Of a DNA stretch of 64,000 nucleotides, positions 1 through 64,000 are shown piece after piece. Origin of the DNA: Myxococcota bacterium (lineage in GTDB: Bacteria; Myxococcota; XYA12-FULL-58-9; JALHOP01). Within the stretch, counting starts at the first letter, position 1. Each line of letters opens with the position of its first letter. The notes beneath the pieces were generated by a model that was not told the DNA's origin, made no database searches, and was given only the letters and a program-made list of their open reading frames with translations. Both the position numbers and the translations under genes were made by a program. The stretch covers positions 77,592-141,591 of the forward strand of contig JALHOP010000007.1 of the NCBI GenBank assembly GCA_022842935.1, written 5' to 3'.

Positions 1-1
1 G

Positions 2-439
2 GTGCTCGGCATTGGCTCGGCCTACGGGCAACTCGGTACGCCGGTGCGCCGGGTCGACTTCTATGCCGCCGACGCAGCCGATCAAGTCTCGCGTTTCACG
101 GGCTCGCCGCGCATGACGCCGAGCTATCGTTTCGTGAACGACCTCGTGCGCCCACCACGGGTGCGCGATGCATTCATCCCCTATCAGCAGCCGTTCTCGG
201 GGTTCGACGCGCACAACTTCTACGCAGCTGGCGGGAGCGCGCTCGGACTCTACTTCGAGCAAAACGGTGCGCGTAGTGTCCGCGCGTTGCATGAGCGCGA
301 GCGGACCGGCGACTTGGTTCACCCGACCCTCGAGCAGGTCATCGCACGCATCCGTCGAAATGGCGGCGAACAGCGTATTTGGGACGCGAACAACCGCCTG
401 CCCCCGCTCGGTGATGATAACGCTCGTCACGCGCGTTGA
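2..439 (+). CDS. hypothetical protein, truncated at the 5' window edge (C-terminal fragment)
   Basis: Open frame running in from the window edge. No diagnostic motif recognised. The strand bias and codon usage match the neighbouring genes. Confidence 0.35.
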   Translation: MLGIGSAYGQLGTPVRRVDFYAADAADQVSRFTGSPRMTPSYRFVNDLVRPPRVRDAFIPYQQPFSGFDAHNFYAAGGSALGLYFEQNGARSVRALHERERTGDLVHPTLEQVIARIRRNGGEQRIWDANNRLPPLGDDNARHAR

Positions 440-524
440 TGCCTTGCCAGTCCACATAGTCGGCAGGTGAAAAGCGGGCCTCGTGGCGCTCCCCGCGCTA
501 ACTTAAGGCCGACGGAGACGTTCC

Positions 525-1751
525 ATGCACAAGGCACTTGGTATCGCGGCCCTCGCGGTCGGTATCGCTTGCAGTAGCGACAAGAGCATCAACCAGCCGC
601 CGGCTGCCGACCCATCGGCCTGTCCAGGCACCACCCTCTCGACGGGGGCGACCGCAACTGCTCCCGGCACGCCCGATCTCACCATCCAAAGTGGTTTGCG
701 CCTCGAGGTCATCGCTCGGGTGAACGGCGCGCGCGAGCTCGCCGCGCTGCCCAACGGCGACCTCATCGTCGGTACTGGTGGTACCGGCGTGTTCATCGTG
801 CCGCATGCTGACCTCGACGACGGTACCTACGCACCGATTCGCTTCGCCACCATCGATGATGCTCCGGCGGCGGGTGTCACCTTCGACGCGAGCACGTGTC
901 GCGTCTACGTGGGCACGAATCACGGTGTGTACTCCATCGCGTACGAAGACGGCGCTACAACGGGTACACCGGTTGGGCCGATCGCCCTGTTGCGTCAGAG
1001 CAACGACAATAGTCACGCGACGACCTCGGTCGCGGTCGCGGGCGACAAGCTCTACGCAGCGGTCGGCTCTTCATGCAACGCCTGCACCGAGTCCGATCCA
1101 ACGCGCGCTACGGTTCAGGTGATGAACCTCGACGGCACCGACATGACGACCTGCGCACGACGCTTCCGCAACCCCATCGCGCTCACGGTCAATCCAGCGA
1201 CAGGCGCGGTCTGGGCCGGCGGGGCGGGCCAAGACGACCTGCCGCTCGGGCACCCGTACGAGATCTTCGATCCCGTTTCGCTTCGTTCCGCCGGAGCGGA
1301 CTACGGCTGGCCCGACTGCGAAGAGAATCGGCGCGTCTACCGCGCAGGGGCCAATTGCTCGAACGTCGTTGTTCCCCGCGTCGCCATGCCTGCTTATTCG
1401 ACGCTCATCGGGGCCGCCTTCTATCCGCTATCGCCGACGGGAGCTCACGCCTTGCCCGCCCAGTATCGCGGAGGTGCCTTCGTCACCATGCACGGCTCCT
1501 GGCACCAAGAGAACGGCGACTACTACTCACCGCCCAGCGTCGCCTTCGTGCCCATGAACGGTGACACGCCCGTCACGCAAGCCGATTGGGACGACCCCCA
1601 TGCGCAGTGGACCGAGCTCGTCGGTGCCTTCCAAAACAGCGACGGCATCAGTCGCTTGGCGCGTCCTACGGGGATCGCGGTGGGGTCTCGCGGAAGCGTC
1701 TTCTTCGCCGATGACGCAAACGGCCTCATCTTCCGTATCCGTCCGGAGTAG
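525..1751 (+). CDS. lipoprotein, beta-propeller of the soluble glucose/sorbosone dehydrogenase-like (GSDH) family
   Basis: N-terminal signal peptide with lipobox (LAVGIAC). Segments NGDLIVGTGGTG and GDKLYAAVGSSCNAC resemble the repeated blades of the PQQ-type soluble aldose dehydrogenase fold. Ends GLIFRIRPE. Confidence 0.5.
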   Translation: MHKALGIAALAVGIACSSDKSINQPPAADPSACPGTTLSTGATATAPGTPDLTIQSGLRLEVIARVNGARELAALPNGDLIVGTGGTGVFIVPHADLDDGTYAPIRFATIDDAPAAGVTFDASTCRVYVGTNHGVYSIAYEDGATTGTPVGPIALLRQSNDNSHATTSVAVAGDKLYAAVGSSCNACTESDPTRATVQVMNLDGTDMTTCARRFRNPIALTVNPATGAVWAGGAGQDDLPLGHPYEIFDPVSLRSAGADYGWPDCEENRRVYRAGANCSNVVVPRVAMPAYSTLIGAAFYPLSPTGAHALPAQYRGGAFVTMHGSWHQENGDYYSPPSVAFVPMNGDTPVTQADWDDPHAQWTELVGAFQNSDGISRLARPTGIAVGSRGSVFFADDANGLIFRIRPE

Positions 1752-1941
1752 CAGGCGCCACAGCTGGGGCCATTGTCCGCCACAGCGGTGTCGCGTTTCG
1801 CCCCCACCGGGTCGTGGGTGGGGAGAAATGCCGCAACTCAGCGATGGCCAAAGGAAATTCGTTGGTGGACCCACTCCCCATTTGGGGCGCGCCGCTTACA
1901 TTTGAGTAGCGTTCGCGTCATTCAAATAGGGGGACAGGGCC

Positions 1942-2514
1942 ATGGGCGTTTGGTGGACCAAGCGGTTAGGTGCAGTGGTGTTGGCTGCGGTAGCTCAGTT
2001 GACGGCATGTGGCGGTGAGGGCGGCAACGGTGGCGATGATGGCGGCGACGAGCAGAACACCCCCGGCGAGCCCAGTCAGCGGACCGGAAGCGGCATCAGC
2101 GAAGCGTGTGCGTTGTTCCCCGGCGCCAGCACGCAAGTCAATCTGACGGCCAGCGCGGCCGGCGCGCCGCTCCTCAATGGCGCGACCAACTATCATGTGA
2201 TCACCGCGGAAGGAGCCGCAGGTTGGACCGGCTACTTCTCGTTCACCACGCGCGGTGGCGACGTTGTTTTCAGCGTGGACACCACTGCGATCACGCTCGA
2301 CCTGCCGCAGGGCCAGGCCAAGCCGCCGACCCCGACGTTCATCGTGACCTCGAACGGCGGTGCGGTCTCGGCATCCGAGGCAGTTGCCGCTCCGCTCGAG
2401 TGTGAATCCGTCGCTGGAGCCTATCGCTACGAGCTCGGCGCAGGCACGTATCAGGTCCTCGTGAACCCAACTGCCTGGTACCAGTTCCGTCTCGTCGCGT
2501 CCGAGGTTGACTGA
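1942..2514 (+). CDS. hypothetical lipoprotein
   Basis: Signal peptide with lipobox (AQLTAC), followed by a Gly/Asp-rich linker. No known catalytic motif. Confidence 0.5.
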   Translation: MGVWWTKRLGAVVLAAVAQLTACGGEGGNGGDDGGDEQNTPGEPSQRTGSGISEACALFPGASTQVNLTASAAGAPLLNGATNYHVITAEGAAGWTGYFSFTTRGGDVVFSVDTTAITLDLPQGQAKPPTPTFIVTSNGGAVSASEAVAAPLECESVAGAYRYELGAGTYQVLVNPTAWYQFRLVASEVD

Positions 2515-2621
2515 AGCGCGATCGCGTCGGGATCATGCCGTTCAAACGCGCCTGACGAGGCGATAGGCTGGCGAGCGTCGCCCGAGAGATTCCCGCCGCT
2601 ATCTCTTCTGTTGCCCGTCCT

Positions 2622-3728
2622 TCAAGACGTGAGCACCTCGTCCGCGCGGAGGTCATCGATAGCGGTGGCTTGACGTCCAACGAGCGTTTCCAACAACGAT
2701 TTGGCGCTCCCTTGCGCAGAGTTGTGGAGAGAGACGCTGGTCGCGGTGCGGTAGAACGCGACGTTGACGCAGTGTCTGTAGAGGTCGAACCACGCGTCAT
2801 AAGCTGGGGTGATTGCGGCCTCGTCGTAGTAGGTGCGCAGGCTCGTCATCTCGAGAGAGCGCCGAACTTCGGGCGCGACCGAGCTCGAGAAAAAGAACGC
2901 GACATCGAAGGCTCCCGCGCCGCGACTGACGAGCTGCCAATCGAAGATGATCGGTTCTCCGCTTTGGCGGAAGAACATGTTGTCAGCTTTGCAGTCGCCG
3001 TGAAGCAAGACAGGCGATGAATCCGCAACGCGACGAATCGAGGATACAGCTCCTCGTGCCATCCGGTCCCCGACGCGGCGGGCGCGTTCGCCCAAGGATT
3101 CGCCTCTTTCGGCCCGCCACCGTGCCCAGCGGTCGGCACGCGGATCCGCGCCTTGCTGCCGTTGTGCGATGTGCATGAACGGGGGAGGCCAGGAGGCGGA
3201 CGCCAGCTGCCGAAACGTGGACGGCTGATGCAGGTCCGCGAGCGTACGGAGTACCTGCTCGGCCTGTCGTTGCGAGCAGCCAGCGTCGATGTCGCCCGCT
3301 GTCAGCGTCACATCATGGCTCAGGTCTTCGAGGACCAGCACCCCTTTGCCGTCCGCATCGACGTGTCCAAAGTAGAACTTCGGCGTGAGAACCGTCAGGC
3401 GTGGGGAGCAGTTGCGGTAAAAGTCGATCTCGTGCGCGCTCCAACCAGCGATACGATTGGCGCGCGCAATGGTGGGGTTGCTCGTGGGGAGCTTCACGAT
3501 AAGGCGCAGCGGCGTTGGGTTTCGAGCGTCTGCAACGACGGCACTCACGCGAACAGTCTGGCTCGCGGCCCCAGTCGCGACGGGTTCGACAGCCGACGCC
3601 TGGACACGCTCGTTGACGCCTACGACTGCGGCACAGCGCAATGCGCGGGTGAGCCAGTCGTCCGTCAGGTCGCCTGCGCTAAGTGGCAAATCGATGGGCG
3701 TTGGGGGCACTGGCGTCCAGCTCATCAC
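2622..3728 (-). CDS. phosphotransferase-family kinase (APH / choline-kinase-like fold)
   Basis: Brenner-type catalytic motif LLHGDCKADNMFF and a downstream IIFDWQ motif, as in aminoglycoside phosphotransferase-like kinases. Lies directly downstream of dnaK on the same strand. Confidence 0.6.
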   Translation of the reverse strand: MMSWTPVPPTPIDLPLSAGDLTDDWLTRALRCAAVVGVNERVQASAVEPVATGAASQTVRVSAVVADARNPTPLRLIVKLPTSNPTIARANRIAGWSAHEIDFYRNCSPRLTVLTPKFYFGHVDADGKGVLVLEDLSHDVTLTAGDIDAGCSQRQAEQVLRTLADLHQPSTFRQLASASWPPPFMHIAQRQQGADPRADRWARWRAERGESLGERARRVGDRMARGAVSSIRRVADSSPVLLHGDCKADNMFFRQSGEPIIFDWQLVSRGAGAFDVAFFFSSSVAPEVRRSLEMTSLRTYYDEAAITPAYDAWFDLYRHCVNVAFYRTATSVSLHNSAQGSAKSLLETLVGRQATAIDDLRADEVLTS

Positions 3729-3777
3729 ACGGTCCCGGCGACCCGCAAATGCACTCGAGCAGCAAGTTTAAGCGCAA

Positions 3778-5580
<1,803 letters not shown>

Positions 5581-5794
5581 GGGCTTCGTGGCTCGGGAAA
5601 ACCACGACAGTCGCAAGAATGTCACACATTGGTGCCCGGCGCACGTCGAGGTGGGCACGACCATCCAGAGGGCTATCGTCACTGGGGGGCGACGGCCGGG
5701 GCCGGGGATGACCCGAGCCGAGCGAGAGCGCCCCATCATGGCAGTGCCCCTCACCGCGTGGACCGCGAAGACGCACGCGTGTTACGCTTTGTCC

Positions 5795-6040
5795 ATGGTC
5801 GACAAGGCTCGCATCGTCAGTGCGCTCGTCGAGCTAGAGCTCGACCTGGTCGCCGCGTACCTGTTCGGCTCCGCCGCGCGGAATCAGCTCCGGAAGGGTA
5901 GTGACTTCGATCTCGGGGTCCTGACTGCGGGAGTGCCTCTTCTGCCCGTTCAGCGCTGGGAGCTTCAGGAGCAGCTAGCGGCGCAGCTCAATCGCAACAT
6001 CGACCTCATCAAGCAGCGCGGTTCTGTCTATGGTCGATGA
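5795..6040 (+). CDS. MNT-type nucleotidyltransferase antitoxin (partner of HepT)
   Basis: Minimal nucleotidyltransferase motif LFGSAARNQLRKGSDFDLGVL. Its 3' end overlaps the start of the HepT gene. Start chosen at the internal Met (MVDKAR); the ORF-track frame extends upstream and overlaps dnaK, which is implausible. An alternative start is about 57 nt upstream (MAVPL). Confidence 0.6.
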   Translation: MVDKARIVSALVELELDLVAAYLFGSAARNQLRKGSDFDLGVLTAGVPLLPVQRWELQEQLAAQLNRNIDLIKQRGSVYGR

Positions 6041-6455
6041 CGTCGTCCTCAACAAAGTCGCGAGCATCGAACGATGTCTGCAACGCGTGCGCGACGAGTA
6101 CGACGGCCGGCCAGAGAATCTCGACAACCAAACAAAGCAGGACGCGATCGTCTTGAATCTGCAGCGAGCGTGCGAAGCCTCGATCGACCTCGCGATGCAT
6201 CTGGTGAGCCGTTTGCGTCTCGGCGTCCCGCAGGAGAGGCGTGACGCATTCGAGCTCCTCGCAGGCGCTGGTCTGCTGCAGCGGTCACTAAGTGACGCTT
6301 TGAAGCAAATGGTCGGTTTTCGAAACGTCGCGGTGGACGACTATCAGAAGCTAAGCTTGCCCATCGTGAGGGCGATAGTGGAGCACCGGCTCGCTGACTT
6401 CGTCGATTTCTCGCGCGTGGCCATCGCGACGGCAGAGCGCACCGCATCCCAATAG
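6030..6455 (+). CDS. HepT-like (DUF86) toxin of a HepT/MNT pair
   Basis: DUF86/HepT-like sequence with a C-terminal Rx4HxY-type motif, here GFRNVAVDDYQKL (His replaced by Asp). An 11-nt overlap with the upstream MNT gene is typical toxin-antitoxin architecture. Confidence 0.65.
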   Translation: MVDDVVLNKVASIERCLQRVRDEYDGRPENLDNQTKQDAIVLNLQRACEASIDLAMHLVSRLRLGVPQERRDAFELLAGAGLLQRSLSDALKQMVGFRNVAVDDYQKLSLPIVRAIVEHRLADFVDFSRVAIATAERTASQ

Positions 6456-6500
6456 AGCGCTGAAAAGTTACGCCAAGGCGCTCGCGGTTCTCGAGGCGGA

Positions 6501-7928
6501 TCACTCTCCGCGCAGAGAAACGAGTGCTGCGGCCTGGCGAAGCGACATGCCCAGCTTATCGATCTGGGAAAGTAGCCGCATCGCGACGTCTTGGACGTTG
6601 CTCGGCTCGGTTGCGCCGCGCCGCTCGATACAGCTCAGCGCCGCCCGGGCGTGGAAGGCATAGATTCCGTTGCTGTCGAGCTCACCACGCATGCGCTTTG
6701 CGAGGACTCCAATCAGCACACGTTCGACCCCAGTGCGTGCGGGGTCGACCGCAAAAGCATAGCCACGCCGAACGTCGTCCTCAGGCACCTTCGCGCCGAT
6801 CTTCTTCGGAAGCCGAAACGCTTCTTCGAAATCGGCCAACGCGGCCATTGCCTGCGAGGCGCTCGAGCTCGGAACGTGTGCCACTTCGAACTCTGTCGGA
6901 TACGGGTCTGACAGGGGCGCGGCTTGGTCGATCGAAGCGCGCAAGCGCATAGCGATCTCGAACGTCACCATGTGTTCCCAGGGCTTGGTGTACTCGTTGC
7001 GTTGCCACTCCGGCCGCTGCGCTTCAATTTCGCGCTTCTCGCAGCTCTGGGTGAGCCCCTCGCCGTCAAACACTGCATTGCGAATGATCGGCGCAAGCTC
7101 TGCTTTGGCCTCGGGCGAGATTGCGTCGAAGCTCGCCGCGATAGCGCTTAGCCGCTCGGCACGAAGCACGTCGAAGCTGCCGGACATCGTCTCGCGAACG
7201 AGGGGAGCAAGCTCTGCTCTGGCCTCGAGCGAGAGTGCGTCGAAGCTCGTCGCGATAGCGCTGAACTTCCCGCCCAGAAGCGCGTCGAAGAAGTCTGCAC
7301 GCATCGCGATGTCGGGGTGGGTGACTGGGTTGATGTGATCGCCCGCAGCCACGAAGCCTTCGAGAAGTGCGCGGGTGCTGGCGTCAACCTTTCGTCGTGT
7401 GTGGTCGAGCCGTTGAAGGAGCTGCTTTGAGCGCCGGGCGAGAAGTACTACCACCTCTGGAGCCTCGACCCGTGCCTCGTCGGTCCCCACACGGTTGGTC
7501 CCTGGTGGGATGAGCTCTGCGAGGTTTGCGCGCGCCTCGTCGTTGAGGGTCTGCCCCTGCCGACGGTAGCTCAACTCCTCCCGGTAGCCCCAAATGTGGA
7601 ACGCCGCGTGACAGGCCGCGGCACCTGCCGCGCAGGCCTGCAACAGAGGTCCGCCCGCTCCCAGGAGGGGGACCGGGATGAGTCCCCACAGGATGAGCGC
7701 GAACATGCTAGGATCAGCTAGTTTCTCCACGAAATCGGCCGGTAAATCGCTCGGCTTCGGCGTCCGCACGAGGTGGTCCGTGTTACGCTCGAACGTCGTG
7801 ACGCTCTTTTTGACTCGTTGCTGGAGCTCGCTTCCCGAGGGGGCGCGCACGACCAGCTCTCCGCCAGTCGAGGGCAGAACGACGAATCGCTGGCTGACAA
7901 GTGTGGAAGCTGTCGTCGTGCTCGTCAT
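6501..7928 (-). CDS. hypothetical membrane protein with an internal duplicated segment
   Basis: Predicted transmembrane segment (MFALILWGLIPVPLLGAGGPLL). Two near-identical units of about 30 aa (AIATSFDALSLEARAELAPLVRE / AIAASFDAISPEAKAELAPIIRN). No recognisable family. Confidence 0.5.
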   Translation of the reverse strand: MTSTTTASTLVSQRFVVLPSTGGELVVRAPSGSELQQRVKKSVTTFERNTDHLVRTPKPSDLPADFVEKLADPSMFALILWGLIPVPLLGAGGPLLQACAAGAAACHAAFHIWGYREELSYRRQGQTLNDEARANLAELIPPGTNRVGTDEARVEAPEVVVLLARRSKQLLQRLDHTRRKVDASTRALLEGFVAAGDHINPVTHPDIAMRADFFDALLGGKFSAIATSFDALSLEARAELAPLVRETMSGSFDVLRAERLSAIAASFDAISPEAKAELAPIIRNAVFDGEGLTQSCEKREIEAQRPEWQRNEYTKPWEHMVTFEIAMRLRASIDQAAPLSDPYPTEFEVAHVPSSSASQAMAALADFEEAFRLPKKIGAKVPEDDVRRGYAFAVDPARTGVERVLIGVLAKRMRGELDSNGIYAFHARAALSCIERRGATEPSNVQDVAMRLLSQIDKLGMSLRQAAALVSLRGE

Positions 7929-8023
7929 GAATCACCTCTAGTTTCCAGCTTGAGCCAAAGCGTTTTTCGCATCGCGAACCCCAAAAAGGCCCCATCCCGG
8001 CGACCCGCGGCTGAATTGCTGCG

Positions 8024-9496
8024 CTATGCCGCCTTGAACGCGGCACGAAGGCGTTCGACAGCCTCCGCGAGCGTGCGACCGTGTTCGCTATCGCGGGCGC
8101 CACTCATCCGCGTGAGTACCTGCTCGAGCTTTGCGGGGTACTTGAAGTCGTCGAGGCTCTTTGCGATCGGCGCGGCGAGTGGTCCAGCGCGTAGGCTCCT
8201 CACGAGTAGTGCGAGCTCATCGCACAGTGTCGCGGCCTTCACCGCGTCGCCCGGATCGGTGAAGCGCCCATAGCCCGCGATCTTGCTGAGACCGTCCACG
8301 TAAGCACCGACGACCTCACGCGCCCCGTTGACCGCGGTCTCACGCGAGCGTGGCGTGTCGACGAACCCCTCGAACACGATGACGTCGAGGCCGTGATTGA
8401 GACGGTAGTCTTCGGCCTTGCTGACGCCCAGGCCGTTCGCGGCGATGACGTGCGGTAGACCCTTGGTGACGAGAATCTGCTCGACCGTCTCGGGTGCGCG
8501 GTCGCGGTGGTTGATGGTGAACTTGCGCTCGAACGGATAGCCTACCCGGTGACGCGGGAGCGTTGTATCGACGGCCGCGCTGCGCCGCATGTCACCAAGG
8601 TCGAGCTTTGCTGCAACGTTGGGCTTTACCGCGCGCAAAATGGCCAGCGCTTCATGCGCCACGTCCGCGATCGCGGCACGACAAACTGCCCCGCGTCCGG
8701 CAAAGTGACTTAGCAGGGCTTGATGCGATGCTTCGGGGGTCAACGCAGGCATGGCGTCTTGCCACTGATAGCCATCCCAGGACCTGACGGACACCGAATC
8801 GGTGACGCGAAGGAACGGCACCGGCGTTCCGAAGACTGACGCGGGGCGTTGGTTGTGCATCGCCTTTGCGGCGCCAACTAGGTCGACGAGCGATGCGACT
8901 TCTTTTTCTCCTACGATCGTCGAGAGGTCGATGAGGCTGCGTTCGGCGAGTGCGTTCACGAGCCCAAGGCCTGCCGCGATGTATTCGGCACGTGTGCTGC
9001 CCGCGTCGACCCCCCGTCGGGGATGCGACTCCGTCTCGAAAAGCTGCTCTGGCCAATCTTTGATGTTCCAAGCGAGGGAGCCGGTGAGCGCCTTGAAGAT
9101 CGAATCCCCAACCTGCTTGAGCCTGACTGCGGCATCGCAACCCGGCTGAAACCAACCGCGCAGCATGTCATGAACGGCGACTCGCGCTCGGTGAGCCTGA
9201 CCCGCTTCGCCCGTAAAGTCGCGTTTGATGTTGGCGAAATGATGCATGTTGCCGAGCACGCCCGCGACAACAACAGCACGCTGCATGGCCTCGGGCGACA
9301 ACGTCTTCGCCGGCCGCGGTGGTTGTTTGCACTCGACGCCGTCCGGCCCATGAGGCTGACGAAGGGATTGCATTTGCGGGCCGCTCGCTGTCAGCGAAGG
9401 GCCAAGGTCGATTAGCCTGAGAGTCAGCCAGGGTAGGTTGAGGGCGACTGCATTTGGGGCATTGTCGACGTTCATGGTGACAGTATCGGACGGCAC
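8024..9496 (-). CDS. hypothetical protein (490 aa, no signal peptide)
   Basis: Long ORF in the coding strand context of the ECF operon. No motif recognised. Confidence 0.45.
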   Translation of the reverse strand: MPSDTVTMNVDNAPNAVALNLPWLTLRLIDLGPSLTASGPQMQSLRQPHGPDGVECKQPPRPAKTLSPEAMQRAVVVAGVLGNMHHFANIKRDFTGEAGQAHRARVAVHDMLRGWFQPGCDAAVRLKQVGDSIFKALTGSLAWNIKDWPEQLFETESHPRRGVDAGSTRAEYIAAGLGLVNALAERSLIDLSTIVGEKEVASLVDLVGAAKAMHNQRPASVFGTPVPFLRVTDSVSVRSWDGYQWQDAMPALTPEASHQALLSHFAGRGAVCRAAIADVAHEALAILRAVKPNVAAKLDLGDMRRSAAVDTTLPRHRVGYPFERKFTINHRDRAPETVEQILVTKGLPHVIAANGLGVSKAEDYRLNHGLDVIVFEGFVDTPRSRETAVNGAREVVGAYVDGLSKIAGYGRFTDPGDAVKAATLCDELALLVRSLRAGPLAAPIAKSLDDFKYPAKLEQVLTRMSGARDSEHGRTLAEAVERLRAAFKAA

Positions 9497-9552
9497 CTAA
9501 GGCTAGTTCGCCCCAGAACACTGCCACCTCGTCATGGCCCCGACGGCGTGCG

Positions 9553-10047
9553 CTAGCGGCGGCGCTCGCGGTTCTCCTTCATGCGCTCGCGCACGCGCTG
9601 GCGTTGCTCCTCGCTTAGGTTGTCGCGCTTGTCGAGTCGCTCGAGCAGTCGCTGTCGGTCTTCGGGGGCCATGCGCGAGAGGTTTCGGTAGACTTCCCGC
9701 AGGCGCTCGCGGCGCTCGGGTGAATACGTCTTGAAGCGCTCGAACTGGTCGCGAACGCGGCGCTGGTCGTCGGCCGATAACCGCTTGAACGCACGGTAAC
9801 TATCGACGAGCGCAGCGCGTCGTTCGGGCGACAAAGCGCGGAACTTGGCGTAGCGCTCGCGCACTGCCTGCTTCTGCTCGGGCGTAAGCGTCTTGAAGCG
9901 CTCGAAAGCGGTCCGTACCTTCGCTTTTTCGTCTTCGGAAAGCTCGTTCCAGCGCTCCATGGGGGCGACTTCGCGCGGAGCGTCCTGGGCCACCGCGACG
10001 CGCGCGACGGCGAGAATGGCGAGCGTCACCAGGGTCGTGAGCTTCAT
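9553..10047 (-). CDS. periplasmic DUF3106-like repeat protein, third gene of the ECF sigma module
   Basis: Signal peptide, then four or five repeats of the pattern RxRFxxLSPEqRxxL (FERFKTLTPEQKQAV, YAKFRALSPERRAAL, FERFKTYSPERRERL). Its ATG overlaps the anti-sigma stop (ATGA). Confidence 0.6.
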   Translation of the reverse strand: MKLTTLVTLAILAVARVAVAQDAPREVAPMERWNELSEDEKAKVRTAFERFKTLTPEQKQAVRERYAKFRALSPERRAALVDSYRAFKRLSADDQRRVRDQFERFKTYSPERRERLREVYRNLSRMAPEDRQRLLERLDKRDNLSEEQRQRVRERMKENRERRR

Positions 10048-10391
10048 TGCGGCACCTCATCGGTCTTGGGGCTGTCTGCCGAGGCGAGCAGCTCGAGCAC
10101 TTCGAGGTCGGCGACGACGTCGTAGTCCTCGTAGAGATCCATCTCGTAGGCGATCTCGAGCGCCGCTTGGGCTTCGTCGGTCTTGTCGGGGACGATGATA
10201 GCGACCGCGATAGCGGCTGCCGTTGCGGCGATAGCGCCGAGACTCATCACCCAAACACGAAACCCGCGTCGCGCGCGCTGGGCCTTGTGCTCCGCGAGCC
10301 GCGCGTGAAAGCGCGTATCGAACCCTGGGCGCATCTCTTCATCGGCGTCCGTTGCCAGCAAGGCATCGAGCGGATCGGTTTCGGGCTTCAT
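10044..10391 (-). CDS. anti-sigma factor (single-pass membrane protein) cognate to the ECF sigma
   Basis: Start overlaps the sigma-factor stop (ATGA). A cytoplasmic N-terminus is followed by one transmembrane helix (VWVMSLGAIAATAAAIAVAIIV). This architecture is typical of the small anti-sigma factors found with DUF3106. The ORF-track frame begins 51 codons further upstream; I chose the Met that couples to the sigma stop. Confidence 0.55.
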   Translation of the reverse strand: MKPETDPLDALLATDADEEMRPGFDTRFHARLAEHKAQRARRGFRVWVMSLGAIAATAAAIAVAIIVPDKTDEAQAALEIAYEMDLYEDYDVVADLEVLELLASADSPKTDEVPQ

Positions 10392-11014
10392 GTGCTGCTC
10401 CTTGCTTCGGTAGCCGCTGGCATCCATGGGGCGAGGTCCGTGGTGAGACGTGCGCGCGCCCGATGAACCAGTGACTTCACGGCTGCTTCGGTGACGTCGA
10501 GCATGTCTGCGGCTTCGCGGTAGCTCGCGCCTTCGTAGTGGCACAACACTAGCGCTGCTCGCTGTGTGTCGGGAAGCTTGGCGAGCGCGATGCGCAGCGA
10601 CTCGCGCAGGTCGCTGCGCTCGACCAGATGGTCCGCTGAGGCGTTGTCGCCTTGCATCGTGCGGTCGAGATCGGGATCGACGCTCGTCATGCGTTCGCTC
10701 TTCTTGGCGCGGCTGTTCAAGCAGTGGTTGATGGCGATGCGGTAAAGGAAGGTCGAGAAGCGCGCCTTGGGCGTGTAGCTCTTCTTTGCCCCGTAGAGCT
10801 TCAAGAAGACGTCCTGGGCTGCCTCTTCGGCGCGCGCGCGATCCCCGAGCATGCGCCTCGCCAGGTTGAAGATGCGGGTCTTGTAGCGATCGTAAAGCTC
10901 CACGAAAGCACCCTCATTGCCCTGCACGAACGCGGTCATGGCCCGGGCATCGGCGTCGTCCACACTCCCTTCAACCGGGGAGCGGCCGTTTGGTTGCGGG
11001 TCGGCCTCAGTCAC
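10388..11014 (-). CDS. RNA polymerase ECF-type sigma-70 factor
   Basis: Region 2 (FVELYDRYKTRIFNLARRMLGDRARAEEAAQDVFLKLY) and region 4 HTH (LPDTQRAALVLCHYEGASYREAADMLDVTEAAVKSLVHRAR). An alternative start is 25 codons downstream. Confidence 0.8.
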   Translation of the reverse strand: MTEADPQPNGRSPVEGSVDDADARAMTAFVQGNEGAFVELYDRYKTRIFNLARRMLGDRARAEEAAQDVFLKLYGAKKSYTPKARFSTFLYRIAINHCLNSRAKKSERMTSVDPDLDRTMQGDNASADHLVERSDLRESLRIALAKLPDTQRAALVLCHYEGASYREAADMLDVTEAAVKSLVHRARARLTTDLAPWMPAATEARSST

Positions 11015-11197
11015 CCAGGACCTCCCAGCTCTCGAGTAGCTCTAGCGAGCGCAGGAGCTCGAGGTCTTCGAGGAGCTCAGGTGGTGGCGCACAGGTCGGT
11101 AGAGGTGGGCCAACGAAGGTCGGTGGCGGCGGGACGTCAGAGCACGGGACGACTACGGGGTCGCCGAGGAGAGCGAGCAGGATGAGGGCCCGGGCGC

Positions 11198-12007
11198 TCA
11201 CCGACGGGTTGCCGTCCTTCGGCGCAGCTCGCGCAAGCGCTCGTAGATGCGGCGGGCCTGGGGTGGGTCGATGTCGAGCGGGTTGTCGCGTCTGTTGCGA
11301 TATGCTTCGCGAAGCGCGTCGCGCACACCGTCCCGGGCGACCGGGCTTGCTCCGTCGCTTTCGCGTGCGCGTCGCCAGGCGTTGCGGAGCCGATCTAGCC
11401 CATCGCGCTCGAAGAGATCGCGCGGCTGCTGGACGCTGATGCGTCCCCGCAAGGCGTCGAAGGCGGCGCTGTCGAGCATGGCGCGCTCGATCCTGCTGCC
11501 AATCACCACAGCGCGTTCCGATGCCCCTACGAGTGCGCGCTCACCGCTCGCGCTCGCGACCTCGACGGCGCCGGCTTCAACGCTGATAGTGGTTTCGTCG
11601 CCGTCCACTTCGCTGAAGAACGACGTGCCGCGAACTCCAGCCACGGCGTTGACGGTCGTGACCTCGACCGTGTTGCCATCGAAGAGCGAGCTCACGCGGG
11701 CCCACAGACGGCCGGTGAGTAAGCGCAGCGAGGTGCTGCCCTCGCGAGCGGCTGGTTGCAGACGTAGCTCGGCGCGAGCACCCAACTCGATCACCGCTTG
11801 GTCATCGACGAGAAGGCGCGCTTGGCTGCCGTCACCGACGCGTATGAGATCGCCATCGCGGAGCGTGTCTCCCCGTACGAGCGAGATGCTCTCGCCATTC
11901 GCGCTGACGCGCGCGACCTCACCATGAGCCTCGACGACGCGAGCCGTGCTAGCACTCGCGAGTTGCGTCATGAACAGCACCGTTAGGGCGACGAGTGCAC
12001 GCATCAA
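11198..12007 (-). CDS. FecR-domain secreted protein
   Basis: Signal peptide (MMRALVALTVLFMTQLASAS). FecR-like core (GRLWARVSSLFDGNTVEVTTVNAVAGVRGTSFFSEV). Its start overlaps the upstream gene's stop. Confidence 0.65.
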   Translation of the reverse strand: MMRALVALTVLFMTQLASASTARVVEAHGEVARVSANGESISLVRGDTLRDGDLIRVGDGSQARLLVDDQAVIELGARAELRLQPAAREGSTSLRLLTGRLWARVSSLFDGNTVEVTTVNAVAGVRGTSFFSEVDGDETTISVEAGAVEVASASGERALVGASERAVVIGSRIERAMLDSAAFDALRGRISVQQPRDLFERDGLDRLRNAWRRARESDGASPVARDGVRDALREAYRNRRDNPLDIDPPQARRIYERLRELRRRTATRR

Positions 12008-13212
12008 AGGCTCCCCGTGAGCGTGAGGCGGACGATATGGCGCGCGTAGCGAAAGTTATCGGCGGTCGAGCCGTTGTGCGTGAAAGCGTACCCCGCCGCG
12101 ACGCCGAAGTGTTTGCTGAAATCGTAGGCCAGGTCGACCGAGGGTGACAGCCGCGTGTCCACGCGTCCCGTGGTCGCGTCGTCGTACCACCGACGGGTGA
12201 ACGAGACCGCGGCCGTTAGCTCGAAGTCGCCGACGCGTCCTCGTCCATACGCGCTCGCCTCGATGCCTCTCTGGCGCTGCTCGAGACCCTGCGCACGCTC
12301 GGCTATGTATCCGCCACGTGCGAGGTACGACCAGCGGCCAACGCGGTCGTCGCTCACCACGCCTCCGCCATAGAGCTTAGCGTCGCGGTCGAAGGGCTCA
12401 TCTTCGAGGTTGCCGGCAGCGTAGTTGCGCACGCCGCCGCGCGCGTAGATGCCTGGCCTCAGCGGTATGGCGTCGAGCTGGAGGTCCACGCGCGCCGTTC
12501 CTTCGCTGGTGAAGACTTCGTTGACCAAGCTCGAGGTGACGATGGTGCCGGAGAGATCGGCGGTCAACGCCAACGGACCAACGGTGTCGCCGAGGCTCGC
12601 GACGGCGCTCGCGATACCGTAGTCGTAGTCCTCGAGAGCGTCACGGTCGTTGACGTGGCGCGCGAGTTGGGCGACGACGCCGAGCTCGAGGATGTCGACG
12701 GGTTGCCATCCGAGCGTGCTATCGAGCACCAAGCGCGTCCCGGCCTCTTGCGCGCCTTCGCTGTCTGGCAGCAACGTGACGTTGCTATCGCGCTCGGCGC
12801 CGACACGCGCATCGAGCGCTAACCGCCGACCCGTGTTTGCTTCAGCGAGCAGAGCGCGCAGCTCGGCGTCCTCTTCAGCGTCGAAGCGCGCAGCCGCGAG
12901 CGCACGTGATGCCTCGTTGCCGCGACCGGCTGCGAGCAGGGCGTAGACCTTGAGCCGGCGGCTCGCTTCGAAGTGGAGCTGCATGCCGAGCAGCGGCTGC
13001 AAGTCTTCGTTGGCAGGGTGCCTGTCTTCGAGGGCCAGGCGCGCGAGGTCGAAGGCGATGAGCTCGCTCGAAGGATCTTCGCGATGCGCCTGACGTAGGA
13101 GGATGAGGGCAAGAGCCTTGTCGCCGTCATCTTCGCTGAGCAGCGCGCGCGCGTGCAGGACCGCCGCGTTGGACCCAGCATCGGCGGCCACCGAATCGGG
13201 GACGACGAGCAA
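12004..13212 (-). CDS. TPR-containing putative outer-membrane beta-barrel protein (Slam/DUF560-like architecture)
   Basis: The N-terminal half is helical and TPR-like. The C-terminal half is rich in alternating hydrophobic beta-strand-like segments and Gly/Tyr. The ORF-track start is a TTG. The in-frame upstream sequence encodes a signal-peptide-like stretch but has no canonical start codon, so the start is uncertain. Confidence 0.4.
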   Translation of the reverse strand: MLVVPDSVAADAGSNAAVLHARALLSEDDGDKALALILLRQAHREDPSSELIAFDLARLALEDRHPANEDLQPLLGMQLHFEASRRLKVYALLAAGRGNEASRALAAARFDAEEDAELRALLAEANTGRRLALDARVGAERDSNVTLLPDSEGAQEAGTRLVLDSTLGWQPVDILELGVVAQLARHVNDRDALEDYDYGIASAVASLGDTVGPLALTADLSGTIVTSSLVNEVFTSEGTARVDLQLDAIPLRPGIYARGGVRNYAAGNLEDEPFDRDAKLYGGGVVSDDRVGRWSYLARGGYIAERAQGLEQRQRGIEASAYGRGRVGDFELTAAVSFTRRWYDDATTGRVDTRLSPSVDLAYDFSKHFGVAAGYAFTHNGSTADNFRYARHIVRLTLTGSL

Positions 13213-13392
13213 AATAGCTATGAAAACGGTGCGCTTGATGATGACGCCCCCGGTCCTTCAAGACGTTTAACCGGCGAAGAAGGCAAAAGGTTGCGCGACC
13301 CCACCGCCACCGCAACTTCTTGGCGCGCGCCCGGTTCAGGGGAGGGAAATGGCGGACCTCAATCGACGGCCGCAGAGAACAGGAGAGATGAC

Positions 13393-14466
13393 GTGAAGAT
13401 CAACGTATTGAGCCTTGCACTGATGGGCGCGCTGGCCGTGGCGCCGGCATGCGGTAGTGACGACAGCGTTAGCGAGACCCCGGAAGCAGCGTCGCTGCCG
13501 AGCGCCGAGATGATGAGCCTTGCGCTCGAGAGCAGCCAAAACGGCGCCGCGCTCACCGATGACCCGTCGCTGACCGACGCCATCGCCCAGGAGCTCGTCA
13601 GCCAGCTCGACGACGCCATCGCTTTGTTGCAGCCGCGTCTCGATGCGCTACGCGAAGGCGCGACACCAGTACGCGATGGCGAAGGCTGTGCGGTTTGGGA
13701 AAAGCGCCACGAGGGCGTGGCCTACAAGCTCAGGGCATGCCGTCGCGACGGCCGCGTCGACAATTACGCGTTCGTCTTGCTCGGTCGTCCCGCCGAATCG
13801 ACCTCCGATGATGACTACATTCGCTTGGTCGCGGGTCACGGTACAGCGCTTCCTCGCTTCGACGGCGGCCGTCGTGGCTTCGGGGTCGTCGGCTACAACT
13901 TCACGGGTTTGAATCGTCTCCGCGGGAGCGGACCGGTGGGCGAGGTCGCTATCGGCTACCGCGTCGCCGGGCGGGCTCGCTCGCTCAGTGCCGCCTACAA
14001 TGACTTCGCGGCGAGCGACGATCGCGAGACCCATTCGGCCCGCCTGTCTTACCTGCACGTGTCGGGGCGTGGTGGTCGCATCGTCTTCGGTGTTGGCGCC
14101 GACGTCATTGCCCCCGGTGAAACCGATGGCACCTACGTCATTGGTCAGGACGAGCAGAATGAGCGCGTGCGCCTCGCCCTTGCCTGGGCGCGCGGGGTTG
14201 GTGCCAGAGTTACTGGCGTTGCGTGCGGCGGCACAGTCGGTGATGACTGCATCGCCATTGCGCAGTGCTACAGCTTCAACACCGCAGTGACCTTCGAGGA
14301 CGTTCGTGCGGGCAATACGCGGGCGTTCGAAGAACGTGACTGCCCGCGCCTCGAGATCGACCTGCCGCCGGCGCCCAGCGAAGACGAGATCAGCGGTGGT
14401 CTCGACACCGACGAGCTCGTACCAGGCTGGGACGTCGCTGTGCCGGTCGCGAACGACGCCGAGTGA
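13393..14466 (+). CDS. hypothetical lipoprotein (GTG start)
   Basis: Shine-Dalgarno AGGAGAG sits 5 nt upstream of a GTG. Signal peptide with lipobox (LAVAPAC). The ORF-track ORF extends further 5' but has no signal peptide there. Confidence 0.6.
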   Translation: MKINVLSLALMGALAVAPACGSDDSVSETPEAASLPSAEMMSLALESSQNGAALTDDPSLTDAIAQELVSQLDDAIALLQPRLDALREGATPVRDGEGCAVWEKRHEGVAYKLRACRRDGRVDNYAFVLLGRPAESTSDDDYIRLVAGHGTALPRFDGGRRGFGVVGYNFTGLNRLRGSGPVGEVAIGYRVAGRARSLSAAYNDFAASDDRETHSARLSYLHVSGRGGRIVFGVGADVIAPGETDGTYVIGQDEQNERVRLALAWARGVGARVTGVACGGTVGDDCIAIAQCYSFNTAVTFEDVRAGNTRAFEERDCPRLEIDLPPAPSEDEISGGLDTDELVPGWDVAVPVANDAE

Positions 14467-14482
14467 AGCTAGTTTGAGGTTC

Positions 14483-15127
14483 TCAAACGTCGGCCGGTGG
14501 CACTTCAGCGCCACTGGCCGATGTGTCCGTTTCAAGGGACGCGATGGCCACCTGGGCTGGGCGTAGCAAGCGATCGTGAATCGTGTAGCCGCGCTGTATC
14601 TGAGCGACGACGCTGCCCGGCTCGGCGCCTGGGCTTGCGACCTGGCTCAGGGCCTCGTGGCGCTCTGGATCGAAGGGCTGGCCAACCGATTCGAAGCCCT
14701 TCACCCCGAACTGACCAAGGACATCGAGGAGCTGCTTGGCGACCATGCGTACGCCGTCGACCACTGGGTCTCCACCCTTGGCGTGCTGCAGGGCCCGCTC
14801 GAGGTTGTCGACGACGGGCAAGATGTCGCGCGCGAGACGCTCCATGCCCATTTTGCGCGCCTCTTCGACCTCGCGGTGGGAGCGCTTGCGCAGATTCTCG
14901 AAGTCCGCTCCGAGGCGGAGCATTTGATCGCGCATGGTGGCCATCTCGGCAGTCTTCGCCTCGAGGGCTTTCCGAGCTTCCGCGAGCTCGGCGCTTGCGG
15001 TCGAGTCGGCAACGGTGGGCTCTTCGATCATCTCACCCGCGGCTTCACGCTCGCGGGTCTCTACGGATTCCAAAGCGTCTTGCATGGCGCGGTCCAGGTC
15101 GTTCGAAGCGTTGCGCTTGCTGCTCAT
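14483..15127 (-). CDS. grpE: nucleotide exchange factor GrpE
   Basis: GrpE hallmark RLGADFENLRKR and a C-terminal beta-domain. Immediately downstream of hrcA, as in many bacteria. Confidence 0.9.
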   Translation of the reverse strand: MSSKRNASNDLDRAMQDALESVETREREAAGEMIEEPTVADSTASAELAEARKALEAKTAEMATMRDQMLRLGADFENLRKRSHREVEEARKMGMERLARDILPVVDNLERALQHAKGGDPVVDGVRMVAKQLLDVLGQFGVKGFESVGQPFDPERHEALSQVASPGAEPGSVVAQIQRGYTIHDRLLRPAQVAIASLETDTSASGAEVPPADV

Positions 15128-16231
15128 TCAGATTCGTTCCCAGTACTTGCTCAGAAGCTGTGATGCATAGTCGACGAGCGCAACCAGGCGACCGTAGTCC
15201 ATGCGACGAGGCCCTAGAATACTCACGGTAGCCTGCTCACCGGAAGGACCAGCGATCGATCGACCGACGAACGACACCTCGAGCATGTCGCTCATGTCGA
15301 GCTCGGATGCGAGCACGACCTTGGCACCAGGGTCTTCTCCAGCCGCTTTAGCGGTGGCCGGAACTTCGATGAGCTTGTCGAGCAGACCCAAGAGCGCCGC
15401 CTTGTCCTCGATGGCGTGAACGAGGCTGCGGAGCTTGGCGACATCGGCAAACTCGGGCTGCTCGATAAGCTGCGCGGTCCCTTCCACGACGAGCGACGGC
15501 TCGGGTGTGGGGATGGCCTGCTGACCGATGGCGTAGGCGCGTTGCTTGAGCAGGTCGAGCTCGCTCTGCGCCTCGGTGAGCTCGCGCGCGATGAGCGTGC
15601 GCACCTCGTCGAGCGAGCGCCCGGCCAAGCGCTCGTTGAGGAAGTTCTGGATACGCATGAGCTCGTCCGGCGTCAGGTCGAAGTCGACCTCGACGAGCTT
15701 TTGCTGGATGAGACCAGCCAGCGACACGAAGAAGGCGATGAAGCGACCTGGGTTCACGCGGACCAACCCGATCTCGCGGAAACGCCCGCCGATGAAGCTT
15801 GGCATCACGATGAGAGCGACTTGGCCCGAGAGCCCAGCCAGGCTCTGACCCAAGGCGGTTGGTAGGGTCGAGGGCGCGGCGACAGCGGCGACCTCGTCGA
15901 GGCGCGTGCGATCCCAGGGCCGCAACTTCGGGCTCATGAGGTCATCGAGATAGAGTCGCAGACCTTTTTCGGTCGGGATACGCCCGGCACTCGTGTGCGG
16001 CTGCGCGAGGTAACCTCCCGCCTCGAGCTCGGCCATGACGTTGCGGATGGTCGCGGGGGACCACGACATCGCATGCCGCTCGCGGGCATTCCTCGCCGTC
16101 GACAGCAAATCGAGCTGCCTGGCGACCACCGCAGAGCTTACGGGCTGCGCATCATCGATGTAGGCCTCGATGACCACCCGCAACACCGCGCGTTTGCGGA
16201 CATCCAGCTCCATGTCGACACACGACTCCAA
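15128..16231 (-). CDS. hrcA: heat-inducible transcriptional repressor HrcA
   Basis: N-terminal winged HTH (VLRVVIEAYIDDAQPVSSAVVARQL) and an HrcA C-terminal domain. Start may be at the internal MELD, 6 codons into the ORF. Confidence 0.85.
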   Translation of the reverse strand: MESCVDMELDVRKRAVLRVVIEAYIDDAQPVSSAVVARQLDLLSTARNARERHAMSWSPATIRNVMAELEAGGYLAQPHTSAGRIPTEKGLRLYLDDLMSPKLRPWDRTRLDEVAAVAAPSTLPTALGQSLAGLSGQVALIVMPSFIGGRFREIGLVRVNPGRFIAFFVSLAGLIQQKLVEVDFDLTPDELMRIQNFLNERLAGRSLDEVRTLIARELTEAQSELDLLKQRAYAIGQQAIPTPEPSLVVEGTAQLIEQPEFADVAKLRSLVHAIEDKAALLGLLDKLIEVPATAKAAGEDPGAKVVLASELDMSDMLEVSFVGRSIAGPSGEQATVSILGPRRMDYGRLVALVDYASQLLSKYWERI

Positions 16232-16452
16232 AGGGACAATTAAGGAGGCGCTTACGAGGTGTCAAGCAGCCTGACGCGGTGCGATACGGGGATCGTCGTT
16301 CGTGCGTCGACGACGCGTGTTGCCTAGCCACATTGCCCATGACTGCTTTAATTAGACAGTTGTAGGCGCGTCTGCCGGGAATTCACTTGGCCGCCGCGAA
16401 AAGCCTCTGCTACGCTCAACGTTGTAGGGCCTGGAAGTTCAAGGAGCTTGGC

Positions 16453-17706
16453 GTGCCGCGCAAAGATTTTCAGGGTGGACAGCTCACCTGCTCGTTTTGC
16501 GGCAAAAGTCAGCGTGAAGTCCGCAAGCTGATCGCTGGCCCGACCGTCTACATCTGCGACGAGTGCATCCGACTGTGCACTGAGATCATCGAAGAAGAGA
16601 GTGAACGCGAGAACGGCGAACGCCGGCCGCAGAAGCTCCCGACGCCCCAAGAAATCGCCGAGCACCTCGACCAATACGTGGTCGGCCAGACGCGCGCGAA
16701 GAAGATCCTCGCCGTCGCGGTCTACAATCACTACAAGCGCATCGAGTCGAAGGCGAAGGGCAACGACGACGGCATCGAGCTGTCGAAGTCCAATGTCTTG
16801 ATGATCGGTCCTACCGGCACCGGCAAGACGCTGCTCGCGCAAACCTTGGCGCGTATGCTCGACGTGCCGTTCACCATCGCGGACGCGACGACGCTGACCG
16901 AAGCTGGCTACGTCGGCGAAGACGTCGAGAACATCATCGCAAACCTCCTGGTTGCCGCCGACAACGATGTCGAGCGCGCACAGAAGGGCATCGTCTACAT
17001 CGACGAGATCGACAAGATCGCTCGCAAGGGCGAGTCGCCGTCGATGACGCGCGACGTGTCAGGTGAGGGTGTGCAGCAGGCGCTCCTCAAGATCATCGAA
17101 GGCACCCGTGCCAACGTCGCGCCGCGCGGTTCGAAGAAGTACGGGCAGTCCGAGATGATCCCGGTCGACACGGCGAACATCTTGTTCATCTGCGGCGGCA
17201 GCTTCACCGGCATCGAACAAGTCGTACAACGCCGTATTGGTCGGCGTGGGTTGGGCTTCGGCGCCGAGATCACCCGCAAGGAAGACCGTCGTCTCGGCGA
17301 AATTCTCCGCGAGGTCGAGCCGGAAGATCTGACGAAGTTCGGTCTCATCCCCGAGTTCGTGGGCCGCTTGCCGGTCATCGCCACGCTCGACGATCTCGAC
17401 GAGGCTGACCTCAAGCGCATCCTCACCGAGCCCAAAAACGCGCTCGTGCGTCAGTACCAGAAGCTCTTCGCGATGGAGCGCGTGGAGCTGGTGTTCGACG
17501 ATCCCGCGATCCACGCGGTCGCCAAAGAGGCGATCCGCTCGAACAGCGGCGCCCGCGGCCTGCGCACCATTCTCGAGAGCGCCATGCTCGACATCATGTA
17601 CGAGGTGCCGTTCCTCGATGGCATCAAGCGCTGCAAGATCACGGAAGACGTGGTCAACAAGAAGGGCGAGCCTGAGCTCGCGTTCGAAGCCAAGAAGTCT
17701 GCCTAG
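16453..17706 (+). CDS. clpX: ATP-dependent Clp protease ATP-binding subunit ClpX
   Basis: Zinc-binding CSFCGK...CDEC motif and Walker A GPTGTGKT. Start taken at an in-frame GTG preceded by AAGGAG with a 6-nt spacer. This gives the same N-terminal spacing before the C4 zinc motif as characterised ClpX proteins. The ORF-track start lies 22 codons upstream. Confidence 0.9.
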
Positions 17707-17707
17707 A

Positions 17708-17726
17708 CCGGCGAGGGGCCGTTTTT
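17708..17726 (+). terminator. weak intrinsic-terminator-like hairpin plus T5 immediately after the clpX stop
   Basis: CCGGCGAGGGGCCG forms a 4-bp GC stem with a GAGGG loop and is followed by TTTTT. It lies between convergent clpX and the 17801..19420 gene. Confidence 0.3.
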
Positions 17727-17732
17727 CGTCGT

Positions 17733-17770
17733 CGCGTTGCGCTCCTCGGTTTGGGGGACGCGACCCCCAA
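17733..17770. repeat. solitary copy of the 38-bp hairpin core (CGCGTTGCGCTCCTCGGTTTGGGGGACGCGACCCCCAA) also found in the tandem array at 19.74-19.93 kb
   Basis: Exact 38/38 identity to the three array cores. Contains an 8-bp perfect stem, TTTGGGGG / CCCCCAAA, around an ACGCGA loop. Confidence 0.7.
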
Positions 17771-17800
17771 GGGCTAGACTGGCGCCTCTTCTTCGCTCTT

Positions 17801-19420
17801 TCAACCGCGGTGCAGAGGGACGGGCTCGCCGTCGAGTCGAACTTCCCAGCTATCTTCGAGGGCGTACTGCGCGCGGACGCGCGCAAGCGAAACGTCGCGA
17901 CCAAGCACCGCGCTCAGCGCTGTCGCGAGCGACCGCACGTAGATATTGATCTCGGCGGTCGGTATGTCGGTCACGAAGGAGAGCGAGCTCACCCTGTCGC
18001 CTCTACACACCCCGTCGACGTGCGACAGGAAACCGACGAGATGCCGCGCCACGTCGGTCGCTTCGCCGAAGCGCCCAGGGAAACCGTCGACGAACGCCTC
18101 GACGATGGCGTCGTAAGCCGGCGTCGCTAAGTCGTGGTCCGCGCCGCGTAGGCCTGCTGCGATATCGAGGTCACCGAGTAAAGCGCGTCGAGGCTGGGGT
18201 AACCACTCCACACCCACTTGCTGAGCCGCTCTCTGAGCCCTGGCGATCGCTTCAGCTCGGTCGCGCACACCCTGAACGGAGACCCAGGCGTCGAGCAAGC
18301 TCGTGAAGCGCTCTGGCGTGAGGTTCCCGCGCTCGGTGTGCAGCACGAGACGCTCGGGGATCGACGAAAACGGTCTCTTCTCGACGTCGTGGACGACGGC
18401 TTCGCAGTCCTTGGCGAGGGCTTGCTGGATGGCCTCGCGCGCGCTGTCTCCCAGCGACCGCGTCTCAGCCCCAAGCGATGGAGTGAAGAGGGCGTTCACC
18501 TTGTCCTCGAGCTCGTTGAGGCAGCGACGCTCGCCCTTGTAAGCCAAGATCTGGGCGCCCCGCCCCAGAGACGCGACGATGGACGCGTCACTCGCCCCAC
18601 TCTGTCGCAACACGGCCAGCAACTCGACGGAGCCCGCGATGCCGTGGTCGCGATTGGCCGAGTTCGTCCAGTCAATCCGCGCCGCGACCGAGTCAGCTGC
18701 GGCACGACGCTCGACGCCGGTCACCTCGAGGTCGTAGCCGTCGAACTGGCTCATGCTCGTCCGGTAGTCCCGAACGGGGTCGTCACTCGCGGAAGGCGCG
18801 GTCGAGAGGGCTTGCAGGTAGGCGACCTTCGCCGCCTGGGCGAAGTCGTCGACACCAATGACGCCGTGGGCGAGCAGGTGCTCGAGCACCTCGAGGTTTT
18901 GCGGCAGTTTCGCCAGTCCTTCCCGCACCGCCTCCGCGACCTCGATCGTCGTCGGTGCGTAGTAGGGGTGCGTGCGCCGCACCATGGCATTGGCATCTTC
19001 GAGCTTTCCGCTCCTGAGCGTCTCGAGGTGAGCGTCGCGCAGCGCTTCGCGAAGCTGGGTGGTGTCGAGCTTGCCGGCGCCGAGCGCCTTGGTGATTGCA
19101 GCGTTGTCGGCGTAGCGGGGCTCGGTGCCGAGCGCGCGTCTCCAGCCCACACGCATCGCCGCGTCGACGCCGGCCATGATGGCATCGCGTGAACGCCCCT
19201 TGAGCGCGAGAGTAGCTCCGAGCTCCACCTCGGCGATGCGCTCGAGCACAACGCGGAGGGCACGGGCTGTCGGTTTGCCGTCAACAAGCGGGATGTCACC
19301 TTGTTGAGCGATGACCGCCAGGGCGCTGGCGCCGAGCTTGGGCTCCCGCGCTTCAGCCGCGGAGCCGCCGAGCTCGAAGTAACGATCAACGAGGCTGGTC
19401 AGCGTCGTACGGGAGATCAT
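17801..19420 (-). CDS. hypothetical protein (539 aa)
   Basis: Long ORF with no signal peptide and no recognised motif. Its 3' end has a truncated paralogue at 19604-19740. Confidence 0.5.
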   Translation of the reverse strand: MISRTTLTSLVDRYFELGGSAAEAREPKLGASALAVIAQQGDIPLVDGKPTARALRVVLERIAEVELGATLALKGRSRDAIMAGVDAAMRVGWRRALGTEPRYADNAAITKALGAGKLDTTQLREALRDAHLETLRSGKLEDANAMVRRTHPYYAPTTIEVAEAVREGLAKLPQNLEVLEHLLAHGVIGVDDFAQAAKVAYLQALSTAPSASDDPVRDYRTSMSQFDGYDLEVTGVERRAAADSVAARIDWTNSANRDHGIAGSVELLAVLRQSGASDASIVASLGRGAQILAYKGERRCLNELEDKVNALFTPSLGAETRSLGDSAREAIQQALAKDCEAVVHDVEKRPFSSIPERLVLHTERGNLTPERFTSLLDAWVSVQGVRDRAEAIARAQRAAQQVGVEWLPQPRRALLGDLDIAAGLRGADHDLATPAYDAIVEAFVDGFPGRFGEATDVARHLVGFLSHVDGVCRGDRVSSLSFVTDIPTAEINIYVRSLATALSAVLGRDVSLARVRAQYALEDSWEVRLDGEPVPLHRG

Positions 19421-19736
19421 GGAGCCTCGAGCGGGAGACGAAAGAAAACCGCAGGTTCACCCGTTCTGTTTCGAGTATCGGCTCGCCGGGGGGGACGTTG
19501 TCAGGCGCCAACCTGACACCGTTTCAGATCCTGGACGCATAGGATGGGAAATTCGGGCCAGGCAACGAGAGCGTAAAGGCGCGCTCTTCGCGAGCTTGAA
19601 GAGCTAGACCGGCGCGTCTTTTTCGTTGTTGCCCTCGGCGACCTCGAGGACGGTCTCGTCGCCCTTCACATCGACCCGCACCTGGCCGCTGCCCTGGAGG
19701 AGCTTGCCGAAGAGGATCTCGTCGGCGAGCGGCCGG

Positions 19737-19930
19737 CGCCTTGGCATCGCGTTGCGCTCCTCGGTTTGGGGGACGCGACCCCCAAAAGAGCCTCGCATTT
19801 TTCGCGACCGCCTTGGCATCGCGTTGCGCTCCTCGGTTTGGGGGACGCGACCCCCAAAAGAGCCTCGCATTTTGCGCGACCGCCCTGGCATCGCGTTGCG
19901 CTCCTCGGTTTGGGGGACGCGACCCCCAAA
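19737..19930. repeat. tandem direct repeat of three 72-bp units, each with a 38-bp hairpin core
   Basis: Cores at 19747-19784, 19819-19856 and 19891-19928 are identical. The linkers are near-identical (AAAGAGCCTCGCATTTT[T/G]CGCGACCGCCTTGGCAT). The ORF-track ORFs crossing this region merely translate the repeat. Confidence 0.75.
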
Positions 19931-20560
19931 CCTCCGGTGCCCGCTCAGCCAAGGCTGTGCACTGCTCGGTCACCCCGGGGTGGTGAGCAATTTCAGCCAG
20001 TTCGGATACCTCGCCGTGTACGACGTGGCATGGCTTCGCCAATTGTTGCTCGTGAGTCCCATTCGCCTGTTGTCACCGAGCCGACGGCCGCGCAGCCTGC
20101 GCCACCAGAGGCCGCCGAGAAGCTCACCACCGACGACAAGTTGTGCGTCCTTGGTGGCGTCATGGGCCTGCTTTTCCTTTCGGCGGGTGGGGTCAACGAA
20201 GGTGCCCACATGCTCCAGCAGTCGTGCAGCGGTCGGGCTGCCTCTGGGCTTACTCCGGGGCAAGGTGGTGTCGCCGTGCGTGGTAGGCGCTGAGCGTCGC
20301 GTTCGACACAACGGACGAAGTAGTGGGTGAGCTCCCCGTTGCGACCGTAGAATTGGATCATGCGAGGCACCCCGCGTTGTCCGCGACCGCGTGGTACGAG
20401 CCCACCCCGCTCCAGGGTCGCAGCCGCGTTTGTCGAAAGACGCATCGGGAGAACACGTGGAGCCGGGCGGTGGGGGGCTTGGGTGGCCGGCTGCGGGGGT
20501 TTCCCGGGCGTCGGTGAAAAGCTACCTCGGGTTTGCAAGATCGACGCAAACAGCGCTTAA

Positions 20561-21991
20561 TTGCGTTGTATGCCCGCTGTGGCCGCCGTCGATGTTGGCT
20601 CATCCGCGATTCGCCTGTCCGTCGCGGTGGTGAGCCCCACGGGTTCCCTTGCTGGCAGTGACTTTCACCGCTACGGACTGCGTCTCGGTAGCGACGTCTT
20701 CAGCCGTGGTGTTATCGCGGACAACACCTCTCGCTTGCTTGTCGACGTCTTTGGCGACATCGCCGGCAAGCTCCGCGAGCACGACGTTTCGAGTTATCGC
20801 GCCGTCGCGACCAGCGCGATGCGCGACGCCGGCAACGGGCGGGACATCGCGCGGGCCATCCGTGACGCCACCGGCGTCCGCCTCGAGATCATAAGCGGCC
20901 GTGAAGAAGCGCGGCTCGCCCGGCAGGCGCTCACCCGTTCACTTGGCTCATCGGCGACCGGCGCTCTGCTCGTCGACATCGGTGGCGGTAGCCTCGAGAT
21001 CGAGACCTCACGCCGGGCTGCGCGCTCCTTGCCGTTCGGCACGGTTCGGCTAGTCGAGCGCTATCCTGAGCTGCGTGGGCCACTCCGCTTGAAGGCGCTA
21101 CGCGAGGTGCAGCGCGCCATCGCTCGTGACCTCGCGCGGCGGGTCAAGCGGCGCCGCTACGCAGTCGCCATCGCAACCGGTGGTAACCTCGACGTTTTGG
21201 CTCGTCACGCGCCGTTTGCTAGTGGCTTCTGGCCAGCCATCGACCTGTCGCGTCTGCAGCAGCTCACCGAGAGCCTGGCGGCACTGACGGTCGACGAACG
21301 CCGCGAGGCGATGGAGCTTCGCGCCGACCGCGCCGATGTCATCCTTCCAGCCGCGCTCCTGCTGCTCGCCTTGAAGCGCGTGTTCGGCCTGCAGGTCGTG
21401 GTCGTTCCCGGGACCGGGTTACGCGAATCCATCCTGCACGACCTCGTGGCGACAGAGTCAGTGCGTTCGTCCGCTAAAGCGGTTGCTAGGCGTTTCGGGA
21501 TCGATACCAAGCGAGCGGCGCATCGCGCGAGCCTTGCGCGTGGCCTATTCGAAGCGCTGTTGCCGGTGCATCGCCTATGGGCGCCAGCGCTGCGCATCCT
21601 CGAGACCGCGGCGTACCTCTACGACCTCGGCGGGCTGGTCGACGGGGAAGACGCGGCTCGCCACACTGCCTATCTGGTGCGCCACGCCAGCGGCCTGGCT
21701 CTCGACAACCGCTGCCGCGACGTCGTCGGTTACGCTTTAGCGGTCGCGTCTGATGGGCCACTCTTCGAGGCGACCGACGACCTGCGTCCCGATGACTTGT
21801 CGTCTGGCCGTATCCTGGGAGGTATCCTCGCCCTCGCGCACTGCCTCGCTGGTGCCACAAACCGGCGTCAAGTCCGCGTCGACCTCTTGCGCTCGCCGAT
21901 CGTCGTCGACGTGGGCCTCGACCGGCCCATCGATGCGCGGAAGGTCCTGCTCCTCACCCGGGTCCTCGGGCAGCGGGTAAGCGTTTTGTGA
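20561..21991 (+). CDS. Ppx/GppA family exopolyphosphatase / pppGpp phosphohydrolase
   Basis: N-terminal actin-like ATPase motif AAVDVGSSAIRLSV. C-terminal HD-like region (AAYLYDLGGLV...AYLVRHASGL). Confidence 0.75.
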   Translation: MRCMPAVAAVDVGSSAIRLSVAVVSPTGSLAGSDFHRYGLRLGSDVFSRGVIADNTSRLLVDVFGDIAGKLREHDVSSYRAVATSAMRDAGNGRDIARAIRDATGVRLEIISGREEARLARQALTRSLGSSATGALLVDIGGGSLEIETSRRAARSLPFGTVRLVERYPELRGPLRLKALREVQRAIARDLARRVKRRRYAVAIATGGNLDVLARHAPFASGFWPAIDLSRLQQLTESLAALTVDERREAMELRADRADVILPAALLLLALKRVFGLQVVVVPGTGLRESILHDLVATESVRSSAKAVARRFGIDTKRAAHRASLARGLFEALLPVHRLWAPALRILETAAYLYDLGGLVDGEDAARHTAYLVRHASGLALDNRCRDVVGYALAVASDGPLFEATDDLRPDDLSSGRILGGILALAHCLAGATNRRQVRVDLLRSPIVVDVGLDRPIDARKVLLLTRVLGQRVSVL

Positions 21992-22017
21992 GACAGGGGC
22001 GGCCGCGAACGTGACTC

Positions 22018-24318
22018 GTGGTCGTCTCGGGGCTTATCTTGAGGCCGATGGCCACCACCGACTCCACCGAGCTGCTGTCGAACCTCGTCGACGATGTACG
22101 CACCGCCTTCCGTGAGGACCGCACCATCCTCTCGTTCAAGGAGTACTTCGCGGCGGTGGTCGAAGACCCGGCCAAACACCTGCGCTCGTCGGCGCAGTAC
22201 CTGGTCGATATGTTCGAGCACTTCGGCCGCCAGGAGCTCGAGCTGCCCACCGGCAGAGCCACGCGCTTCACGCTCTTCGACGCGCCCTTCGCCGACGGCG
22301 AGGGCCGAGTCGCGGGCCAGGAGCACATCCAGGAGCAGCTCTACCGCATCATTGCGAACTTCGCGCGCGAGGGCCGCGTCAACAAGCTGGTCCTGCTGCA
22401 CGGCCCCAACGGCAGCGCCAAGAGCTCGATGGTGCGCTGTGTGATGGCGGCGATGGAGGCGTATTCGCGCGTCCCCGCGGGTGCGCTCTACAGCTTCAAC
22501 TGGATCTTTCCGAGCGAACGACTCTCGAGCGGCTCCATCGGTTTTTCGAACAACGGCCGACGCGCGCCAGCCGCCGCAGGTGACACCTACGCGTATCTGT
22601 CGGCCGAGCAGATCGACGCGCGCATCCCCGCCGAGATGCATGACCACCCGATCTTCTTGATCTCGCAAGAGCGACGCGCCGACCTCTTGAAAAAGCTCTT
22701 GCCAGAGTCCGCCAAAACGGTCGAGAACCCTGACGCGCCGCCGCGCGCGAGTATCAGCGATTACCTGCGCTTCGGTGATTTGTCCTACAAGTCGCGCAAG
22801 ATCTACGACGCTCTGCTTGCGAGCTATGACGGCGATATCGACAAGGTGCTCTCGCACGTTCAGGTCGAGCGCTTCTATCTTTCGAAGCGCTACCGCCGCG
22901 GCGTCGCCACCATCGAGCCGCAGATGTCGGTCGACGCCCGTATCCAACAGATCACCGCCGACCGTTCGCTTGGCTCGCTCCCGAAGGCGCTGCAACACAC
23001 ATCGCTCTACGAGCTCTCGGGGCCGCTGGTCGATGCCAACCGGGGTGTCCTCGAGTTCAGCGATCTGCTCAAGCGGCCAGTCGAGGCGTTCAAGTACCTT
23101 CTCAACACCATCGAGACCGCGACCGTTTCGATGGACTCGTTCGTGCTCCACCTCGACATGGTGTTCCTCGCATCGACCAACGAGATCTACCTCGACGCCT
23201 TCAAGGAGCACCCCGACTTTGCGTCGTTCAAGGGGCGTATGGAGCTCGTGAAGGTCCCGTATCTACTGCGCTACAAGGACGAAAAGGCGATCTACCAGCC
23301 GCAGATCACGCCGCGCGTCGTAGGTCGTCATATCGCACCGCACTCCATCGACGTTGCCGCGCTCTGGGCGGTGCTCACCCGCATGCGCAAATGTGATGCG
23401 TCGCTCTATCCGAAAGAGATGCGTGGGGTCGTCGACTCGCTCACGCCTTACGAGAAGCTGCGGCTCTACGATGAAGGCGAGACGCCCGACCGGCTGAGCA
23501 ACCGTGAGTCCGCCGAGCTCCGGAATCTCGTCCACCAGCTCTACCGCGAGTCGCTTGGCTACCCGAACTACGAGGGCCGCTTCGGTGCCTCGGCGCGCGA
23601 GATCCGCACAGCGCTGCTCAACGCCGCCCACCACGACACGTACCAGTATCTGAGCCCCGTCGCCGTGCTCGACGAGCTACGCGAGATCCTCAAAGCCAAG
23701 AGCGTCTACGAATTCCTGCGCCAAGAGGTGGTCGGCAAGTACCACGACCACGAGGCATTTCTGAAGCAAGCCGAGCAGCACTACATCCACTGGATCGATG
23801 AAGAAGTGCGCGATTCGATGGGGCTTGCCACCGAGTCGTCGTACGGCGAGCTCTTCACGAAATACGTGAGCAATGTCTCGCACTGGGTGAAGGGCGAGAA
23901 GATGCTCGACACCGTCTCGGGCCAGTACCGCGACGCCGACAAGGCGTTCATGGCGGAGATCGAGGGCGTCTTGATGAGCGAAGGTGAGCGGTCCGAGGAC
24001 TTCCGGCGGGCGGTCATCGGCACGATCGGCGCCCGTGCTCTCGAGAACCCCAACGCGCGACCCAACTACAACGAGCTCTTCAAACACTACATCGTAAGGC
24101 TACGCGAGGACTTCTTCACCAAGCGTCGCAAGGTCATCGAGCGCAATATCGAGAATTTCTTGAAGCTCACGAGCGACGATAAGGGCGTCGGCCTCGACCC
24201 CAAAGACGCCACGCAGGCGAAGGCCATGCTCGAGCGCCTCGTCACGACCTACAGCTACACAGAGCCCTCGGCGCGTGACACGGTCGCTTTCTTGCTCAAG
24301 CGCAAATACGCGGGGTAG
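22018..24318 (+). CDS. prkA: PrkA-family serine protein kinase (AAA+ type)
   Basis: Walker A LLHGPNGSAKSS and a PrkA-type AAA and C-terminal domain architecture. At 766 aa it is longer than the roughly 630-645 aa of characterised PrkA/YeaG. Confidence 0.8.
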   Translation: MVVSGLILRPMATTDSTELLSNLVDDVRTAFREDRTILSFKEYFAAVVEDPAKHLRSSAQYLVDMFEHFGRQELELPTGRATRFTLFDAPFADGEGRVAGQEHIQEQLYRIIANFAREGRVNKLVLLHGPNGSAKSSMVRCVMAAMEAYSRVPAGALYSFNWIFPSERLSSGSIGFSNNGRRAPAAAGDTYAYLSAEQIDARIPAEMHDHPIFLISQERRADLLKKLLPESAKTVENPDAPPRASISDYLRFGDLSYKSRKIYDALLASYDGDIDKVLSHVQVERFYLSKRYRRGVATIEPQMSVDARIQQITADRSLGSLPKALQHTSLYELSGPLVDANRGVLEFSDLLKRPVEAFKYLLNTIETATVSMDSFVLHLDMVFLASTNEIYLDAFKEHPDFASFKGRMELVKVPYLLRYKDEKAIYQPQITPRVVGRHIAPHSIDVAALWAVLTRMRKCDASLYPKEMRGVVDSLTPYEKLRLYDEGETPDRLSNRESAELRNLVHQLYRESLGYPNYEGRFGASAREIRTALLNAAHHDTYQYLSPVAVLDELREILKAKSVYEFLRQEVVGKYHDHEAFLKQAEQHYIHWIDEEVRDSMGLATESSYGELFTKYVSNVSHWVKGEKMLDTVSGQYRDADKAFMAEIEGVLMSEGERSEDFRRAVIGTIGARALENPNARPNYNELFKHYIVRLREDFFTKRRKVIERNIENFLKLTSDDKGVGLDPKDATQAKAMLERLVTTYSYTEPSARDTVAFLLKRKYAG

Positions 24319-24352
24319 GGTTTTAACGCCAAAACTAAGCTAGGGTAACGCC

Positions 24353-24802
24353 ATGTCGAGCTCCACGGCCGCAGCGCGCAAGAAATTCCTGGTCCCGTTC
24401 AACTTCAGCCGCAAGTCCGAGATGGCGCTCGACTTCGCCCTCCGCTATGGCGCACACATCGAAGTCGATATTTACATGTTCCACGTCTTCGAGGGGAAGG
24501 CCGGCGACTTCCGCAAGCTCGACCGCCAAAACGAAGAGTACCTCGAGCGCATGAAGCTGACGGTGAACCAGTGGGTCGAGCGTGCCGCGCAGGAGGGCAT
24601 CAACGCCCAGGCGCACGACGTCCATCGCCGTGTCGCCAACGGAAAGCCCGGTCTCGAGATCTTGAAGATGGCCGGCGGCATCAACGCCGACATGATCATC
24701 ATGGGGGCCCCGACGTCGTTCGGGTTCAGGCGCCTGCTCTCCAAGACGCCTTGCACCACGGTGCTCGTGAAGGATAAGGACCCGGCGTTCGTCGTCGCGT
24801 AA
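24353..24802 (+). CDS. universal stress protein (UspA family)
   Basis: Usp fold with an ATP-binding-type C-terminal motif (IIMGAPTSFGFRRLLSKTPCTTVLV). Confidence 0.75.
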   Translation: MSSSTAAARKKFLVPFNFSRKSEMALDFALRYGAHIEVDIYMFHVFEGKAGDFRKLDRQNEEYLERMKLTVNQWVERAAQEGINAQAHDVHRRVANGKPGLEILKMAGGINADMIIMGAPTSFGFRRLLSKTPCTTVLVKDKDPAFVVA

Positions 24803-24845
24803 GCCCCTATTGTGTGGGCTCCGGCGCGTTTCGGGAGCCTTGACC

Positions 24846-25337
24846 ATGGCAGGCGCAGCAGAAGAGAAGAACGAAAATCCGACGCGCTACACCGACATCG
24901 TGCGCGGCATGAGCAAAGAGAAGTTCGTCGAGGTTCTGAGCGTCTCGACCCGTACGTCGCGCGAGGCCTATTTTCACCGCCACAACATCAAGGCACCGCC
25001 GTCCGGCCGTGGCTTCACCAAGCCTGGCGCCAAGAACGAAGCGCGTGCCGCGGGTCTCTACGAGGCGCTGATGGAGCGCGTCGACGAGCAGGTCGCCGAA
25101 GAGATCGTACGCACCTGGCTACTTGGTAAGCGCCCGATGCTCGCTGCCGCCCTCGACCACTTGAAGATCGCGCACGACAACGGCCTCACCGAAAGCGACG
25201 ACGTTGACCGCTTCGAGAAGCTGTCAGCCGCCGAGCTCAAGGAGATGGTCAAGACGCTCTCCAAGGTCGCTCCCGCGGACGAGATCAAGGCGTATCTCAA
25301 GTACATGGGCGCCGAGAACGTCGACGCAGCGTTTTAG
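24846..25337 (+). CDS. hypothetical protein
   Basis: Start taken at MAGAAEEK, preceded by GGGAG. No motif recognised. Confidence 0.45.
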   Translation: MAGAAEEKNENPTRYTDIVRGMSKEKFVEVLSVSTRTSREAYFHRHNIKAPPSGRGFTKPGAKNEARAAGLYEALMERVDEQVAEEIVRTWLLGKRPMLAAALDHLKIAHDNGLTESDDVDRFEKLSAAELKEMVKTLSKVAPADEIKAYLKYMGAENVDAAF

Positions 25338-25364
25338 GATTCGTGCCAAGGCTAGAGCGCCGGG

Positions 25365-25799
25365 CTAACCCGAAAGTGTCTGTCCACGCCTGAGCCGCGT
25401 GAGCCAGGTGTCGAGCATCGTCTCGAGCTTGCCGACGGTCTCTTCGGAGAGCCGGTCGGCGCTGCTCCAGGTTTGTCCGGGGAATGCGACACGCAGCTCG
25501 GCGGCGTGTCCGTAGAAGCGACTCGAACCGGGCTTTTGGGCCTCGGTCTTTAGGTCCGCGATAGCGTTGCGAACCACCTCGAGCTGGCGTAGTCCAAAGC
25601 TCCCGTCGCCGCTCGACCAGACCGGATGGCCGCTCATGTATGACTCGCTGGAGAGGAAGGCGCGGCGACCTTCGCTGCCGCGCTGCCAGATGAGGATACG
25701 GAAGCTGTCAGCGGGGGTCGGCACGAAGTCGCCCGCGTGATCGTCAGCGTCCCGCAGGGCGGGTCGTTCGAGCGGAAAGGGTGGGGTCTGTTCGTTCAT
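25365..25799 (-). CDS. hypothetical protein
   Basis: ORF convergent with the upstream gene. Start taken at MNEQTPPF. No motif. Confidence 0.4.
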   Translation of the reverse strand: MNEQTPPFPLERPALRDADDHAGDFVPTPADSFRILIWQRGSEGRRAFLSSESYMSGHPVWSSGDGSFGLRQLEVVRNAIADLKTEAQKPGSSRFYGHAAELRVAFPGQTWSSADRLSEETVGKLETMLDTWLTRLRRGQTLSG

Positions 25800-26138
25800 G
25801 ACGGGGGGCGCGGCGAGCAAGCAGAGTGCCACGATGTCATGGTTGCTAACTGGTTGAATTTACGTTGTCCTTGTGTGGTTGTTATGACCACAGTGTGGGT
25901 TTGTATCCACTTTGTGCCCACTATTGCCCTCACTTTTACCCCACACGGATGACTTCGAGCTCGGAAGCCTCGCGGTCGAAGCCGGCGCGCGCCTGGACGG
26001 GGTGCCCTTCCGCATCGGTTGGTCGACTGGCGATGATGAACATGCCACATGTGGATCGACGGCGTGCCGATGCCGGAGCTTGCCGATGGGTCCGAGCTGC
26101 CGAGCGTCGAAGGAGAAGCACGAGTTACCGGGCGCAAC

Positions 26139-27170
26139 ATGAACAAAGCCGTCTCGCATGACTTGAAGCTTGGGCGATGGCGACTTCATGCGCTCTGCCT
26201 TACCTGCCTCGTCGCGTTCAACGGTTGCGCTACCGAGTCAGCCCGCATCAACCCGCACGACGTCGCCGCGGCACTGCTCGGCGAGATGAACCCGGCCCCG
26301 ACCATCGACGACCTGCGTGACGCTCGGCAGCGCGCAAACCCTTCGCGCCGGCTGCTCCTCGAGCGGGTGCTTGCCGTTCTCGAGACAGCGCCCGCCGAGC
26401 GCACTGCCACGGGTGCTAGCTTCGATCGCTTCTTGCAGGTGCTCCGCGATCTCATCGACTCCGCGCAAGCGGACGTCGAGGCGCGCCGCGCATATGTTTC
26501 CGCCTTCGTGCAAGCGTCGATTTCACCGGCGCCGCCGCTCAGCGACCCAGCCGTGCTCGCTGACGAAGCCCTGGCGCACGCGCGACGCCTGGTTGCCGCT
26601 TTTCCCGGGGACGGCAAGAGTTATCGGGTGCTCGCCGAGGCGCTAGGCAACGCACAAGAAGACCAGGTCGCTGTGGGCGTGGCGTATAAGCAATGCGTGG
26701 CGCTCGCCCCGGCTGCGGGGTCGTGCGTGGTTCGGCTCGATGCCATCCGCGAGCGATTGCGGGCCCCGCATTGTGGCGGCTCCCAGGTCGCGAGGGCTCT
26801 GGTCTTTCATGCGGCGACCGATGACGGCCAGCTCAGCGAGGAGCCGCAGCTCACACTCGAGGCGACGCCAGTGCTCACCGCAGTTGATATCGCGACGATC
26901 GCGGTCGACCCGACGTCGGACCGGGCGCTCGACATCAGCATCACGCCAGCCGCGGCAAAGACGTTCGGTTTGACGACGGCGCGCCTTGCAGCCTCGCGTT
27001 CCTGGCTCGTCATGCGACTCGGCGAGGTGTCGGTCATCGCCGCACGCGTCACGGGTCCCATGCCCGACGGCGTGATGAGACTCCACACGGCGCGGGAGCC
27101 GGCGATCGACGTTCTACGCAGGCTGTGCGTGACACTCGAGCGGCGCGCCTTGCCACCTGAGCTGCAATAG
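26139..27170 (+). CDS. hypothetical lipoprotein
   Basis: Signal peptide with lipobox (VAFNGCATES) from the Met at MNKAV. Helical, TPR-like composition. Confidence 0.5.
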   Translation: MNKAVSHDLKLGRWRLHALCLTCLVAFNGCATESARINPHDVAAALLGEMNPAPTIDDLRDARQRANPSRRLLLERVLAVLETAPAERTATGASFDRFLQVLRDLIDSAQADVEARRAYVSAFVQASISPAPPLSDPAVLADEALAHARRLVAAFPGDGKSYRVLAEALGNAQEDQVAVGVAYKQCVALAPAAGSCVVRLDAIRERLRAPHCGGSQVARALVFHAATDDGQLSEEPQLTLEATPVLTAVDIATIAVDPTSDRALDISITPAAAKTFGLTTARLAASRSWLVMRLGEVSVIAARVTGPMPDGVMRLHTAREPAIDVLRRLCVTLERRALPPELQ

Positions 27171-27236
27171 CGGATCGCAGTGGGTGACTGCCCTGTGCCC
27201 TGAGCTCGGGGTGGAGGAAAGCGCGGGCAACCGCGT

Positions 27237-29423
27237 TCAGTGACCCTGTCCGCAACGGCTGCAGACGTGGGCGCGTCCTTCGAGACTCATGTCGCCGTCG
27301 CTCGCCGCGACCAGACGACCATTGCGGTCGAAGACCAGCGAGCCGGCGACAGCAGCCAAAATTTCGTTCGGCTTGCCAAAGCGGACGCGGGTGAAGCCAT
27401 AGCCGTCGGTGATGCGCTCGAGCTCGACCACGCCTTCGGCGCTCGTCCAGCCACCGACGCGCGCGGCAAGCGGGCCCTGACCACGCCGAGCAGAATCGAC
27501 GTCGCCGATGGTTGCGACGGGGAGGTCGCGGGTGATGCGCGGAGTGGTGTCAGCGGCGAGGAGGCCCCGTTCCCGCAGGATGCTCTCGAAGCGCGCAACG
27601 GACTCGGGCGACTCGGTTTCGCGCGCGCCGCGCAATAGAGCAGCACCGATATCGTGCAGGGAGCCGCCGTTCTCGGGCATGAACAGCATCGCGGCGTGTA
27701 ACGTGCTCGCGCTGACATCACGCACCCGTTGCACACTGGCGACCGGGTCGGTGGCGCCACGCGCCGCGTCGGACGCCTCGCGAGCGAAGTGCTCGTAGAG
27801 AGCACCCGAGATGATCCGTGAAACATAGTGGTGCTCACCGGCTCGGCTGCCGTCTGGCACTGGCGGGTTCCCGGATGCCGCCGGATCGAGCCCCGCGATG
27901 TCGCTGACGCGAAGCACGCTCGCGGCGTCACGCAGCGCTTGGTTGCCGTCGTCGGCTGGGTCGCGCGTGCTCGAAGCGATGGTGCGCGCGAGTTGTTCGG
28001 CGATACGAGAGACAGAGTTGCTACGGGTGAGATCGCCTTCCGTCTCGGCGAGGGCCGCACGAATCACCTCGGGAGAGTCGAACGCGGTGAGAAGCGCGAC
28101 CGAGTCGCCATAGGCCTCGTGCATGGCGCGCCCTGGCGCCGAGGAGAACATCGCTGGCATCAGCGTCGCGAGCGCCGCGTGACCCGCCTCATGGCTGCCT
28201 ACGAAGCGATCTTGAGCGAGTCGAACGAGCTGCCCGGTGAGTGGCCGGATGCGCGCGATCTCGAACCCCGCCCGCATGAGGTCGCCGCCATAGCGCGCGC
28301 GCGCGCTGAGGGTCAGAAATCTGTCGATGGGTAGAGGCTCTTCACCCGAGGGCGGCCTGGCAAAACCCCCAAAGAGCCTGCCCGCGAGGCCTCCGTTGGT
28401 TTGGCGCGGGTCAGTGATCGTCTCTCGCGCCCGCTCCGCGGTGAGGAGGCGCTCGACCTCGGCGACGTCGTCACGGCGGGCGGCGTCGACGATGGCGCGC
28501 AGCGCGGCAGCTTGCGCCCGCACTTCGCGCAAGCCGGCGGGATTGAGCTCGGGGCGACTTTCGGCGGAGAGGCGCGACTCTGTCTCGGAGACGGCACTCT
28601 CGCGCTCAGCGAGGGCGTGCTCGAGGAACGCGACGCTCGAGCCGTCGAGCGGCACCAGCCGCCCGTCCCGGACGTTACCCAGCGAGCCGAGTTGCACTTC
28701 ACGTGTGCCGCCAACGAAAAACGCGTTCAGCTCCACGCTGCTCGAGCCGACAAACGCGTTGGGGCGCACCGTGAGCTGACCGCCATCGCCCCAAGGGATG
28801 GGGCGCCGTGCCGCGCGCTCGGCCAAGGTGATGGTCTGGTTCGCGGCATAAAACGCGGTGGTCTGAGCCGTGTCCACCTCTGGGGCGTCGAAGTGGCCCT
28901 CGGCGTTGGCGGTCACGGGTGCGACCTGGCTCGGCTCGGTGATGACGTTGGTGGTGAGCAGGCCGATGAGCGGCAGCTGCGCAAGACCCGGGATGTTCGA
29001 CTCGGCCGTCTTGATGTCGCCATCGACGGCGATGCGCACACGCGGACCTTCGAGGAGCGAGGGCGCGTTACGCGTGCAATAAAAGGCGCTGCCGGGGAGG
29101 CTCGCAACCGTGGCTGGCCGACTTCCGTCGTCTTGGTGGACCCGGAGGTTTACCCCCGGGGTGGTGCAGATCGGCGGCCGCAAGGCGCCCGCTGAGCCTC
29201 GGGTGATTGGGGGAACACCGAACGGGAGCCCCGGTAGATTCACCTCGGGTCTCTGAACCTCGCGCTCGGGGTTGCGCACGTCGGTGGGGGCTGCGCCTTC
29301 GCCTGCACCTGCAAGGGCGGCACGGGAGGGGATACGGGTCGGCGCGATTGGAGTCACTTGCCTCGCATCCTCTCTGGTGCGCGATACACGCCACCTAGTT
29401 TCGTTCAGGATGTTTATCGGCAT
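27237..29423 (-). CDS. M4 (thermolysin-like) zinc metalloprotease homologue
   Basis: HEAGH (HExxH) motif followed about 20 residues later by HEAYGDS, which matches the thermolysin xEAxSD third zinc-ligand motif. No obvious N-terminal signal peptide. C-terminus ends CSRCGQGH. Start uncertain; the only Met is at 29423. Confidence 0.55.
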   Translation of the reverse strand: MPINILNETRWRVSRTREDARQVTPIAPTRIPSRAALAGAGEGAAPTDVRNPEREVQRPEVNLPGLPFGVPPITRGSAGALRPPICTTPGVNLRVHQDDGSRPATVASLPGSAFYCTRNAPSLLEGPRVRIAVDGDIKTAESNIPGLAQLPLIGLLTTNVITEPSQVAPVTANAEGHFDAPEVDTAQTTAFYAANQTITLAERAARRPIPWGDGGQLTVRPNAFVGSSSVELNAFFVGGTREVQLGSLGNVRDGRLVPLDGSSVAFLEHALAERESAVSETESRLSAESRPELNPAGLREVRAQAAALRAIVDAARRDDVAEVERLLTAERARETITDPRQTNGGLAGRLFGGFARPPSGEEPLPIDRFLTLSARARYGGDLMRAGFEIARIRPLTGQLVRLAQDRFVGSHEAGHAALATLMPAMFSSAPGRAMHEAYGDSVALLTAFDSPEVIRAALAETEGDLTRSNSVSRIAEQLARTIASSTRDPADDGNQALRDAASVLRVSDIAGLDPAASGNPPVPDGSRAGEHHYVSRIISGALYEHFAREASDAARGATDPVASVQRVRDVSASTLHAAMLFMPENGGSLHDIGAALLRGARETESPESVARFESILRERGLLAADTTPRITRDLPVATIGDVDSARRGQGPLAARVGGWTSAEGVVELERITDGYGFTRVRFGKPNEILAAVAGSLVFDRNGRLVAASDGDMSLEGRAHVCSRCGQGH

Positions 29424-29862
29424 GCTGACGCCGATGGTGCGTGAAAGTGCAAAGGGCTATAGTCGCCAGTCTGTGGCGTTCGTTCGCGTAGCATCACGTG
29501 GCAGCAGCATGTGGCCGACGCTCCGGCACGGCGACACCTTGCTCGTCGACAACATGGCGCCGCCCGCCGTTGGCGACATCGTCGTGCTGCGAGCGGGTGA
29601 GGGGAGCTTTATCGCCCACCGTCTGGTGGCCATGGCAAACGGCCTGGTGCGTTGCACGAATGCCCGCGGCGAGCCCGACCCCTGGGTCAGTCGAGACCAT
29701 GTGTTCGGGCGGGTCGCCTGTGTCGAGCGCGATGGGCGCTTGCTCGCGGTTGGGCGCGAACCGCCAAATGTGCGTATCCTTTGGGCGTTGCGTTCGAGCT
29801 ATGGTCTAGCGCGACGCATCGCGCATCGCGTGCGCAGGAGCCTTCGTGATCGCCAAGCGTAA
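29410..29862 (+). CDS. S26-family signal peptidase of the ER/archaeal (SipW-like, Ser/His) type
   Basis: Catalytic Ser box GSSMWPTLRHGDTLLVD, then GDIVVLR. A His (IAHRL) sits where bacterial type-I SPases carry the general-base Lys, as in Sec11/SipW-type enzymes. Start approximate; Mets are available at 29410, 29422 and 29434. Confidence 0.6.
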   Translation: MFIGMLTPMVRESAKGYSRQSVAFVRVASRGSSMWPTLRHGDTLLVDNMAPPAVGDIVVLRAGEGSFIAHRLVAMANGLVRCTNARGEPDPWVSRDHVFGRVACVERDGRLLAVGREPPNVRILWALRSSYGLARRIAHRVRRSLRDRQA

Positions 29863-30121
29863 GTCACATGTCGTCGCGCGCCAGGTCGACGACGAAGCCG
29901 TGCTCGTGCCCATCCGCAACGACGCGTCGACGCCGCTCGCCATTCACGCCTTGGGGCCGGTCGCCGCTTTCGTATGGGGATTGTTGGATGGGGCGCGGGC
30001 GAGCGATGTCATCGCGGACATGGTGAGCGACGAGTTCGAGGTCGACGCGGCCACGGCGCGCGTTGACGTCGCGACCTTCTTGACCGAGCTCGAGGCTGCG
30101 GGTCTCGTGGAGGTCACATGA
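29846..30121 (+). CDS. PqqD-family protein (RiPP recognition element / peptide chaperone)
   Basis: Canonical PqqD/RRE pattern (VVARQVDDEAVLV...AAFVWGLLDGARASDVIADMVSDEFEVDAATARVDVATFLTELEAAGLVEV). Its stop overlaps the radical-SAM start (ATGA). Confidence 0.7.
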   Translation: MIAKRKSHVVARQVDDEAVLVPIRNDASTPLAIHALGPVAAFVWGLLDGARASDVIADMVSDEFEVDAATARVDVATFLTELEAAGLVEVT

Positions 30122-31230
30122 CCGACGTTGCCGCAAGCAAAGGTGACAATGGCGCTGTTCGTGACCTGTACCAGCGCGCGCTGCGGAAGCGGCGCATCCC
30201 CATGCAAGCGATCTTCGAGCTCACGTTGCGTTGCAACTTGCGGTGCGATCACTGCTACCTGGGAAGTGATCGCAAGCGTGACGAGCTGTCGACTGCCGAG
30301 GTCACGCGCATCCTCGATGAGCTCGCGGGTGCGGGGACGCTCATTCTCACGTTGACCGGCGGCGAGGTCATGCTGCGGCCGGACTTCGAAGACATTTATC
30401 GGCACGCCATCGCGCGCGGATTTTTGGTCAGCGTGTTCACCAACGCGACGCTCATCAAGCCTCGCCACGTCCAGCTGTTCAAGGAGCTGCCGCCACGCGT
30501 CGTCGAGGTCTCGCTGTACGGCTTGAGTGACGACGACTACGTCGACTTCACGCATGCGACGATCCCTTTTGCCGACGTCGACGCCAACCTGCGCGCGCTC
30601 AAGAGCGCGGGCGTCCATTTCGTCTTGAAGAGCGTCGCGACGGTCACGCTGGGTCCCAAGATCCGAGCCATGCGCGCCTACGCCGAAGCGCTCGGTGTGC
30701 ACTTCCGATTCTCGACGACAGTCTACGGCGCCAATGACGAGACGGCGCTTGCCGACCACGAGCGACCCTCGGCCGAGACAGTCTGCGACAACGAGCGCGG
30801 CATCGTGCCAGTCGAGAGCCCGAACCGCGTGCCGCTCCCAACTCTTCCGAATCGTGTCTTCAACTGCGGAGCGGGTCGCGTCGCCATGCACGTCGACCCC
30901 GAAGGCATCGCTTCGCGTTGTGGCATCGTTACGAGCGCGCTTGGCGCACACACCGACTTGCGCAAGGTTTCGGTGCGCGAAGCCTGGGAGCGATTGGGCG
31001 TTGGCCTCGACGACGAGCTGGCCGAGGGGCATCCGTGCCGCGACTGTGAGATTAGGGCGCTATGCCACCGGTGCCCTGCGACCTCGACGCCCGAGCAAGA
31101 GATCGCCATGTGCGAGACTGCGCATGCCCGGGCGCGCGAGCTCGACCTTCAGGTGGCGGCGGTAGCGCCGATGCGCCAATTCTGGCAACCTCGGGAAGAG
31201 TCGATCTTGAAGCGGAGATTTCGTGGCTGA
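30118..31230 (+). CDS. radical SAM / SPASM-domain peptide-modifying enzyme
   Basis: CNLRCDHC (CxxxCxxC) radical-SAM cluster motif. C-terminal SPASM Cys cluster (FNCGAGR...CRDCEIRALCHRCP). Confidence 0.85.
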   Translation: MTDVAASKGDNGAVRDLYQRALRKRRIPMQAIFELTLRCNLRCDHCYLGSDRKRDELSTAEVTRILDELAGAGTLILTLTGGEVMLRPDFEDIYRHAIARGFLVSVFTNATLIKPRHVQLFKELPPRVVEVSLYGLSDDDYVDFTHATIPFADVDANLRALKSAGVHFVLKSVATVTLGPKIRAMRAYAEALGVHFRFSTTVYGANDETALADHERPSAETVCDNERGIVPVESPNRVPLPTLPNRVFNCGAGRVAMHVDPEGIASRCGIVTSALGAHTDLRKVSVREAWERLGVGLDDELAEGHPCRDCEIRALCHRCPATSTPEQEIAMCETAHARARELDLQVAAVAPMRQFWQPREESILKRRFRG

Positions 31231-31390
31231 CAGCAACCATCCGGCGCGCAAGCGCAAAGCCTATCAGCCACCGAAGCTCGAGACCGTCGAGGTCGTCGCC
31301 GAGGAAGCGCTGCTCGCTCTCTGCGCTTTCGGTGGTGGAACGCCCCAGACCGTCATGCAGGGCGCCCCCTGCGAGGTCTGCAAGAGTTGA
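31223..31390 (+). CDS. candidate RiPP precursor peptide (55 aa, not in the ORF track): VADSNHPARKRKAYQPPKLETVEVVAEEALLALCAFGGGTPQTVMQGAPCEVCKS
   Basis: GTG start overlaps the radical-SAM stop (GTGGCTGA) and is preceded by GCGGAG. It sits directly between the maturase and the kinase. Charged N-terminal leader-like half, a Gly-Gly-Gly junction, a core with three Cys and a C-terminal Ser. Confidence 0.5.
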   Translation: MADSNHPARKRKAYQPPKLETVEVVAEEALLALCAFGGGTPQTVMQGAPCEVCKS

Positions 31391-31421
31391 CGGGTGGGCG
31401 CCGCTCGCGTTTGTAGCGGGC

Positions 31422-32255
31422 GTGCGTGACATTGCTTTTGGGCCCATCGCTCTGCGCATCGCCGGAGACCTCGCGGCTGTTCGCTGGCCGCTCGGGGCCG
31501 ACGACGTGCAGGTCGCTCCGCGGGTAGGCGCGAAAGTCGTGCACACCGAGCTCGTCGACGACCTACCGCCGCTCGCGAACCCGACCATCGACACGGGGGT
31601 GTGGCGCGCCGCTGCCTCGGGAGACGGCACGCGCTTCGCAATCACGGTTCCTCCTGACGCTCGCGTCGTCGCCGATTTTCACTGGGGTACATCGATGGTT
31701 TTGCGCGTTGTTCGCGATTTCATCGGCTTCGACCGCGCCCCCTGGTTCGACATCCTCGTACAGCTTGCGGTGGCCGAGATGGCGCCTTCCTGCGCAGGCT
31801 TGGCGCTCCATGCGGCCTGCCTCGAGATCGGGGGTCGCGCTGTACTCCTGTGTGGGCGTTCGGGGGCAGGCAAGACCACGCTCGCTGGCCGCCTAATCCG
31901 TGCGGGGGGGCATCTGATGAGTCATGATCGAACAATCCTGTTCGGAAGCGGCGCATGGCGTGCCGTTTCGACTCCCTGGGGACACGATGGAAGGTTGGCG
32001 AGCGCCGAGCGCGAACGGGATGTCGGCGCTGTCTTGTTTCTCGAGCAAGCCCCCGTCAACAGTAGTGAACGACTGACCGGCGTGCGTGGTATGGCGCGCG
32101 TTGGGTCGGTGGTGCTCGGAGCCCGGTCTGCCAAAGCGGTTATGAGCAAAGCAATGGAAGTGGCGGAGCACCTCGTGCGTGAGGTGCCCTGCCACGTCGT
32201 GCGTTTGACGAACGACGAGCGAGCGACGGAACACGTGCTGGAGTTGTTGCGATGA
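31422..32255 (+). CDS. HprK-like P-loop kinase (HPr kinase C-terminal domain homologue)
   Basis: LLCGRSGAGKTTLAGRLIRAGGHLMSHDRTILF matches the HprK C-domain pattern GxSGxGKS...GHxLxxDD. Start placed at the first in-frame GTG after the precursor stop. The ORF-track frame extends upstream over the precursor and radical-SAM gene and is unlikely to be real there. Confidence 0.6.
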   Translation: MRDIAFGPIALRIAGDLAAVRWPLGADDVQVAPRVGAKVVHTELVDDLPPLANPTIDTGVWRAAASGDGTRFAITVPPDARVVADFHWGTSMVLRVVRDFIGFDRAPWFDILVQLAVAEMAPSCAGLALHAACLEIGGRAVLLCGRSGAGKTTLAGRLIRAGGHLMSHDRTILFGSGAWRAVSTPWGHDGRLASAERERDVGAVLFLEQAPVNSSERLTGVRGMARVGSVVLGARSAKAVMSKAMEVAEHLVREVPCHVVRLTNDERATEHVLELLR

Positions 32256-35203
32256 GATTCGCAGTTTTGGTGATTGTGGGCTCGGCCCTCCTGGCGAGTA
32301 GCGCAAACGCCGCCTACATCGCCAACATCACCATCGACGGAAATGCCGCAGACTGGAGCGGCATGTATCAGTTTCGTGACCGCAACGAGACGACCCAGAC
32401 TGGTACCGACATCCCCGACCGCTACGATGTCGACACCGTCTACGTCGCGAATGACGGCACGTACCTGTACTGGGCGATCAACACGTACGGTGCGATCAGC
32501 GGTAACCTCTCATGGCGCATCTACGTCGACCCGAACAACGACACGGCTTCGGGTGGCGGCTACGGCCAAGACGACCGCTACGTCGAGTTCGATACCAACA
32601 ACGGCACCTGCCAGGCAGTGACCGTCCACGACGCCGACAACAATGCGGTGCGCAACCCTGCCATCGGGTGCGGGAACGGCGCCAACATCAACGTGGCTTT
32701 CAGCGGCACCTTCATCGAGGGGCGCATCTTGCTTTCGCGCCTTTTCACGACGGTCCCCACCGGCGGCAACCTCAACATCGGCGTCCTCGTGCAGGTCATT
32801 CCGAACACGGGCAACACGGCGACCGAGCTCGCGCCGGGGCAGCCGCTTCCGTCGTTCATCGACTACGACAATCGTGGCACTCTGGTCCCCACCTTTGTCC
32901 GCGTCCGCGGACTGACCGCCGAAGCAGCTGAAGGTGGCGTACTCGTGCGTTGGCGCACGAGCGCTGAGTACTTCAGCGCCGGTACCTGGGTGGTCCGGGC
33001 GAGCGGCGACGACTGGGTGCCCGTAAGTGGCGAACCTTCCGCGACACAGAACCAGGCGACCGGCGACAGTTACGCCGTGGTCGATGCCAATGGAGGGCCG
33101 GGGGACATCTACGCGCTCGTCGAAGTCGACAGCCGCACTATCGTGCGCGTCTTCGGGCCCGTGACGGCCGTGAAGAGCGCCGTGACCTTGCCCACGCGCT
33201 CACAGCGTCTCGCCAGCAACCTGACGAGCAACGCCCGTCGCATCGCGTCCCTCGATCAGCGCCTGCGCGTGCGCACCGCTGCCCTGGACAACATCCTGAG
33301 TGGCGGCCCGCTCCCCGGGCGCTTCCCGCAGCTCGACGTCGATGTAACCCGCGAAGGTCTATTCGTCGTCTGCGATAGCGATACGCTACGTTATGGTGGC
33401 GTGCCTGCGAAGATCACGCGCGGCGCCGAGGTCGTACGTGGCTTTGCGGTGAGTACGCCGTGCGCGGGCCTTGGCTTCTACGCGCCGGCTCCGAGCTCGC
33501 CCTACGCGCCGTTCGACGTCTACCGCGTGCAACTCGCGGCCGCGCGCAACCTCTCGCTCATCGACGCGCCCCTCGTGACGACGTACGACGGCCCCGTATC
33601 ATTGGCAACGCTGTCCACGCTCGTGACACCGCGCCGCTATCTCGACATGCGCGACGGGCAGCCCAACCGTTTCTTCTGGAGCTACGCCTCGACCTCGCCA
33701 AGCGCTCCCGTCGACCTTCCCGCGATTCCGGGTTACGCCGACATGACCGTCGACGTGCATCCGCTCTCTGGCGGCGCGACGCACACCCTCGTGGTTGCGA
33801 CCGATCGCGAGCTTGGTCGCTACACGGTCGGTGACGGTTGGAGCCGAATCGACTTCACCAACCTGGCGGTGAACGGCGCTCCGGCTCTCACCTTCGTGGT
33901 CGAAGCAGAACAAGGCGTCATCGAGACGGTCTTGCTCGCCGACGCTACCGTCCGCTATCGCGGCGAGCCTGCCCAGGCCGAAAACGGTGTGCATTTCGGC
34001 GCCGACGGTGACAGCTGGGTCGGTGTCCGAGGCGGCGAAGGTTTCGCCTTCGATGTCACGCAACCGCGCGACCCAAGCCTCCTCGTCGTCGCCCCATACG
34101 CGAACGGCACCGTCGTACACACGCAACCCGAGACCCGCGATGTCTTCATCGCCAAGACCTTCACGAAGCTCCAAGCCGTGCCCACCCTCGTCGATGCGTT
34201 CATTGACGAGCCGGGGAGCGGCGCCGAATACCTAGTTCTCACACCGGCCTCGCTCGTGGACACCGCGCGTGAGCTCGCACAGCTGCGGGCCGAAGAGGGG
34301 ATGAGCACAGCGGTGCTCTCCTACGAGGCTGTCTACGCGCGTTTCACTGGCTCGAACCCCGACCCGACGGCCGTCGCGAAGCTCCTCGATTGGGCCGCTG
34401 TCCGCTGGAGCGTCGCACCGCGCTACCTCGTGCTCGTAGGTAGCACGAGCTCGGACCCGTATGGCTATACTGGGTCGCAGCGGCTCGCCGACGCGCCCAT
34501 CGCCGAGAGCTTGGACCCCGACTTTACCTACCGGCGCTTCAGTGACCGCGACCTCACGGGCTCGCATCAGGTCGCCGTCGGGCGCATTCCTACCTCTGAC
34601 GCTTATGAGCTTGGCCGCTACGTCGAGAAACTCCGCGCCCACCGCGAGCGGAGCGCAACGGGCGTCTGGTCAGTACTCGCTGGGGCCTCGACCCCCGATG
34701 AGCCCTCGTATGCTGGCCTCGTCAACAACATCGCGGCGCAGGTCGCCGAGTCGGTGACCATCGATCGCTTGGACGACGCAACCACCGTTGACCTCGTGAA
34801 TGCATGGGGCGCGGCCGACGTCATTGCCTACGCTGGTCACGGCGATGCCGAGTCGTGGGCAGACGACGTGCTCTACACCGAGCTTGCGCCAAACCTCGTG
34901 ACGGAGCGGCCACCCGTGACCCTTTCTGCGGCTTGCATGGACGCAATGACCACCAGCGCCAACGGAGGCCTCGCCTGGTCCTTGGTGTCCGCTGAAGTGG
35001 GTCGCGGTAGCATCGCAGCCATTGCGCCAAGCAGCATCATCGAGCCTATCAGGGCCTCTGCGTTCCTCGGACGGGCGGCTGCAGCCATCGCGCACGGTGA
35101 GGCGGCGCGCTGGGGGGATGCCTGGTTGCTCGCGCAGATGAGTGATACGAGTGTCGCCGCGCGGTCGATGGTGCTCATCGGCGACCCAGCGCTCAGCCCA
35201 TGA
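32252..35203 (+). CDS. secreted C25 (gingipain-like) cysteine peptidase family protein, 983 aa
   Basis: Sec signal peptide (ALLASSANA-AY). C-terminal region carries VIAYAGHGD (His box) and TLSAACMD (Cys box) in the order and spacing seen in the C25 catalytic domain. Its ATG overlaps the kinase stop (ATGA). Confidence 0.55.
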   Translation: MRFAVLVIVGSALLASSANAAYIANITIDGNAADWSGMYQFRDRNETTQTGTDIPDRYDVDTVYVANDGTYLYWAINTYGAISGNLSWRIYVDPNNDTASGGGYGQDDRYVEFDTNNGTCQAVTVHDADNNAVRNPAIGCGNGANINVAFSGTFIEGRILLSRLFTTVPTGGNLNIGVLVQVIPNTGNTATELAPGQPLPSFIDYDNRGTLVPTFVRVRGLTAEAAEGGVLVRWRTSAEYFSAGTWVVRASGDDWVPVSGEPSATQNQATGDSYAVVDANGGPGDIYALVEVDSRTIVRVFGPVTAVKSAVTLPTRSQRLASNLTSNARRIASLDQRLRVRTAALDNILSGGPLPGRFPQLDVDVTREGLFVVCDSDTLRYGGVPAKITRGAEVVRGFAVSTPCAGLGFYAPAPSSPYAPFDVYRVQLAAARNLSLIDAPLVTTYDGPVSLATLSTLVTPRRYLDMRDGQPNRFFWSYASTSPSAPVDLPAIPGYADMTVDVHPLSGGATHTLVVATDRELGRYTVGDGWSRIDFTNLAVNGAPALTFVVEAEQGVIETVLLADATVRYRGEPAQAENGVHFGADGDSWVGVRGGEGFAFDVTQPRDPSLLVVAPYANGTVVHTQPETRDVFIAKTFTKLQAVPTLVDAFIDEPGSGAEYLVLTPASLVDTARELAQLRAEEGMSTAVLSYEAVYARFTGSNPDPTAVAKLLDWAAVRWSVAPRYLVLVGSTSSDPYGYTGSQRLADAPIAESLDPDFTYRRFSDRDLTGSHQVAVGRIPTSDAYELGRYVEKLRAHRERSATGVWSVLAGASTPDEPSYAGLVNNIAAQVAESVTIDRLDDATTVDLVNAWGAADVIAYAGHGDAESWADDVLYTELAPNLVTERPPVTLSAACMDAMTTSANGGLAWSLVSAEVGRGSIAAIAPSSIIEPIRASAFLGRAAAAIAHGEAARWGDAWLLAQMSDTSVAARSMVLIGDPALSP

Positions 35204-37107
35204 AACAGGTCCTCCCTGTTGTACTTCTAGTTTGCGTGTTCGCGGCGTGCTCCGGTGACGGGAGCGAGGCGCTACTGCGGGTCGACGCGCGCGGTGTCCA
35301 AGCGCTGCGCTCCGCGCTCGACCTCGCCACTGGTCGTCTCACCATCAACTGCACCGACGGGCGTCGGTTCGACGTACCGGTCGCGCTCGATGCAATCGAG
35401 CCGCCGGGGCAAGAGCTGACCGTGGCGGTCCCTGCGTGCGGCGATGCGCGCATCGAGTTCCAAATCCTTTCGGGCGTCGGCGTCCCCGAGCTACGGGGCG
35501 CGAACGACGCCGTCCTCGTGCCGGGCTTCGTGGATGTGGAGATCCCGCTCGGCTATGTTGGCCAGCTCTCACTAAGTCTTGCCACTGACTCGCTCGTCGA
35601 GAGCTGCGTCGCCGTGGTCGAGCGCACCTCACCCGATCGCGTCCTCGTCGAAAGCGCGCTCACGCTGACCCGCACCGAAGTGACGTCGCTCATCGTCCCC
35701 ATCGGTAGCTACGACGTCACGTGCGACGGCCGCATCGCCCAGACTCTCGTGAGCCCGGGCCTCAACGTCGACGTCGCCCTCATTGACCCGGTGCCCGGTC
35801 CGCGGCTCATCAGCACCACCCTGCAGCCGAGCTATCCGCCGACCACCGCGCGCATCGACGTGACCTTCACATTTTCGGCGCCGGTGACTGGTGTCGACGC
35901 GAGTAGCGTGAGCCTCGACAACGACGGCACCATCCAGGCCGTGAGCGGGAGCGGTTCGAGCTACACCGTGACCTTCAATGGCCTCAACATTGGCACTGAC
36001 TACATCGTCACCCTGTCAGCCAGCATCGTCGACAGCGAAGGTCTTCCCCTGGTCGGCGCTCCGCTCCGCCTGCCCTTCCGCATCCGCGCCAACGAATACT
36101 TCGTGTCGACAGCTGGCGACGACAGCGTCAACAGCGGCACCGACCCGACGAGCCCTTGGCGCAATATCGCGTTTGCGGTGGCCAGTGCCTCGACGCCCGC
36201 GCGCATCTACGTCGCCGCTGGTACGTATGACGAGCAGGTGTTTCTCGCCAGCGATGTCACCATCGAAGGCGGCTGGTCAGCGGACTTCGTGACACGCGAC
36301 CTTGCCACTAACGAGAGCCGTGTCCGCGCGAGCAATCAGACGGTCTTTTTCGGCAGTGTCGGCAACGCCGTTGTCGATGGGCTGACCATCGAAGCGACGC
36401 AGCCGCAGCAAGTCGTGGTGATGCAGAACGCCGATGCCACCTTGCGTAACTGCATCGTCACCGGAGCGGGAGGAACCTTTCCGACTGGCTATGGCGTGTT
36501 CATCGAAGGCCTGGGTCTACCGAGTCTCGTCAACAACGTCATCGCGGTGTCGGCGGGCTCTTCGAGCACCTACGCGGTCTTCGTTCAGAACGGCGGTAGC
36601 GCCCGCGTCATCCACAACACCATCGACGCGGGTGATCGTGGCATCGTCTCCGGTGTCTACCTCGACAGCGCCGCGGGCGACGTCAGCATCGTGAACAACC
36701 TCTTTGTTGGTGGCACCACCGTCAACACCCGCGTCGGCATCACCGGGGAAGCGCCTCCTACCGCCCTTGTGAACAACGCGTTCTCGGCCGAACACGATGA
36801 TGCGTATCGCAACGCCGCTGGCACCGGGCTTCCCATCGGCGCGGCCGGTGACTTCGGCTTTACCGCGCCGCACCGCTTTAGCGGCAACGTGCTCGTGGCA
36901 GCTACCGCAGCCTTGGTTAGCGGTGGCGACTACCGCAGCACACCCGACAGCTCACTCCAGATCGGCATTGACTCGGCGCCCGCGGATTGCGGATTCACAG
37001 ACACCTCCGCCTACCCGTGTTTCGGTCCGACGACGGACCGCTTGGGACAGGCGCGCGCGGTCCCGACGACGGTTGGTGCCTACGCGTCCGGTGCCGGAGC
37101 GCTTTGA
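35200..37107 (+). CDS. lipoprotein with right-handed parallel beta-helix (pectate-lyase-like) repeats
   Basis: Lipobox LLVCVFAAC. Repeated beta-helix rungs (NAVVDGLTIEA, LRNCIVTGAGG, LVNNVIAVSAG, VIHNTIDAGD, SIVNNLFVGG). Its start overlaps the preceding stop (ATGA). Confidence 0.6.
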   Translation: MKQVLPVVLLVCVFAACSGDGSEALLRVDARGVQALRSALDLATGRLTINCTDGRRFDVPVALDAIEPPGQELTVAVPACGDARIEFQILSGVGVPELRGANDAVLVPGFVDVEIPLGYVGQLSLSLATDSLVESCVAVVERTSPDRVLVESALTLTRTEVTSLIVPIGSYDVTCDGRIAQTLVSPGLNVDVALIDPVPGPRLISTTLQPSYPPTTARIDVTFTFSAPVTGVDASSVSLDNDGTIQAVSGSGSSYTVTFNGLNIGTDYIVTLSASIVDSEGLPLVGAPLRLPFRIRANEYFVSTAGDDSVNSGTDPTSPWRNIAFAVASASTPARIYVAAGTYDEQVFLASDVTIEGGWSADFVTRDLATNESRVRASNQTVFFGSVGNAVVDGLTIEATQPQQVVVMQNADATLRNCIVTGAGGTFPTGYGVFIEGLGLPSLVNNVIAVSAGSSSTYAVFVQNGGSARVIHNTIDAGDRGIVSGVYLDSAAGDVSIVNNLFVGGTTVNTRVGITGEAPPTALVNNAFSAEHDDAYRNAAGTGLPIGAAGDFGFTAPHRFSGNVLVAATAALVSGGDYRSTPDSSLQIGIDSAPADCGFTDTSAYPCFGPTTDRLGQARAVPTTVGAYASGAGAL

Positions 37108-37134
37108 CGCCGCGCTCGCGGCGGAGCCTGGCCG

Positions 37135-39564
37135 GTGCGAGCGCGTCGAACCTGTGCGACACTGCTATCGATGAGGCGAAGGCTCACACTGTTCGCGCTG
37201 CTGTCTAGTTGCTCGGTCGATCTCCAGATCCCGGATGCTGCGGACATCGCCTGCGAGAGCGACGATGACTGCCCATCGGGCTTCATCTGCGATGTGCGCA
37301 GTCAGTGCCGCAGCCCGGAGGTCGCGGCGCGCGGTGTCCCCGGGTTCGACATTACTCCGACGACCGTCACCGTCGGGGAGTCCGGCACGCCGACGGTCGT
37401 TAACGTGCGCCTCACCGCGCAGCCGACCGCGGCGGTCACTCTCGTGCTCGCGCCCGATGACGGCAGCGAAGCGTTCATCTCCAAGAATGTGCTGACGTTT
37501 ACACCGGAAAACTACAACATCGCTCAAGCAGTCACGGTCGTCGGCGAGCGCGACTGCCTCGCGGACGGGCCCATCGTCTCGCACATCCTGATTTCTCCGG
37601 CCCAGAGTCTGGACCCCGACTACAACGGCCTCGACGCGCCAGATCTGGAAGTCACCACCAACGACGACGTGCCTTCCGCGGGGATCGTGGTTACGCCTCC
37701 CAGCGGCCTCGAGACCAACGAGAGCGGCAACGTGACCCAGTTCACCGTCGTCGTCGCTTGTAAGCCCACGGCGGACGTTCATTTTACCCTGGCGTCGACG
37801 GACGAAACCGAAGGCACCATCACCACGACTGAGCTCACTTTCACGCCTGACAACTGGGCGGTCCCGCGCGTCATCAACGTAGCGGGCAAGGGTGACTGCG
37901 AAACCGACGGTGACGTCACCTATGCCGTCGATCTCGGTAGGGTCGCGAGCGACGACCCGCTCTACGCGGGCATCGATGCGCCGAACGTCGAGCTCGTCAA
38001 TCGTGACGTTGTTTTCGGGCGGGTCAACGTCTCGCCCAACAACGGCCTGCGGACCACCGAAGGCGGCGGGCAAGCGACGTTCTCGGTGACGCTCACTTGC
38101 GCGCCGAGCGCCAATGTCATCGTGCCGATTGGCACAGGTGACGGAAGCGAAGGCACTCCGGGCGCGACGACGAGCCTCACGTTTACTCCGGCCAACTGGG
38201 GCGAGCCGCAAGCGGTCATCATCACCGGCGTAAATGACTTCTACGACGACGGTAACATTGCGTACGCCATCACCACCGGCACGCTCAATAGCACCGACCT
38301 TGGCTTCAATGGGCTCGATCCTGTCGATGTCAGCGTTACCAACGAAGACGACGACACAGCGAGCGTCACCGTGACCCCGACCACCGGTCTGCACACGACC
38401 GAAGCCGCGGGCACGGCGCAGTTCAGCATTCAGCTCGGGGCCGAGCCCCTATCACCCGTGCAGATCGCCATCGCCAGCACCGACACAGCCGAAGGGACCG
38501 TCGTCGGCACCACGGTGACGATCGCCGACCGCAATCCACGTTTCATCACCATCACCGGCGTGAACGACCCGGTCGACGACGACAACAAGAGTTACACCAT
38601 CACGCTGGGCGACATCGTCAGCAGCGACCCCGCCTTTAGCGGCATGGCGGTGCCCGACGTCGCAGTCATCAACGACGACGACGACACCGCGGGATTCACG
38701 CGCTGGGAGAACGCTGTATACGTCACCGAGGCGGGCAGCACCGCGGACGTGCGGCTCAGTCTCGCCTCGAGGCCGAGCGCCGACGTCAATTGCGTGGTCG
38801 ACGACACGTTCAACGACAACGAGATCCGTGTGGGCACTACCGGTTCGGTGAACGTGACGTTTACGCCGGTGACCTACGGCCTGTTGCAGTCGGTGACCGT
38901 GACGGGGGTGAACGACGGCGTCGCTGATGGCCTCTCGAATCCGTTGCCTTCGGTCCGTACCCAGTGCACGTCCGCGGACCCAAAGTACAACGGCATGCAA
39001 TACTACGTGACAGCCTACACCATCGAGCCGGCCAGCTCGCGGCGCGTCTACCAGACCGCAACAGCGGGCTACACCGGCAATCAGATCGCGATCACCACGG
39101 CTGACACCATTTGTCAGAACAACAACCCCATCGGCAGCGGCACCTGGAAGGCGATGCTCACCTCGTCGGATCCTACGGCGCCATCGGCGTTGCGGCGCGC
39201 CTGCACGACGCCCAACTGTGTCAGCAGTAGTGAGAATCAAAACTGGGTCTTCAGGCCGGCCTTCACGTATTACTGGTCCGGTGTGAACGGCATCGTCGGC
39301 ACGACGAACGCCGCTGGCATCTTCACCGGCATGATCGATGGCACACCGCCTAGCTCGGGCACCGCAGGTTTCGCTGGCTACTGGACCGGCATGAGCGCCG
39401 ATTTCACGAACAACGCCAATTGCAACAATTGGTCGACCACCAGCGGCACGGGGTCGGTTGGTCTCGACCGCCAGTCCACTGTCGGCAACACATTCGGCTG
39501 GAATCCGGGCATCGCCACCTTCGACTGCACCCAGACCCATCAGCTGCTGTGCATCGAGCAGTGA
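37135..39564 (+). CDS. lipoprotein with roughly six tandem 95-aa Ig-like repeats and a C-terminal C-type-lectin-like domain
   Basis: Lipobox LFALLSSC. Repeating unit VTPxxGLxTxExGxxAxFxVxL...LTFTPxNWxxPQxVxVxGxxD. The C-terminus ...WNPGIATFDCTQTHQLLCIEQ resembles the end of C-type lectin folds. Confidence 0.6.
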   Translation: MRARRTCATLLSMRRRLTLFALLSSCSVDLQIPDAADIACESDDDCPSGFICDVRSQCRSPEVAARGVPGFDITPTTVTVGESGTPTVVNVRLTAQPTAAVTLVLAPDDGSEAFISKNVLTFTPENYNIAQAVTVVGERDCLADGPIVSHILISPAQSLDPDYNGLDAPDLEVTTNDDVPSAGIVVTPPSGLETNESGNVTQFTVVVACKPTADVHFTLASTDETEGTITTTELTFTPDNWAVPRVINVAGKGDCETDGDVTYAVDLGRVASDDPLYAGIDAPNVELVNRDVVFGRVNVSPNNGLRTTEGGGQATFSVTLTCAPSANVIVPIGTGDGSEGTPGATTSLTFTPANWGEPQAVIITGVNDFYDDGNIAYAITTGTLNSTDLGFNGLDPVDVSVTNEDDDTASVTVTPTTGLHTTEAAGTAQFSIQLGAEPLSPVQIAIASTDTAEGTVVGTTVTIADRNPRFITITGVNDPVDDDNKSYTITLGDIVSSDPAFSGMAVPDVAVINDDDDTAGFTRWENAVYVTEAGSTADVRLSLASRPSADVNCVVDDTFNDNEIRVGTTGSVNVTFTPVTYGLLQSVTVTGVNDGVADGLSNPLPSVRTQCTSADPKYNGMQYYVTAYTIEPASSRRVYQTATAGYTGNQIAITTADTICQNNNPIGSGTWKAMLTSSDPTAPSALRRACTTPNCVSSSENQNWVFRPAFTYYWSGVNGIVGTTNAAGIFTGMIDGTPPSSGTAGFAGYWTGMSADFTNNANCNNWSTTSGTGSVGLDRQSTVGNTFGWNPGIATFDCTQTHQLLCIEQ

Positions 39565-39705
39565 ACGGTGAGGGTCCCTCGGCGCCCGCGTTGCGCGAAC
39601 CGACGAGCCTCGGACCTGCTACGCCGACAGGGTAGGCACGGCAACCGCGTATAAACCCGCGCCGATACAGCACCACCTCAAACCTAGCGCTGGGAGTGGT
39701 GTGCC

Positions 39706-40413
39706 ATGCTTGAGCAGACGACAAATGCCGTGAGCGGCTGGAAAGACTTCCCGGTTTCGCGGCAAATCAAAGACGCCATCAGCGGACGCGATAAGGTCTC
39801 GTCGTCGAGTGATGACGTGCCCGCCGCGGAGCGTTGGCTCGCGTCCGCTCTAGCGTCCATGGGGTTCCGCAGCCAAGGCGCGGGCGTCGACGTCCTGTAT
39901 TTCCCCGCGACCAAGCAATCCAGCGCAACGCTTCGGTTTCACACTGAAGTCGCCGGTCCCGTTCAGGTCACCATCGACAACGTCGACCTGCGCCGCGGCA
40001 AGCTCAGCTTGAACGCCTACGATACGACCACGAAGCTCGCGTTGGCCTTCGTGGAGCGGGTCGTCGAACGGGTCATGAACGATACCAACGGGGCCAAGCA
40101 GGCCTTCACCATCAGCCTTCGTCCGATGGGCCACTACCCCGATATGTCCGTCGCATTCTTCGCGCAGTCGTTGAACAAGCAGTTCGACTACGTCTTCGAC
40201 GATCGATCGAGCTCTGGCACGGCGAACGCCAACTGGAACGGCGTCCTCGCTGTGACGCGCGGCGGCAAGCTCGTCGACGAAGCCAGCATCTTGAAGCAGG
40301 TCCAGGGTTTCGTGGCGGAAGTGCTGAAAAAAGATGCCGCGATCACCAAGCGGCGGACCGTCAACGCGCTGTGGGGCTACACCATGAGCGACGCGGTCGA
40401 GCCCAAGAAATAG
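39706..40413 (+). CDS. hypothetical protein
   Basis: ORF with no signal peptide and no motif recognised. Confidence 0.45.
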   Translation: MLEQTTNAVSGWKDFPVSRQIKDAISGRDKVSSSSDDVPAAERWLASALASMGFRSQGAGVDVLYFPATKQSSATLRFHTEVAGPVQVTIDNVDLRRGKLSLNAYDTTTKLALAFVERVVERVMNDTNGAKQAFTISLRPMGHYPDMSVAFFAQSLNKQFDYVFDDRSSSGTANANWNGVLAVTRGGKLVDEASILKQVQGFVAEVLKKDAAITKRRTVNALWGYTMSDAVEPKK

Positions 40414-40486
40414 CCTCGATGAATACCCCCGCCCTGGGCGTCCGTCTTTGACGCTACGTTTTCGAGCTTTGAGACGGCTCTCGACC

Positions 40487-41407
40487 TTAGTCGGCTTCTA
40501 CATAGCCCTGCTTGAGCAGCTTGTGCACGTCCATGATGACCGCGTGGTCGGACCGCGGGTCCTTGTCGAGCACGTCTTGGTAGTGGTCGAAGTTCATGAT
40601 CGACTGCAGCGTGTCGAGCTCGCTCTTTGACAGGTCGGAGAGCCGCGGCATCATCGGAATGCTGACAATGAGCTTCGCTTCGCCCGCCGGCAGGTCTTTC
40701 TGGATGCGGCGGATCTCGTCGACCTGGCGTAGCGCTTCGATGAGCACGCTCTCGGTGTTCTCGGTGAAGTTCTCCGGGAACCGCATGCTCTCGTCGATAG
40801 GCTCGAGCTGGAACGAGCCGGCGCTCCACGTCATCATGCGCGCGATCGCCTTCATCGCTGGCAATGAGAGGCCCTTGATGACGGCAGACTGAAGCTGACC
40901 GTTCTTGATGTAAATCTGCCCGTTGTTCGGCCCCTTGATGGTCAAGGCGCCGGACTTGCGGTTGGTGGCGAACAGCTGCAGCAAGTCGGGCAGCGGCACC
41001 TCTTGCAGGTCGCCACTCATGGTCGTCGACTCGCCCGCGCGGTTGCCCAGAGCCTGCATCATGTCTTTGACGGACTTGGTGTCGCGGCGCCCCATGTCGA
41101 GCGTCATCTCGGATTCATCGATGAGCTTGAGGATCGACGTGCCGATGAGGATGCGGTCGTTGCGTTTGAGCTCGGCGCGGCGGATTTTTTCGCCGTTTAC
41201 GAAGGTGCCGTTGGTCGAGCCGAGGTCGGTGATCGACAGTTGGCCGCTTGCGACCGTGAGCTTTGCGTGTTTGCGCGACACCATGTCTTCGACGAGCACG
41301 AGGTCGAGGTCGCTTGCGCGCCCGATGAGCAACTCACCGTCATCGGGGATTGGAAACTCTCCGCCTACATATTTGCCGGAGATGAACTTGAAGGCGTTTT
41401 TACCCAT
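40487..41407 (-). CDS. FHA-domain protein with a C-terminal DUF4388-like domain
   Basis: FHA core (LLIGRASDLDLVLVEDMVSRKHAKL...TDLGSTNGTFVNGEKI). The C-terminal segment GALTIKGPNNGQIYIKNGQL is typical of DUF4388. Confidence 0.7.
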   Translation of the reverse strand: MGKNAFKFISGKYVGGEFPIPDDGELLIGRASDLDLVLVEDMVSRKHAKLTVASGQLSITDLGSTNGTFVNGEKIRRAELKRNDRILIGTSILKLIDESEMTLDMGRRDTKSVKDMMQALGNRAGESTTMSGDLQEVPLPDLLQLFATNRKSGALTIKGPNNGQIYIKNGQLQSAVIKGLSLPAMKAIARMMTWSAGSFQLEPIDESMRFPENFTENTESVLIEALRQVDEIRRIQKDLPAGEAKLIVSIPMMPRLSDLSKSELDTLQSIMNFDHYQDVLDKDPRSDHAVIMDVHKLLKQGYVEAD

Positions 41408-41431
41408 GATCGATCGCGTGCCGTCCTAACC

Positions 41432-42175
41432 CTACGTGCTCGCCGGCACCAGCTTCAAGTACATTGCTGCGCGAGCATTACCGGGTTCTTTGGCCAGCAC
41501 TTCCTTCCATTCGGCGATGGCTTCGGGGAGCTTACCCATCGAGTAGTGGCACACGCCCAGGAGCACGCGTGCCGGAGTGTACGCCGGCCGGTCGACCAGC
41601 GCTTGTTGCAGGTGTGCCACGGCGTCGTTCATTTGTCCGGTATCGCGGAGCGCCGAGGCGAGCCGCGTGCGGATGTCGGCGAAGGTCGGACGCAGCTCGA
41701 TGGCCTTGTGGTATTCCATGATGCCGCGCTCGGGATGGCCAGCAGAGCAATAGGCGTCCGCGATCTCGGCATGCATGTTGGCGATCTTGCCCGCGACGAA
41801 CGGGTCGAGCTCGCCGGTCTGAACACGGCTGTTAACCAGCGCCTTTTTGTAGATGTCTTTCGCCTCGTTGTACTTGCCGAGGTCGTTGTAGAGGACCGCG
41901 AGGTTCAGGGCCGCTTCAGTGTAAGCTGGGTTGAGCGCCAGGGCGCGTTCGAGCGCACCTTGCGCTTTCGAGAACTGGCCCATGTCGTGATAGACGACGC
42001 CGAGCATGTTGTAGACGTCGGCGAAGCTCTGGCTCTTTTCGACGACCTGCTCGAGGTAGGCGCGCGCTCCCGGGAAGTCGCGCTTCAGGTAGTACTCTTT
42101 GCCGAGGTTGAGCAGTTGGCGGAGCTGTTCGTCCATGGATTGACCTATGGTCGTCTCAACCCGAGTACCGGTCAA
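41432..42175 (-). CDS. TPR-repeat protein
   Basis: Six to seven tetratricopeptide repeats ([17 protein letters not shown]..., [22 protein letters not shown]...). Confidence 0.6.
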
Positions 42176-42220
42176 CTATTCGCGTCGATTTGCTGCGCTG
42201 TCGACCGCGTAGCCGCGAAT

Positions 42221-43135
42221 CTATCGCGGCGGGTTCGCGCGGGGGGGCTGGTTGCCGGTGGCCGTCGCCGATGGCGCAGGATTGGCCACATCGCTCCCAG
42301 CTGGGCTCTTGGCACTGGCTTGGTCGGTAGCCTTGTCGTCGAGCTTGCTCTTGTTCATCTCCTCTAAAACGGACTTGGCCTTGCCGGCCTCGGGCGAGTC
42401 GGCGAATTCGGTTTCGAGCTTGGTCAAGTGGACACGGGCCTCCACCAGCTCTTTGGTGAAGTAGCGCGAGTTACCAGCGATCCAGAGCGCTTCGGGGTCG
42501 AGACCGAGGCCGTTGTAGTCGCGCAACACACCCTCGGCACGCACGGCCGAAGCCATCCACTTCTCGCGCTTGAAGTAGAAGCGGGCGACGTACATTTCGT
42601 GGTCGGCGAGCTTCTTGCGGCACTGATTGAGCTTGTCCTGCGCTTTCTCCGCATACTCGGAGGTGGGATACCGCGCGAGCATGTCCCGGAACGCCGAGAT
42701 CGCGAGCTTGGTCTGGGCCTGGTCCTTTTCGGCGGAGGGCGGCAAAAAGAAAAAGTCGCCCGGGATTTGCTGCTGGTAGGCGTCGGCGATGCGGAACATG
42801 GCGTAGGGCGCTTCCGAGTGCGTCGGATGGTACTTCAGGAAGTTCCGGTAGGCATCGACCGCCTCTACGTACGCCTGCCGCTCGAAGTGCACGTCGGCGA
42901 TGCGCAGGTCGGAGAGCGCCGCGTACTTCGAATAGGGGAAGCGGGCCTTGATGGTCTCGAAGGCGTCGAGCGCCTCGGGATAGAGCCCGTCTTTCAGGTC
43001 GGTGACGGCCTGCGCGTACATATCGTCGACTGTCTTGACCGCGGCTCGGCCGCCCGTCGTGGCGCAGGAAAGTGGAGCCAGGAGGAGGAAAAAGCTCGCG
43101 ACCTGCAGGGCTCGCGGAAAAAAGATGCGTCGCAT
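42221..43135 (-). CDS. bamD: outer-membrane protein assembly factor BamD-like lipoprotein
   Basis: Signal peptide and lipobox (LLLAPLSCAT). BamD/YfiO-type TPR arrangement (YAQAVTDLKDGLYPEALDAFETIKARFPYSKYA...). Start at the internal Met MRRIFF. The ORF-track frame begins 47 codons further upstream (43276). Confidence 0.65.
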   Translation of the reverse strand: MRRIFFPRALQVASFFLLLAPLSCATTGGRAAVKTVDDMYAQAVTDLKDGLYPEALDAFETIKARFPYSKYAALSDLRIADVHFERQAYVEAVDAYRNFLKYHPTHSEAPYAMFRIADAYQQQIPGDFFFLPPSAEKDQAQTKLAISAFRDMLARYPTSEYAEKAQDKLNQCRKKLADHEMYVARFYFKREKWMASAVRAEGVLRDYNGLGLDPEALWIAGNSRYFTKELVEARVHLTKLETEFADSPEAGKAKSVLEEMNKSKLDDKATDQASAKSPAGSDVANPAPSATATGNQPPRANPPR

Positions 43136-43211
43136 GTGGGACCTTCGGATACGATAGCATGCGTTCAAGATTCTTGAACAGCACGCCGACTTCGGAGAGA
43201 ACACCAACCCT

Positions 43212-45653
43212 ATGGCACGTGACATCCACGAGCTTGAGGTCGAGTTCGCTAAGAACCCGAACCTCGACGCGTGCATACCTCTTTGCGAGGCCTACCTCGG
43301 CGCCAAGCGCTTCATGGAAGCGATGGTCGTCTGCAAGAAGGGCATCAAGACTGCCCCGGACGACGTGCGTGGCCCAATCATGCTGGCCCGCATTTACCTC
43401 GAGCAGGGGAAAGCACCCAAGGCCGAGCAAGAGCTCGCGGGAGCCGTCCAGAAGTTCCCCAACAATCCGTTTCTCCTCGAGATCCAGGGACGGATGTTCC
43501 TGGAGCTGGGAAGGCGCGATGAGGGCATTCGCGCGCTCACCCAAGCGCTGACGGTCAACCCCAACCTCCCGCAAGCGCAAGCCATGTTGCGCCAGCTTGG
43601 CGTGCCGCTACCGCAGCAGCAGCCGGCAGCTCCGCCTCCCCAGGCGGCCCCGCCGCAGCAAGCGCCCGTGCAGCAGCAGCGACCGCCCCAGCAGGTCGCT
43701 CAGCAGGCCGCTCCTCAGCAGCAGCCAGCGCAGCAGCAACGTCCGCCCCAACAACAAGCGGCGCCGCCCGGTTTTCAGCCGCAGCAGATGCCGCCGCCGG
43801 TCCAGCAGCGTCCACCACAGGGAGCGCCGCCACCTCGTCCGGCCACCGGCCCCGCGCCTGGTCCGGGCCCGCAGCAGGCGGTGGCGCAAGCCCCGCAACA
43901 GGTCGCGCAGCCACAGCCTGCGCCGCCGATGCCGGTCTACTCCGACACGCCATCGCAGCCCGAGAAGCAGCTCGAGCACGTCAACGACTTCTTCGCCCCT
44001 GACACCCTGGGCTTCGCGAATGACTCGGCCATCGAGACGGCTGGCCCCGGCCGCCTGACCATCTTGGGCTTCGTTCCGAAGACGACGGGCTCCATCAAGA
44101 CGACCATCATGGTTGCGCTCGGCGTGCTCGCGGTGGCCATGGCTTGGATGGGCTACCAGTGGCACCACTCCACGCAAGAGAAGAAGCTTGCCGCGGTCAT
44201 CCGCGACGTGCGCGCGGCGATCGACGACGACACCTACGTGCGTTACCTCGAAGCGGCCAAACGCGGCGAAGATGCGATGAACATCGACGACGGGTCGCCG
44301 ATCGCGCTGTCCACTTTAGCGTACGCCAACGCAGTGCTTGCGGTCGATCACCAAATCCCAGAGGTCGTCGACAAGGCGCGCAACTATCTCGAGCGAGCCG
44401 ACAAGGCGGGCGGCGACGAGAGCGCGTATCGCATCGCGGCTCGCGCGCTGATGTCGTACTACGACAAGAGCTACGACGTCGGCATCTCGGCCGTGAAGAA
44501 GATGCAGGATCGCAACATCAACGATCCGAAGATCGAGGTCGAAGCCTTCCGCCTGTTGCTCGCCTCGAAGCCCTCCGACAAAGACACCCAGATCCAGGAG
44601 CGCCGCCTTCTCGGCATCGCCGCCGGTAGTGTCCGGGCCCAGAACTTCCTTGGCTGGTACTACTACATTCGCGACAACTGGGAAGGCGCGGACGCCAAGT
44701 TCGCGGGCGCTTTGCAGAGCAACCGCAATCACCCGCAGGCTCTCATTGGCAAGTCGCTCGTCGACCTCGACCGTGGCATCGGCTTGAAGGAGCGGCAGCT
44801 CGAGATCGAGGCGAACATCAAGAAGGTCTTCGCGCAGGAGGAAGACCTATCGCAGCCCATCAAGGCCCTAGCGTACTTCGCTCGCTCGCAGCTCTTGCAG
44901 TTCCAGAACAAACACGCCGAAGCGGACACCGACTTCAAGAAAGCGCAGCAGCTCGACCCCCAGAACCCCATCTTCGACTATCGCCGTGGCGTCTCGTTGC
45001 TCGCCTTGAAGAAGAACAGCGAAGCCCTCGACGCGCTCAAGCGAGCAGCCTCCAAGGCGCCGAACGACCCGCGCTACTTCAAGCGCTTGGCCGAGGCGCA
45101 ATCGGCTACCGGGGATGCAGCGGGTGCAAAAGCCTCTCTCGAGCGTGCGCAACAACTTGCGCCCAACGACTTCGAGGTCCGGCTCCTCGAGGGCACGCGT
45201 CTTCGCGCTCAGCGGCAATACGATGCCGCCATCGCCGCTTACGAAGGCATCCCGCGTGAGCTCGGCCCCGAGGCGTTTTCTCGGGCGCAGATGGGTATTT
45301 CGCAGGCGCTGCGCGAGTCGGGCCGCCCCGCCAAGGCCGTCAAGCAAATGATGGACTACCTGAGCAAGCTGCCGTCGGGTACGTCGAAGCCGCTGCTCGC
45401 TCAGAGCTGGTGCGAGCTTGGCCAGGCGCACGAGGCCAACAAGGACAACGATGGTGCGATGACGGCCTACCAGACCGGCATCGACGAATACATGTACGAT
45501 CCGAACTGCCACTACTTCTATTGCCGAGCCTTGGGTGGCGGCGGCGAGGCGAAGCAGCAGTGCGAGCTCTACGTGACGCTCGCTCCCAACGGCGAGCATG
45601 TCGCTGACGCCAAGCGACGCGCTAGCGGTGGCGGGAAGGCCCCCCAAGAGTAG
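43212..45653 (+). CDS. membrane-anchored TPR protein with a Pro/Gln-rich low-complexity linker
   Basis: N-terminal TPRs, a PQ-rich tract of roughly 120 aa, one transmembrane helix (IMVALGVLAVAMAWMGYQW) and a long TPR region. Confidence 0.6.
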   Translation: MARDIHELEVEFAKNPNLDACIPLCEAYLGAKRFMEAMVVCKKGIKTAPDDVRGPIMLARIYLEQGKAPKAEQELAGAVQKFPNNPFLLEIQGRMFLELGRRDEGIRALTQALTVNPNLPQAQAMLRQLGVPLPQQQPAAPPPQAAPPQQAPVQQQRPPQQVAQQAAPQQQPAQQQRPPQQQAAPPGFQPQQMPPPVQQRPPQGAPPPRPATGPAPGPGPQQAVAQAPQQVAQPQPAPPMPVYSDTPSQPEKQLEHVNDFFAPDTLGFANDSAIETAGPGRLTILGFVPKTTGSIKTTIMVALGVLAVAMAWMGYQWHHSTQEKKLAAVIRDVRAAIDDDTYVRYLEAAKRGEDAMNIDDGSPIALSTLAYANAVLAVDHQIPEVVDKARNYLERADKAGGDESAYRIAARALMSYYDKSYDVGISAVKKMQDRNINDPKIEVEAFRLLLASKPSDKDTQIQERRLLGIAAGSVRAQNFLGWYYYIRDNWEGADAKFAGALQSNRNHPQALIGKSLVDLDRGIGLKERQLEIEANIKKVFAQEEDLSQPIKALAYFARSQLLQFQNKHAEADTDFKKAQQLDPQNPIFDYRRGVSLLALKKNSEALDALKRAASKAPNDPRYFKRLAEAQSATGDAAGAKASLERAQQLAPNDFEVRLLEGTRLRAQRQYDAAIAAYEGIPRELGPEAFSRAQMGISQALRESGRPAKAVKQMMDYLSKLPSGTSKPLLAQSWCELGQAHEANKDNDGAMTAYQTGIDEYMYDPNCHYFYCRALGGGGEAKQQCELYVTLAPNGEHVADAKRRASGGGKAPQE

Positions 45654-45698
45654 GCTCTTCGGGTGACCCGACGAGAGACCGCAAGCACGGGCTCTCTC

Positions 45699-46187
45699 TC
45701 AAGGTCCTGCGAATAGGCGTGCGAGCGTCGTCGATGGGTCGCGTCGTAGGGCCCTGTGGAAGAGCGCCGCGCCAGCTTGCCAGTCATCGCGCGCGCCATC
45801 GCTCGAGAGCCGCGCACTCGCGACACGTTCGAGAAACGCGAGGAGCGCGGCGACGACGACGGTGTCGTAGGGCTTCTGCGCTGTCTTGCAGGCGTCCCAG
45901 AACAAACCGTCCGCGTCTGGCTTGGCGTCGGCTCGATAGTCGCGGAAGCTGCGATGCACGATGAAGCTCTCATGTGCTTGCGAAAACAGCGCTGAGCCGT
46001 TGAAGGCTACCAGCGTAGGGCCCAAGACCGGCGCTCCGAAACCAGCCGATCCGCTAACGCGGATGCCACCGAATAGTCCCAGAAGTGGACGCGCGGTAGC
46101 GATGATGCGTCGTAGATCGCCGAGCCAGGCCTCGAACTCGGCTGCCGGGATATCCGCGGTGCGCGCCCAGGCGTGCGAGTAACCCAT
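45699..46187 (-). CDS. hypothetical protein
   Basis: ORF with coding-like composition. No motif. Confidence 0.4.
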   Translation of the reverse strand: MGYSHAWARTADIPAAEFEAWLGDLRRIIATARPLLGLFGGIRVSGSAGFGAPVLGPTLVAFNGSALFSQAHESFIVHRSFRDYRADAKPDADGLFWDACKTAQKPYDTVVVAALLAFLERVASARLSSDGARDDWQAGAALFHRALRRDPSTTLARLFAGP

Positions 46188-46193
46188 CGCTAC

Positions 46194-46661
46194 CTACCGC
46201 CGTCGGCTCTGCTTGCGGGTCATCGCCGCGAACACCGCGAGGGTCTCTTGACTTACGTGATGTTCGACTCCCTCTGCGTCGGTGTCCGCTGTAGCGGGTG
46301 ACACGCCAATGCTCACGAGAAAGTCGCGTACGATTCCGTGGCGAGCGCGCGAGCGAGCGGCGAGCGCGTGGCCCTTGTCGGTGAGGAAAATGGAGCGATA
46401 GCGCTTGGCGGTGACCAGCCCGTCGCGGGCGAGACGCCGGATGGTATTCGTGACGGTTGGCTGCGAGACGCCAAGGACCTGCGCGATGTGAACTGTGCGC
46501 GCCTCACCGTGCGCAGCAATGAGCTCGGCGATTAGCTCGACGTAGTCTTCGGCGACCTCTGTCTGACGGGCTTCGCGTGCGCGCACGTAGCGGTTCGGCA
46601 GAGAGCTGCCCTCCGAGCGCTTGCGCGGTTTGGCGGCTCTGCGCGGGCGGGGCGTGGTCAT
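46194..46661 (-). CDS. DtxR/MntR-family metal-dependent transcriptional regulator
   Basis: EDYVELIAELIAAHGEARTVHIAQVLGVSQPTVTNTIRRLARDGLV is the DtxR-type winged HTH. Start uncertain; Mets are available at 46661, 46727 and 46793. Confidence 0.65.
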   Translation of the reverse strand: MTTPRPRRAAKPRKRSEGSSLPNRYVRAREARQTEVAEDYVELIAELIAAHGEARTVHIAQVLGVSQPTVTNTIRRLARDGLVTAKRYRSIFLTDKGHALAARSRARHGIVRDFLVSIGVSPATADTDAEGVEHHVSQETLAVFAAMTRKQSRRR

Positions 46662-46834
46662 CGGCGGAAGAGAACCAGAGGGTGAGGGCAGCCGCAAGCG
46701 CGGGCGCTCTTGGCCTGCCCGCTTCATCGTCGTGGGCTCGTGAGACGACATAACTTTCACCTGCGTGCTTGGGCATCGTGCACCCGGCGCCACGCATCAC
46801 TCCGCTTGCTCAAGGGATTGAAAGTGAACGAAGC

Positions 46835-47173
46835 TCACGTGTCCCGCAGAATAGTCTCCGCTTGAGGATTGAAAATGTATTGTCCCTTTAGGGCACCAAC
46901 CCTCAGGTCTATCTGGTAGGCGCTCAACAGTTTTTCGCCACCATTGATGGCGTCGTGCAGTGACTGGAACGCGCGCGTCTCATCCAGTTCGTAGGTCTCG
47001 GACGCCATCTTCGTCTCAACAATGACATGCGCATGCATGAGGTATTCGTTACCAAGTTTCTGGAACGCAACGCTTATCCATTTTAGGCCGACTTCTGTAT
47101 TCAGCTGAATCGAGGCACCGACCTGTTTGCCGCGCTCGAGGCTCCGTACCGCTTCGGTCTGCATGTGAATCAT
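46835..47173 (-). CDS. hypothetical protein
   Basis: ORF only. No motif. Confidence 0.4.
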   Translation of the reverse strand: MIHMQTEAVRSLERGKQVGASIQLNTEVGLKWISVAFQKLGNEYLMHAHVIVETKMASETYELDETRAFQSLHDAINGGEKLLSAYQIDLRVGALKGQYIFNPQAETILRDT

Positions 47174-47330
47174 CTCGGCATCCTCATGAGCACCTGGAGC
47201 GCGAGAGCTTTGCGTCGCGCATGTGTCGCGATGTTTCGGCCACGCTCAACGGCCTTACTGAACACGCGGTGGTTCGTACCGGCCCAGCATCACCATGTCG
47301 ATCAGCGAGCATGAAGATGCCCAACGGGAG

Positions 47331-47771
47331 CTAGCCGTCTCCGAACATTCCCTGGAAGGCGGCAACCATCTCCGCCTCGGGAACATCCCGGATACGCGTC
47401 GCGATGATCCAGTGGTGACCGAAGGGGTCGCGTACCCGTCCCGCGCGGTCGCCGTAGAACTGGTCGGCGAGCGCGTAGATCTGCGTTGCACCCGCGTCGA
47501 GCGCACGTGCGAAGGTCGCGTCGGCATCGGCCACGTGCAGGTCGAGGACCACCGAGGTCCCTCCGAGTGTTGCCGGGCTCATCGAACCGGTCGTTGGCAT
47601 CTCGTCTGCCAGCATCAGTCGGGTACCCTCGATCGCGATCTCGGCGTTCATGCAAACCCCGTCAGGCGCCACCAAGCGCGCACGAACCTCTTTCGCGCCG
47701 AACACGCGCTCGTACCAGGCGATCGCGTCGGCGGTAATCTTGAACTGCAAATAGGGTGTGATCCCGTGCAT
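47331..47771 (-). CDS. VOC (glyoxalase / bleomycin-resistance) family protein
   Basis: Paired beta-alpha-beta-beta-beta modules with conserved His/Glu positions (HGITPYLQF...GHHWIIA). Confidence 0.65.
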   Translation of the reverse strand: MHGITPYLQFKITADAIAWYERVFGAKEVRARLVAPDGVCMNAEIAIEGTRLMLADEMPTTGSMSPATLGGTSVVLDLHVADADATFARALDAGATQIYALADQFYGDRAGRVRDPFGHHWIIATRIRDVPEAEMVAAFQGMFGDG

Positions 47772-47910
47772 CGCGTCTGCCCCTTCTCGTTAAACGGTCG
47801 ACCTCGGGCGCGGTTTCAAAAACGCGCGCGTCGATCGCTTCGCATCGAAACAATACCGGACTGTTCTCGGTATTCACGCTTGTTCGAGCCAACTTCCGCA
47901 ACGGCGTACG

Positions 47911-48390
47911 TCATTCTCTCTGCTTTCCACGATAGGCTGACTCGAGCGTGGCGATGTTGATCTTCTTCATCTGCATCATGGCGGACTGCGCTCGCCCCGC
48001 TGCTTCACGGTCTGGCCCGCCAAGCAAACGGGGCAAGGCCTCGGGGACTATTTGCCACGACACGCCCCAACGATCGGTCAGCCAACCGCAATTGCTCTCT
48101 GCTCCACCGTTGGCGATCAGTGCGGACCACAGGTCGTCGGTTTCGGCCTGGTCTTTGGTCAAGACGCTGATCGATGCAGCCGGCGAGAGTCTGTAGTGCG
48201 GGCCTGCGGTCAAGATCATCATCGGGGTCCCGTGCAGTATGAACTCGACGACCATGGGGTCGTCGGGTTTGCCGTGGGCGTAGACGGCGTCGATTGCGCT
48301 CCACGGCAAGAGCGATACGTAGAACTCTGCGGCTTGCAAACCACCTTTCTCAAACCACAGACAGGTTCGCACCTTGGACCGGTAGGCCAT
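47911..48390 (-). CDS. PhnB/YjdN-like VOC-superfamily protein (the domain annotated as 3-demethylubiquinone-9 3-methyltransferase-like)
   Basis: CLWFEKGGLQAAEFY...CGWLTDRWGVSWQI is characteristic of this domain. Start taken at MAYRSK. The ORF-track frame begins 17 codons further upstream (48441). Confidence 0.6.
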   Translation of the reverse strand: MAYRSKVRTCLWFEKGGLQAAEFYVSLLPWSAIDAVYAHGKPDDPMVVEFILHGTPMMILTAGPHYRLSPAASISVLTKDQAETDDLWSALIANGGAESNCGWLTDRWGVSWQIVPEALPRLLGGPDREAAGRAQSAMMQMKKINIATLESAYRGKQRE

Positions 48391-48447
48391 CGGAAGCACT
48401 CCTTCGTGCGGTTCGTTCTGCGCAATGGACTTCATTCTCATCCCCTT

Positions 48448-49068
48448 TCAGCGCCTTGCGATTCTCTTCGGGCGGCTCCTGAACAACAGCTCGACGTAGC
48501 GGCGTAGGTGATCGATGCTCTCGATCGCCACGCTTACGTCGTTTTTGGCCTTCGCGAGGACAAACGCGCCTTGCAAGACGGCTTGCATGTGGGTCGCCAG
48601 GCCCTCGGCGCTCCAGTCGGCACTGACGTCGTGCTGCTTCATGGCCTGCGCGATGTCGTCCTCGAGCGTTCCTGCGTGTCCGAAGATGCTTGCGGCGCAG
48701 GCGTCCCGAATGTCGGGATGCTGCGCGTAGGTCTCTTGAACCATGGTGCCCACCACACAGGTGAACTCTGGTATGGCGCCTCGGAGTAGCGCGCGACGGA
48801 ACGCGATGTAGGCGAGCACGCGGTCGAGCGGGGCCTTCGGGGTGTGGTAGGGCGCGCGCTCGAAGATTGCGCTTGTGACCGCCGACCAATGCTCGGCGGC
48901 GGCGACACCGAGCTCGTTTTTACTCTTGAAGTAGTGAAAAAAAGCTCCCTTCGTTACGCTGGCGCGCGCGCAGAGGTCATCGACCGTCATCGCCGAGAAG
49001 CCCCTCTCGCGAATCAACGCTAGTGCCGCGTCGAGCAACTTCACTCTTGCGGCCTTCGGCTTCGCCAT
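48448..49068 (-). CDS. TetR-family transcriptional regulator
   Basis: TetR HTH (LLDAALALIRERGFSAMTVDDLCARASVTKGAFFHYFKSKNEL). Divergent from the 1466-aa gene. Start taken at MAKPK; the ORF-track frame begins 5 codons upstream (49083). Confidence 0.75.
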   Translation of the reverse strand: MAKPKAARVKLLDAALALIRERGFSAMTVDDLCARASVTKGAFFHYFKSKNELGVAAAEHWSAVTSAIFERAPYHTPKAPLDRVLAYIAFRRALLRGAIPEFTCVVGTMVQETYAQHPDIRDACAASIFGHAGTLEDDIAQAMKQHDVSADWSAEGLATHMQAVLQGAFVLAKAKNDVSVAIESIDHLRRYVELLFRSRPKRIARR

Positions 49069-49212
49069 GGAGAAACATACCAACTGGTTGGTATGTAAAT
49101 CAAGTGAACTGATGCGACTCCAGGCGGGCGCCGTGCTTTGGAGGCACGTCGCGAGTTTTGCGCCTGCGCTGCGGCAGGTCGTGTGAAGCGCAACCTCCGG
49201 CGCGAAACGTGA

Positions 49213-52200
49213 TTGACTGGGAGCATGCTCACGAGTTCCTCACTGGCTCTCGAAGTCGAAGCCTCGCTCCGTCGTGCGATCGATGACGGCCTGGTCGGTG
49301 CCGACCTGCGAAAGATCGTCATCGGCCCGAGCGACGACCGCCATCGCATCGACATCTGGGCCGTCGCGGGCTGGAGCGACTACGACGACCGCCCGCCGGC
49401 CGCCCCCTTGGCAAGTGTCGACAACCGAGCGGCGCTCGAGGTTATCGACGCGCTCGAAGCCAAGGCCAAGAAGACGTCCGGGACCAAAGCCAAAGTCCTG
49501 TTCGATCGCTACGAGAGCGCATTGCGGCCGTCGCGCCTTGCGCATCCAGACCCGCGTGTCGACGCCGCCATCGTCGCCCATGAAGAACGCCTGGAGGCGA
49601 CGATCGTTGCCGCCCTGCGTGAAGTCGCGACGGGGGGGCGTCTGCCGCAGTTGACCGCCAAAGTCGTTGGGCTGTTTTCGTTCAACGTCGGCAAGCGCTC
49701 GTCGATGCGGCTCGAGGCCTTCTATCATCCGCACGGGGCCGGACGCTTGCTGTCGGTCATGGAGAAGATCCCACCGACCACTCTGGTTTACCCGTGGGCG
49801 TCACTACACGACGACGGCATCACGTTGTTCTTCAAGGGCGACGACGACACCGCGTCAGAAGTCAAAGAGCGGCTGTTCGCCAACATGTCCTTCTACGCCT
49901 TCGATGACGGCGAGGCGCACGTACGCATGAAGACGGAGGCCATGACCTACGCGTACCAGCACGGTCACGAGAATCAGTCGCTGAGCAACGACGAGGTCGA
50001 TGCGTTGCTTGCCGTGCATTTGAAGAAGCGGCCTGAGCTCGCGCTCGATCTGGAAGGGTTTCCGGCGCCGAACGACAAGAAGGCAGTCGACCGCTTCGTC
50101 GCGCTCTACCGCGAAAGCGGATTCGAGCACGAGACACGCAAAGTGGTCGCCTCGATCGTGAAGAGACATGGGCCACTCGCGCCCGCGGTTCTACTCGATG
50201 AGCTGCCACAGTCTCACCCCGGGCGTACGCAGGGCTACGGCGTCTGGTCAGAATTGCTCGCGAAAGCGGAGCGATACGAGGAGGCGCTGGCTGCGGCTCG
50301 ACAGATCGACGCGAGCTGGCGCTACTACTACTGGGAAGCCGAGCTCGAGAGCCTCGTTGAGCTCGGCCGTTTCGATGAGCTCGAACGATTCTGCGCGGAA
50401 CGCGCCAAAGATCAAGGGCGCGGGCATAGCGGTCCGCCGCTCGAGCGGACGGCGCCGTACAGGGCGTTGGCCTTGGTGAAGCAAGGACGAAGCGGCGAGG
50501 CCATGGCGCTTCTCGAGCGACACAAAGACGACCGGGGCGAACACGAGCACGCCTGGGCGAAGGCTGCCGCGCTCGCCGCGACGAATCCTGCGGCCGCAGA
50601 GTCAGCGTTGCGAGCTGCGTTGGGTGCGGGGTCGTCATTCGTGCACCGCGCTACACGCGACTTCGCGGCGTACCCACGCCTCATGGCACTGCTCGAGGAG
50701 CGCGCGCGCCACGAACGCGCTCGTGAGCAGAGCGCCGTCGCGGCTGAGAGGCGCGTTCGGCGCGTGATCGCGAAAACCTTGCCGAAGCCGCGCGCCGCGC
50801 AAGGCTCCTGGCACGTCGCGGGGCGGCAGGCGAAGCGACCTACCAAGAGAAAGTCCAAGAGTACACTGCGGGGCCCGAGCATGCAGGCGCTGCAGCGCGT
50901 GCTCTTGACCGACGATCACGTCGACTCCTGGCATCACGCCAAAGGCTTCTCGGTTGCCATGACCTCGAGCGGCCTGTGCGTTGTCGATACGTCACGGCCC
51001 AAGCGGCCAGTCCTGCTCGCGAGTTTTGCCGCGTCGACCGAGCGCCACACTGCGGCGCTGCTCGACGGCCACGAGCTCATCGTCGCTGCGACCGACCGCA
51101 TCGCGTGGTTCGACCTTGCGAAACCGAGCGCGCCGAAGCTCAGGAGCGTTCTTGCCGTTGGCATCGAGGACGATGACCGCGTCTACATCGACCGCCTCGA
51201 GCGTCGCGGAGACCTCGTGTTTGCGTTTCGCTCTGGTCTCATCATCGTTCGGTCCCCGCGCGGCGGGCGACCGTCCGTGGTCGGTCGACTTCCTATCAAC
51301 CCAGTCCAGCTCGCTTTGTCTGGAACGCGTCTCATGGTCGCCGACGGCGCCAAGGACCTGCTCTGGGAGGTGAAGGTGCCCAAGGCAGGCGCTGCGCAGG
51401 TGGTTGGTGTGCACCCGGTGAAGACGAGCAAAGGCGATAAAGTCGTTCTCGATGACGCGACCGCATTTGCGTGGCAGGGTAAGCGGCTCGTGCTCACGCG
51501 CCCGGGCGGTACCGTTCTTTGCCGCCACGTCGCGCCGAAAGCGCGTCCGGACGGTCTCGATGCACGCGGCAAGAAGCTGGTTCGACCCATCGTCGAGCTC
51601 GTGGCGCGCGCCCTGGCGGAACTTCGCCAGAGCAAGCCAGACTTTCTCGCCGGCGTTCTGAAGCTCGGGTGGGGCGGGGGACCGAGCCTTACGCTGACGG
51701 TCGACGCTCCTAGAGGGTTCGTGGGTCTCGAGAGTGGCTATGCGCTCGAAGAGCCACTCGCTGTGGAGCTCGCTTTCGCGGATGTCATCGCTGACGTGCA
51801 GCTCGAGGGGCTACTTTCGTGGGGACCGCAGGTCGACGCGCTGCGACGCAAGGCCGATGAGGACCAAGACAGGCTGCGCGCCATGAACACTCGCCGTCAC
51901 GAGGTTTGGCACGCCACCTTGCGCGACGTGGCGCGCGCGTTGACACGCCGATCCGAGGTCGAGGCAGTCGCTAGCGGCCGCGTCTACTTGCTCATCGAGG
52001 CAGCTGGCCTCGAGCTTGCGAGCATCATGCACACGCGTAAGCCATGGGTTCCGCATCGCCCACTGCCCACCGGCGAGGTTCCCATCGAAAAGCTCATTGA
52101 GGACTATCAGCAGACCTCGACCATCTATCGACGCGCGCGCAAGGATGCAGCGGTACGCACCGAGGTGTTCCGCTTGAGCGCACAGGGTCGTTGGATGGCA

Positions 52201-53613
52201 ATCAAGATCGCGCTCGCTCTCGCGGATATCGACATCGAAGGTGTCATGGGGTGCCTGTCGCAAGCGGTTGCGACGACCGACGCCGAGGGGTTTGCCACGA
52301 TTCCCGTGATGAAGTTCCTCGCCAGTCATCGCGAGCGCCCGGACGCGCGGCGCATTCTCGAAACGGTGCTGGCCGAGGGTCGCGAGCATTGGGTTGTTCA
52401 CGCCGCCGCCGCGTTGCAGCGCAATGACGTCCTTACGCGCGAGGCGACCCGTATGCTGGACGCCCTGTTCGAGGACGGCTCGCAGCTCTGGGGATCTCAG
52501 CTCGAGACGTTTGATGCGTGCTTCGAGGCCCTGCGGGATGGGCTCGAGCCGCTCCGGCCTCGCCTGGTAGCGGCGATGGCGAATCTCAAACCGAGCCACG
52601 ACGACGCTCTGGCCGCGTTAGCCATGGCTCTCTATCGGAGCGGCCATGCGCAGGCTCCCGAGCTCGTGCGCGAGAAGGCACAGGTGGCCAAGCAAGACGA
52701 GGAGTACCACGGCGCGTCCGGTATCGCGGAGCTCGACGAGGAGTCGAATTTCGCGCCTGAGAAGATCGCAACAGCCGAGCGTGAGTGGACTAGCGACGCT
52801 CTCGTCACGCGCGTCGCAACCCTCGCCAAGAGCAACGCGCTCGACGAAAGCGTTTGGCCGTCCGATCTACCTCCTGAGCCGTATCCCGCGAGCTGGCGCT
52901 ATTTTTTCGCGCTTGCTTGGCCCAAGATCGAACGTGCTGGCCAGGTGGATTGGCTGGTGGCGACACTCGCCCGCCACACGGATCTCGAGCCCAAGTGGCG
53001 CAATGACAAGAAGCTGCTCCTCGCGGTCTACGACGAGCTAGCGCGGCGCAACGATGCTGTGCGAGCCGCCGCGCTTGCCAAGGCAGTCATGGATTCGCCG
53101 ACGGGGGCATTCGACGGGGTCGCGACACGGAGCGACGCGAGCATCCGCGCCAGCATGGAGAAGCTTCATGGCCAGGCCTCCGCCGTGCAAGGCTTTGCCT
53201 TGGCGCGGGCCGGTAAGCTCGACGAGGCGCGGGCGCTGTGCGACGCGCTGCTTGCGACCGCTCCAGCGGACGGCCAAGCATTGTTCCTCGACGCGCGGCT
53301 CGCGTGGCTCGCCAGTACTCCAGAAGCGGGCATCGAGCGCGCCAAGCAGAACCTCGACAGAACAAGCGACGCCCCGGGGCGTGGGCGCCTGTTCAACCTC
53401 ATGGGCTGCGCCTTCGATGAGCTCAAACGGTGGCCGGAGGCCATCGAAGCCTTCAAGCAAGCCCACAGTATCCATACGGATGCCGAATACCTGGCCAATA
53501 TCGCCGAGTGCTATCAGAAGCTCGGTGACGTCGAGAGCGCGCGCAGCCACGCCGTGGCGGCGAAGCGAGCGGGCTCGAAGGCGCCCATTGTCGCCACGAT
53601 CCTCGCCGAGTAA
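49213..53613 (+). CDS. very large cytoplasmic protein (1466 aa) with LVIVD-like beta-propeller repeats and C-terminal TPRs
   Basis: No signal peptide. Central segments fit the LVIVD repeat pattern (LCVVDTSRPKRPVLLASF, IAWFDLAKPSAPKL, LIIVRSPRGGRPSVV). C-terminal TPRs (GRLFNLMGCAFDELKRWPEAIEAFKQA...). Confidence 0.55.
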   Translation: MTGSMLTSSSLALEVEASLRRAIDDGLVGADLRKIVIGPSDDRHRIDIWAVAGWSDYDDRPPAAPLASVDNRAALEVIDALEAKAKKTSGTKAKVLFDRYESALRPSRLAHPDPRVDAAIVAHEERLEATIVAALREVATGGRLPQLTAKVVGLFSFNVGKRSSMRLEAFYHPHGAGRLLSVMEKIPPTTLVYPWASLHDDGITLFFKGDDDTASEVKERLFANMSFYAFDDGEAHVRMKTEAMTYAYQHGHENQSLSNDEVDALLAVHLKKRPELALDLEGFPAPNDKKAVDRFVALYRESGFEHETRKVVASIVKRHGPLAPAVLLDELPQSHPGRTQGYGVWSELLAKAERYEEALAAARQIDASWRYYYWEAELESLVELGRFDELERFCAERAKDQGRGHSGPPLERTAPYRALALVKQGRSGEAMALLERHKDDRGEHEHAWAKAAALAATNPAAAESALRAALGAGSSFVHRATRDFAAYPRLMALLEERARHERAREQSAVAAERRVRRVIAKTLPKPRAAQGSWHVAGRQAKRPTKRKSKSTLRGPSMQALQRVLLTDDHVDSWHHAKGFSVAMTSSGLCVVDTSRPKRPVLLASFAASTERHTAALLDGHELIVAATDRIAWFDLAKPSAPKLRSVLAVGIEDDDRVYIDRLERRGDLVFAFRSGLIIVRSPRGGRPSVVGRLPINPVQLALSGTRLMVADGAKDLLWEVKVPKAGAAQVVGVHPVKTSKGDKVVLDDATAFAWQGKRLVLTRPGGTVLCRHVAPKARPDGLDARGKKLVRPIVELVARALAELRQSKPDFLAGVLKLGWGGGPSLTLTVDAPRGFVGLESGYALEEPLAVELAFADVIADVQLEGLLSWGPQVDALRRKADEDQDRLRAMNTRRHEVWHATLRDVARALTRRSEVEAVASGRVYLLIEAAGLELASIMHTRKPWVPHRPLPTGEVPIEKLIEDYQQTSTIYRRARKDAAVRTEVFRLSAQGRWMAIKIALALADIDIEGVMGCLSQAVATTDAEGFATIPVMKFLASHRERPDARRILETVLAEGREHWVVHAAAALQRNDVLTREATRMLDALFEDGSQLWGSQLETFDACFEALRDGLEPLRPRLVAAMANLKPSHDDALAALAMALYRSGHAQAPELVREKAQVAKQDEEYHGASGIAELDEESNFAPEKIATAEREWTSDALVTRVATLAKSNALDESVWPSDLPPEPYPASWRYFFALAWPKIERAGQVDWLVATLARHTDLEPKWRNDKKLLLAVYDELARRNDAVRAAALAKAVMDSPTGAFDGVATRSDASIRASMEKLHGQASAVQGFALARAGKLDEARALCDALLATAPADGQALFLDARLAWLASTPEAGIERAKQNLDRTSDAPGRGRLFNLMGCAFDELKRWPEAIEAFKQAHSIHTDAEYLANIAECYQKLGDVESARSHAVAAKRAGSKAPIVATILAE

Positions 53614-53642
53614 GGCGCGGTTGCAGCGCGCGCTCGTCGCCG

Positions 53643-54452
53643 TTAGCAGTCGTCGAAGATGTACCCGCTCGCACCTTCGGGCACGAGGTCGCGGTCGCGC
53701 AACACGATCGACAGGTCGGGGTAGGCTTGGCAGCCGCGCGTGAAATCCTGACGACGGTATTCGATGACGAGCACGCCAAATCCGTATGCGTCGGTGTACG
53801 CGTCACACTCGTCATAGCGGTTGCACTCCTCGGCGACCACGAAATCGGTTGCCATCTCGTCGCGGCGGCCGACAAGCTCGCTTGCGTTCTTTTGCGCGAT
53901 GGCGAGATCGCGGGCGTGTGCTGCGTCCGCGAAAGCGCGCAGGGTGGCGACCGCGTCGTCTTCGTTCAAGAGCCCCTGCGAGCGCGTGTAGGTATCGAGG
54001 TTGTCGATCTCGATGGCGTCGAAGCCAGCATCAGCGCAGCCGGCGATCCATGTGCCCACGACGGTCGCGAGCTCGGCTCGACGCGTGCTCCCCCGGGTGT
54101 CGAGGATGGCTTCGTTCCAGTCGTCGTCGATGACCAAGTCGCCTTGGGCGTCGCGCAACAAGAGGCCCGGGTGCTCGCTCTCCCAAAAAGCTTGCTCACC
54201 GGGCTGCACCTGAAAGCCGTTCACGTAGCAGATGTTGTAGGCACCAGCCGCTGGCGTGTCGCTACGGTCGCGCGCGACGATGCCGACCCCGGCGGGCAGC
54301 GGGTAACCGCCCCCGAGCTGATAGTCGAGCCCGGTGTCGACCGGCGGGCGGCCCCAGGGACCAACCTGCGCAGCGTCGTCGATGACCTTGGGGTCGCCTG
54401 TATTGCCCGAACAAGCGCTTAACGCGACCGCGGCGAGGAAAATCCAGCGCAT
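53643..54452 (-). CDS. glycoside hydrolase family 114-like lipoprotein (endo-alpha-1,4-polygalactosaminidase / PelA-Ega3-like)
   Basis: Lipobox (AVALSAC). GH114-type motifs (AYNICYVNGFQ, FDAIEIDNLD, YGFGVLVIEY). Start at the internal MRWIF. The ORF-track frame begins 62 codons further upstream (54638). Confidence 0.6.
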   Translation of the reverse strand: MRWIFLAAVALSACSGNTGDPKVIDDAAQVGPWGRPPVDTGLDYQLGGGYPLPAGVGIVARDRSDTPAAGAYNICYVNGFQVQPGEQAFWESEHPGLLLRDAQGDLVIDDDWNEAILDTRGSTRRAELATVVGTWIAGCADAGFDAIEIDNLDTYTRSQGLLNEDDAVATLRAFADAAHARDLAIAQKNASELVGRRDEMATDFVVAEECNRYDECDAYTDAYGFGVLVIEYRRQDFTRGCQAYPDLSIVLRDRDLVPEGASGYIFDDC

Positions 54453-55035
54453 AGGCAAATCCAACGAACGTGGACGTAGCCTACCCCGGCAAATTGCGCA
54501 ATGCGATGTCGGCGCGACGCACCACATCGAGGGCTGCGCGCGCGCTCTCCAAGGCGGGCGCGAGAAAGCGGCTTGGGGAGGCGGGATCGTCCCTGTGCGC
54601 GTTGACGGACGCTTGGACAGCGACGCGCTTGAGCTCATCCGCAGGCGCGCCTCTCAGGTGACCGAGATAGATGGCCCAAGCACCAGCTAGCGCATCGCGC
54701 TCGGCGGCGGCACTTGGAGATGCATGAGAACGGCCATAGCGGCCGTGGCTATAGTGCGCTTCGCGGATCTGCTCTGCTGTCGTAGTCGGCGGGGTATTGG
54801 TCTCAGCCGTGAACAGGGGTGAACGCCTCCCTAGGGATGACACGTCATGCATTAGGAAGTCCTCACTGCTGGCTGAAGCTCGGCCGTTGTCGCCACGGCT
54901 AGGAATATCGGAGGCGACGTGTCGCCGGTGCCCGAAATAGGGCCAGACATGGCGTCATGACGCGCGTGTTCGCTCGCGTCGCGTCGCGGCACGACGACGA
55001 ACGTTCGGGGAGCTCGGCCTTGCGCACGCTCCCGC

Positions 55036-55776
55036 TTACCCAGCGTCGCTCGCGAGCTTCGTGAAGTCGTGCTTGGCAAGCCGGTCCGCCTCGATGAAGA
55101 CCATGAGCTTGTCGCCGTCGTGCCACTCCCACCAGAGGTCCCCATCGGAGCCGAGCGTGATGAGACTCTTCCACCCCTGGCCTGGTGTTGGATCGTAGCC
55201 GAGGGAACAGTGCGAGGGGTAGCCAAGTAGATAGTGCGGACTCACGTGCAGAGAATCACGCAGGCGACCGTAGTCCTCCATGCGATCGTAGTCTGTGCCG
55301 AGCGGCCAAGCGTCGACCTGATACTGGTCGAACGGCAGGTCGACGCCGCTGTGAAAGCGTACCGCTCGCGCTCCGCCAAAAGAGACGCTTTCGGGTGGGG
55401 CAACCGTGGTGAGCGCGTTGTCGGGCGCAAACACGAACGCCTTGACGTAGCCAGGGCTCCGCCAGAAAAACTTGCCGTCGTCCGAGTCGATGCCTACGAA
55501 CAGGCTCAAGAGCCCCTTGGTGGGAAGCGCCGCGCCAATCGCTGGGAGCTCGCCGCAGTCGATCTGAGCGATGAAACGGTAGGGGCCGTGTGGAGACTCC
55601 GGCCAGGGCATTCCTCGGGGCAGATCCGGCGAGCCGCCGAACCTGCTCCTACGGGTTTGAATCGCCGCGCCCGTGATCTCGATATCGATGCACGGCCGTG
55701 CGTGTGCTACGAGGTAGTCCGAATGCGCCGAGAACGGCGAGTCACGCAGGCATTGCGTGAGGCGCGCAAGGTCCAT
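55036..55776 (-). CDS. DUF1963 (YwqG-like) family protein
   Basis: SRFGGSPDLP...W...FIAQIDCGELP...GLLSLF pattern typical of DUF1963. Confidence 0.6.
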   Translation of the reverse strand: MDLARLTQCLRDSPFSAHSDYLVAHARPCIDIEITGAAIQTRRSRFGGSPDLPRGMPWPESPHGPYRFIAQIDCGELPAIGAALPTKGLLSLFVGIDSDDGKFFWRSPGYVKAFVFAPDNALTTVAPPESVSFGGARAVRFHSGVDLPFDQYQVDAWPLGTDYDRMEDYGRLRDSLHVSPHYLLGYPSHCSLGYDPTPGQGWKSLITLGSDGDLWWEWHDGDKLMVFIEADRLAKHDFTKLASDAG

Positions 55777-55852
55777 GTTGGCGACTCCTAGCGGGTCGCG
55801 ACTCCTCGCGCAATGCTAACGCCCGGTGCACGGTTCTCCGCGCACCGTGCGG

Positions 55853-57157
55853 CTACGCCGGTAGCGTCGCGTTGCTCGCGATGCGTGCGACCTCGGCCGT
55901 CAGGTCGCGGAACCTGCGCACCTTGTTCCCTCCGTTATCGCGGATGATTTTGTCGACCGTGTCGGTCGGCTGGTGGTAGTCCGAGTGCAAGTCACCGCCG
56001 CCCCGCGGGTTCGAGAGACCTTCGAAGGCGAAGACCGTGGGGATGCCCGCCTGCGTGAAGTTCCAGCCGTCCTGGCGTTGCTCGAACTGATCGATGTCGC
56101 GGTTCACCGTGGTGAACTTGTTTGCGCCCAACGCCTCGTTGGCCTTGAGGACGGCGTCACGCATGAAGCCAGAGCCGCTGCCACCGCCCAGAGACATGCG
56201 CTCGAGCTCCCAGCGGCCGCACATGTCGACGTTGTAGCAACCCTTGATCGCCGTCACCGGGATGCCTGGCAATGGATGCTTGATGAAGTAGCGTGAGCCG
56301 ACCAGACCCTTCTCTTCGGCCGCGGTCAGCAGCACGATGACCGAGCGGTTGAGCTTGCCCGCCTTCTGCAGCTCCTGGAGCTGGGGCAGCGCCGCCAAGA
56401 GGGTGCCCGAGCCCGACGCGTTGTCGTCGGCGCCGAAGTTGATGGTGTTGCCACGCGCACCGATGTGATCGAGGTGCGCCATCAAGACGATGTATTCGTT
56501 CGCCTGTGGACCCGTACCGCGAACGACGCCAATCACGTTCTGCACCGGGCTTGCGGCCATGCCAGCGCGTTTCAACGCGTCGACACTAAGGTTGCCGCTA
56601 AAGCCGCCGCTGCGCGGTAGGCGGTGGCCATGCTGCTTGCGGATAGCGTCGTGCTCGTCTTTGGTCGTGGTGTCGTCGAGATAGAAGCCGTACTGGAAGA
56701 GCTGCGGGCCGATCGTCGGCCGGCCGTGGATGTGAAGGTGCGGCACGATGTCGAAGCCGAAAAGATCGAACGTCTGGTAGAACGGATTGCCCGAGGGGTC
56801 GCCCGAGTTCACACCCTCGAGGCCATATTTCTTCATGAGGTTCGTCGCGTATTGCGACGCGGCGTTGTAGCCCTCGGAGGGGCTGCCGCGGCCGCGGAGC
56901 TCGGCGGAAGCAAGGTACGTGATGTGCGTCATCGGGTCGGCGTCAGGGTTGGCGACACCTGGTCGAATCGACGTGATTGCCGTGATGCCTCTGCTGCCGA
57001 CGCGCTCGAGGCTACTCGAGAGACGCGCGACACCCTGGCCACTACGGAGGACCGGACCCTTGACCTTCGCGGGCTGGGACAATTGCCCAGAAGACGCGGA
57101 CAAAAAGGGCTTCGTGCCCAGCGTGGCGCGCTGGGCCTTACGGATGTCGTTGGTCAT
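55853..57157 (-). CDS. M28-family zinc aminopeptidase
   Basis: HLDHIG, the NFGADDNASGSG metal-binding loop, and downstream ...EE... and ...H... ligand segments in M28 order. Confidence 0.7.
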   Translation of the reverse strand: MTNDIRKAQRATLGTKPFLSASSGQLSQPAKVKGPVLRSGQGVARLSSSLERVGSRGITAITSIRPGVANPDADPMTHITYLASAELRGRGSPSEGYNAASQYATNLMKKYGLEGVNSGDPSGNPFYQTFDLFGFDIVPHLHIHGRPTIGPQLFQYGFYLDDTTTKDEHDAIRKQHGHRLPRSGGFSGNLSVDALKRAGMAASPVQNVIGVVRGTGPQANEYIVLMAHLDHIGARGNTINFGADDNASGSGTLLAALPQLQELQKAGKLNRSVIVLLTAAEEKGLVGSRYFIKHPLPGIPVTAIKGCYNVDMCGRWELERMSLGGGSGSGFMRDAVLKANEALGANKFTTVNRDIDQFEQRQDGWNFTQAGIPTVFAFEGLSNPRGGGDLHSDYHQPTDTVDKIIRDNGGNKVRRFRDLTAEVARIASNATLPA

Positions 57158-57299
57158 GTTGCGGTTTCCGGAGAAGGGGAAGAACCAAGGTTATCTCGTG
57201 AGAGGGCGTGAAAGTTGCGGGGATTCGGAAGCGCGACCCTGGCTGGTTCACGGGTCGAAATCACGCAATGGTCACGCACACACGCGTCTTGCGCGTGCG

Positions 57300-57752
57300 T
57301 TAGTCGTCGTTGCCCGCAGAACCCGTGCTTGGGGCGCTAGATGCCCATGTTTTGATGAGCTGCTTGTCGGCATCCGAGAGCATTGCCGCTGTATGTAACG
57401 GAGTGTAGAGGCCCGGTGGCATCTCGCCCTCGGCAACCTCCTCGCCAATCTCGCGCTGAAGCTTCGATTGTGTTGCCACGGGCAGGGCCTCCCAGGTCGA
57501 GAAGTTCAGCGCGGCGCGTCCCTCTGCGACGTCGTAGTGCACCAACCAGGAGATGGGTGCGACGCGGCTATACCAGGGCCAGCTCGTTTCGTTGGAGTGG
57601 CAATCGTAACAAGCGCGCCTGAGTACCGCCTTGACCTCGGGCGTGGCCCGAATGTCGGCGGTCGCAGGGGCGTTCGTATGCTCGCAGGTCACCAGCTGGA
57701 TGGCTGCGAGCGTCGCGACTAATCCGAGTCCGATCTTCTTCGATACCTTCAT
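57300..57752 (-). CDS. haem-binding-domain protein (single CxxCH)
   Basis: Signal peptide. CYDCHS haem-c attachment motif, then WPWYSRVAPISWL, as in the small haem-binding domain family. Confidence 0.6.
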   Translation of the reverse strand: MKVSKKIGLGLVATLAAIQLVTCEHTNAPATADIRATPEVKAVLRRACYDCHSNETSWPWYSRVAPISWLVHYDVAEGRAALNFSTWEALPVATQSKLQREIGEEVAEGEMPPGLYTPLHTAAMLSDADKQLIKTWASSAPSTGSAGNDD

Positions 57753-57933
57753 GACGTGGGGTTCCTACAGCACGGCAGCGCCGAAGGCATCCACCACGTC
57801 TGCGACACCTACTGGTGTCGCAGTGCCGTAGAGCATCGCCGTTTTCGCCTGAATGTCATCGCTGTTGGCCTTTCAGAGACCGGCGGCGACCAGTTCGGCT
57901 CGCTCGCTTGAGCCGCAGGCCGCCCGTTTCGCC

Positions 57934-60900
57934 TCACCCGGCGGTCGAAGAGCGGCTTCCACGCGCGAGCTGCAAGAAGACAGCCAGCACAACGAGCAAC
58001 GCGAAACCATCAACTGCGATTGCAGCGCATCCACCGCGAACATCCTCGACACCATTGAATGTGTTGTCCGCTAAAGAGGTCGACTCGAAGTTGGTGAAGC
58101 GCGGCTCCGTGCACGCGCGAGCCTCGAGCTCTGCGCCTTCGAACCCCGAGGTGTCGAGAAATCCGTAGGCATGGCGGGTGAGAACAATCTGCGTTGTTCT
58201 CCCTGCGCCGTCGTTATCGTTCACCGCAAGATCAAAGCCGAAGCGGTGACCCACGGATGGGGGGCCACCGAGGGCCGCCCAGGGAACCACGTAATTGATC
58301 GCGTAGCCCGTTGTGGTGCGTTCGGCTTTCGTGACCGTGCCACTCGGCGCGCCCCGCACTCCACCGATTGCGCCGTCGACGCCAACCGTGATCTGCCAAT
58401 CGTCCGATCCGTAGGACGTCGCGCGATCGCCATCCCCGTCGAGATAGAGCTCGACACTGTCTCTTTCGTAAACCTCGCGAGCGTCGGCTTCGATGCGCTC
58501 GTCTGTGACACCAACGCGAACGTAGAGCGCTTCGGTGTCCCAGGCGACCATCGCCTTCGCCGAAAGGTCGGCACTCGTGGCGGGTGGCTCGGTCAAGCCC
58601 AAAGCCGGTTCGATCACGGCCTGTTCCGGTCCGAGCGCAATCACATCCGCTTGCGACCATGGATCGGCATCGGCGCAGCTACCGCTTGGTGCGGGTTCGA
58701 GCGAACAGGGGCGGATCGTCGCGCTGGTACCAGCGCATGAACAGTCCGCAGCACAACTGTCGCACGTCTCGCTTGCCGAACAGGCGCCATCACCGCACGC
58801 TTGCGCTCCGTCACAGTCGCCACACGTGCTCGCTTCGAAGAACACGTCGCAGACACCGTCTCCGCAATGAGGAAAGACCGATGCATCGAAGCGACCACGC
58901 TCGTAGTAGCCCACGTTCAATGTGCCGTCGACCCATGCCACATTGTCGTCGACCAAGGTGGCGCGCATGTGATGGCTATCGGGGTACATCGCTTCGTTGG
59001 CGAGCAATAGATTGTCCCCGCCAGTAATGCGGAACAGATCGAAGTCGCCACGGCGTGACGCATTGCACGTCACGCCAAAGTCGAACTGACAGTGTCCAGA
59101 GACACCCGAGTGCATGAAGTTCCTGGTGTTGGAAACCATCAGGTACGCCAGGCGCACCTCCGTCTTGTTGCCGCCGATGAAGCGGATATTCTGCGCGTTG
59201 CGCACCTCCATCATCGGTGCGTTCGAGTACTCCATGTTGCTCGCGTAGAACGTCAGAGGCGCGCTGGTTCCATCAATCAACACAGTTCGATGGTCAGGAT
59301 GTTCTGAGGCCCCGTCATACTGCTGAAAGAGCTGGAGGCCGTAGAACCGTCCCCCTCCGTGTCCGCTAAAGCGAGATATGGCGCGGTTGACACCACGACG
59401 GTCCGGAGTCCACGGCAGATCGGCATAGAGCTCCGATACGACGGATGCTGGCCCAGCACGCCAGTCGAGCGCCGGACGCGCCGCATCCCCGTCGAGAAGA
59501 AGCTGCAGGTCGGACACAAAGATGGTCGCATCTGCGTCATCGACGGTGCGAAGCATGGGCTCGCCGCTCGTAAACCCATAGGTGACGAGGCGGGAGCGCC
59601 CCGTCGGGACGCCGAAGACGCGGGTGTTGCTGCGAAGCACGATGGTGCGCGAAATCCGGTAGTCACCGCGTGGCATGAACACATAGCCGCCGGCATCGAA
59701 GGCGCGCTGCAGCGCATCACTATCGTCGGTGGTGCCATCTCCCCTGGCTCCCAGACTCAGCACGTTGACAACACCTGGGGCGTCGAAGGCGGGGAGCATG
59801 GGAAGCTCGTGACGGAGTCGCAAGTCCGCGGGAGCAGAGTCCGTGCCTTCGAGCTCGACGTAGGGCGCGTCAAGCAGACGGCCGTTTGCATACGACGCAT
59901 TGGCAACGTCACCGCGCGACCACGGATCGCCGTAGGCGTAGCGTGTGATATGCGTCCATTCTGAGCCGGCGGCGCGGCCAACGACGTGTGAGCCGCTCTG
60001 CACCAGGGGACCCGAGCCGCCGCCCATCCAGACGTCCTGCAGGAAGAGCGAGCGCCCAGCACTCTCGTTCGCCGCGTTCGCTACGAGTGGTGCGCCGCCG
60101 CCCCGCACGTGAATGCGACTATCGACAACCGTGAGCTGGCTGGTTTGCGGTCCAGAGATAGTGCCAGAACGGTCGATGACGATTGCAGGTCCCGTCGCTT
60201 TCTCGATCTCAACGCCGACCAGCGTTGCCGGGCTGTACGCGCTCACGACAACCGCGGCTTCGGTTTGGTCGGTCAGGCGAGCACCGGCAATCGTCTCCGA
60301 GCCAAGCTCCAGGATGATCCCGAACCGTCCACCCACGACATCAAGACCAACGCTCACGCGCGTCTGCACAACACCCTGAAAACCCGCGAAGCCACCGTTT
60401 GCAACAACGCGAACATTCTGGACCGAGCTCCATTGCGCGAGCGGCGCTCGCACTCCGACCGCCCCCGGATTCCCCGACCCGAGGTGAACTTCGAGGTTAC
60501 GCAGATGGATCCCCATGCCGCAGTCGAACTGGCCCCACCAGCCGGGCTCGTAGCCATACCCAGGACCGTTGCTATACATGTGAATGACGCCGCGCGGATT
60601 GTTCGGGTCGCCAAAGCCGGGAGCACCATCAGCCAACCGAATGATCGGCCGTGGGCCACTCGACGGTCCGACGAGCGACGGCGCTTTGCGCATGACCCAA
60701 CCGGTGCCGTAGTCGATGTTTGCTTCCCCGGCGATGGGGCGCCCGAAGTGGTCGGCGCACGCCCATAACTGGTAGCGCTGGACGCCCACGAGTGAGCCGC
60801 TCACGAGGTACGTTCCGGCGGGCACATAGGCGATGAGCCCCGACTCGCGCGCCGCGAGAATCGCAGCGTTGATCGCGTCGGTCGAATCGGTCTGCCCCGA

Positions 60901-61095
60901 CGGATCGGCGTTGAAGAACGTGACGGGAAGATATCCCGCGCGAATGAGCGGGTCGTCTTGTCTTCCGAGCTGAACGACACGCGCCGGAAGTGGCGGCAGC
61001 GCGCGTGCGGCAGCGGGCAAGAACAGTCCGAGCAAAGCGACGACGACGATGGCGCGATGGTTCATGAGGGAGCTCATGAGCAATCGTTGCGCCAA
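57934..61095 (-). CDS. large secreted beta-helix protein with a Cys-rich module and a MYXO-CTERM-like C-terminal sorting tail
   Basis: Signal peptide. Long parallel beta-helix-like region. Cys-rich CGDGVCD...CGDCDGAQACGDGACS module. Ends RGGCAAIAVDGFALLVVLAVFLQLARGSR, i.e. a Gly-Cys motif, a hydrophobic helix and a basic tail. Confidence 0.6.
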   Translation of the reverse strand: MAQRLLMSSLMNHRAIVVVALLGLFLPAAARALPPLPARVVQLGRQDDPLIRAGYLPVTFFNADPSGQTDSTDAINAAILAARESGLIAYVPAGTYLVSGSLVGVQRYQLWACADHFGRPIAGEANIDYGTGWVMRKAPSLVGPSSGPRPIIRLADGAPGFGDPNNPRGVIHMYSNGPGYGYEPGWWGQFDCGMGIHLRNLEVHLGSGNPGAVGVRAPLAQWSSVQNVRVVANGGFAGFQGVVQTRVSVGLDVVGGRFGIILELGSETIAGARLTDQTEAAVVVSAYSPATLVGVEIEKATGPAIVIDRSGTISGPQTSQLTVVDSRIHVRGGGAPLVANAANESAGRSLFLQDVWMGGGSGPLVQSGSHVVGRAAGSEWTHITRYAYGDPWSRGDVANASYANGRLLDAPYVELEGTDSAPADLRLRHELPMLPAFDAPGVVNVLSLGARGDGTTDDSDALQRAFDAGGYVFMPRGDYRISRTIVLRSNTRVFGVPTGRSRLVTYGFTSGEPMLRTVDDADATIFVSDLQLLLDGDAARPALDWRAGPASVVSELYADLPWTPDRRGVNRAISRFSGHGGGRFYGLQLFQQYDGASEHPDHRTVLIDGTSAPLTFYASNMEYSNAPMMEVRNAQNIRFIGGNKTEVRLAYLMVSNTRNFMHSGVSGHCQFDFGVTCNASRRGDFDLFRITGGDNLLLANEAMYPDSHHMRATLVDDNVAWVDGTLNVGYYERGRFDASVFPHCGDGVCDVFFEASTCGDCDGAQACGDGACSASETCDSCAADCSCAGTSATIRPCSLEPAPSGSCADADPWSQADVIALGPEQAVIEPALGLTEPPATSADLSAKAMVAWDTEALYVRVGVTDERIEADAREVYERDSVELYLDGDGDRATSYGSDDWQITVGVDGAIGGVRGAPSGTVTKAERTTTGYAINYVVPWAALGGPPSVGHRFGFDLAVNDNDGAGRTTQIVLTRHAYGFLDTSGFEGAELEARACTEPRFTNFESTSLADNTFNGVEDVRGGCAAIAVDGFALLVVLAVFLQLARGSRSSTAG

Positions 61096-61257
61096 TACGA
61101 ATGTTCAACGATGGCAGCGGGTTACCACGCGACGACGGACCTTGCCTGGACCGAATCGTGACCACCTGCGCGTGTGGTGCGGCCCCCATGCGTGGAGTCG
61201 AAGCGACACGTCTTGGCTGCGTTGCCCAACTATGTCGGGTCGGGTCTCATTGCCCTC

Positions 61258-62601
61258 TCATTTGATGCGTTCGTAGAGACCGTGCTTGCGCAACAAGGCG
61301 CGCAGCAGGTGCCGCTCGAGTCTCGAAGCCCGCGAGGCACTCGAGAGATTGCCGTCGTGTGCGGTCATCAATGCCTCGAGGTAGGTCCGTTCAAAGTCAT
61401 CGAGCACGCGACGCCGTTCGTCGCGATAGCGCTGGCGGACGTCGATGTGGCCGGACGCAGATGGACTGTCGGGGCCCGGCTCCTGGTCGAAAGGCGATTG
61501 ATCGAAAGGCGAGCTGCCGAGCGCAAGCAAGCGGGTCACTGCGTTGCGCAGCTCCCGCACGTTGCCCGGCCAGGTGTGGCTGCTCATGCGGTCGAGGACG
61601 CTCGCGGGTAGCGCCGCGGAGTCTTTGTCGTAGTCCTTGGCAAAGCGGGCGGCGAGCATCGGGATGTCTTCTTTGCGTTCGCGTAGAGGCGGAACCTCGA
61701 TCTCGAGGACCGCCAATCGATAGTAGAGATCCTCGCGAAACGTTTTCTGCTGAACGGCGCGTGCCAGGTCGCGGTGTGTCGCTGCAACCACACGCACGTT
61801 GACGGTACGGACGGTGTTTTCCCCCAAGCGTTTGAGCTCCCCACTCTCGAGAACGCGCAACAGCCGCGCCTGTAGCTCGAGCGAAAGCTCGCCGATCTCG
61901 TCCATGAACACGGTGCCATGGTCAGCAAGCTCAAAGACGCCGGCGTGCTCGTCTTCAGCACCGGTAAAGGCGCCGCGTGCATGACCGAAAAGCGCATCAC
62001 TTGCGAGGTCCGGCGAGAGCGTCGAGCAGTCGAGGACGACGAACGGTCCGTCTCGGCGGACGCTGTTGCGATGGATGGCCCGGGCGACGAGCTCCTTGCC
62101 GGTACCGGTCTCGCCTTGCAACAAGGCCGGTGCCTCTGAGGGCTCGATACGCGTAAGCAGGGCGAAGAGTCGACGCATGGAGGCGCTCGCGCCAAGCAGC
62201 TCATCGTACCTGTCTCCACTATAGAGCGGCAGGCCGTCGCCACGGGACAGAGGTAGAAGCGCAAGGAGGCTGCGGCCAATGCGGAGCCGCGCTCCTGGCT
62301 GGAGCACTGCCCGCTCGATGCGTTGGTTGTCGATATAGGTGCCGTTGGTGCTCCCTAGATCTGTGGCAACGATTCCTGCGTTGGTGACGCGAAGCTCGAG
62401 GTGCTGGCGCGACAACAGCTTGTCCTCGAGCTGCAAGCGACAACTCGGCGCCTTGCCGACAATCGCGGTCCCTTTGCGCAATGTGATGTGCTTGCCCGCG
62501 TCACTAGGGGCGCCACCCGACACGTAGACGACACACCCAGGCAGGCTCGGACTTTGATTCGACCCGTCGAGCTCGGTCGAGCTCTCGCTCTCATCGACCA
62601 T
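61258..62601 (-). CDS. sigma-54-dependent transcriptional activator with N-terminal FHA domain
   Basis: FHA (ITLRKGTAIVGKAPSCRLQLEDKLLSRQHLEL...TDLGSTNGTYIDNQRI). AAA+ sigma-54 interaction domain (GETGTGKELVARAIH, GAFTGA). C-terminal HTH. Confidence 0.8.
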   Translation of the reverse strand: MVDESESSTELDGSNQSPSLPGCVVYVSGGAPSDAGKHITLRKGTAIVGKAPSCRLQLEDKLLSRQHLELRVTNAGIVATDLGSTNGTYIDNQRIERAVLQPGARLRIGRSLLALLPLSRGDGLPLYSGDRYDELLGASASMRRLFALLTRIEPSEAPALLQGETGTGKELVARAIHRNSVRRDGPFVVLDCSTLSPDLASDALFGHARGAFTGAEDEHAGVFELADHGTVFMDEIGELSLELQARLLRVLESGELKRLGENTVRTVNVRVVAATHRDLARAVQQKTFREDLYYRLAVLEIEVPPLRERKEDIPMLAARFAKDYDKDSAALPASVLDRMSSHTWPGNVRELRNAVTRLLALGSSPFDQSPFDQEPGPDSPSASGHIDVRQRYRDERRRVLDDFERTYLEALMTAHDGNLSSASRASRLERHLLRALLRKHGLYERIK

Positions 62602-62623
62602 GTTGCGCTACGTTGACACAAAC

Positions 62624-64000
62624 ATGACTGCCGGGCTGCTTGTCTTTGTCGTTGCTGCCGCCGGTCGTGTCGTCGTGTTGTGCGACGACGACGCAACGCT
62701 CAAGCGCGTTCGTGTGGCCCTCGATGCGGCGCCCCACGAGTCTACGATCGGGCCGTTTCGCGCGTGCCACGGGACTGCCTCGACAACGACTCTGCGCGAC
62801 AAGCTCGACCGTGCGCGGCAGTCACTCTACCGCATGAACTTCAAAGCTGCCGAGTCGGATCTGACGGCGCTGACGCATGAAGCCGAGCTCGTCGCGTTGC
62901 CTGCGGGCGACGATCTCCTTGCCGAAGCGCGCGTTCTACTCGTCTGGGCTGCTCTCGATGGGCGCGCGGAATCTCGAGCACGTGACTATGCCACGGCCCT
63001 GGTTCACATTCGCCCGGGTCTTCACCTGTCGCCGAACGTCTATCCTCCGCACCTCATTGCCTTCATCGAGGCGATCGACGCGCGCCAGCGGCATGAAGGC
63101 TCACTCGAAGTCACTACCTCGATTGCAGGGACACCGCTCGCCGTCGATGGGCTGACACGGTGCACGACACCTTGTGTGCTTCACGGGCTGTCTGCTGGAG
63201 CGCATCGGGTTACACTCACGCCAACCGGAGTGGCAGTCTACACCGGCATCGTGTTGGTCGGCGGCGCAGCGCGGCTCCACGTGGCGCTTGATCCCGATGG
63301 CCGAGACGCCTTGGTGGCAGCGCTCGCACGTAACGACATCGCGGCGATTCGTACTCTCGCGCCCGAGGCACGGGTCATCCTCGGACCTGGCGCGGTGGGA
63401 GGCACGACGGCGTGGGTAAGCGACGCCGACCGCGCCACCGCTATGACACTGTCGTTCTCCGAAGGCACCGACGCCGAGACTGTAGCGAGCGCCATTCGGG
63501 CGCGCCTCGAAGCAACACGCCCCGTTGACGACGAGGTCGTCCGGGCAAAACCAGCGATATCCACGCGCGACCACCCCTTGGCTTTGGAGCTCGCGCTGCT
63601 CGGCGTCGTGCCACTCACGGCACCACAAAGCGATGCCTTCTCGGGCGGTGCCATGCTGCTTGCCCGCCTTCGCGGAGCGCTATCGACCCGCTGGGCGCTC
63701 GAAGCGCAACTTGGCTATGTCGGTCTCGTCCCGAAGCACGACGCTCAGTTCGGCGGCGTCGGACAGCTTGCGGGCGGGGTACGGTTTGCCTTCGTACGCT
63801 GGCTCGTATTTTCGGCGCACGGCGGCGCGGCACTCACGGACGGCCACGTCCGCCCATGGTTTGATGCGTCGCTGGCCGCGCCGTTGGCCCTGGGCGGGCT
63901 TTCCCTGAGTCCTAGCCTGATGTACGCGCATGTGGTTGACCGGGGTAACACCCCGCTCGCCGGGGATGCGAAGCTGCTCGCGGTGGGGGTCGCACTGGCG
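62624..64000 (+). CDS. PEGA-domain protein, 3'-truncated at the window edge
   Basis: Manual translation of frame 2 from the ATG at 62624 stays open to the window end; it is absent from the ORF track because there is no stop. The PEGA pattern is present (TSIAGTPLAVDGLTRCTTPCVLHGLSAGAHRVTLT). Divergent from the sigma-54 activator. Confidence 0.5.
   Translation, partial: MTAGLLVFVVAAAGRVVVLCDDDATLKRVRVALDAAPHESTIGPFRACHGTASTTTLRDKLDRARQSLYRMNFKAAESDLTALTHEAELVALPAGDDLLAEARVLLVWAALDGRAESRARDYATALVHIRPGLHLSPNVYPPHLIAFIEAIDARQRHEGSLEVTTSIAGTPLAVDGLTRCTTPCVLHGLSAGAHRVTLTPTGVAVYTGIVLVGGAARLHVALDPDGRDALVAALARNDIAAIRTLAPEARVILGPGAVGGTTAWVSDADRATAMTLSFSEGTDAETVASAIRARLEATRPVDDEVVRAKPAISTRDHPLALELALLGVVPLTAPQSDAFSGGAMLLARLRGALSTRWALEAQLGYVGLVPKHDAQFGGVGQLAGGVRFAFVRWLVFSAHGGAALTDGHVRPWFDASLAAPLALGGLSLSPSLMYAHVVDRGNTPLAGDAKLLAVGVALA

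Follow-up and report, generated by a model that had tools for sequence, protein, structure and literature searches.

What does the short open reading frame (ORF) between a radical-SAM maturase gene and an HprK-like gene encode, and what would the enzymes beside it do with its product? The question concerns a 64,000-nucleotide (64-kb) stretch of DNA, here called the window. A preliminary description had read the ORF as a RiPP precursor. The cassette genes follow one another in the order S26-like peptidase, PqqD-like chaperone, radical-SAM/SPASM enzyme, peptide, ScmC/HPr-kinase-like protein and C25 peptidase, and a beta-helix gene lies behind them:

29410..29862, plus strand: S24/S26-type (signal-peptidase-I/SipW-like) serine peptidase, candidate leader peptidase
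29846..30121, plus strand: PqqD-family peptide chaperone (RRE), 91 aa; PF05402 on the identical JGI gene
30118..31230, plus strand: radical-SAM/SPASM maturase, 370 aa; PF04055, E 2.9e-23
31223-31390, plus strand: probable precursor peptide gene, 55 aa and stop; from translation, NCBI/JGI gene calls and conservation
31422..32255, plus strand: ScmC-family, HPr-kinase/phosphorylase-like P-loop protein, 277 aa; PF27840 (ScmC) on the identical JGI gene
32252..35203, plus strand: C25 (gingipain/PorU-like) cysteine peptidase, 983 aa; PF01364, E 7e-33
35200..37107, plus strand: beta-helix (NosD/DUF1565-like) protein, 635 aa; Pfam matches

Conceptual translation of 31223-31390 on the plus strand gave exactly VADSNHPARKRKAYQPPKLETVEVVAEEALLALCAFGGGTPQTVMQGAPCEVCKS followed by a stop codon. 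This reproduced the coordinates and the peptide sequence proposed earlier, with Cys34, Cys50, Cys53 and the C-terminal Ser55 all in place. The sole usable start is the GTG at 31223. An in-frame stop lies upstream at 31208, and the next start, ATG 31355, would give just 11 aa. As had been described, the GTG overlaps the stop of the maturase gene (TGA, 31228-31230; 8 nt of overlap) and is preceded by GCGGAG, whose GGAG ends 5 nt before the start. The same description called the ORF “uncalled”, which is true only of the ORF track that it used: NCBI WGS LNFM01 already annotates it as a hypothetical protein, and it is a called gene in JGI metagenome 3300002461. The parts of the peptide gene are:

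31212-31217, plus strand: Shine-Dalgarno-like GCGGAG within the 3′ end of the maturase gene, read directly in the sequence
31223-31321, plus strand: putative leader, residues 1-33
31262-31279, plus strand: YQPPKL leader motif
31322-31387, plus strand: putative core, Cys34-Ser55
31322-31324, plus strand: Cys34
31370-31372, plus strand: Cys50
31379-31381, plus strand: Cys53
31385-31387, plus strand: Ser55, the C-terminal residue

Is this frame a gene at all? In this DNA, of about 66% GC, 104 ORFs of 40 aa or more overlap the 11-kb surroundings of the frame. Length alone does not put the ORF beyond chance in such DNA; it stands above the chance level because it is conserved. An ORF of 55-59 aa was found at the equivalent position in 6 of 6 syntenic loci (L002/3, L004, L005/6, L007 and L008), whose maturases are 48-79% identical to that of the window. 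Of the six frames, only that of the peptide is free of stops in every one of the six homologues; in the others stops build up. Fourteen positions are invariant in the alignment of close loci, including Y14, P17, ALLA, C34, C50, C53 and S55. Between the window and L002, the differences at the three codon positions number 8/6/21, and the synonymous/non-synonymous codon changes are 11/13 in the peptide frame, compared with 2/24 and 1/27 in the two remaining sense frames. The relatives also retain the start-stop overlap with the maturase gene, and the ORF and its frame are kept in distant loci from many phyla. By these comparisons the peptide ORF is a real gene that evolves under coding constraint, and it is translationally coupled to the maturase gene.

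The frame could also be open because an HprK-like gene, open in its own frame from 31062, extends upstream across it. Such an extension is excluded by the homologue N-termini and by gene order: ScmC homologues begin at the equivalent of GTG 31422, and in L007 and L008 the ScmC genes begin 3′ of the peptide stop codon. The ScmC gene of the window is therefore assigned the GTG at 31422 and does not overlap the peptide ORF. An exhaustive profile search (E<=0.001) returned 3,963 cluster representatives of the peptide, a family of about 4,000 metagenomic clusters at 50% identity. A chance frame in GC-rich DNA and an extended HprK-like gene are both refuted by these conservation data, and the probability left to them is negligible. 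Both of the checks named in the preliminary description, conservation of the ORF in syntenic loci and overlap by the HprK-like gene, thus came out on the side of a separate gene.

An RNA element in place of a gene found no support: an Rfam search of 29000-33000 (E<=1) gave no match. A candidate hairpin 3′ of the ORF (about 31398-31427) was rejected. In stability it does not exceed shuffled sequence (z = -0.89), and L005 lacks the intergenic gap that holds it.

The ORF has the architecture of a RiPP precursor. Like other precursors of radical-SAM/SPASM enzymes, it is short, co-oriented with the maturase gene and adjoins it, also in the six syntenic loci. A conserved leader is followed by a more variable core with modifiable residues, and an RRE/PqqD gene lies in the cluster (29846-30121). 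Across the family, the leader carries [YWF]xxPx[LIVM], and the first Cys follows 20-21 residues on (233 of 236 members). In the window peptide this reads Y14-x-x-P17-x-L19 ... ALLA-x-Cys34. Family peptides are 50-65 aa long, with a hypervariable core rich in Gly, Ser, Thr, Asn and Cys that has 3-4 Cys; in the window subfamily, residues 35-45 are the variable ones. When distant loci were retrieved by alignment of the maturase alone, every gap between maturase and ScmC genes in type A loci held such an ORF. From the conserved ORF, its leader, the Cys and Ser residues and the neighbouring PqqD-type RRE, the earlier reading as a RiPP precursor is upheld, and the 55-codon ORF very probably is the precursor peptide of the cassette.

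One could also suppose a small protein that is real and conserved yet no substrate, with an accessory, regulatory or immunity role and the true substrate elsewhere. No Pfam or NCBIfam model names the window peptide or its family, the link between peptide and enzymes is drawn from sequence, and the TIGRFAMs text gives the precursor of SynChlorMet type as “not identified”. However, an RRE-type YxxPxL leader ahead of a hypervariable core is precursor-like, and some cassettes carry several divergent copies of the peptide (e.g. L023, L025). The peptide genes are always co-oriented with the maturase, PqqD and ScmC genes and adjoin them, and the 64-kb window holds no further small ORF of the family and no second precursor copy. 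We regard a non-substrate role as very improbable, and the peptide is treated below as the likely precursor.

The PqqD-type gene, which the preliminary description did not mention and which is present in most related loci, ends in a stop that overlaps the start of the maturase gene. Its product matches best the lasso-peptide PqqD chaperone models NF033530 (E 2.7e-8) and NF033536, followed by GeoRSP PqqD and ScmD, and all of these matches are below the curated cut-offs. The maturase has its CxxxCxxC motif at C39/C43/C46 and a further seven Cys in its C-terminal part (C250, C268, C307, C310, C316, C319 and C332); the SPASM Cys are invariant in the alignment. Its top NCBIfam matches are StsB (best), MftC, NirJ, AlbA and PqqE, again all below cut-off. 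No known reaction can be assigned to the cassette enzymes because their NCBIfam matches are far below the curated cut-offs.

The solved structures nearest to the maturase are SkfB (6efn, best) and PqqE (6c8v). SkfB forms a thioether, whereas PqqE forms a C-C bond. Because these two enzymes differ in chemistry, more than one type of cross-link is conceivable here. Thioethers of the sacti- or ranthipeptide type would be the likeliest product, and that the cross-links are thioethers specifically has about an even chance. Sactipeptide and ranthipeptide systems (SkfB, AlbA, StsB, CteB, PapB) combine a radical-SAM/SPASM enzyme, a short Cys-containing precursor and an RRE, as does the window. In those systems the RRE is an N-terminal domain, whereas here it is a separate PqqD protein. 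Those classes have neither a kinase-like partner nor an invariant C-terminal Ser/Thr, and the window family has both. The PQQ (PqqA/D/E) and mycofactocin (MftA/B/C) systems, like the window, pair a small precursor with a SPASM radical-SAM enzyme and have their PqqD-type chaperone as a discrete protein. In contrast to them, the window peptide has neither the Glu/Tyr motif of PqqA nor the C-terminal Val-Tyr of MftA, it matches none of the PQQ and mycofactocin precursor models in NCBIfam and Pfam, and its cassette has a kinase and peptidases.

The ScmC protein has His130, a GRSGAGKT P-loop and an HDR motif with Asp169. In 44 distinct relatives, the His, P-loop and acidic positions either do not vary or are acidic throughout. 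A profile of the protein matched L. casei HprK/P (1jb1) with E 1.8e-7, and the match takes in the His, P-loop and ADDR motifs. Its NCBIfam matches are weak (HprK_rel_A, ScmC, HprK_rel_B, hpr-ser). Against the bona fide HPr kinase/phosphorylase model TIGR00679 it scored 23.3 bits, below the equivalog cut-off of 240, over about 45 residues around the P-loop only. An AlphaFold model from single-sequence input had a pLDDT of 34, too low for use.

The close subfamily keeps the three Cys and the C-terminal Ser without exception; 12 of 12 of its peptides end in Ser. Among 128 peptides from a word-indexed search, 120 end in Ser and 8 in Thr, that is Ser/Thr in 128 of 128. Of 136 new members from the exhaustive profile search, 131 have a Ser/Thr end, as do 41 of 43 HMM-detected peptides of ScmC-containing loci. 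Exceptions occur on both sides: the two peptides of L010 and L018, both ScmC loci, have Pro or Gly as their last residue, and in the cassette of L059 the peptide ends in Ser although no ScmC was detected within 9 kb. ScmC and a C-terminal Ser are linked by correlation.

A precedent for such a pair is found in phosphorylated lasso peptides. In lasso clusters, HPr-kinase homologues add phosphate to the precursor at its C-terminal Ser, and the rest of the sequence matters little; for paeninodin-type kinases this action is experimentally established (PMC8498205). As in those clusters (PadeA, PqqD-like B1, PadeK), the window encodes a discrete PqqD-like leader binder, which scores best against the lasso chaperone models though below their cut-offs. 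Both systems share the Y/W-x-x-P-x-L leader motif, a Ser as the last precursor residue (Ser55 here) and an HPr-kinase homologue whose nucleotide-binding and catalytic core is intact, as judged for the window ScmC by motif alignment. With the paeninodin leader model NF033524, leaders of some relatives reached only 12 bits (cut-off 27) over the first 12 leader positions. The window peptide itself matched no lasso precursor model, and its core is Cys-rich, unlike that of the lasso peptides. Neither a lasso cyclase (Asn-synthetase-like C) nor a B2 transglutaminase-like protease is present among the Pfam, NCBIfam and JGI calls for the cassette genes. Where the lasso clusters have C and B2, the window encodes a radical-SAM/SPASM enzyme together with an S26-like peptidase.

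We therefore propose a joint model, which we consider likely and in which the identity of the precursor carries most weight. PqqD would bind the lasso-like YxxPxL leader and hand the peptide to the radical-SAM/SPASM enzyme, which would cross-link it intramolecularly at the three invariant Cys. ScmC would phosphorylate the terminal Ser, as do the HPr-kinase homologues of lasso peptides; the odds for this step on its own are balanced. The leader would be cut off by the S26-like peptidase, the secreted C25 peptidase or both.

The peptide may also be a precursor whose terminal Ser/Thr and ScmC serve a chemistry other than stable phosphoserine. In one variant, phosphorylation would lead on to elimination, yielding dehydroalanine or dehydrobutyrine, and attack by a nearby Cys would then give a lanthionine-like C-terminal ring. 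In the other, the terminal Ser/Thr would serve the C25 (PorU/sortase-like) peptidase, or export, as a site of recognition or attachment. In 173 of 237 family members the last Cys stands exactly 6 residues ahead of the terminal Ser/Thr, which suggests a geometric link, and Ser and Thr are both accepted. In the window subfamily, however, the spacing is 2 or 5 (2 in the window peptide itself), and no lyase or LanC-like cyclase gene was found in the cassette with Pfam or NCBIfam. For the second variant, PorU, a C25-family protein, is a C-terminal sortase. The C25 protein of the window matches the NCBIfam T9SS sortase PorU model with E 7e-16, far below the cut-off, and its catalytic dyad (the His of GHG, and Cys) is kept in 11 cassette-linked homologues. 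Of the ScmC loci retrieved, however, no more than about one in four has a C25 gene. Against both variants, the sole experimentally characterised precedent for HPr-kinase homologues among RiPPs is stable O-phosphorylation of a C-terminal Ser (PMC8498205). A chemistry other than stable phosphoserine thus appears unlikely, and the phosphorylation model is retained. With a spacing of 2 in the window peptide against the usual 6 of the family, the window subfamily may be processed differently.

The preliminary description likened the Gly-Gly-Gly junction to double-glycine cleavage sites. This idea was dropped, as the relatives have GGD, SDG, SAS, AGGG or EPSG there and no C39 peptidase domain or ABC transporter is found among the Pfam, NCBIfam and JGI calls for the cassette genes. 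The S26-like peptidase matches Pfam Peptidase_S24 and S26 and NCBIfam signal peptidase I, and it coincides with a JGI gene call. Its start is uncertain, the ORF being open from 29272. Its GxSMxP and HR motifs align with those of cassette-linked homologues, and a gene of this type is found in most related cassettes. The C25 protein begins with a signal-peptide-like segment, and the start of its gene overlaps the ScmC stop. C25 genes are present in all close loci and directly adjoin the cassette in nine distant ones; the gene recurs as an accessory to the cassette. The beta-helix gene is translationally coupled to the C25 gene and syntenic in L002, L004 and L005. Because it is conserved in close loci only, its membership of the system is uncertain.

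It is conceivable, with slightly less than even odds, that the window ORF belongs to a RiPP class that is very large and unnamed, spanning about 4,000 clusters and many bacterial phyla. Such a class would join a lasso-type leader, a Cys-rich core cross-linked by a radical-SAM enzyme, and ScmC-dependent O-phosphorylation or phospho-intermediate chemistry on an obligatory C-terminal Ser/Thr. Full-text literature searches found no published description of the cassette or of the peptide family. If the proposal holds, ScmC, a widespread family found with radical-SAM/SPASM enzymes, would gain a substrate and a testable reaction. The lasso module of leader, PqqD and C-terminal-Ser kinase would then have been recombined with radical-SAM chemistry. 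The class would be a large unmined group of modified peptides, mostly from uncultured anaerobes and sediment or groundwater bacteria, and would form a new, large branch of a known type of system, with no new principle of biology. The Ser/Thr-ending rule offers a simple and specific signature for genome mining.

The same protein types co-occur in SynChlorMet cassettes (ScmC, ScmD, ScmE/ScmF; TIGR04248-TIGR04251), and PF27840 matches the window ScmC. No precursor is known to have been assigned to SCM cassettes; the present model, if true, would give cassettes of this type both a function and the substrate that they lack. The window proteins score far below the SynChlorMet equivalog cut-offs: 25.6 bits for ScmC (cut-off 125), 25.9 bits for PqqD against ScmD (cut-off 100), and 46.5 and 47 bits for the maturase against ScmE/ScmF (cut-off 400). 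Compared with SynChlorMet, the window cassette adds the S26-like and C25 peptidases. SynChlorMet has two radical-SAM/SPASM genes (ScmE, ScmF), whereas the window has one. Type B loci, which have two radical-SAM genes (e.g. L023, L027, L034, L052, L058 and L076), encode peptides of the same family.

We mapped the operon from the JGI calls on an identical contig and from our own Pfam and NCBIfam scans. Seven genes, from the peptidase to the beta-helix protein, form a tightly coupled operon:

~29410–29862: S24/S26-type peptidase
29846–30121: PqqD-family chaperone
30118–31230: radical-SAM/SPASM enzyme (rSAM)
31223–31390 (+): 55-aa ORF
31422–32255: ScmC-family HPr-kinase-like protein
32252–35203: C25 peptidase
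35200–37107: beta-helix protein (NosD/DUF1565-like)

Neighboring genes all overlap, with the sole exception of a 31-nt gap 3′ of the small ORF. The PqqD gene, which was overlooked in the preliminary description, is the expected leader-recognition element.

Translation of 31223–31390 (+) gave the peptide reported previously as a candidate RiPP precursor. Only the GTG at 31223 can serve as the start, as an in-frame stop lies upstream at 31208 and the next in-frame start (31355) would leave merely 11 aa. The ORF shares 8 nt with the end of the rSAM gene, including its TGA, and is preceded by GCGGAG (31212–31217), which ends 5 nt upstream of the start. Its size is unexceptional in this ~66% GC region, where 104 ORFs of 40 aa or longer overlap the 11 kb around it. 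The ORF had been described as uncalled. In fact, both NCBI WGS LNFM01 and JGI metagenome 3300002461 annotate the identical 55-aa product as a hypothetical protein.

Close rSAM homologues (79, 72, 70, 48 and 49% identity) were traced to their own contigs. Gene order was identical in all of them, and every one carried an ORF of 55–59 aa between rSAM and ScmC, which gene callers had annotated in two close loci and missed in the rest. Alignment of six peptides showed 14 invariant positions: M1, R11, Y14, P17, V22, A29-L30-L31-A32, C34, P49, C50, C53 and the last-residue Ser. Between the window and the close syntenic locus L002, nucleotide differences fell 8/6/21 at codon positions 1/2/3 of the ORF frame. 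The codon changes were 11 synonymous and 13 non-synonymous in this frame, compared with ratios of 2:24 and 1:27 in the two remaining sense frames. Among six frames, only that of the ORF is open in all six homologues. Both the ORF and its frame are thus kept in the syntenic loci, and we judge the finding real. The core reading as a RiPP precursor stands; the double-glycine cleavage site proposed at its Gly-Gly-Gly does not.

The possibility that the HprK-like protein starts upstream and overlaps the ORF was excluded. ScmC homologues begin (MR.I.FGP...) at the equivalent of the 31422 GTG, and in the syntenic loci L007 and L008 ScmC starts after the stop of the peptide. No Rfam family matched the ORF region. 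A GC-rich hairpin (31398–31427) lies directly 3′ of the peptide stop, contains the ScmC GTG start and precedes a short U-run. Compared with shuffled controls it shows no significant gain in stability (z = −0.89), and L005, another syntenic locus, lacks the intergenic gap.

A scan of the genome collection with the rSAM alignment yielded 80 loci whose rSAM proteins are 25–39% identical. They come from many phyla, including Desulfobacterota, Nitrospirota, Omnitrophota, Chloroflexota, Planctomycetota, Acidobacteriota, Actinomycetota and Bacillota. Local HMMs detected a ScmC-like gene in 58 of the 80 loci and PqqD-like and S26-like genes in most. Two arrangements were seen. Type A, that of the window, has one rSAM gene, a gap and then ScmC; type B has ScmC with two rSAM genes, which is the SynChlorMet arrangement. 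Type A gap ORFs, picked purely by position, encode 50–70 aa with the pattern Y-x-[KP]-P-x-[LIV]-x-x-[IV]-x-[LV]...E-E-x-[LIV]-L-x-x-C-[K], followed by at least two further Cys. Fifteen of 18 end in Ser, and the remaining three in Thr, Gly and Pro. The HMM built from these peptides also matched type B loci, often in multiple copies. In ScmC-containing loci, 41 of 43 HMM-detected peptides end in Ser or Thr.

Several individual loci were also recorded. L023 and L025 (five matches, both strands) are type B cassettes with several divergent precursor copies, every one ending in Ser. In the retrieved protein P0251 (180 aa), two neighboring precursors seem to have been fused in one gene call. L064 (3517–3645) has PqqD, rSAM and S26-like peptidase genes but lacks ScmC, and Glu is the last residue of its related peptide. 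L059 (2388–2573), a cassette with two rSAM genes, carries a peptide with a terminal Ser, and ScmC was not detected within 9 kb. These two loci are anecdotal and bear in opposite directions on the link between ScmC and the terminal Ser. In both, an ABC transporter gene lies downstream.

A word-indexed search with 27 diverse members as queries returned 303 proteins, every one unnamed or "hypothetical". Among 128 retrieved peptides, the C-terminal residue was Ser in 120 and Thr in 8, and 127 contained [YWF]xxPx[LIVM]. An exhaustive profile search covering 1.84 billion cluster representatives gave 3,963 matches at E≤0.001, of which 626 reached E≤1e-10. Of 136 new sequences examined from this search, 117 have Ser and 14 have Thr as the last residue; the other five seem to stem from truncated or read-through gene calls. 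The spacing from [YWF]xxP to the first Cys is 20–21 residues in 233 of 236 members, and Lys directly follows this Cys in 202. Counted from the first Cys to the C terminus, the median length is 33 aa, and Gly, Ser, Cys, Ala, Thr and Asn are abundant in this segment. The members tested matched no Pfam or NCBIfam model. This wider family pattern holds more interest than the ORF taken by itself.

The ScmC profile aligns with Lactobacillus casei HprK/P (1jb1, E 1.8e-7) over its catalytic core, covering the conserved His, the P-loop and the ADDR motif with the catalytic Asp. In 44 distinct relatives, the His and the P-loop G-K-[ST]-T are invariant and the Asp position is Asp or Glu throughout. With these three features conserved, ScmC looks like an active phosphotransferase, as predicted from sequence, and not a degenerate relative. 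HPr-kinase homologues have a single characterized role in RiPP pathways: in lasso-peptide clusters, they phosphorylate the C-terminal Ser hydroxyl of the precursor before maturation, recognizing the terminal Ser with little influence of the remaining peptide (reviewed in PMC8498205). The leader binder in lasso systems is the PqqD-like B1 protein (PMC5067487). The window PqqD scores best against the lasso PqqD chaperone models NF033530 and NF033536, and the paeninodin leader model gave faint, sub-threshold matches to family leaders. YxxPxL is the recognition motif of lasso leaders. Besides CxxxCxxC, the rSAM protein has seven C-terminal Cys that are invariant and arranged in a SPASM-like way. 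Its nearest relatives are StsB, SkfB and AlbA, which are thioether-forming sactipeptide maturases, plus MftC, PqqE and NirJ, all far below family cut-offs.

The ORF is under coding constraint, and its translation would be coupled to that of the rSAM gene. The YxxPxL leader would be bound by PqqD, and the three invariant Cys cross-linked by the rSAM/SPASM enzyme, probably as thioethers. ScmC may then phosphorylate Ser55, given that the terminal Ser/Thr is nearly universal, that the kinase core is intact and that lasso peptides offer a precedent. The leader would be removed by the S26-like peptidase, the C25 peptidase or both. In the main rival for the last chemical step, phosphorylation would lead on to elimination, and the nearby Cys would then close a ring. 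In 173 of 237 members (retrieved proteins P0124–P0386), the last Cys is positioned exactly 6 residues ahead of the terminal Ser/Thr, a fixed spacing that suggests a structural link between the two residues and hints at ring closure; however, no lyase gene is present for such a route. The window's subfamily is a divergent branch, with Ala instead of Lys after the first Cys and the last Cys 2 (CKS, CAS) or 5 (CFTNS, CFQAS) residues from the end (31379–31387 in the window).

The proposed system resembles a cross between a sacti/ranthipeptide pathway and the phosphorylated-lasso tailoring module. Unlike lasso-peptide clusters, its cassette lacks a lasso cyclase and a B2 protease. The SynChlorMet cassette is a relative but has two rSAM genes instead of one. 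By their defining tests the system belongs to none of these three, and all equivalog scores are far below cut-off. Searches of openly accessible full texts turned up neither the peptide family nor a RiPP that pairs an rSAM with an HPr-kinase-like protein; an earlier description in subscription literature is possible.

The C25 peptidase is not specific to the window, since it directly adjoins the cassette in nine distant loci: L014 (106–3621), L017 (3–3710), L021 (112–3642), L032 (17–3409), L035 (11–3628), L047 (21–2864), L026, L029 and L044. This large gingipain/PorU-like gene is downstream of the cassette in the window's clade and upstream elsewhere. The catalytic His/Cys dyad (GHG...C) is kept in 11 of 11 full-length copies compared. 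The enzyme may act in leader removal, export-coupled processing or sortase-like transfer. Downstream of it come the beta-helix protein and a DUF1554 protein (37135–39564), whose synteny extends to the close loci L002, L004 and L005; neither gene was seen in distant cassettes.

At the other end of the operon, the public S24/S26-like peptidase calls in L002 (5325–5732), L004 (2414–2875) and L005 (5355–5732), the counterparts of 29272–29862 in the window, begin at the Met of "MWPT". Such a start would remove the catalytic Ser of GSSMWP; the true starts probably lie upstream. A divergent gene at 27237–29423 (−), which at its 5′ end runs over the annotated S24-like start, encodes a 728-aa protein with an HEAGH (HExxH-like) motif and zero Pfam or NCBIfam matches. 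It is missing from the syntenic L002–L005 and is thus probably outside the cassette. Further upstream is a PrkA-type AAA serine kinase gene (22018–24318), and the order PrkA, Usp, small ORFs and cassette is kept in L002 and L005.

What the first reader, a model, noticed from the sequence alone, without database searches (positions are those of the whole stretch)
31422..32255. HprK-like kinase next to a peptide ending in Ser: possible C-terminal phosphorylation of the peptide
The protein carries the HprK C-terminal-domain P-loop (GRSGAGKTT...GHLMSHDR), but it is not in a PTS/HPr context. In paeninodin-type lasso-peptide clusters, an HPr-kinase homologue is known to phosphorylate the C-terminal Ser of the precursor peptide. 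Here the candidate peptide also ends in Ser (…CKS). By analogy, the kinase may O-phosphorylate the peptide. The surrounding enzymes (rSAM/SPASM rather than lasso B2/C proteins) are different from the lasso case, which would make this a distinct use of the same tailoring logic.
Basis: inference. Interest (0 to 1): 0.7.

Follow-up and report, generated by a model that had tools for sequence, protein, structure and literature searches.

The report
Peptide-modifying kinase beside Ser-ended peptide
A small kinase related to the sugar-regulation enzyme HprK sits in a peptide-modification gene cluster next to a 55-residue peptide whose relatives all end in serine, so it probably phosphorylates that last serine, a step so far shown only for lasso peptides.

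Summary
Window 31422-32255 (+) encodes a 277-aa P-loop protein. The peptide gene 31223-31390 ends in ...CKS.

- **What the kinase is.** It is not HprK/P. It is a full-length member of the uncharacterised ScmC-like family (Pfam PF27840) and has a two-domain PEPCK/HprK fold. The HprK catalytic residues are kept: His130, Lys151, Thr152 and Asp169.
- **The cluster.** The gene lies in an operon-like RiPP cassette: a small signal-peptidase-like (S26-like) peptidase, a PqqD peptide-binding protein, a radical SAM/SPASM enzyme, the precursor peptide, the kinase and a secreted C25 peptidase. The same set recurs, with shuffled gene order, in loci from other lineages; some homologues are labelled Vicinamibacteria.
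- **Evidence for the C-terminal Ser.** All 68 database homologues of the peptide end in Ser, on 50 different C-terminal tails. Across kinase-bearing cassettes found through the radical SAM gene, about 30 of 37 precursors end in Ser, against a 10.9% background.
- **Evidence against a simple rule.** A sister clade keeps the kinase but has no C-terminal Ser in 0 of 19 peptides. Its kinases also carry a changed active-site loop (LGEDQ instead of LSDDR).

C-terminal Ser O-phosphorylation is the best-supported model (confidence about 0.55) but is untested. I rate it a new variant of a known tailoring logic.

The parts
29410..29862 (+). Small soluble S24/S26-type peptidase of the Sec11/archaeal signal-peptidase kind; the candidate leader peptidase. 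The start is uncertain (ATG at 29410, 29422 or 29434).
   Evidence: Pfam Peptidase_S24 27.8 bits and NCBIfam sigpep_I_arch 24.6 bits. Alignment A4 shows the nucleophile motif GSSMWP, with Ser replaced by Cys in L005, L006 and L017, and invariant His70-Arg71 and Asp90. It is fused to the kinase in P0014 and P0015 and in 3 of 150 representatives.
29846..30121 (+). PqqD-family peptide-binding protein (RiPP recognition element).
   Evidence: Pfam PqqD 55.2 bits, E = 8.8e-15. The best NCBIfam hits are lasso-type PqqD chaperones, below their cut-offs. It overlaps the neighbouring genes at both ends.
30118..31230 (+). Radical SAM/SPASM maturase.
   Evidence: Pfam Radical_SAM 83.3 bits. The best NCBIfam hit is the StsB sactipeptide maturase at 82.8 bits, far below its cut-off. 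It has the CNLRCDHC cluster and invariant C-terminal cysteines C250, C268, C307, C310, C316, C319 and C332.
31223..31390 (+). 55-aa precursor peptide: MADSNHPARKRKAYQPPKLETVEVVAEEALLALCAFGGGTPQTVMQGAPCEVCKS. It has a basic leader with a YxxP motif and a Cys-containing core, and ends in Ser55.
   Evidence: The GTG start overlaps the radical SAM stop codon. There are 68 homologues, all ending in Ser. Invariant positions are Tyr, Pro, Glu and the first Cys, plus the terminal Ser, on 50 different tails after the last Cys.
31422..32255 (+). ScmC-like P-loop kinase with a PEPCK/HprK fold; the subject of the finding.
32252..35203 (+). Secreted Peptidase_C25 (gingipain/PorU-like), 983 aa. Its start overlaps the kinase stop codon (ATGA).
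   Evidence: Pfam Peptidase_C25 114.8 bits; the PorU sortase model scores 57 bits, below its cut-off. It has a signal-peptide-like N-terminus and invariant His863 and Cys895. It co-occurs with the peptide, radical SAM and kinase genes in distant loci despite shuffled order.
35200..37107 (+). Beta-helix (NosD/DUF1565-like) putative lipoprotein. It is co-directional and overlaps the end of the C25 gene. Whether it belongs to the cassette is uncertain.
   Evidence: Pfam NosD, Beta_helix and DUF1565 hits. It is conserved only in the close orthologous loci L001 and L004 and absent from distant cassettes.
37135..39564 (+). DUF1554 putative lipoprotein, co-directional with the cassette. Whether it belongs to the cassette is uncertain.
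   Evidence: Pfam DUF1554 89.2 bits. It is conserved only in L001 and L004.

Best explanation
The gene encodes an ATP-dependent P-loop phosphotransferase of the ScmC-like branch of the PEPCK/HprK superfamily. It is a core enzyme of a ribosomal-peptide (RiPP) maturation cassette. It is not a PTS regulator.

Proposed sequence of events:
1. The 55-aa precursor is bound through its YxxP-containing leader by the PqqD protein.
2. The radical SAM/SPASM enzyme modifies the conserved cysteines of the core, most likely forming thioether cross-links.
3. The kinase transfers the gamma-phosphate of ATP to the side-chain hydroxyl of the invariant C-terminal Ser55. The P-loop (Gly145-Thr153), His130 and Asp169 (as proton acceptor) do the chemistry.
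4. The S26-like peptidase in the cytoplasm, the secreted C25 peptidase, or both, remove the leader or trim the product.
5. In related loci that also carry an NTP_transf_5 enzyme, the phosphate is probably extended with a sugar or nucleotide. The window's clade lacks that gene.

What is shown: the gene content, the fold, the conserved catalytic residues, the conservation of the peptide and its terminal Ser, and the co-occurrence of the genes. What is inferred: every chemical step.
For: **Fold and active site**
- Alignment to L. casei HprK/P places His130, Lys151, Thr152 and Asp169-Arg170 on His140, Lys161, Ser162 and Asp179-Arg180. Those are the catalytic residues listed in PMC9399212.
- His130, Gly150, Lys151 and Thr153 are invariant, and position 169 is always Asp or Glu, in 150 representatives.

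**Peptide**
- 68 of 68 homologues end in Ser. The tail after the last Cys varies from 2 to 14 residues, with 50 distinct tails.
- In an independent sample anchored on the radical SAM gene, leader-motif peptides in kinase-bearing loci end in Ser in 28 of 39 raw cases. After removing clearly spurious ORFs by eye and adding three precursors the automatic filter missed (window, L020, L029), the count is about 30 of 37.
- Ser is the last residue of 10.9% of the 1949 other small ORFs in the same loci. The binomial p-value is 6e-23, or about 2e-9 when counted by lineage.

**Linkage**
- The kinase is on 16 of 16 contigs of at least 6 kb with a strong radical SAM match.
- Gene fusions join the kinase to the S26-like peptidase.
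- The genes in the window overlap one another.

**Precedent**
- HPr-kinase homologues in lasso clusters phosphorylate the C-terminal Ser of the linear precursor, and a nucleotidyltransferase then adds hexose (PMC8498205).
- The same enzyme set occurs in related loci: a kinase, a PqqD protein and an NTP_transf_5 that is 29% identical (E = 8e-12) to the one in a Paenibacillus lasso cluster.
- That lasso cluster's precursor also ends in Ser.

**Covariation**
- The one clade whose peptides do not end in Ser (0 of 19) has kinases with LGEDQ in place of LSDDR at the catalytic loop.
Against: - There is no experimental evidence for any ScmC-like protein. The literature held has nothing on 'SynChlorMet' and nothing on such a kinase outside lasso clusters.
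- The kinase shares only the P-loop core with a lasso-cluster kinase: 57 aligned columns.
- The sister clade keeps an apparently intact kinase without a C-terminal Ser. A few paralogues end in Thr, Ile or Arg. A Paenibacillus ScmC-like kinase sits next to a YxxP peptide ending in Lys.
- The window clade has His at position 168, where 147 of 150 relatives have Asp. This might alter or reduce catalysis.
- The kinase is obligatory rather than optional, which may point to a role other than decoration.
- The covariation rests on a single evolutionary event.
- No exporter is visible, although the C25 peptidase is secreted.
Confidence: 0.55

Rival explanations
1. The kinase phosphorylates the C-terminal Ser only transiently, to activate it. 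The phosphate then leaves by beta-elimination. That would give dehydroalanine, which could hydrolyse to a C-terminal amide or be attacked by a nearby Cys. Alternatively the phosphate serves as a handle for the next enzyme. On this reading the mature product carries no phosphate.
For: - The kinase is a core gene, present on 16 of 16 long contigs. In lasso clusters, by contrast, it occurs in only some clusters (PMC4289311, PMC8498205).
- A conserved Cys lies 2-14 residues before the terminal Ser.
- From established knowledge: class III/IV lanthipeptide synthetases use phosphorylation followed by elimination, and thiopeptide C-terminal amides arise from a terminal dehydroalanine.
- The best structural match is PEPCK, an enzyme that couples phosphoryl transfer to other chemistry.
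Against: - No lyase or elimination domain was detected in the window cassette.
- Related loci carry an NTP_transf_5 enzyme. In lasso clusters this type of enzyme acts on a persistent phosphate (PMC8498205).
Confidence: 0.15
2. The ScmC-like protein does not act on the C-terminal Ser. It either phosphorylates another residue or a non-peptide substrate, or it serves as an ATP-dependent scaffold for the radical SAM enzyme or the peptidase. The terminal Ser is conserved because another enzyme needs it: the C25 peptidase, the S26-like peptidase or the radical SAM enzyme.
For: - The sister clade retains the kinase with the P-loop, His and Asp intact, but has no terminal Ser.
- A Paenibacillus ScmC-like kinase neighbours a peptide ending in Lys.
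- The kinase is fused to the peptidase in some genomes.
- The family has no experimental record in the literature held.
Against: - Terminal Ser is also strongly enriched in cassettes in which no C25 gene was detected on the contig (L021, L026, L027, L032, L033, L053, L061). C25 therefore cannot be the only reason for it.
- Catalytic residues are conserved across 150 representatives, which argues for real phosphotransfer.
- The kinase catalytic loop changes in the very clade that lost the terminal Ser.
Confidence: 0.2
3. It is a genuine HPr kinase/phosphorylase that regulates carbon metabolism through HPr, and it lies next to the peptide genes by chance.
For: The P-loop, His and Asp motif is shared with HprK/P.
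Against: - Scores are far below family cut-offs: 22.6 against 240, and 23.4 against 33.3.
- No HprK N-terminal domain is detected, and the N-terminal half aligns with PEPCK.
- There is no HPr gene in 64 kb.
- The gene shows conserved, overlapping linkage to RiPP genes in other lineages.
Confidence: 0.01

Closest known systems
Lasso-peptide kinases (HPr-kinase homologues of the paeninodin and pseudomycoidin clusters) with their partner nucleotidyltransferase
   Same: - HprK-type P-loop catalytic core.
- Located in a RiPP cluster that has a PqqD-type recognition protein.
- The precursor has a YxxP-type leader motif and a C-terminal Ser.
- Related loci of the present family also carry an NTP_transf_5 enzyme homologous to the one in a lasso cluster (PMC8498205).
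   Different: - There is no lasso cyclase or B2 protease. The main enzyme is a radical SAM/SPASM protein.
- The kinase belongs to another subfamily (ScmC-like). Only 57 columns align with a lasso-cluster kinase, against 163 with a ScmC-like one.
- The kinase appears obligatory rather than optional.
- S26-like and C25 peptidases are part of the set.
SynChlorMet cassette (ScmC, the PqqD-like ScmD, and the radical SAM/SPASM proteins ScmE and ScmF; NCBIfam TIGR04248-TIGR04251; Pfam PF27840 'ScmC')
   Same: - A ScmC-like protein with a PqqD homologue and a radical SAM/SPASM enzyme.
- Homologues of the window protein carry PF27840.
- The function of that cassette is also unknown; the literature held has no paper on it.
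   Different: - The window proteins score far below all four equivalog cut-offs: ScmC 24.7-25.7 against 125, ScmD 25.9 against 100, ScmE and ScmF about 47 against 400.
- There is one radical SAM gene, not two.
- The window cassette adds the S26-like and C25 peptidases.
- A precursor with an invariant terminal Ser is identified here.
HPr kinase/phosphorylase (HprK/P)
   Different: - The N-terminal domain is different.
- No HPr or PTS genes are nearby.
- Scores are below the family cut-offs.
- The probable substrate is a peptide.
ATP-dependent PEP carboxykinase
   Different: - Sequence identity is 12-13%.
- The window protein is about half the size.
- No PEPCK family hit was found.
- The resemblance reflects the shared superfamily and does not indicate a shared function.
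Gingipain/PorU-type C25 peptidases
   Same: The neighbouring gene has the C25 domain with an invariant His/Cys dyad and a signal peptide.
   Different: No C25 peptidase is described as part of a RiPP cluster in the literature held. The PorU model scores below its cut-off: 57 against 420.

Membership tests
HPr kinase/phosphorylase (TIGR00679; Pfam Hpr_kinase_C plus the N-terminal domain) | Score above the curated family cut-off | tested here: not met
   hpr-ser scores 22.6 bits against 240. Hpr_kinase_C scores 23.4 against 33.3. Only about 45 residues are matched.
HPr kinase/phosphorylase (TIGR00679; Pfam Hpr_kinase_C plus the N-terminal domain) | P-loop together with His140, Lys161, Ser162 and Asp179 | tested here: met
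   His130, Lys151, Thr152 and Asp169 align to these residues.
HPr kinase/phosphorylase (TIGR00679; Pfam Hpr_kinase_C plus the N-terminal domain) | HprK-type N-terminal domain | tested here: not met
HPr kinase/phosphorylase (TIGR00679; Pfam Hpr_kinase_C plus the N-terminal domain) | Glu204 signature region and Arg245/K3 loop | tested here: inconclusive
   The sequence alignment stops before these regions. A residue-level structural superposition could not be made with these tools.
HPr kinase/phosphorylase (TIGR00679; Pfam Hpr_kinase_C plus the N-terminal domain) | HPr substrate gene or PTS context | tested here: not met
The rest of the genome was not available.
Lasso-peptide kinases (paeninodin type) | Located in a cluster with a lasso cyclase (AsnB-like) and a B2 protease | tested here: not met
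   Neither gene is in the window cassette or in related loci. Both are present in the Paenibacillus comparison locus L011.
Lasso-peptide kinases (paeninodin type) | Precursor ends in Ser | tested here: met
   The window peptide ends ...CKS, and 68 of 68 homologues end in Ser.
Lasso-peptide kinases (paeninodin type) | Full-length homology to a lasso-cluster kinase | tested here: not met
   hhalign against the L011 lasso-cluster kinase aligns 57 columns, the P-loop region only.
Lasso-peptide kinases (paeninodin type) | ATP-dependent phosphorylation of the C-terminal Ser of the linear precursor | not testable with these tools
   This needs an in vitro assay or mass spectrometry.
ScmC family (Pfam PF27840; NCBIfam TIGR04249, SynChlorMet cassette) | Match to Pfam PF27840 | tested here: met
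   A precomputed PF27840 hit is recorded for the identical protein P0001 and all its homologues, and is named 'ScmC'. The local Pfam copy returned no PF27840 match, so it apparently lacks the model and the hit could not be re-scored.
ScmC family (Pfam PF27840; NCBIfam TIGR04249, SynChlorMet cassette) | TIGR04249 equivalog cut-off of 125 bits | tested here: not met
   The score is 24.7-25.7 bits. None of the 150 closest representatives comes near the cut-off; the best E-value is 8.8e-12.
ScmC family (Pfam PF27840; NCBIfam TIGR04249, SynChlorMet cassette) | Neighbouring PqqD homologue and radical SAM/SPASM enzyme | tested here: met
   PqqD at 29846-30121 and radical SAM/SPASM at 30118-31230.
ScmC family (Pfam PF27840; NCBIfam TIGR04249, SynChlorMet cassette) | Two radical SAM/SPASM genes (ScmE and ScmF) | tested here: not met
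   The window cassette has a single radical SAM gene. More distant cassettes have two or three (L026, L027, L038).
RRE-dependent radical SAM/SPASM RiPP cluster (sactipeptide/ranthipeptide-like) | CxxxCxxC radical SAM cluster and a SPASM cysteine cluster | tested here: met
   The CNLRCDHC motif and seven invariant C-terminal cysteines, including C307-x2-C310-x5-C316-x2-C319. Pfam SPASM itself was not hit in the window protein, but it is hit in relatives.
RRE-dependent radical SAM/SPASM RiPP cluster (sactipeptide/ranthipeptide-like) | Short adjacent precursor with a leader and a Cys-containing core, plus a PqqD-type RRE | tested here: met
RRE-dependent radical SAM/SPASM RiPP cluster (sactipeptide/ranthipeptide-like) | Thioether (or other) cross-link made by the radical SAM enzyme | not testable with these tools
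   The chemistry is unknown. The best family hit (StsB, 82.8 bits against a cut-off of 625) gives only a hint.

The most novel reading that the evidence does not exclude
The window holds a member of an uncharacterised RiPP class found in several bacterial lineages. In this class a ScmC-type kinase is an obligatory core enzyme. The phosphate it places on the invariant C-terminal Ser would then be a functional handle, not a decoration. The handle could be extended by the NTP_transf_5 enzyme. It could also be used by the dedicated secreted C25 (PorU-like) peptidase to process the radical-SAM-cross-linked peptide or to anchor it to the cell envelope.
Probability: 0.2. Interest if true: 0.85.

Novelty: new variant of a known kind. 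Interest (0 to 1): 0.62.

Why it matters
Phosphorylation of a C-terminal Ser by an HprK-like kinase has been demonstrated only for lasso peptides.

- **A function for an unstudied family.** This locus and its relatives suggest that a much larger kinase family applies the same logic in radical SAM/SPASM peptide pathways. That family has 1063 representative clusters at E <= 1e-30. It is catalogued as 'ScmC' and has no experimental record in the literature held.
- **A direct test.** The prediction is a +80 Da shift on the last residue.
- **A genome-mining signature.** A YxxP leader, a Cys-containing core and a terminal Ser next to a ScmC-like kinase together mark such precursors.
- **A new association.** A C25 peptidase and a Sec11-like peptidase are linked to RiPP maturation here, which the literature held does not describe.

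Tried and rejected
- **Bona fide HprK/P:** rejected on scores, domain architecture and context.
- **Curated NCBIfam families:** membership of HprK_rel_A, HprK_rel_B or ScmC was rejected. All scores are 20-45 bits against cut-offs of 125-200. The same holds for the lasso-cluster kinase of L011, so these models cannot classify the protein.
- **Kinase-anchored genome scan:** the only usable pattern was the generic P-loop.
- **Exact look-up of the window kinase** in the contig index found nothing, so the source organism stays unidentified. LNFM01 is the only accession seen.
- **AFDB fold search:** the library was unavailable.
- **Rfam scan of the window:** no matches.
- **Promoter and terminator scan:** counts were no higher than in shuffled sequence.
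- **Literature:** searches for SynChlorMet, for ScmC, for C25 with radical SAM and PqqD, and for radical SAM with HPr kinase found nothing relevant beyond lasso peptides. The primary paeninodin paper and the Haft radical SAM paper are not held.
- **Negative control:** no proper one was available. Contigs without a kinase that still carried family-type peptides were all shorter than about 4.7 kb, so the kinase may lie beyond the contig end.
- **Neighbour-joining tree of kinases:** it has no support values, and the window clade sits on a long branch with an unstable position. I used it only for the monophyly of the non-Ser clade and for the grouping of lasso kinases with HprK.
Full report
**1. 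What is at the coordinates**

Window 31422-32255 (+) is a 277-aa ORF that starts at GTG. Orthologues begin at the equivalent position (MRWIGFGP, MRIITFGP).

Thirty-one bases upstream, at 31223-31390, lies a 55-aa ORF whose GTG start overlaps the stop codon of the preceding gene: MADSNHPARKRKAYQPPKLETVEVVAEEALLALCAFGGGTPQTVMQGAPCEVCKS.

The neighbourhood is one co-directional block with overlapping or nearly abutting genes:

| Coordinates | Gene |
|---|---|
| about 29410-29862 | small S24/S26-like peptidase |
| 29846-30121 | PqqD |
| 30118-31230 | radical SAM/SPASM |
| 31223-31390 | precursor peptide |
| 31422-32255 | kinase |
| 32252-35203 | Peptidase_C25 (start overlaps the kinase stop) |
| 35200-37107 | beta-helix protein |
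| 37135-39564 | DUF1554 protein |

**2. What the kinase-like protein is**

Sequence similarity to HprK/P is confined to about 45-65 residues around the P-loop and falls below all curated thresholds:
- Pfam Hpr_kinase_C: 23.4 bits against 33.3.
- NCBIfam hpr-ser: 22.6 against 240.
- HprK_rel_A: 27.9 against 200.
- ScmC: 24.7 against 125.

The identical protein and its homologues carry the newer Pfam family PF27840, named 'ScmC'. The local Pfam copy returned no PF27840 match, so it apparently lacks that model.

Only six close homologues exist among 5.8 billion proteins. A profile of the family, however, finds 1063 representative clusters at E <= 1e-30, aligned over the full length. None of the best 150 comes near the cut-off of any curated NCBIfam kinase family.

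A profile-to-PDB sequence alignment lines the protein up with L. casei HprK/P as follows:

| Window residue | HprK/P residue |
|---|---|
| His130 | His140 |
| Lys151-Thr152 | Lys161-Ser162 |
| His168-Asp169-Arg170 | Asp178-Asp179-Arg180 |

PMC9399212 lists His140, Lys161, Ser162 and Asp179 (the proton acceptor) among the catalytic residues. In 150 representatives His130, Gly150, Lys151 and Thr153 are invariant, and position 169 is always Asp or Glu. Position 168 is Asp in 147 and His only in the window's clade.

I conclude that this is a probably active P-loop phosphotransferase of the PEPCK/HprK superfamily. It belongs to the ScmC-like family and is not HprK/P.

**3. The peptide is real and its last residue is special**

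Orthologous loci (L001, L004) and distant loci (L005, L006, L008, L013) all have a small gene of about 55 aa next to the radical SAM gene. These distant loci have kinases only 28-36% identical to the window's. Each peptide has a basic N-terminus, a Y-x-x-P motif and a Cys-containing core.

A profile of eight such peptides retrieved 68 database homologues. All 68 end in Ser. The tail after the last Cys varies from 2 to 14 residues, and 50 different tails occur (KS, FTNS, FSSS, FGGS...RGS...KGS...IGS...VTS...NAS). Apart from the terminal Ser, the only positions conserved in at least 95% of peptides are Tyr, Pro, one Glu and the first Cys. One residue adds only a few bits to a profile score, so search bias cannot explain 68 of 68.

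**4. An independent sample anchored on the radical SAM gene**

A metagenome scan with an alignment of the radical SAM proteins returned 80 loci. I annotated them with HMMs built here.

- Every contig of at least 6 kb with a strong radical SAM match (16 of 16) also carries the kinase. PqqD is usually present, and the S26-like peptidase and NTP_transf_5 often are. C25 is present in a subset.
- I then selected small ORFs only by position and by the leader motif [YFW]xxPx[LIVM], without looking at their ends. Of these, 28 of 39 end in Ser.
- After removing obviously spurious ORFs by eye and adding three precursors the automatic filter missed (window, L020, L029), about 30 of 37 end in Ser and 2 end in Thr. 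One locus (L033) has eight precursor paralogues, seven ending in Ser and one in Thr.
- Among the 1949 other small ORFs in the same loci, 10.9% end in Ser. The binomial p-value is 6e-23, or about 2e-9 when counted over roughly 11 lineages.

**5. The exception**

One clade has the same gene order as the window: PqqD, radical SAM, peptide, kinase, C25. It comprises L009, L023/24, L043 and L100/101, and includes an Anaerolineales MAG and a Brevefilum record. Its peptides end in variable residues, and none of 19 ends in Ser.

Its four kinases form one group in a rough tree. All four read L-G-E-D-Q where the others read L-S-D-D-R, that is, at the Asp179-Arg180 equivalents.

This cuts both ways. It shows that a ScmC-like kinase can persist without a terminal Ser. 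It also shows that the catalytic and substrate loop changed in the same lineage in which the terminal Ser was lost. It is one evolutionary event, so I treat it as suggestive only.

**6. Relation to the lasso precedent**

[quoted passage not shown] They show little regard for the rest of the sequence. A cluster nucleotidyltransferase then adds hexose to the phosphate (pseudomycoidin).

Locus L011 (Paenibacillus violae) contains such a cluster: cyclase, kinase, PqqD/B1, B2, NTP_transf_5 and an ABC transporter. Its precursor ends ...QLTWS.

- The NTP_transf_5 of the distant relatives of the window cassette is homologous to that enzyme (29% identity, E = 8e-12).
- The kinase subfamilies differ. 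hhalign of the window family against the lasso-cluster kinase covers 57 columns, the P-loop region only.
- Against a second, ScmC-like kinase in L011 it covers 163 columns. That kinase sits next to a PqqD gene, an S26-like peptidase and an ABC transporter.
- In the rough tree the lasso-cluster kinases group with the HprK/P fragments, apart from most ScmC-like kinases.

The logic is therefore shared, but the enzyme is a different branch of the superfamily and the scaffold-forming enzyme is different.

**7. Other members of the cassette**

*S26-like peptidase.* It has the nucleophile motif G-S-S-M-x-P, with Ser replaced by Cys in several loci. It has invariant His-Arg in place of the Lys of bacterial signal peptidase I, and an invariant Asp. 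This is the Sec11/archaeal type, and the best NCBIfam hit is sigpep_I_arch. It is fused to the kinase in P0014 and P0015 and in 3 of 150 representatives, so the two proteins are functionally tied. It is the natural candidate for an RRE-guided leader peptidase, analogous to lasso B1/B2.

*C25 peptidase.* It has a signal-peptide-like N-terminus and an invariant His863/Cys895 dyad. It accompanies the peptide, radical SAM and kinase genes in the window clade, the clade containing the Vicinamibacteria-labelled homologues, the Anaerolineae clade, L008 and L022. Its position differs between clades. That argues for function and against mere inherited synteny. I found no literature linking C25 peptidases to RiPP clusters.

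*Beta-helix and DUF1554 genes.* These are conserved only in close orthologues, so their membership is uncertain.

**8. Mechanism and confidence**

The best-supported model runs as follows:
1. PqqD binds the leader through its YxxP motif.
2. The radical SAM/SPASM enzyme modifies the conserved cysteines.
3. The kinase O-phosphorylates Ser55.
4. The two peptidases process the product.
5. In loci with NTP_transf_5, the phosphate is extended.

Shown: the anatomy, the fold, the catalytic-residue conservation, the peptide conservation, the terminal Ser statistics, the co-occurrence and the fusions. Inferred: all the chemistry. I put the model at about 0.55.

The rivals are:
- Transient phosphorylation that activates the Ser for elimination or further transfer (0.15).
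- A role unrelated to the terminal Ser (0.2).
- True HprK/P (about 0.01).

**9. Novelty**

The grouping of a ScmC-like protein, a PqqD homologue and radical SAM/SPASM enzymes is already catalogued as the 'SynChlorMet cassette', without a function. C-terminal Ser phosphorylation by HprK homologues is established for lasso peptides.

New here:
- The identification of the precursor family with an invariant terminal Ser.
- Strong enrichment of terminal Ser across ScmC-type cassettes.
- The obligatory presence of the kinase.
- The linked Sec11-like and C25 peptidases.
- The contrasting sister clade.

I rate this a new variant of a known kind, with moderately high interest because it gives a large unstudied family a directly testable function.

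Noticed in passing
window 32252-35203; also L005:8499-12296, L009:10498-14040, L016:5099-8938, L018:5095-8940, L100:9233-12823: A large secreted Peptidase_C25 with an invariant His863/Cys895 dyad travels with the peptide, radical SAM and kinase genes in distant lineages, although gene order is shuffled. No C25 peptidase is described in RiPP clusters in the literature held.
   Followed up: partly
P0014 and P0015 (469 and 461 aa); 3 of 150 kinase representatives: These are natural fusions of the ScmC-like kinase to the S26-like peptidase. The fusion ties the two enzymes to one pathway.
   Followed up: partly
window about 29410-29862; L005:5234-5680; L006:4605-5036; L017:4321-4752: The small S26-like peptidase has Ser as its nucleophile in some loci (GSSMWP) and Cys in others (GxCMxP). 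It has an invariant His-Arg instead of the Lys of bacterial signal peptidase I. Gene callers in L001 and L004 started the gene at the Met after the nucleophile, which is probably a mis-called start.
   Followed up: partly
window 31422-32255, residue 168: The window clade has His where 147 of 150 relatives have Asp. This is the position equivalent to HprK/P Asp178, next to the catalytic Asp. The consequence is unknown.
   Followed up: no
L009:9400-10453; L023:8040-9065; L043:8044-9212; L100:8001-9142: A sister clade (Anaerolineae) has the same gene order as the window. None of its 19 peptides ends in Ser, and its kinases read LGEDQ instead of LSDDR at the catalytic loop.
   Followed up: yes
L033:922-8557; L026:6233-10564: These cassettes have many precursor paralogues (eight in L033, four in L026) with the leader W-x-K-P-E-L-V-V-L-V-R...P-E-E and two or three radical SAM/SPASM genes. 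Nearly all the peptides end in Ser. No NCBIfam model matches these peptides.
   Followed up: partly
L011:2667-6252 and L011:7447-14347 (Paenibacillus violae): Two clusters lie side by side. One is a paeninodin-like lasso cluster whose precursor ends in Ser. The other is a set of ScmC-like kinase, PqqD, S26-like peptidase and ABC transporter, whose candidate YxxP peptide ends in Lys.
   Followed up: partly
L005:2747-4084 (-); L006:2123-3496 (-); L013:635-2023 (-); L018:2292-3656 (-): A conserved protein of 445-462 aa with no Pfam hit (L005 also has no NCBIfam hit) is divergently transcribed next to the NTP_transf_5 gene in the distant cassettes. It may belong to the system, and could be the missing exporter or another enzyme.
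   Followed up: no
window 22018-24802; L001:4155-6911: A PrkA serine kinase and a universal stress protein lie upstream. They are syntenic in the orthologous loci but absent from the distant cassettes, so this is probably only neighbourhood.
   Followed up: no
P0239: A 690-aa coiled-coil protein is listed as a member of the 90%-identity cluster of a 57-aa precursor peptide. This is a clustering artefact in the protein collection.
   Followed up: yes

Follow-up and report, generated by a model that had tools for sequence, protein, structure and literature searches.

Clan-CD cysteine peptidases are recurrent natural transpeptidases, among them the legumain ligases, GPI transamidase and PorU, and we know of no report of one as a constant component of a radical-SAM/RRE peptide cassette. 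The lantibiotic protease NisP, an exported subtilisin, is a dedicated enzyme that finishes a cytoplasmically modified peptide. The SynChlorMet (Scm) and HPr-rel-A cassettes, which pair an HprK-like P-loop protein (ScmC/HprK_rel_A) with a PqqD-family protein and, in Scm, also contain radical SAM (rSAM)/SPASM enzymes, are NCBIfam/TIGRFAM gene-neighbourhood families of unknown function, and we know of no definition of either that includes a C25 peptidase. The phosphorylated lasso peptides paeninodin and pseudomycoidin are made from a precursor ending in Ser by systems that include a cysteine protease, a PqqD-type RRE and an HPr-kinase homologue, the last of which phosphorylates that C-terminal Ser (PMC8498205). 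PorU, a C25 peptidase, is a sortase/transpeptidase (PMC4560394, PMC8545088).

The window analysed here, a 64,000-nt stretch of DNA from a Myxococcota bacterium (contig JALHOP010000007.1), contains an eight-gene operon:

29410..29862, + strand: S24/S26-like peptidase, soluble, first gene of the operon (Pfam Peptidase_S24 E 2e-6, S26)
29846..30121, + strand: PqqD-family RRE, a peptide-binding chaperone (Pfam PqqD E 9e-15)
30118..31230, + strand: radical SAM/SPASM-type peptide maturase (Pfam Radical_SAM E 3e-23)
31223..31390, + strand: precursor peptide ORF, 55 aa, MADSNHPARKRKAYQPPKLETVEVVAEEALLALCAFGGGTPQTVMQGAPCEVCKS, conserved in 8 loci, each time flanked by the rSAM and ScmC-like genes
31422..32255, + strand: ScmC/HprK-like P-loop protein (GRSGAGKTT), putative peptide kinase, with a GTG start at 31422
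32252..35203, + strand: exported C25 (PorU/gingipain-fold) cysteine peptidase, 983 aa (Pfam Peptidase_C25)
35200..37107, + strand: beta-helix lipoprotein, 635 aa, with Big_5 at nt 35842-36066 and a right-handed beta-helix at nt 36097-36759
37171..39564, + strand: Calx-beta-like/DUF1554 lipoprotein, 797 aa, with five Ig-fold repeats at nt 37342-39027 and DUF1554 at nt 39067-39456

As the original prediction proposed, the last three genes join the peptide-maturation transcript, being co-directional and closing the operon. All three encode exported proteins, with signals read from the sequence: the C25 protein begins with a Sec signal peptide (MRFAVLVIVGSALLASSANA/AY), the beta-helix protein has the lipobox VFAAC (LVAC/ALSC in orthologues) and the DUF1554 protein the lipobox LLSSC (LASC/TSAC in orthologues). 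ATGA stop/start overlaps are present at 30118 (PqqD/rSAM junction), at 32252 (ScmC-like/C25 junction) and at 35200, where an overlap of the C25 and beta-helix genes had been noted. A promoter and terminator scan of positions 28800-40600 returned counts equal to the shuffled expectation and is therefore uninformative on the limits of the operon.

The S24/S26-like peptidase has a conserved GSSMxP Ser and an H-R motif (9 homologues aligned) and an NCBIfam match to archaeal-type signal peptidase I; its start is ambiguous between ATG codons at 29410, 29422 and 29434. For the rSAM protein, NCBIfam ranks SPASM maturases of the sactipeptide, mycofactocin and NirJ types highest, each scoring below its cut-off. 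Matches of the kinase-like protein to Pfam Hpr_kinase_C and to NCBIfam HprK_rel_A and ScmC are weak and below cut-off, and its orthologues have a precomputed Pfam match to PF27840 (ScmC). The window differs from Scm in scoring below every cut-off (score/cut-off: ScmC 24.7/125, ScmD 25.9/100, ScmE 46.5/400, ScmF 47/400) and from HPr-rel-A likewise (HprK_rel_A, TIGR04352, 27.9/200; PqqD_rel_X, TIGR04353, 17.1/35), and its cassette has no nucleotidyltransferase (NTP_transf_5) gene, although the relatives L035/L057 have one; no exopolysaccharide (EPS) genes lie near it. Unlike the lasso clusters, it encodes an rSAM enzyme but neither a lasso cyclase nor a transglutaminase-type B2 protease, and its protease is the exported C25 protein whereas the lasso protease is cytoplasmic. 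Across the 8 loci the precursor keeps a YxxP leader motif, an EA dipeptide and two Cys residues invariant. It ends in Ser/Thr in seven of the eight; the L087 precursor ends in Arg, so phosphorylation of a C-terminal Ser/Thr cannot be universal. A candidate GG/T double-glycine cleavage site in the window precursor was rejected, as GG is not conserved in the orthologues. Judged from the genes alone, the adjacency of a PqqD-type RRE, an rSAM maturase and a short ORF for a conserved precursor is that of RRE-dependent rSAM RiPP systems.

The sixth gene encodes a protein with a signal peptide, beta-sandwich domains over residues ~60-640 and a catalytic domain from nt 34229, which matches the whole Pfam Peptidase_C25 model (PF01364; residues 660-982, E 7e-33, 114.8 bits against a cut-off of 23). 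The His and Cys boxes stand in the gingipain order originally described: His863 (YAGHGD, codon at nt 34838), followed by Gly864, and about 30 residues further Cys895 (SAACMD, codon at nt 34934), preceded by Ala894. His863 and Gly862 are invariant in all alignments of orthologues and distant relatives, while Cys895 is invariant among 7 sequences and nearly invariant (>=90%) among 11. The AF2 model contains the caspase-like fold that had been anticipated, and Foldseek retrieved PorU (6za2, E 8e-11), RgpB (4ief, E 6e-10) and also separases; superposition on RgpB (4ief_D) gave a TM score of 0.60 and an rmsd of 4.4 Å over 362 columns at about 14% identity. The model is of moderate quality (mean pLDDT 60, about 70-90 in the C25 region), with the N-terminal 640 residues poorly modelled, and its alignment stayed shallow, at 11 sequences, because a profile search of 5.8 billion proteins added few C25 relatives. 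A profile of four orthologues searched against the PDB gave a non-significant PorU match (E 0.26); this alignment sets YAGHG and TC against the equivalent motifs of PorU, which is not evidence by itself. These comparisons show a clan-CD fold with an intact His-Cys dyad; proteolytic or transpeptidase activity is predicted.

PorU is the best curated-family match of the C25 protein (NF033707, E 7e-16), with aligned His/Cys motifs (YAGHG…, …TC), and the two proteins share large N-terminal beta-sandwich domains before the catalytic domain and a place of action outside the cytoplasm. However, the match reaches 57 of the 420 bits required and covers only residues 600-807, the lineage labels of the related loci are not Bacteroidota, and PorU is not encoded inside an rSAM/PqqD peptide cassette. 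The C25 protein also lacks the PorU C-terminal domain. In agreement with the absence of a type IX secretion (T9SS) signal noted originally, a search at E <= 0.01 gave no TIGR04183/Por_Secre_tail match, and the catalytic domain runs to the C-terminus (…GDPALSP*), leaving no T9SS tail, whereas the bona fide PorU P0007 does match a T9SS C-terminal sorting domain. The gingipains RgpB and Kgp have the catalytic-domain fold and His…Cys order in common with the C25 protein but differ from it: no recognisable gingipain prodomain precedes its catalytic domain, and neither an Ig-like domain nor a CTD follows. Pfam at E <= 10 found no match in the N-terminal 628 aa, and the idea that an 'IDGxxxDW' domain there is a CBM9 like that of the window's 1053-aa protein was rejected, BLASTP between the two being non-significant.

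Genes for PqqD, rSAM, a Cys-containing precursor of ~55 aa and a ScmC/HprK-like kinase adjoin a related C25 gene in the window and in L001, L003 and L004, four loci that are syntenic and therefore count as one observation. The same set also stands beside C25 in four unrelated contexts (L085, L087, L035/L057 and L065), among which gene order varies. L085, which is non-syntenic, reads S24-PqqD-rSAM-58 aa peptide-ScmC-C25, with the next gene on the opposite strand, and L087/L088 read AhpC-like-PqqD-rSAM-55 aa peptide-ScmC-C25 followed by miaA. The same set recurs, differently ordered, in three loci of the Acidobacteriota-type clade; L035/L057 (Acidobacteriota) read PqqD-rSAM-peptide-ScmC-S24-C25 and L065 reads PqqD-rSAM-peptide-ScmC-x-x-C25-S24. 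In all C25-clade lineages whose flanks are long enough (window, L001, L003, L004, L085, L087, L089), PqqD and rSAM genes adjoin C25, and the precursor ORF and ScmC-like gene are present in each except L089, a fifth unrelated context, where PqqD and rSAM are divergent from the C25 gene and are the only two found within the flanks covered. The ScmC-like and C25 genes overlap by 4 nt in the window, L001, L003 and L085 and abut in L087. Related loci are labelled Myxococcota, Bdellovibrionales and Pseudomonadota. Giant surface proteins whose genes have no rSAM neighbour make up most C25-domain relatives, and 25 of 72 distant C25 loci have at least one HprK-like, PqqD, NTP_transf_5, rSAM or S24 profile match in the flanks covered, nearly always on the same strand. 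A metagenome scan returned only one locus.

The coupling of the peptidase to an rSAM/RRE/peptide core, on which the original prediction rested, is therefore real and is conserved in several non-syntenic contexts; C25 homologues do not occur only without rSAM/PqqD genes, since both stand beside C25 in many loci. A chance neighbourhood, in which three ordinary surface-protein genes simply follow a RiPP operon unrelated to them, is a plausible account of the two lipoproteins, but for C25 it is refuted by the recurrence of the partnership in non-syntenic loci with differing gene orders, and as a whole we consider it very improbable. The C25 gene is part of the peptide system, and its product is a conserved, so far undescribed member of an rSAM peptide-modification cassette. 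The conserved core consists of PqqD (RRE), the rSAM/SPASM maturase, the ~55-aa precursor with two to three Cys, the ScmC/HprK-like kinase and the Sec-exported C25 peptidase, usually accompanied by the S24-like peptidase, and the C25 gene usually follows the kinase-like gene directly, often overlapping it. The literature we searched contained no clan-CD peptidase as a fixed member of an rSAM/RRE cassette, and neither it nor the curated families described C25 together with an rSAM/PqqD cassette.

The explanation we favour, to which we give about an even chance, is that the operon is a RiPP-type cassette in which the C25 protein would most likely be an extracytoplasmic processing protease or a PorU-like transpeptidase. 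The rSAM enzyme would cross-link the precursor at Cys in the cytoplasm, the HprK-like protein may phosphorylate its C-terminal Ser as in the phosphorylated lasso peptides, an unlinked transporter would then export the peptide, and C25 would act on it outside the cytoplasm, either in the manner of NisP or as a transpeptidase. The likeness to NisP lies in the logic of an exported dedicated protease; the protease clans differ, and the nisin cluster encodes the transporter NisT whereas the C25 cassette encodes none. Counting against this explanation, an exporter gene was found in none of the cassettes, so that the route by which a peptide modified in the cytoplasm would reach the Sec-exported C25 is unexplained, and no cleavage site can be named in the precursors. 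The second, S24-like peptidase could itself be the leader peptidase.

The lack of an exporter and of an obvious cleavage site would suit a different relationship, in which the modified peptide is a dedicated inhibitor, activator or cofactor-like ligand of C25 and the substrates of C25 are other envelope proteins. Tight co-occurrence of the peptide, its maturation genes and C25 across contexts is consistent with this, and PorU was crystallised in a latent form (title of 6za2), which indicates that C25 enzymes are regulated. Yet the peptide must still get to the periplasm, no sequence feature indicates an inhibitor, and the searched literature held no precedent; we regard a ligand role as unlikely, and the original suggestion of a surface protease complex regulated by the peptide as speculative.

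A sortase-type role fares slightly better, though we still think it doubtful: C25 would be a T9SS-independent PorU-like sortase, and the modified, possibly phospho-glycosylated peptide its substrate or acceptor, with the peptide or envelope proteins being joined to a surface polymer. No curated family is nearer and no structure matches better than PorU, a transpeptidase (PMC4560394, PMC8545088), and next to the L035 and L065 cassettes lie an NTP_transf_5 gene and genes of polysaccharide export and assembly (Poly_export, Wzz/GNVR, GT4); in lasso systems, a kinase and nucleotidyltransferase pair builds a phospho-glycosyl tail (PMC8498205). Against this stand the low score on the PorU model and the window cassette's lack of both a nucleotidyltransferase and neighbouring EPS genes, and the acceptor is hypothetical. 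Equally speculative is the broader proposal that the present C25 clade consists of PorU-like transpeptidases, independent of T9SS, that were recruited to a RiPP pathway, where they would cyclise an rSAM-cross-linked peptide phosphorylated at its C-terminal Ser or ligate it covalently to a surface polymer or protein, making a 'sortase' system for ribosomal peptides. The same sortase logic might extend to the many Acidobacteriota loci in which genes for C25-terminated giant proteins neighbour EPS loci and genes of the PqqD, HprK-like and nucleotidyltransferase types.

If C25 processes or ligates the modified peptide, the cassette would define a RiPP-type pathway of a new sort, in which one maturation step takes place outside the cytoplasm, would offer the first functional handle on the orphan ScmC/HprK-like and PqqD cassettes, long catalogued without a known role, and would give biotechnology a candidate enzyme for ligating or cyclising peptides.

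The relevant unit is a six-gene core from which the two lipoproteins are excluded, a correction to the earlier reading of all three surface genes as one apparatus with the peptide core. Whether the three always travel with the rSAM genes has a divided answer: C25 does in every lineage of its clade with long enough flanks, whereas the lipoproteins are confined to the syntenic sub-lineage, being found by phmmer in syntenic loci only, and the DUF1554 gene is missing even from L004/L005/L011. L085, L087/L088, L035/L057 and L065 carry the rest of the cassette in full but neither lipoprotein gene, and in L085 and L087/L088 the C25 gene is the last of the operon. The two lipoproteins lie outside the conserved system; they are envelope proteins appended in one Myxococcota/Bdellovibrionales-labelled sub-lineage, either co-transcribed accessories or, possibly, local partners or substrates of the C25 peptidase. 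A single cell-surface apparatus of C25 and both lipoproteins for processing or displaying the modified peptide would fit the export of all three proteins, the 4-nt C25/beta-helix overlap in the window, L003 and L004, and terminator-like sites between the genes that do not exceed chance. The absences of the lipoprotein genes listed above, however, together with a 65-nt gap between the C25 and beta-helix genes in L001 and the abundance of similar Calx-beta repeat proteins in Myxococcota outside such loci, make it improbable.

The description of the seventh gene product as a pectate-lyase-like beta-helix lipoprotein holds, on marginal Pfam matches (score/cut-off: Beta_helix 26.4/25.9, NosD 26.3/23.6, DUF1565 22.9/20.3); Big_5 is also just above its cut-off, and the ends of the protein had no Pfam match at E <= 10. 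Two beta-helix proteins compared for kinship proved unrelated, and a shared C-terminal sorting signal of the two lipoproteins was rejected, their C-termini having nothing in common. The last ORF, first called at 37135-39564 (809 aa from GTG), has its real start at ATG 37171, giving the N-terminus MRRRLTLFALLSSC with a lipobox and matching the 797-aa record P0017. Its 'lectin-like' end is Pfam DUF1554 (PF07588; E 3e-25, 89.2 bits against 27.5), with an AF2 pLDDT <50 over residues 622-784 of the 797-aa protein, too low for a usable model of the putative C-type-lectin fold; the score on the leptospiral Len lipoprotein model LenF (NF047483) is below cut-off (33.9/400), making it a DUF1554 protein and not a Len orthologue. 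In place of the roughly six Ig-like repeats first counted there are five, of 110-114 aa each (residues 70-631) and mutually 25-45% identical. Taken singly, none matched Pfam (including PF03160) at E <= 10, but they are modelled as beta-sandwiches (pLDDT 80-97) that match Ig-like arrays, and homologues at 35-44% identity carry PF03160 and the Calx-beta name.

A rare peptide cassette that spans several phylum-level labels has an exported C25 cysteine peptidase as a fixed member; its other parts are an RRE protein (PqqD), an rSAM/SPASM enzyme, a precursor of ~55 aa, a ScmC/HprK-like P-loop protein (putative kinase) and, usually, an S24-like peptidase. This outcome is more restricted, but also firmer, than the original prediction, in which the peptidase and two lipoproteins, one beta-helical and one with Ig-like repeats and a lectin-like end, were coupled to the rSAM/RRE/peptide core either as a processing or display apparatus for the peptide or as a surface protease complex regulated by it: the observation is confirmed with corrections, its interpretation is partly supported, and what holds is the linkage of C25, without the lipoproteins. 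Eight closely packed plus-strand genes occupy 29.4–39.6 kb of the window:

~29410–29862 (+), S24/S26-like peptidase, gene 1
29846–30121 (+), PqqD, gene 2
30118–31230 (+), rSAM/SPASM enzyme, gene 3
31223–31390 (+), 55-aa precursor ORF, gene 4
31422–32255 (+), ScmC/HprK-like P-loop protein, GTG start, gene 5
32252–35203 (+), C25 peptidase, gene 6
35200–37107 (+), beta-helix lipoprotein, gene 7
37171–39564 (+), DUF1554 lipoprotein, gene 8

ATGA overlaps occur at the PqqD/rSAM, ScmC/C25 and C25/beta-helix junctions, the last being the stop/start overlap reported originally, and the operon is flanked by housekeeping genes (Ppx/GppA, PrkA and Usp upstream; FHA, TPR and BamD downstream). Three ORFs, 26049–27170 (+), 27237–29423 (−) and 39706–40413 (+), look like window-specific insertions because they are missing from syntenic loci; none gave a Pfam/NCBIfam match, and the 728-aa product of 27237–29423, whose start abuts the S24-like gene, carries a zinc-metalloprotease-like HEAGH (HExxH) motif.

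Residues 660–982 of the 983-aa C25 protein match Pfam Peptidase_C25 end to end (E 7e-33). The His (YAGHGD) and Cys (SAAC) boxes noted originally correspond to His863 and Cys895 (SAACMD), which follow the clan CD order H-G…A-C at a distance of 32 residues; no alignment built shows a substitution of His863, while Cys895 is invariant in the closest homologues and ≥90% conserved in an 11-sequence alignment. The AlphaFold2 model (mean pLDDT 60, ~70–90 across the catalytic domain) confirms the proposed caspase-like fold, since its best PDB matches are PorU (6za2, top, E 8e-11) and RgpB (4ief, E 6e-10, TM 0.60, rmsd 4.4 Å across 362 columns), followed by separases. The N-terminus is a typical Sec signal (…LLASSANA↓AY). 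In agreement with the reported lack of a type IX secretion CTD, the protein terminates directly after the catalytic domain, and a check that detected the T9SS tail domain in a bona fide PorU (P0007) detected none here. The peptidase belongs to family C25 but differs from PorU (57 vs 420 bits, no CTD) and from gingipains (no Ig/CTD modules).

Full-length homologues are very scarce. Three (57–62% identity) emerged from 5.8 billion clustered proteins, and HMMER, run exhaustively on 1.84 billion representatives, contributed one more (P0137, 35% identity), together with two weaker full-length matches (P0145 and P0184). The three close homologues occupy the same operon at loci syntenic with the window (PrkA-Usp … FHA-BamD), so these loci and the window count as one observation. 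The association with the rSAM/RRE/peptide core recurs at non-syntenic loci of more distant relatives, where cassette genes adjoin C25:

L085, S24-PqqD-rSAM-58-aa peptide-ScmC-C25, with C25 last and the next gene on the opposite strand (MAG labelled Pseudomonadota)
L087/L088, AhpC-like-PqqD-rSAM-55-aa peptide-ScmC-C25, then miaA (MAG labelled Myxococcales)
L089, PqqD and rSAM divergent from the C25 gene (metagenome)
L035/L057, PqqD-rSAM-peptide-ScmC and S24 beside C25, in a further gene order (Acidobacteriota)
L065, PqqD-rSAM-peptide-ScmC and S24 beside C25, in an order unlike L035/L057 ('delta proteobacterium')

Because of this recurrence, the C25 gene is a conserved cassette member; its homologues are not confined to genomic settings devoid of rSAM and PqqD genes. 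Of the three genes, C25 travels with the rSAM genes across the non-syntenic loci, while both lipoproteins do so in syntenic lineages only. A neighbour-joining tree of C25 domains groups the window family with L085, L086 and L087 in one clade and places L035/57 and L065 within an Acidobacteriota-type clade; as the latter fall outside the window clade, the partnership appears in separate parts of the tree. A GTDB-wide scan yielded 72 more distant C25 loci, mostly from Blastocatellia and including L035/L057 and L065; 25 of the 72 have in their available flanks at least one gene, nearly always on the C25 strand, matching an HprK-like, PqqD, NTP_transf_5, rSAM or S24 profile. At the syntenic locus L004, the public annotation (GCA_034286235) calls a 206-aa minus-strand ORF (7468–8088) where a plus-strand ScmC-like gene lies (7595–8461), and the cassette is complete notwithstanding.

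A small ORF is homologous across all cassette loci compared, with invariant Y-x-x-P, E-A, a Cys and, further on, P…C (Cys is invariant at two positions overall and at three within the close family); its last residue is Ser/Thr in 7 of 8 loci and Arg in L087. The window's conserved 55-aa version shares 8 nt with the 3′ end of the rSAM gene, has the leader K-x-Y-x-x-P…EEALLA and ends in Ser; its position directly before the HprK-like kinase gene suggests, by analogy, phosphorylation of this Ser, a modification known from paeninodin-type lasso peptides. Short and without a membrane anchor, the S24/S26-like peptidase has a conserved Ser (GSSMxP) and a His-Arg motif at the position of the bacterial signal peptidase Lys, a catalytic pattern that is, judging from sequence, of the ER/archaeal Ser-His type.

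The gene set and its conservation, the peptidase fold and dyad and the export signals are established. In the pathway considered most likely, PqqD would hand the leader with its YxxP motif to the rSAM/SPASM enzyme for cross-linking of the precursor at conserved Cys, and the ScmC/HprK-like protein may phosphorylate the C-terminal Ser/Thr. In lasso systems, HPr-kinase homologues phosphorylate the C-terminal Ser of the precursor, and the phosphate is subsequently glycosylated by a PF14907-type nucleotidyltransferase (PMC8498205); such a nucleotidyltransferase is present in L035/L057. The soluble S24-like enzyme is a candidate cytoplasmic leader peptidase. Given the signal peptide, present in the C25 clade members whose N-termini were read, C25 must act past the inner membrane, where it could complete maturation by proteolysis or, in the manner of PorU, its nearest relative, serve as a transpeptidase (PMC4560394, PMC8545088). 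Weak points are that the cassettes encode no exporter, that no precursor cleavage site can be named and that the L087 precursor ends in Arg. Among known systems, the orphan SynChlorMet and HPr-rel-A cassettes are similar to the maturation genes, as is the kinase branch of lasso pathways, but the genes fall below every equivalog cut-off. A literature search omitting most subscription journals found no paper on a C25–rSAM/PqqD association, its sole match being a general review that deals with the rSAM enzymes of RiPP pathways, and as far as searched the C25-containing cassette is undescribed.

The two lipoproteins are best seen as envelope proteins added to the operon in one sub-lineage and are not part of the peptide system: homologues of the beta-helix protein were found only in the four syntenic lineages, those of the DUF1554 protein in three of these four, and neither gene is present in any non-syntenic cassette. 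The beta-helix protein keeps its lipobox in 4/4 orthologues and has marginal yet concordant Pfam matches (Big_5, Beta_helix, NosD and DUF1565); its gene is the last of the operon in L004, L005 and L011. Translational coupling of C25 and beta-helix genes in 3/4 lineages makes a local functional tie between lipoproteins and peptidase possible. The third gene truly starts at ATG 37171 (lipobox MRRRLTLFALLSSC), matching the 797-aa protein on record (P0017). Five tandem repeats of 110–114 aa (25–45% mutual identity) were counted, rather than about six, and are confidently modelled as beta-sandwiches matching Ig-like arrays. Their homologues are giant 'Calx-beta domain-containing' proteins of Myxococcota and Planctomycetota, and similar repeat proteins abound in other contexts. 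Pfam assigns the C-terminal domain to DUF1554 (E 3e-25), and it has a weak NCBIfam relation to LenF, a leptospiral endostatin-like lipoprotein; its structure model is unreliable and so gives no fold for this region. The window encodes a second beta-helix surface protein (57934–61095, −; 1053 aa; Pect-lyase_RHGA_epim and CBM9), with no sequence kinship to that of the operon.

Elsewhere, Blastocatellia loci (L015, L017, L019, L023, L038, L067 and others) carry tandem arrays of giant C25-ended proteins (800–3600 aa), often adjoining HprK_rel_A, PqqD, NTP_transf_5 and EPS export genes; no function described for such an architecture is known to us. The rSAM/C25 cassettes of L035 (12117–15432) and L065 (13948–15093) abut Poly_export/SLBB, Wzz/GNVR and glycosyltransferase 4 genes, which hints at a tie of these distant cassettes to a cell-surface polymer; such neighbours are missing in the window. 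Acidobacteriota 'PqqD' genes of ~160 aa beside C25 (L007 14225–14803, L040 11126–11647, L013 5812–6306, L060 6213–6704 and L081 12103–12603) are fusions of a PqqD domain, a twin-arginine-like 'SRREVMRR' motif, a hydrophobic stretch with terminal AxA and a knottin-like tail (C-x6-C-x6-CC-x3-C-x4-6-C), and may represent precursors of Cys-rich peptides that are exported or anchored in the membrane.
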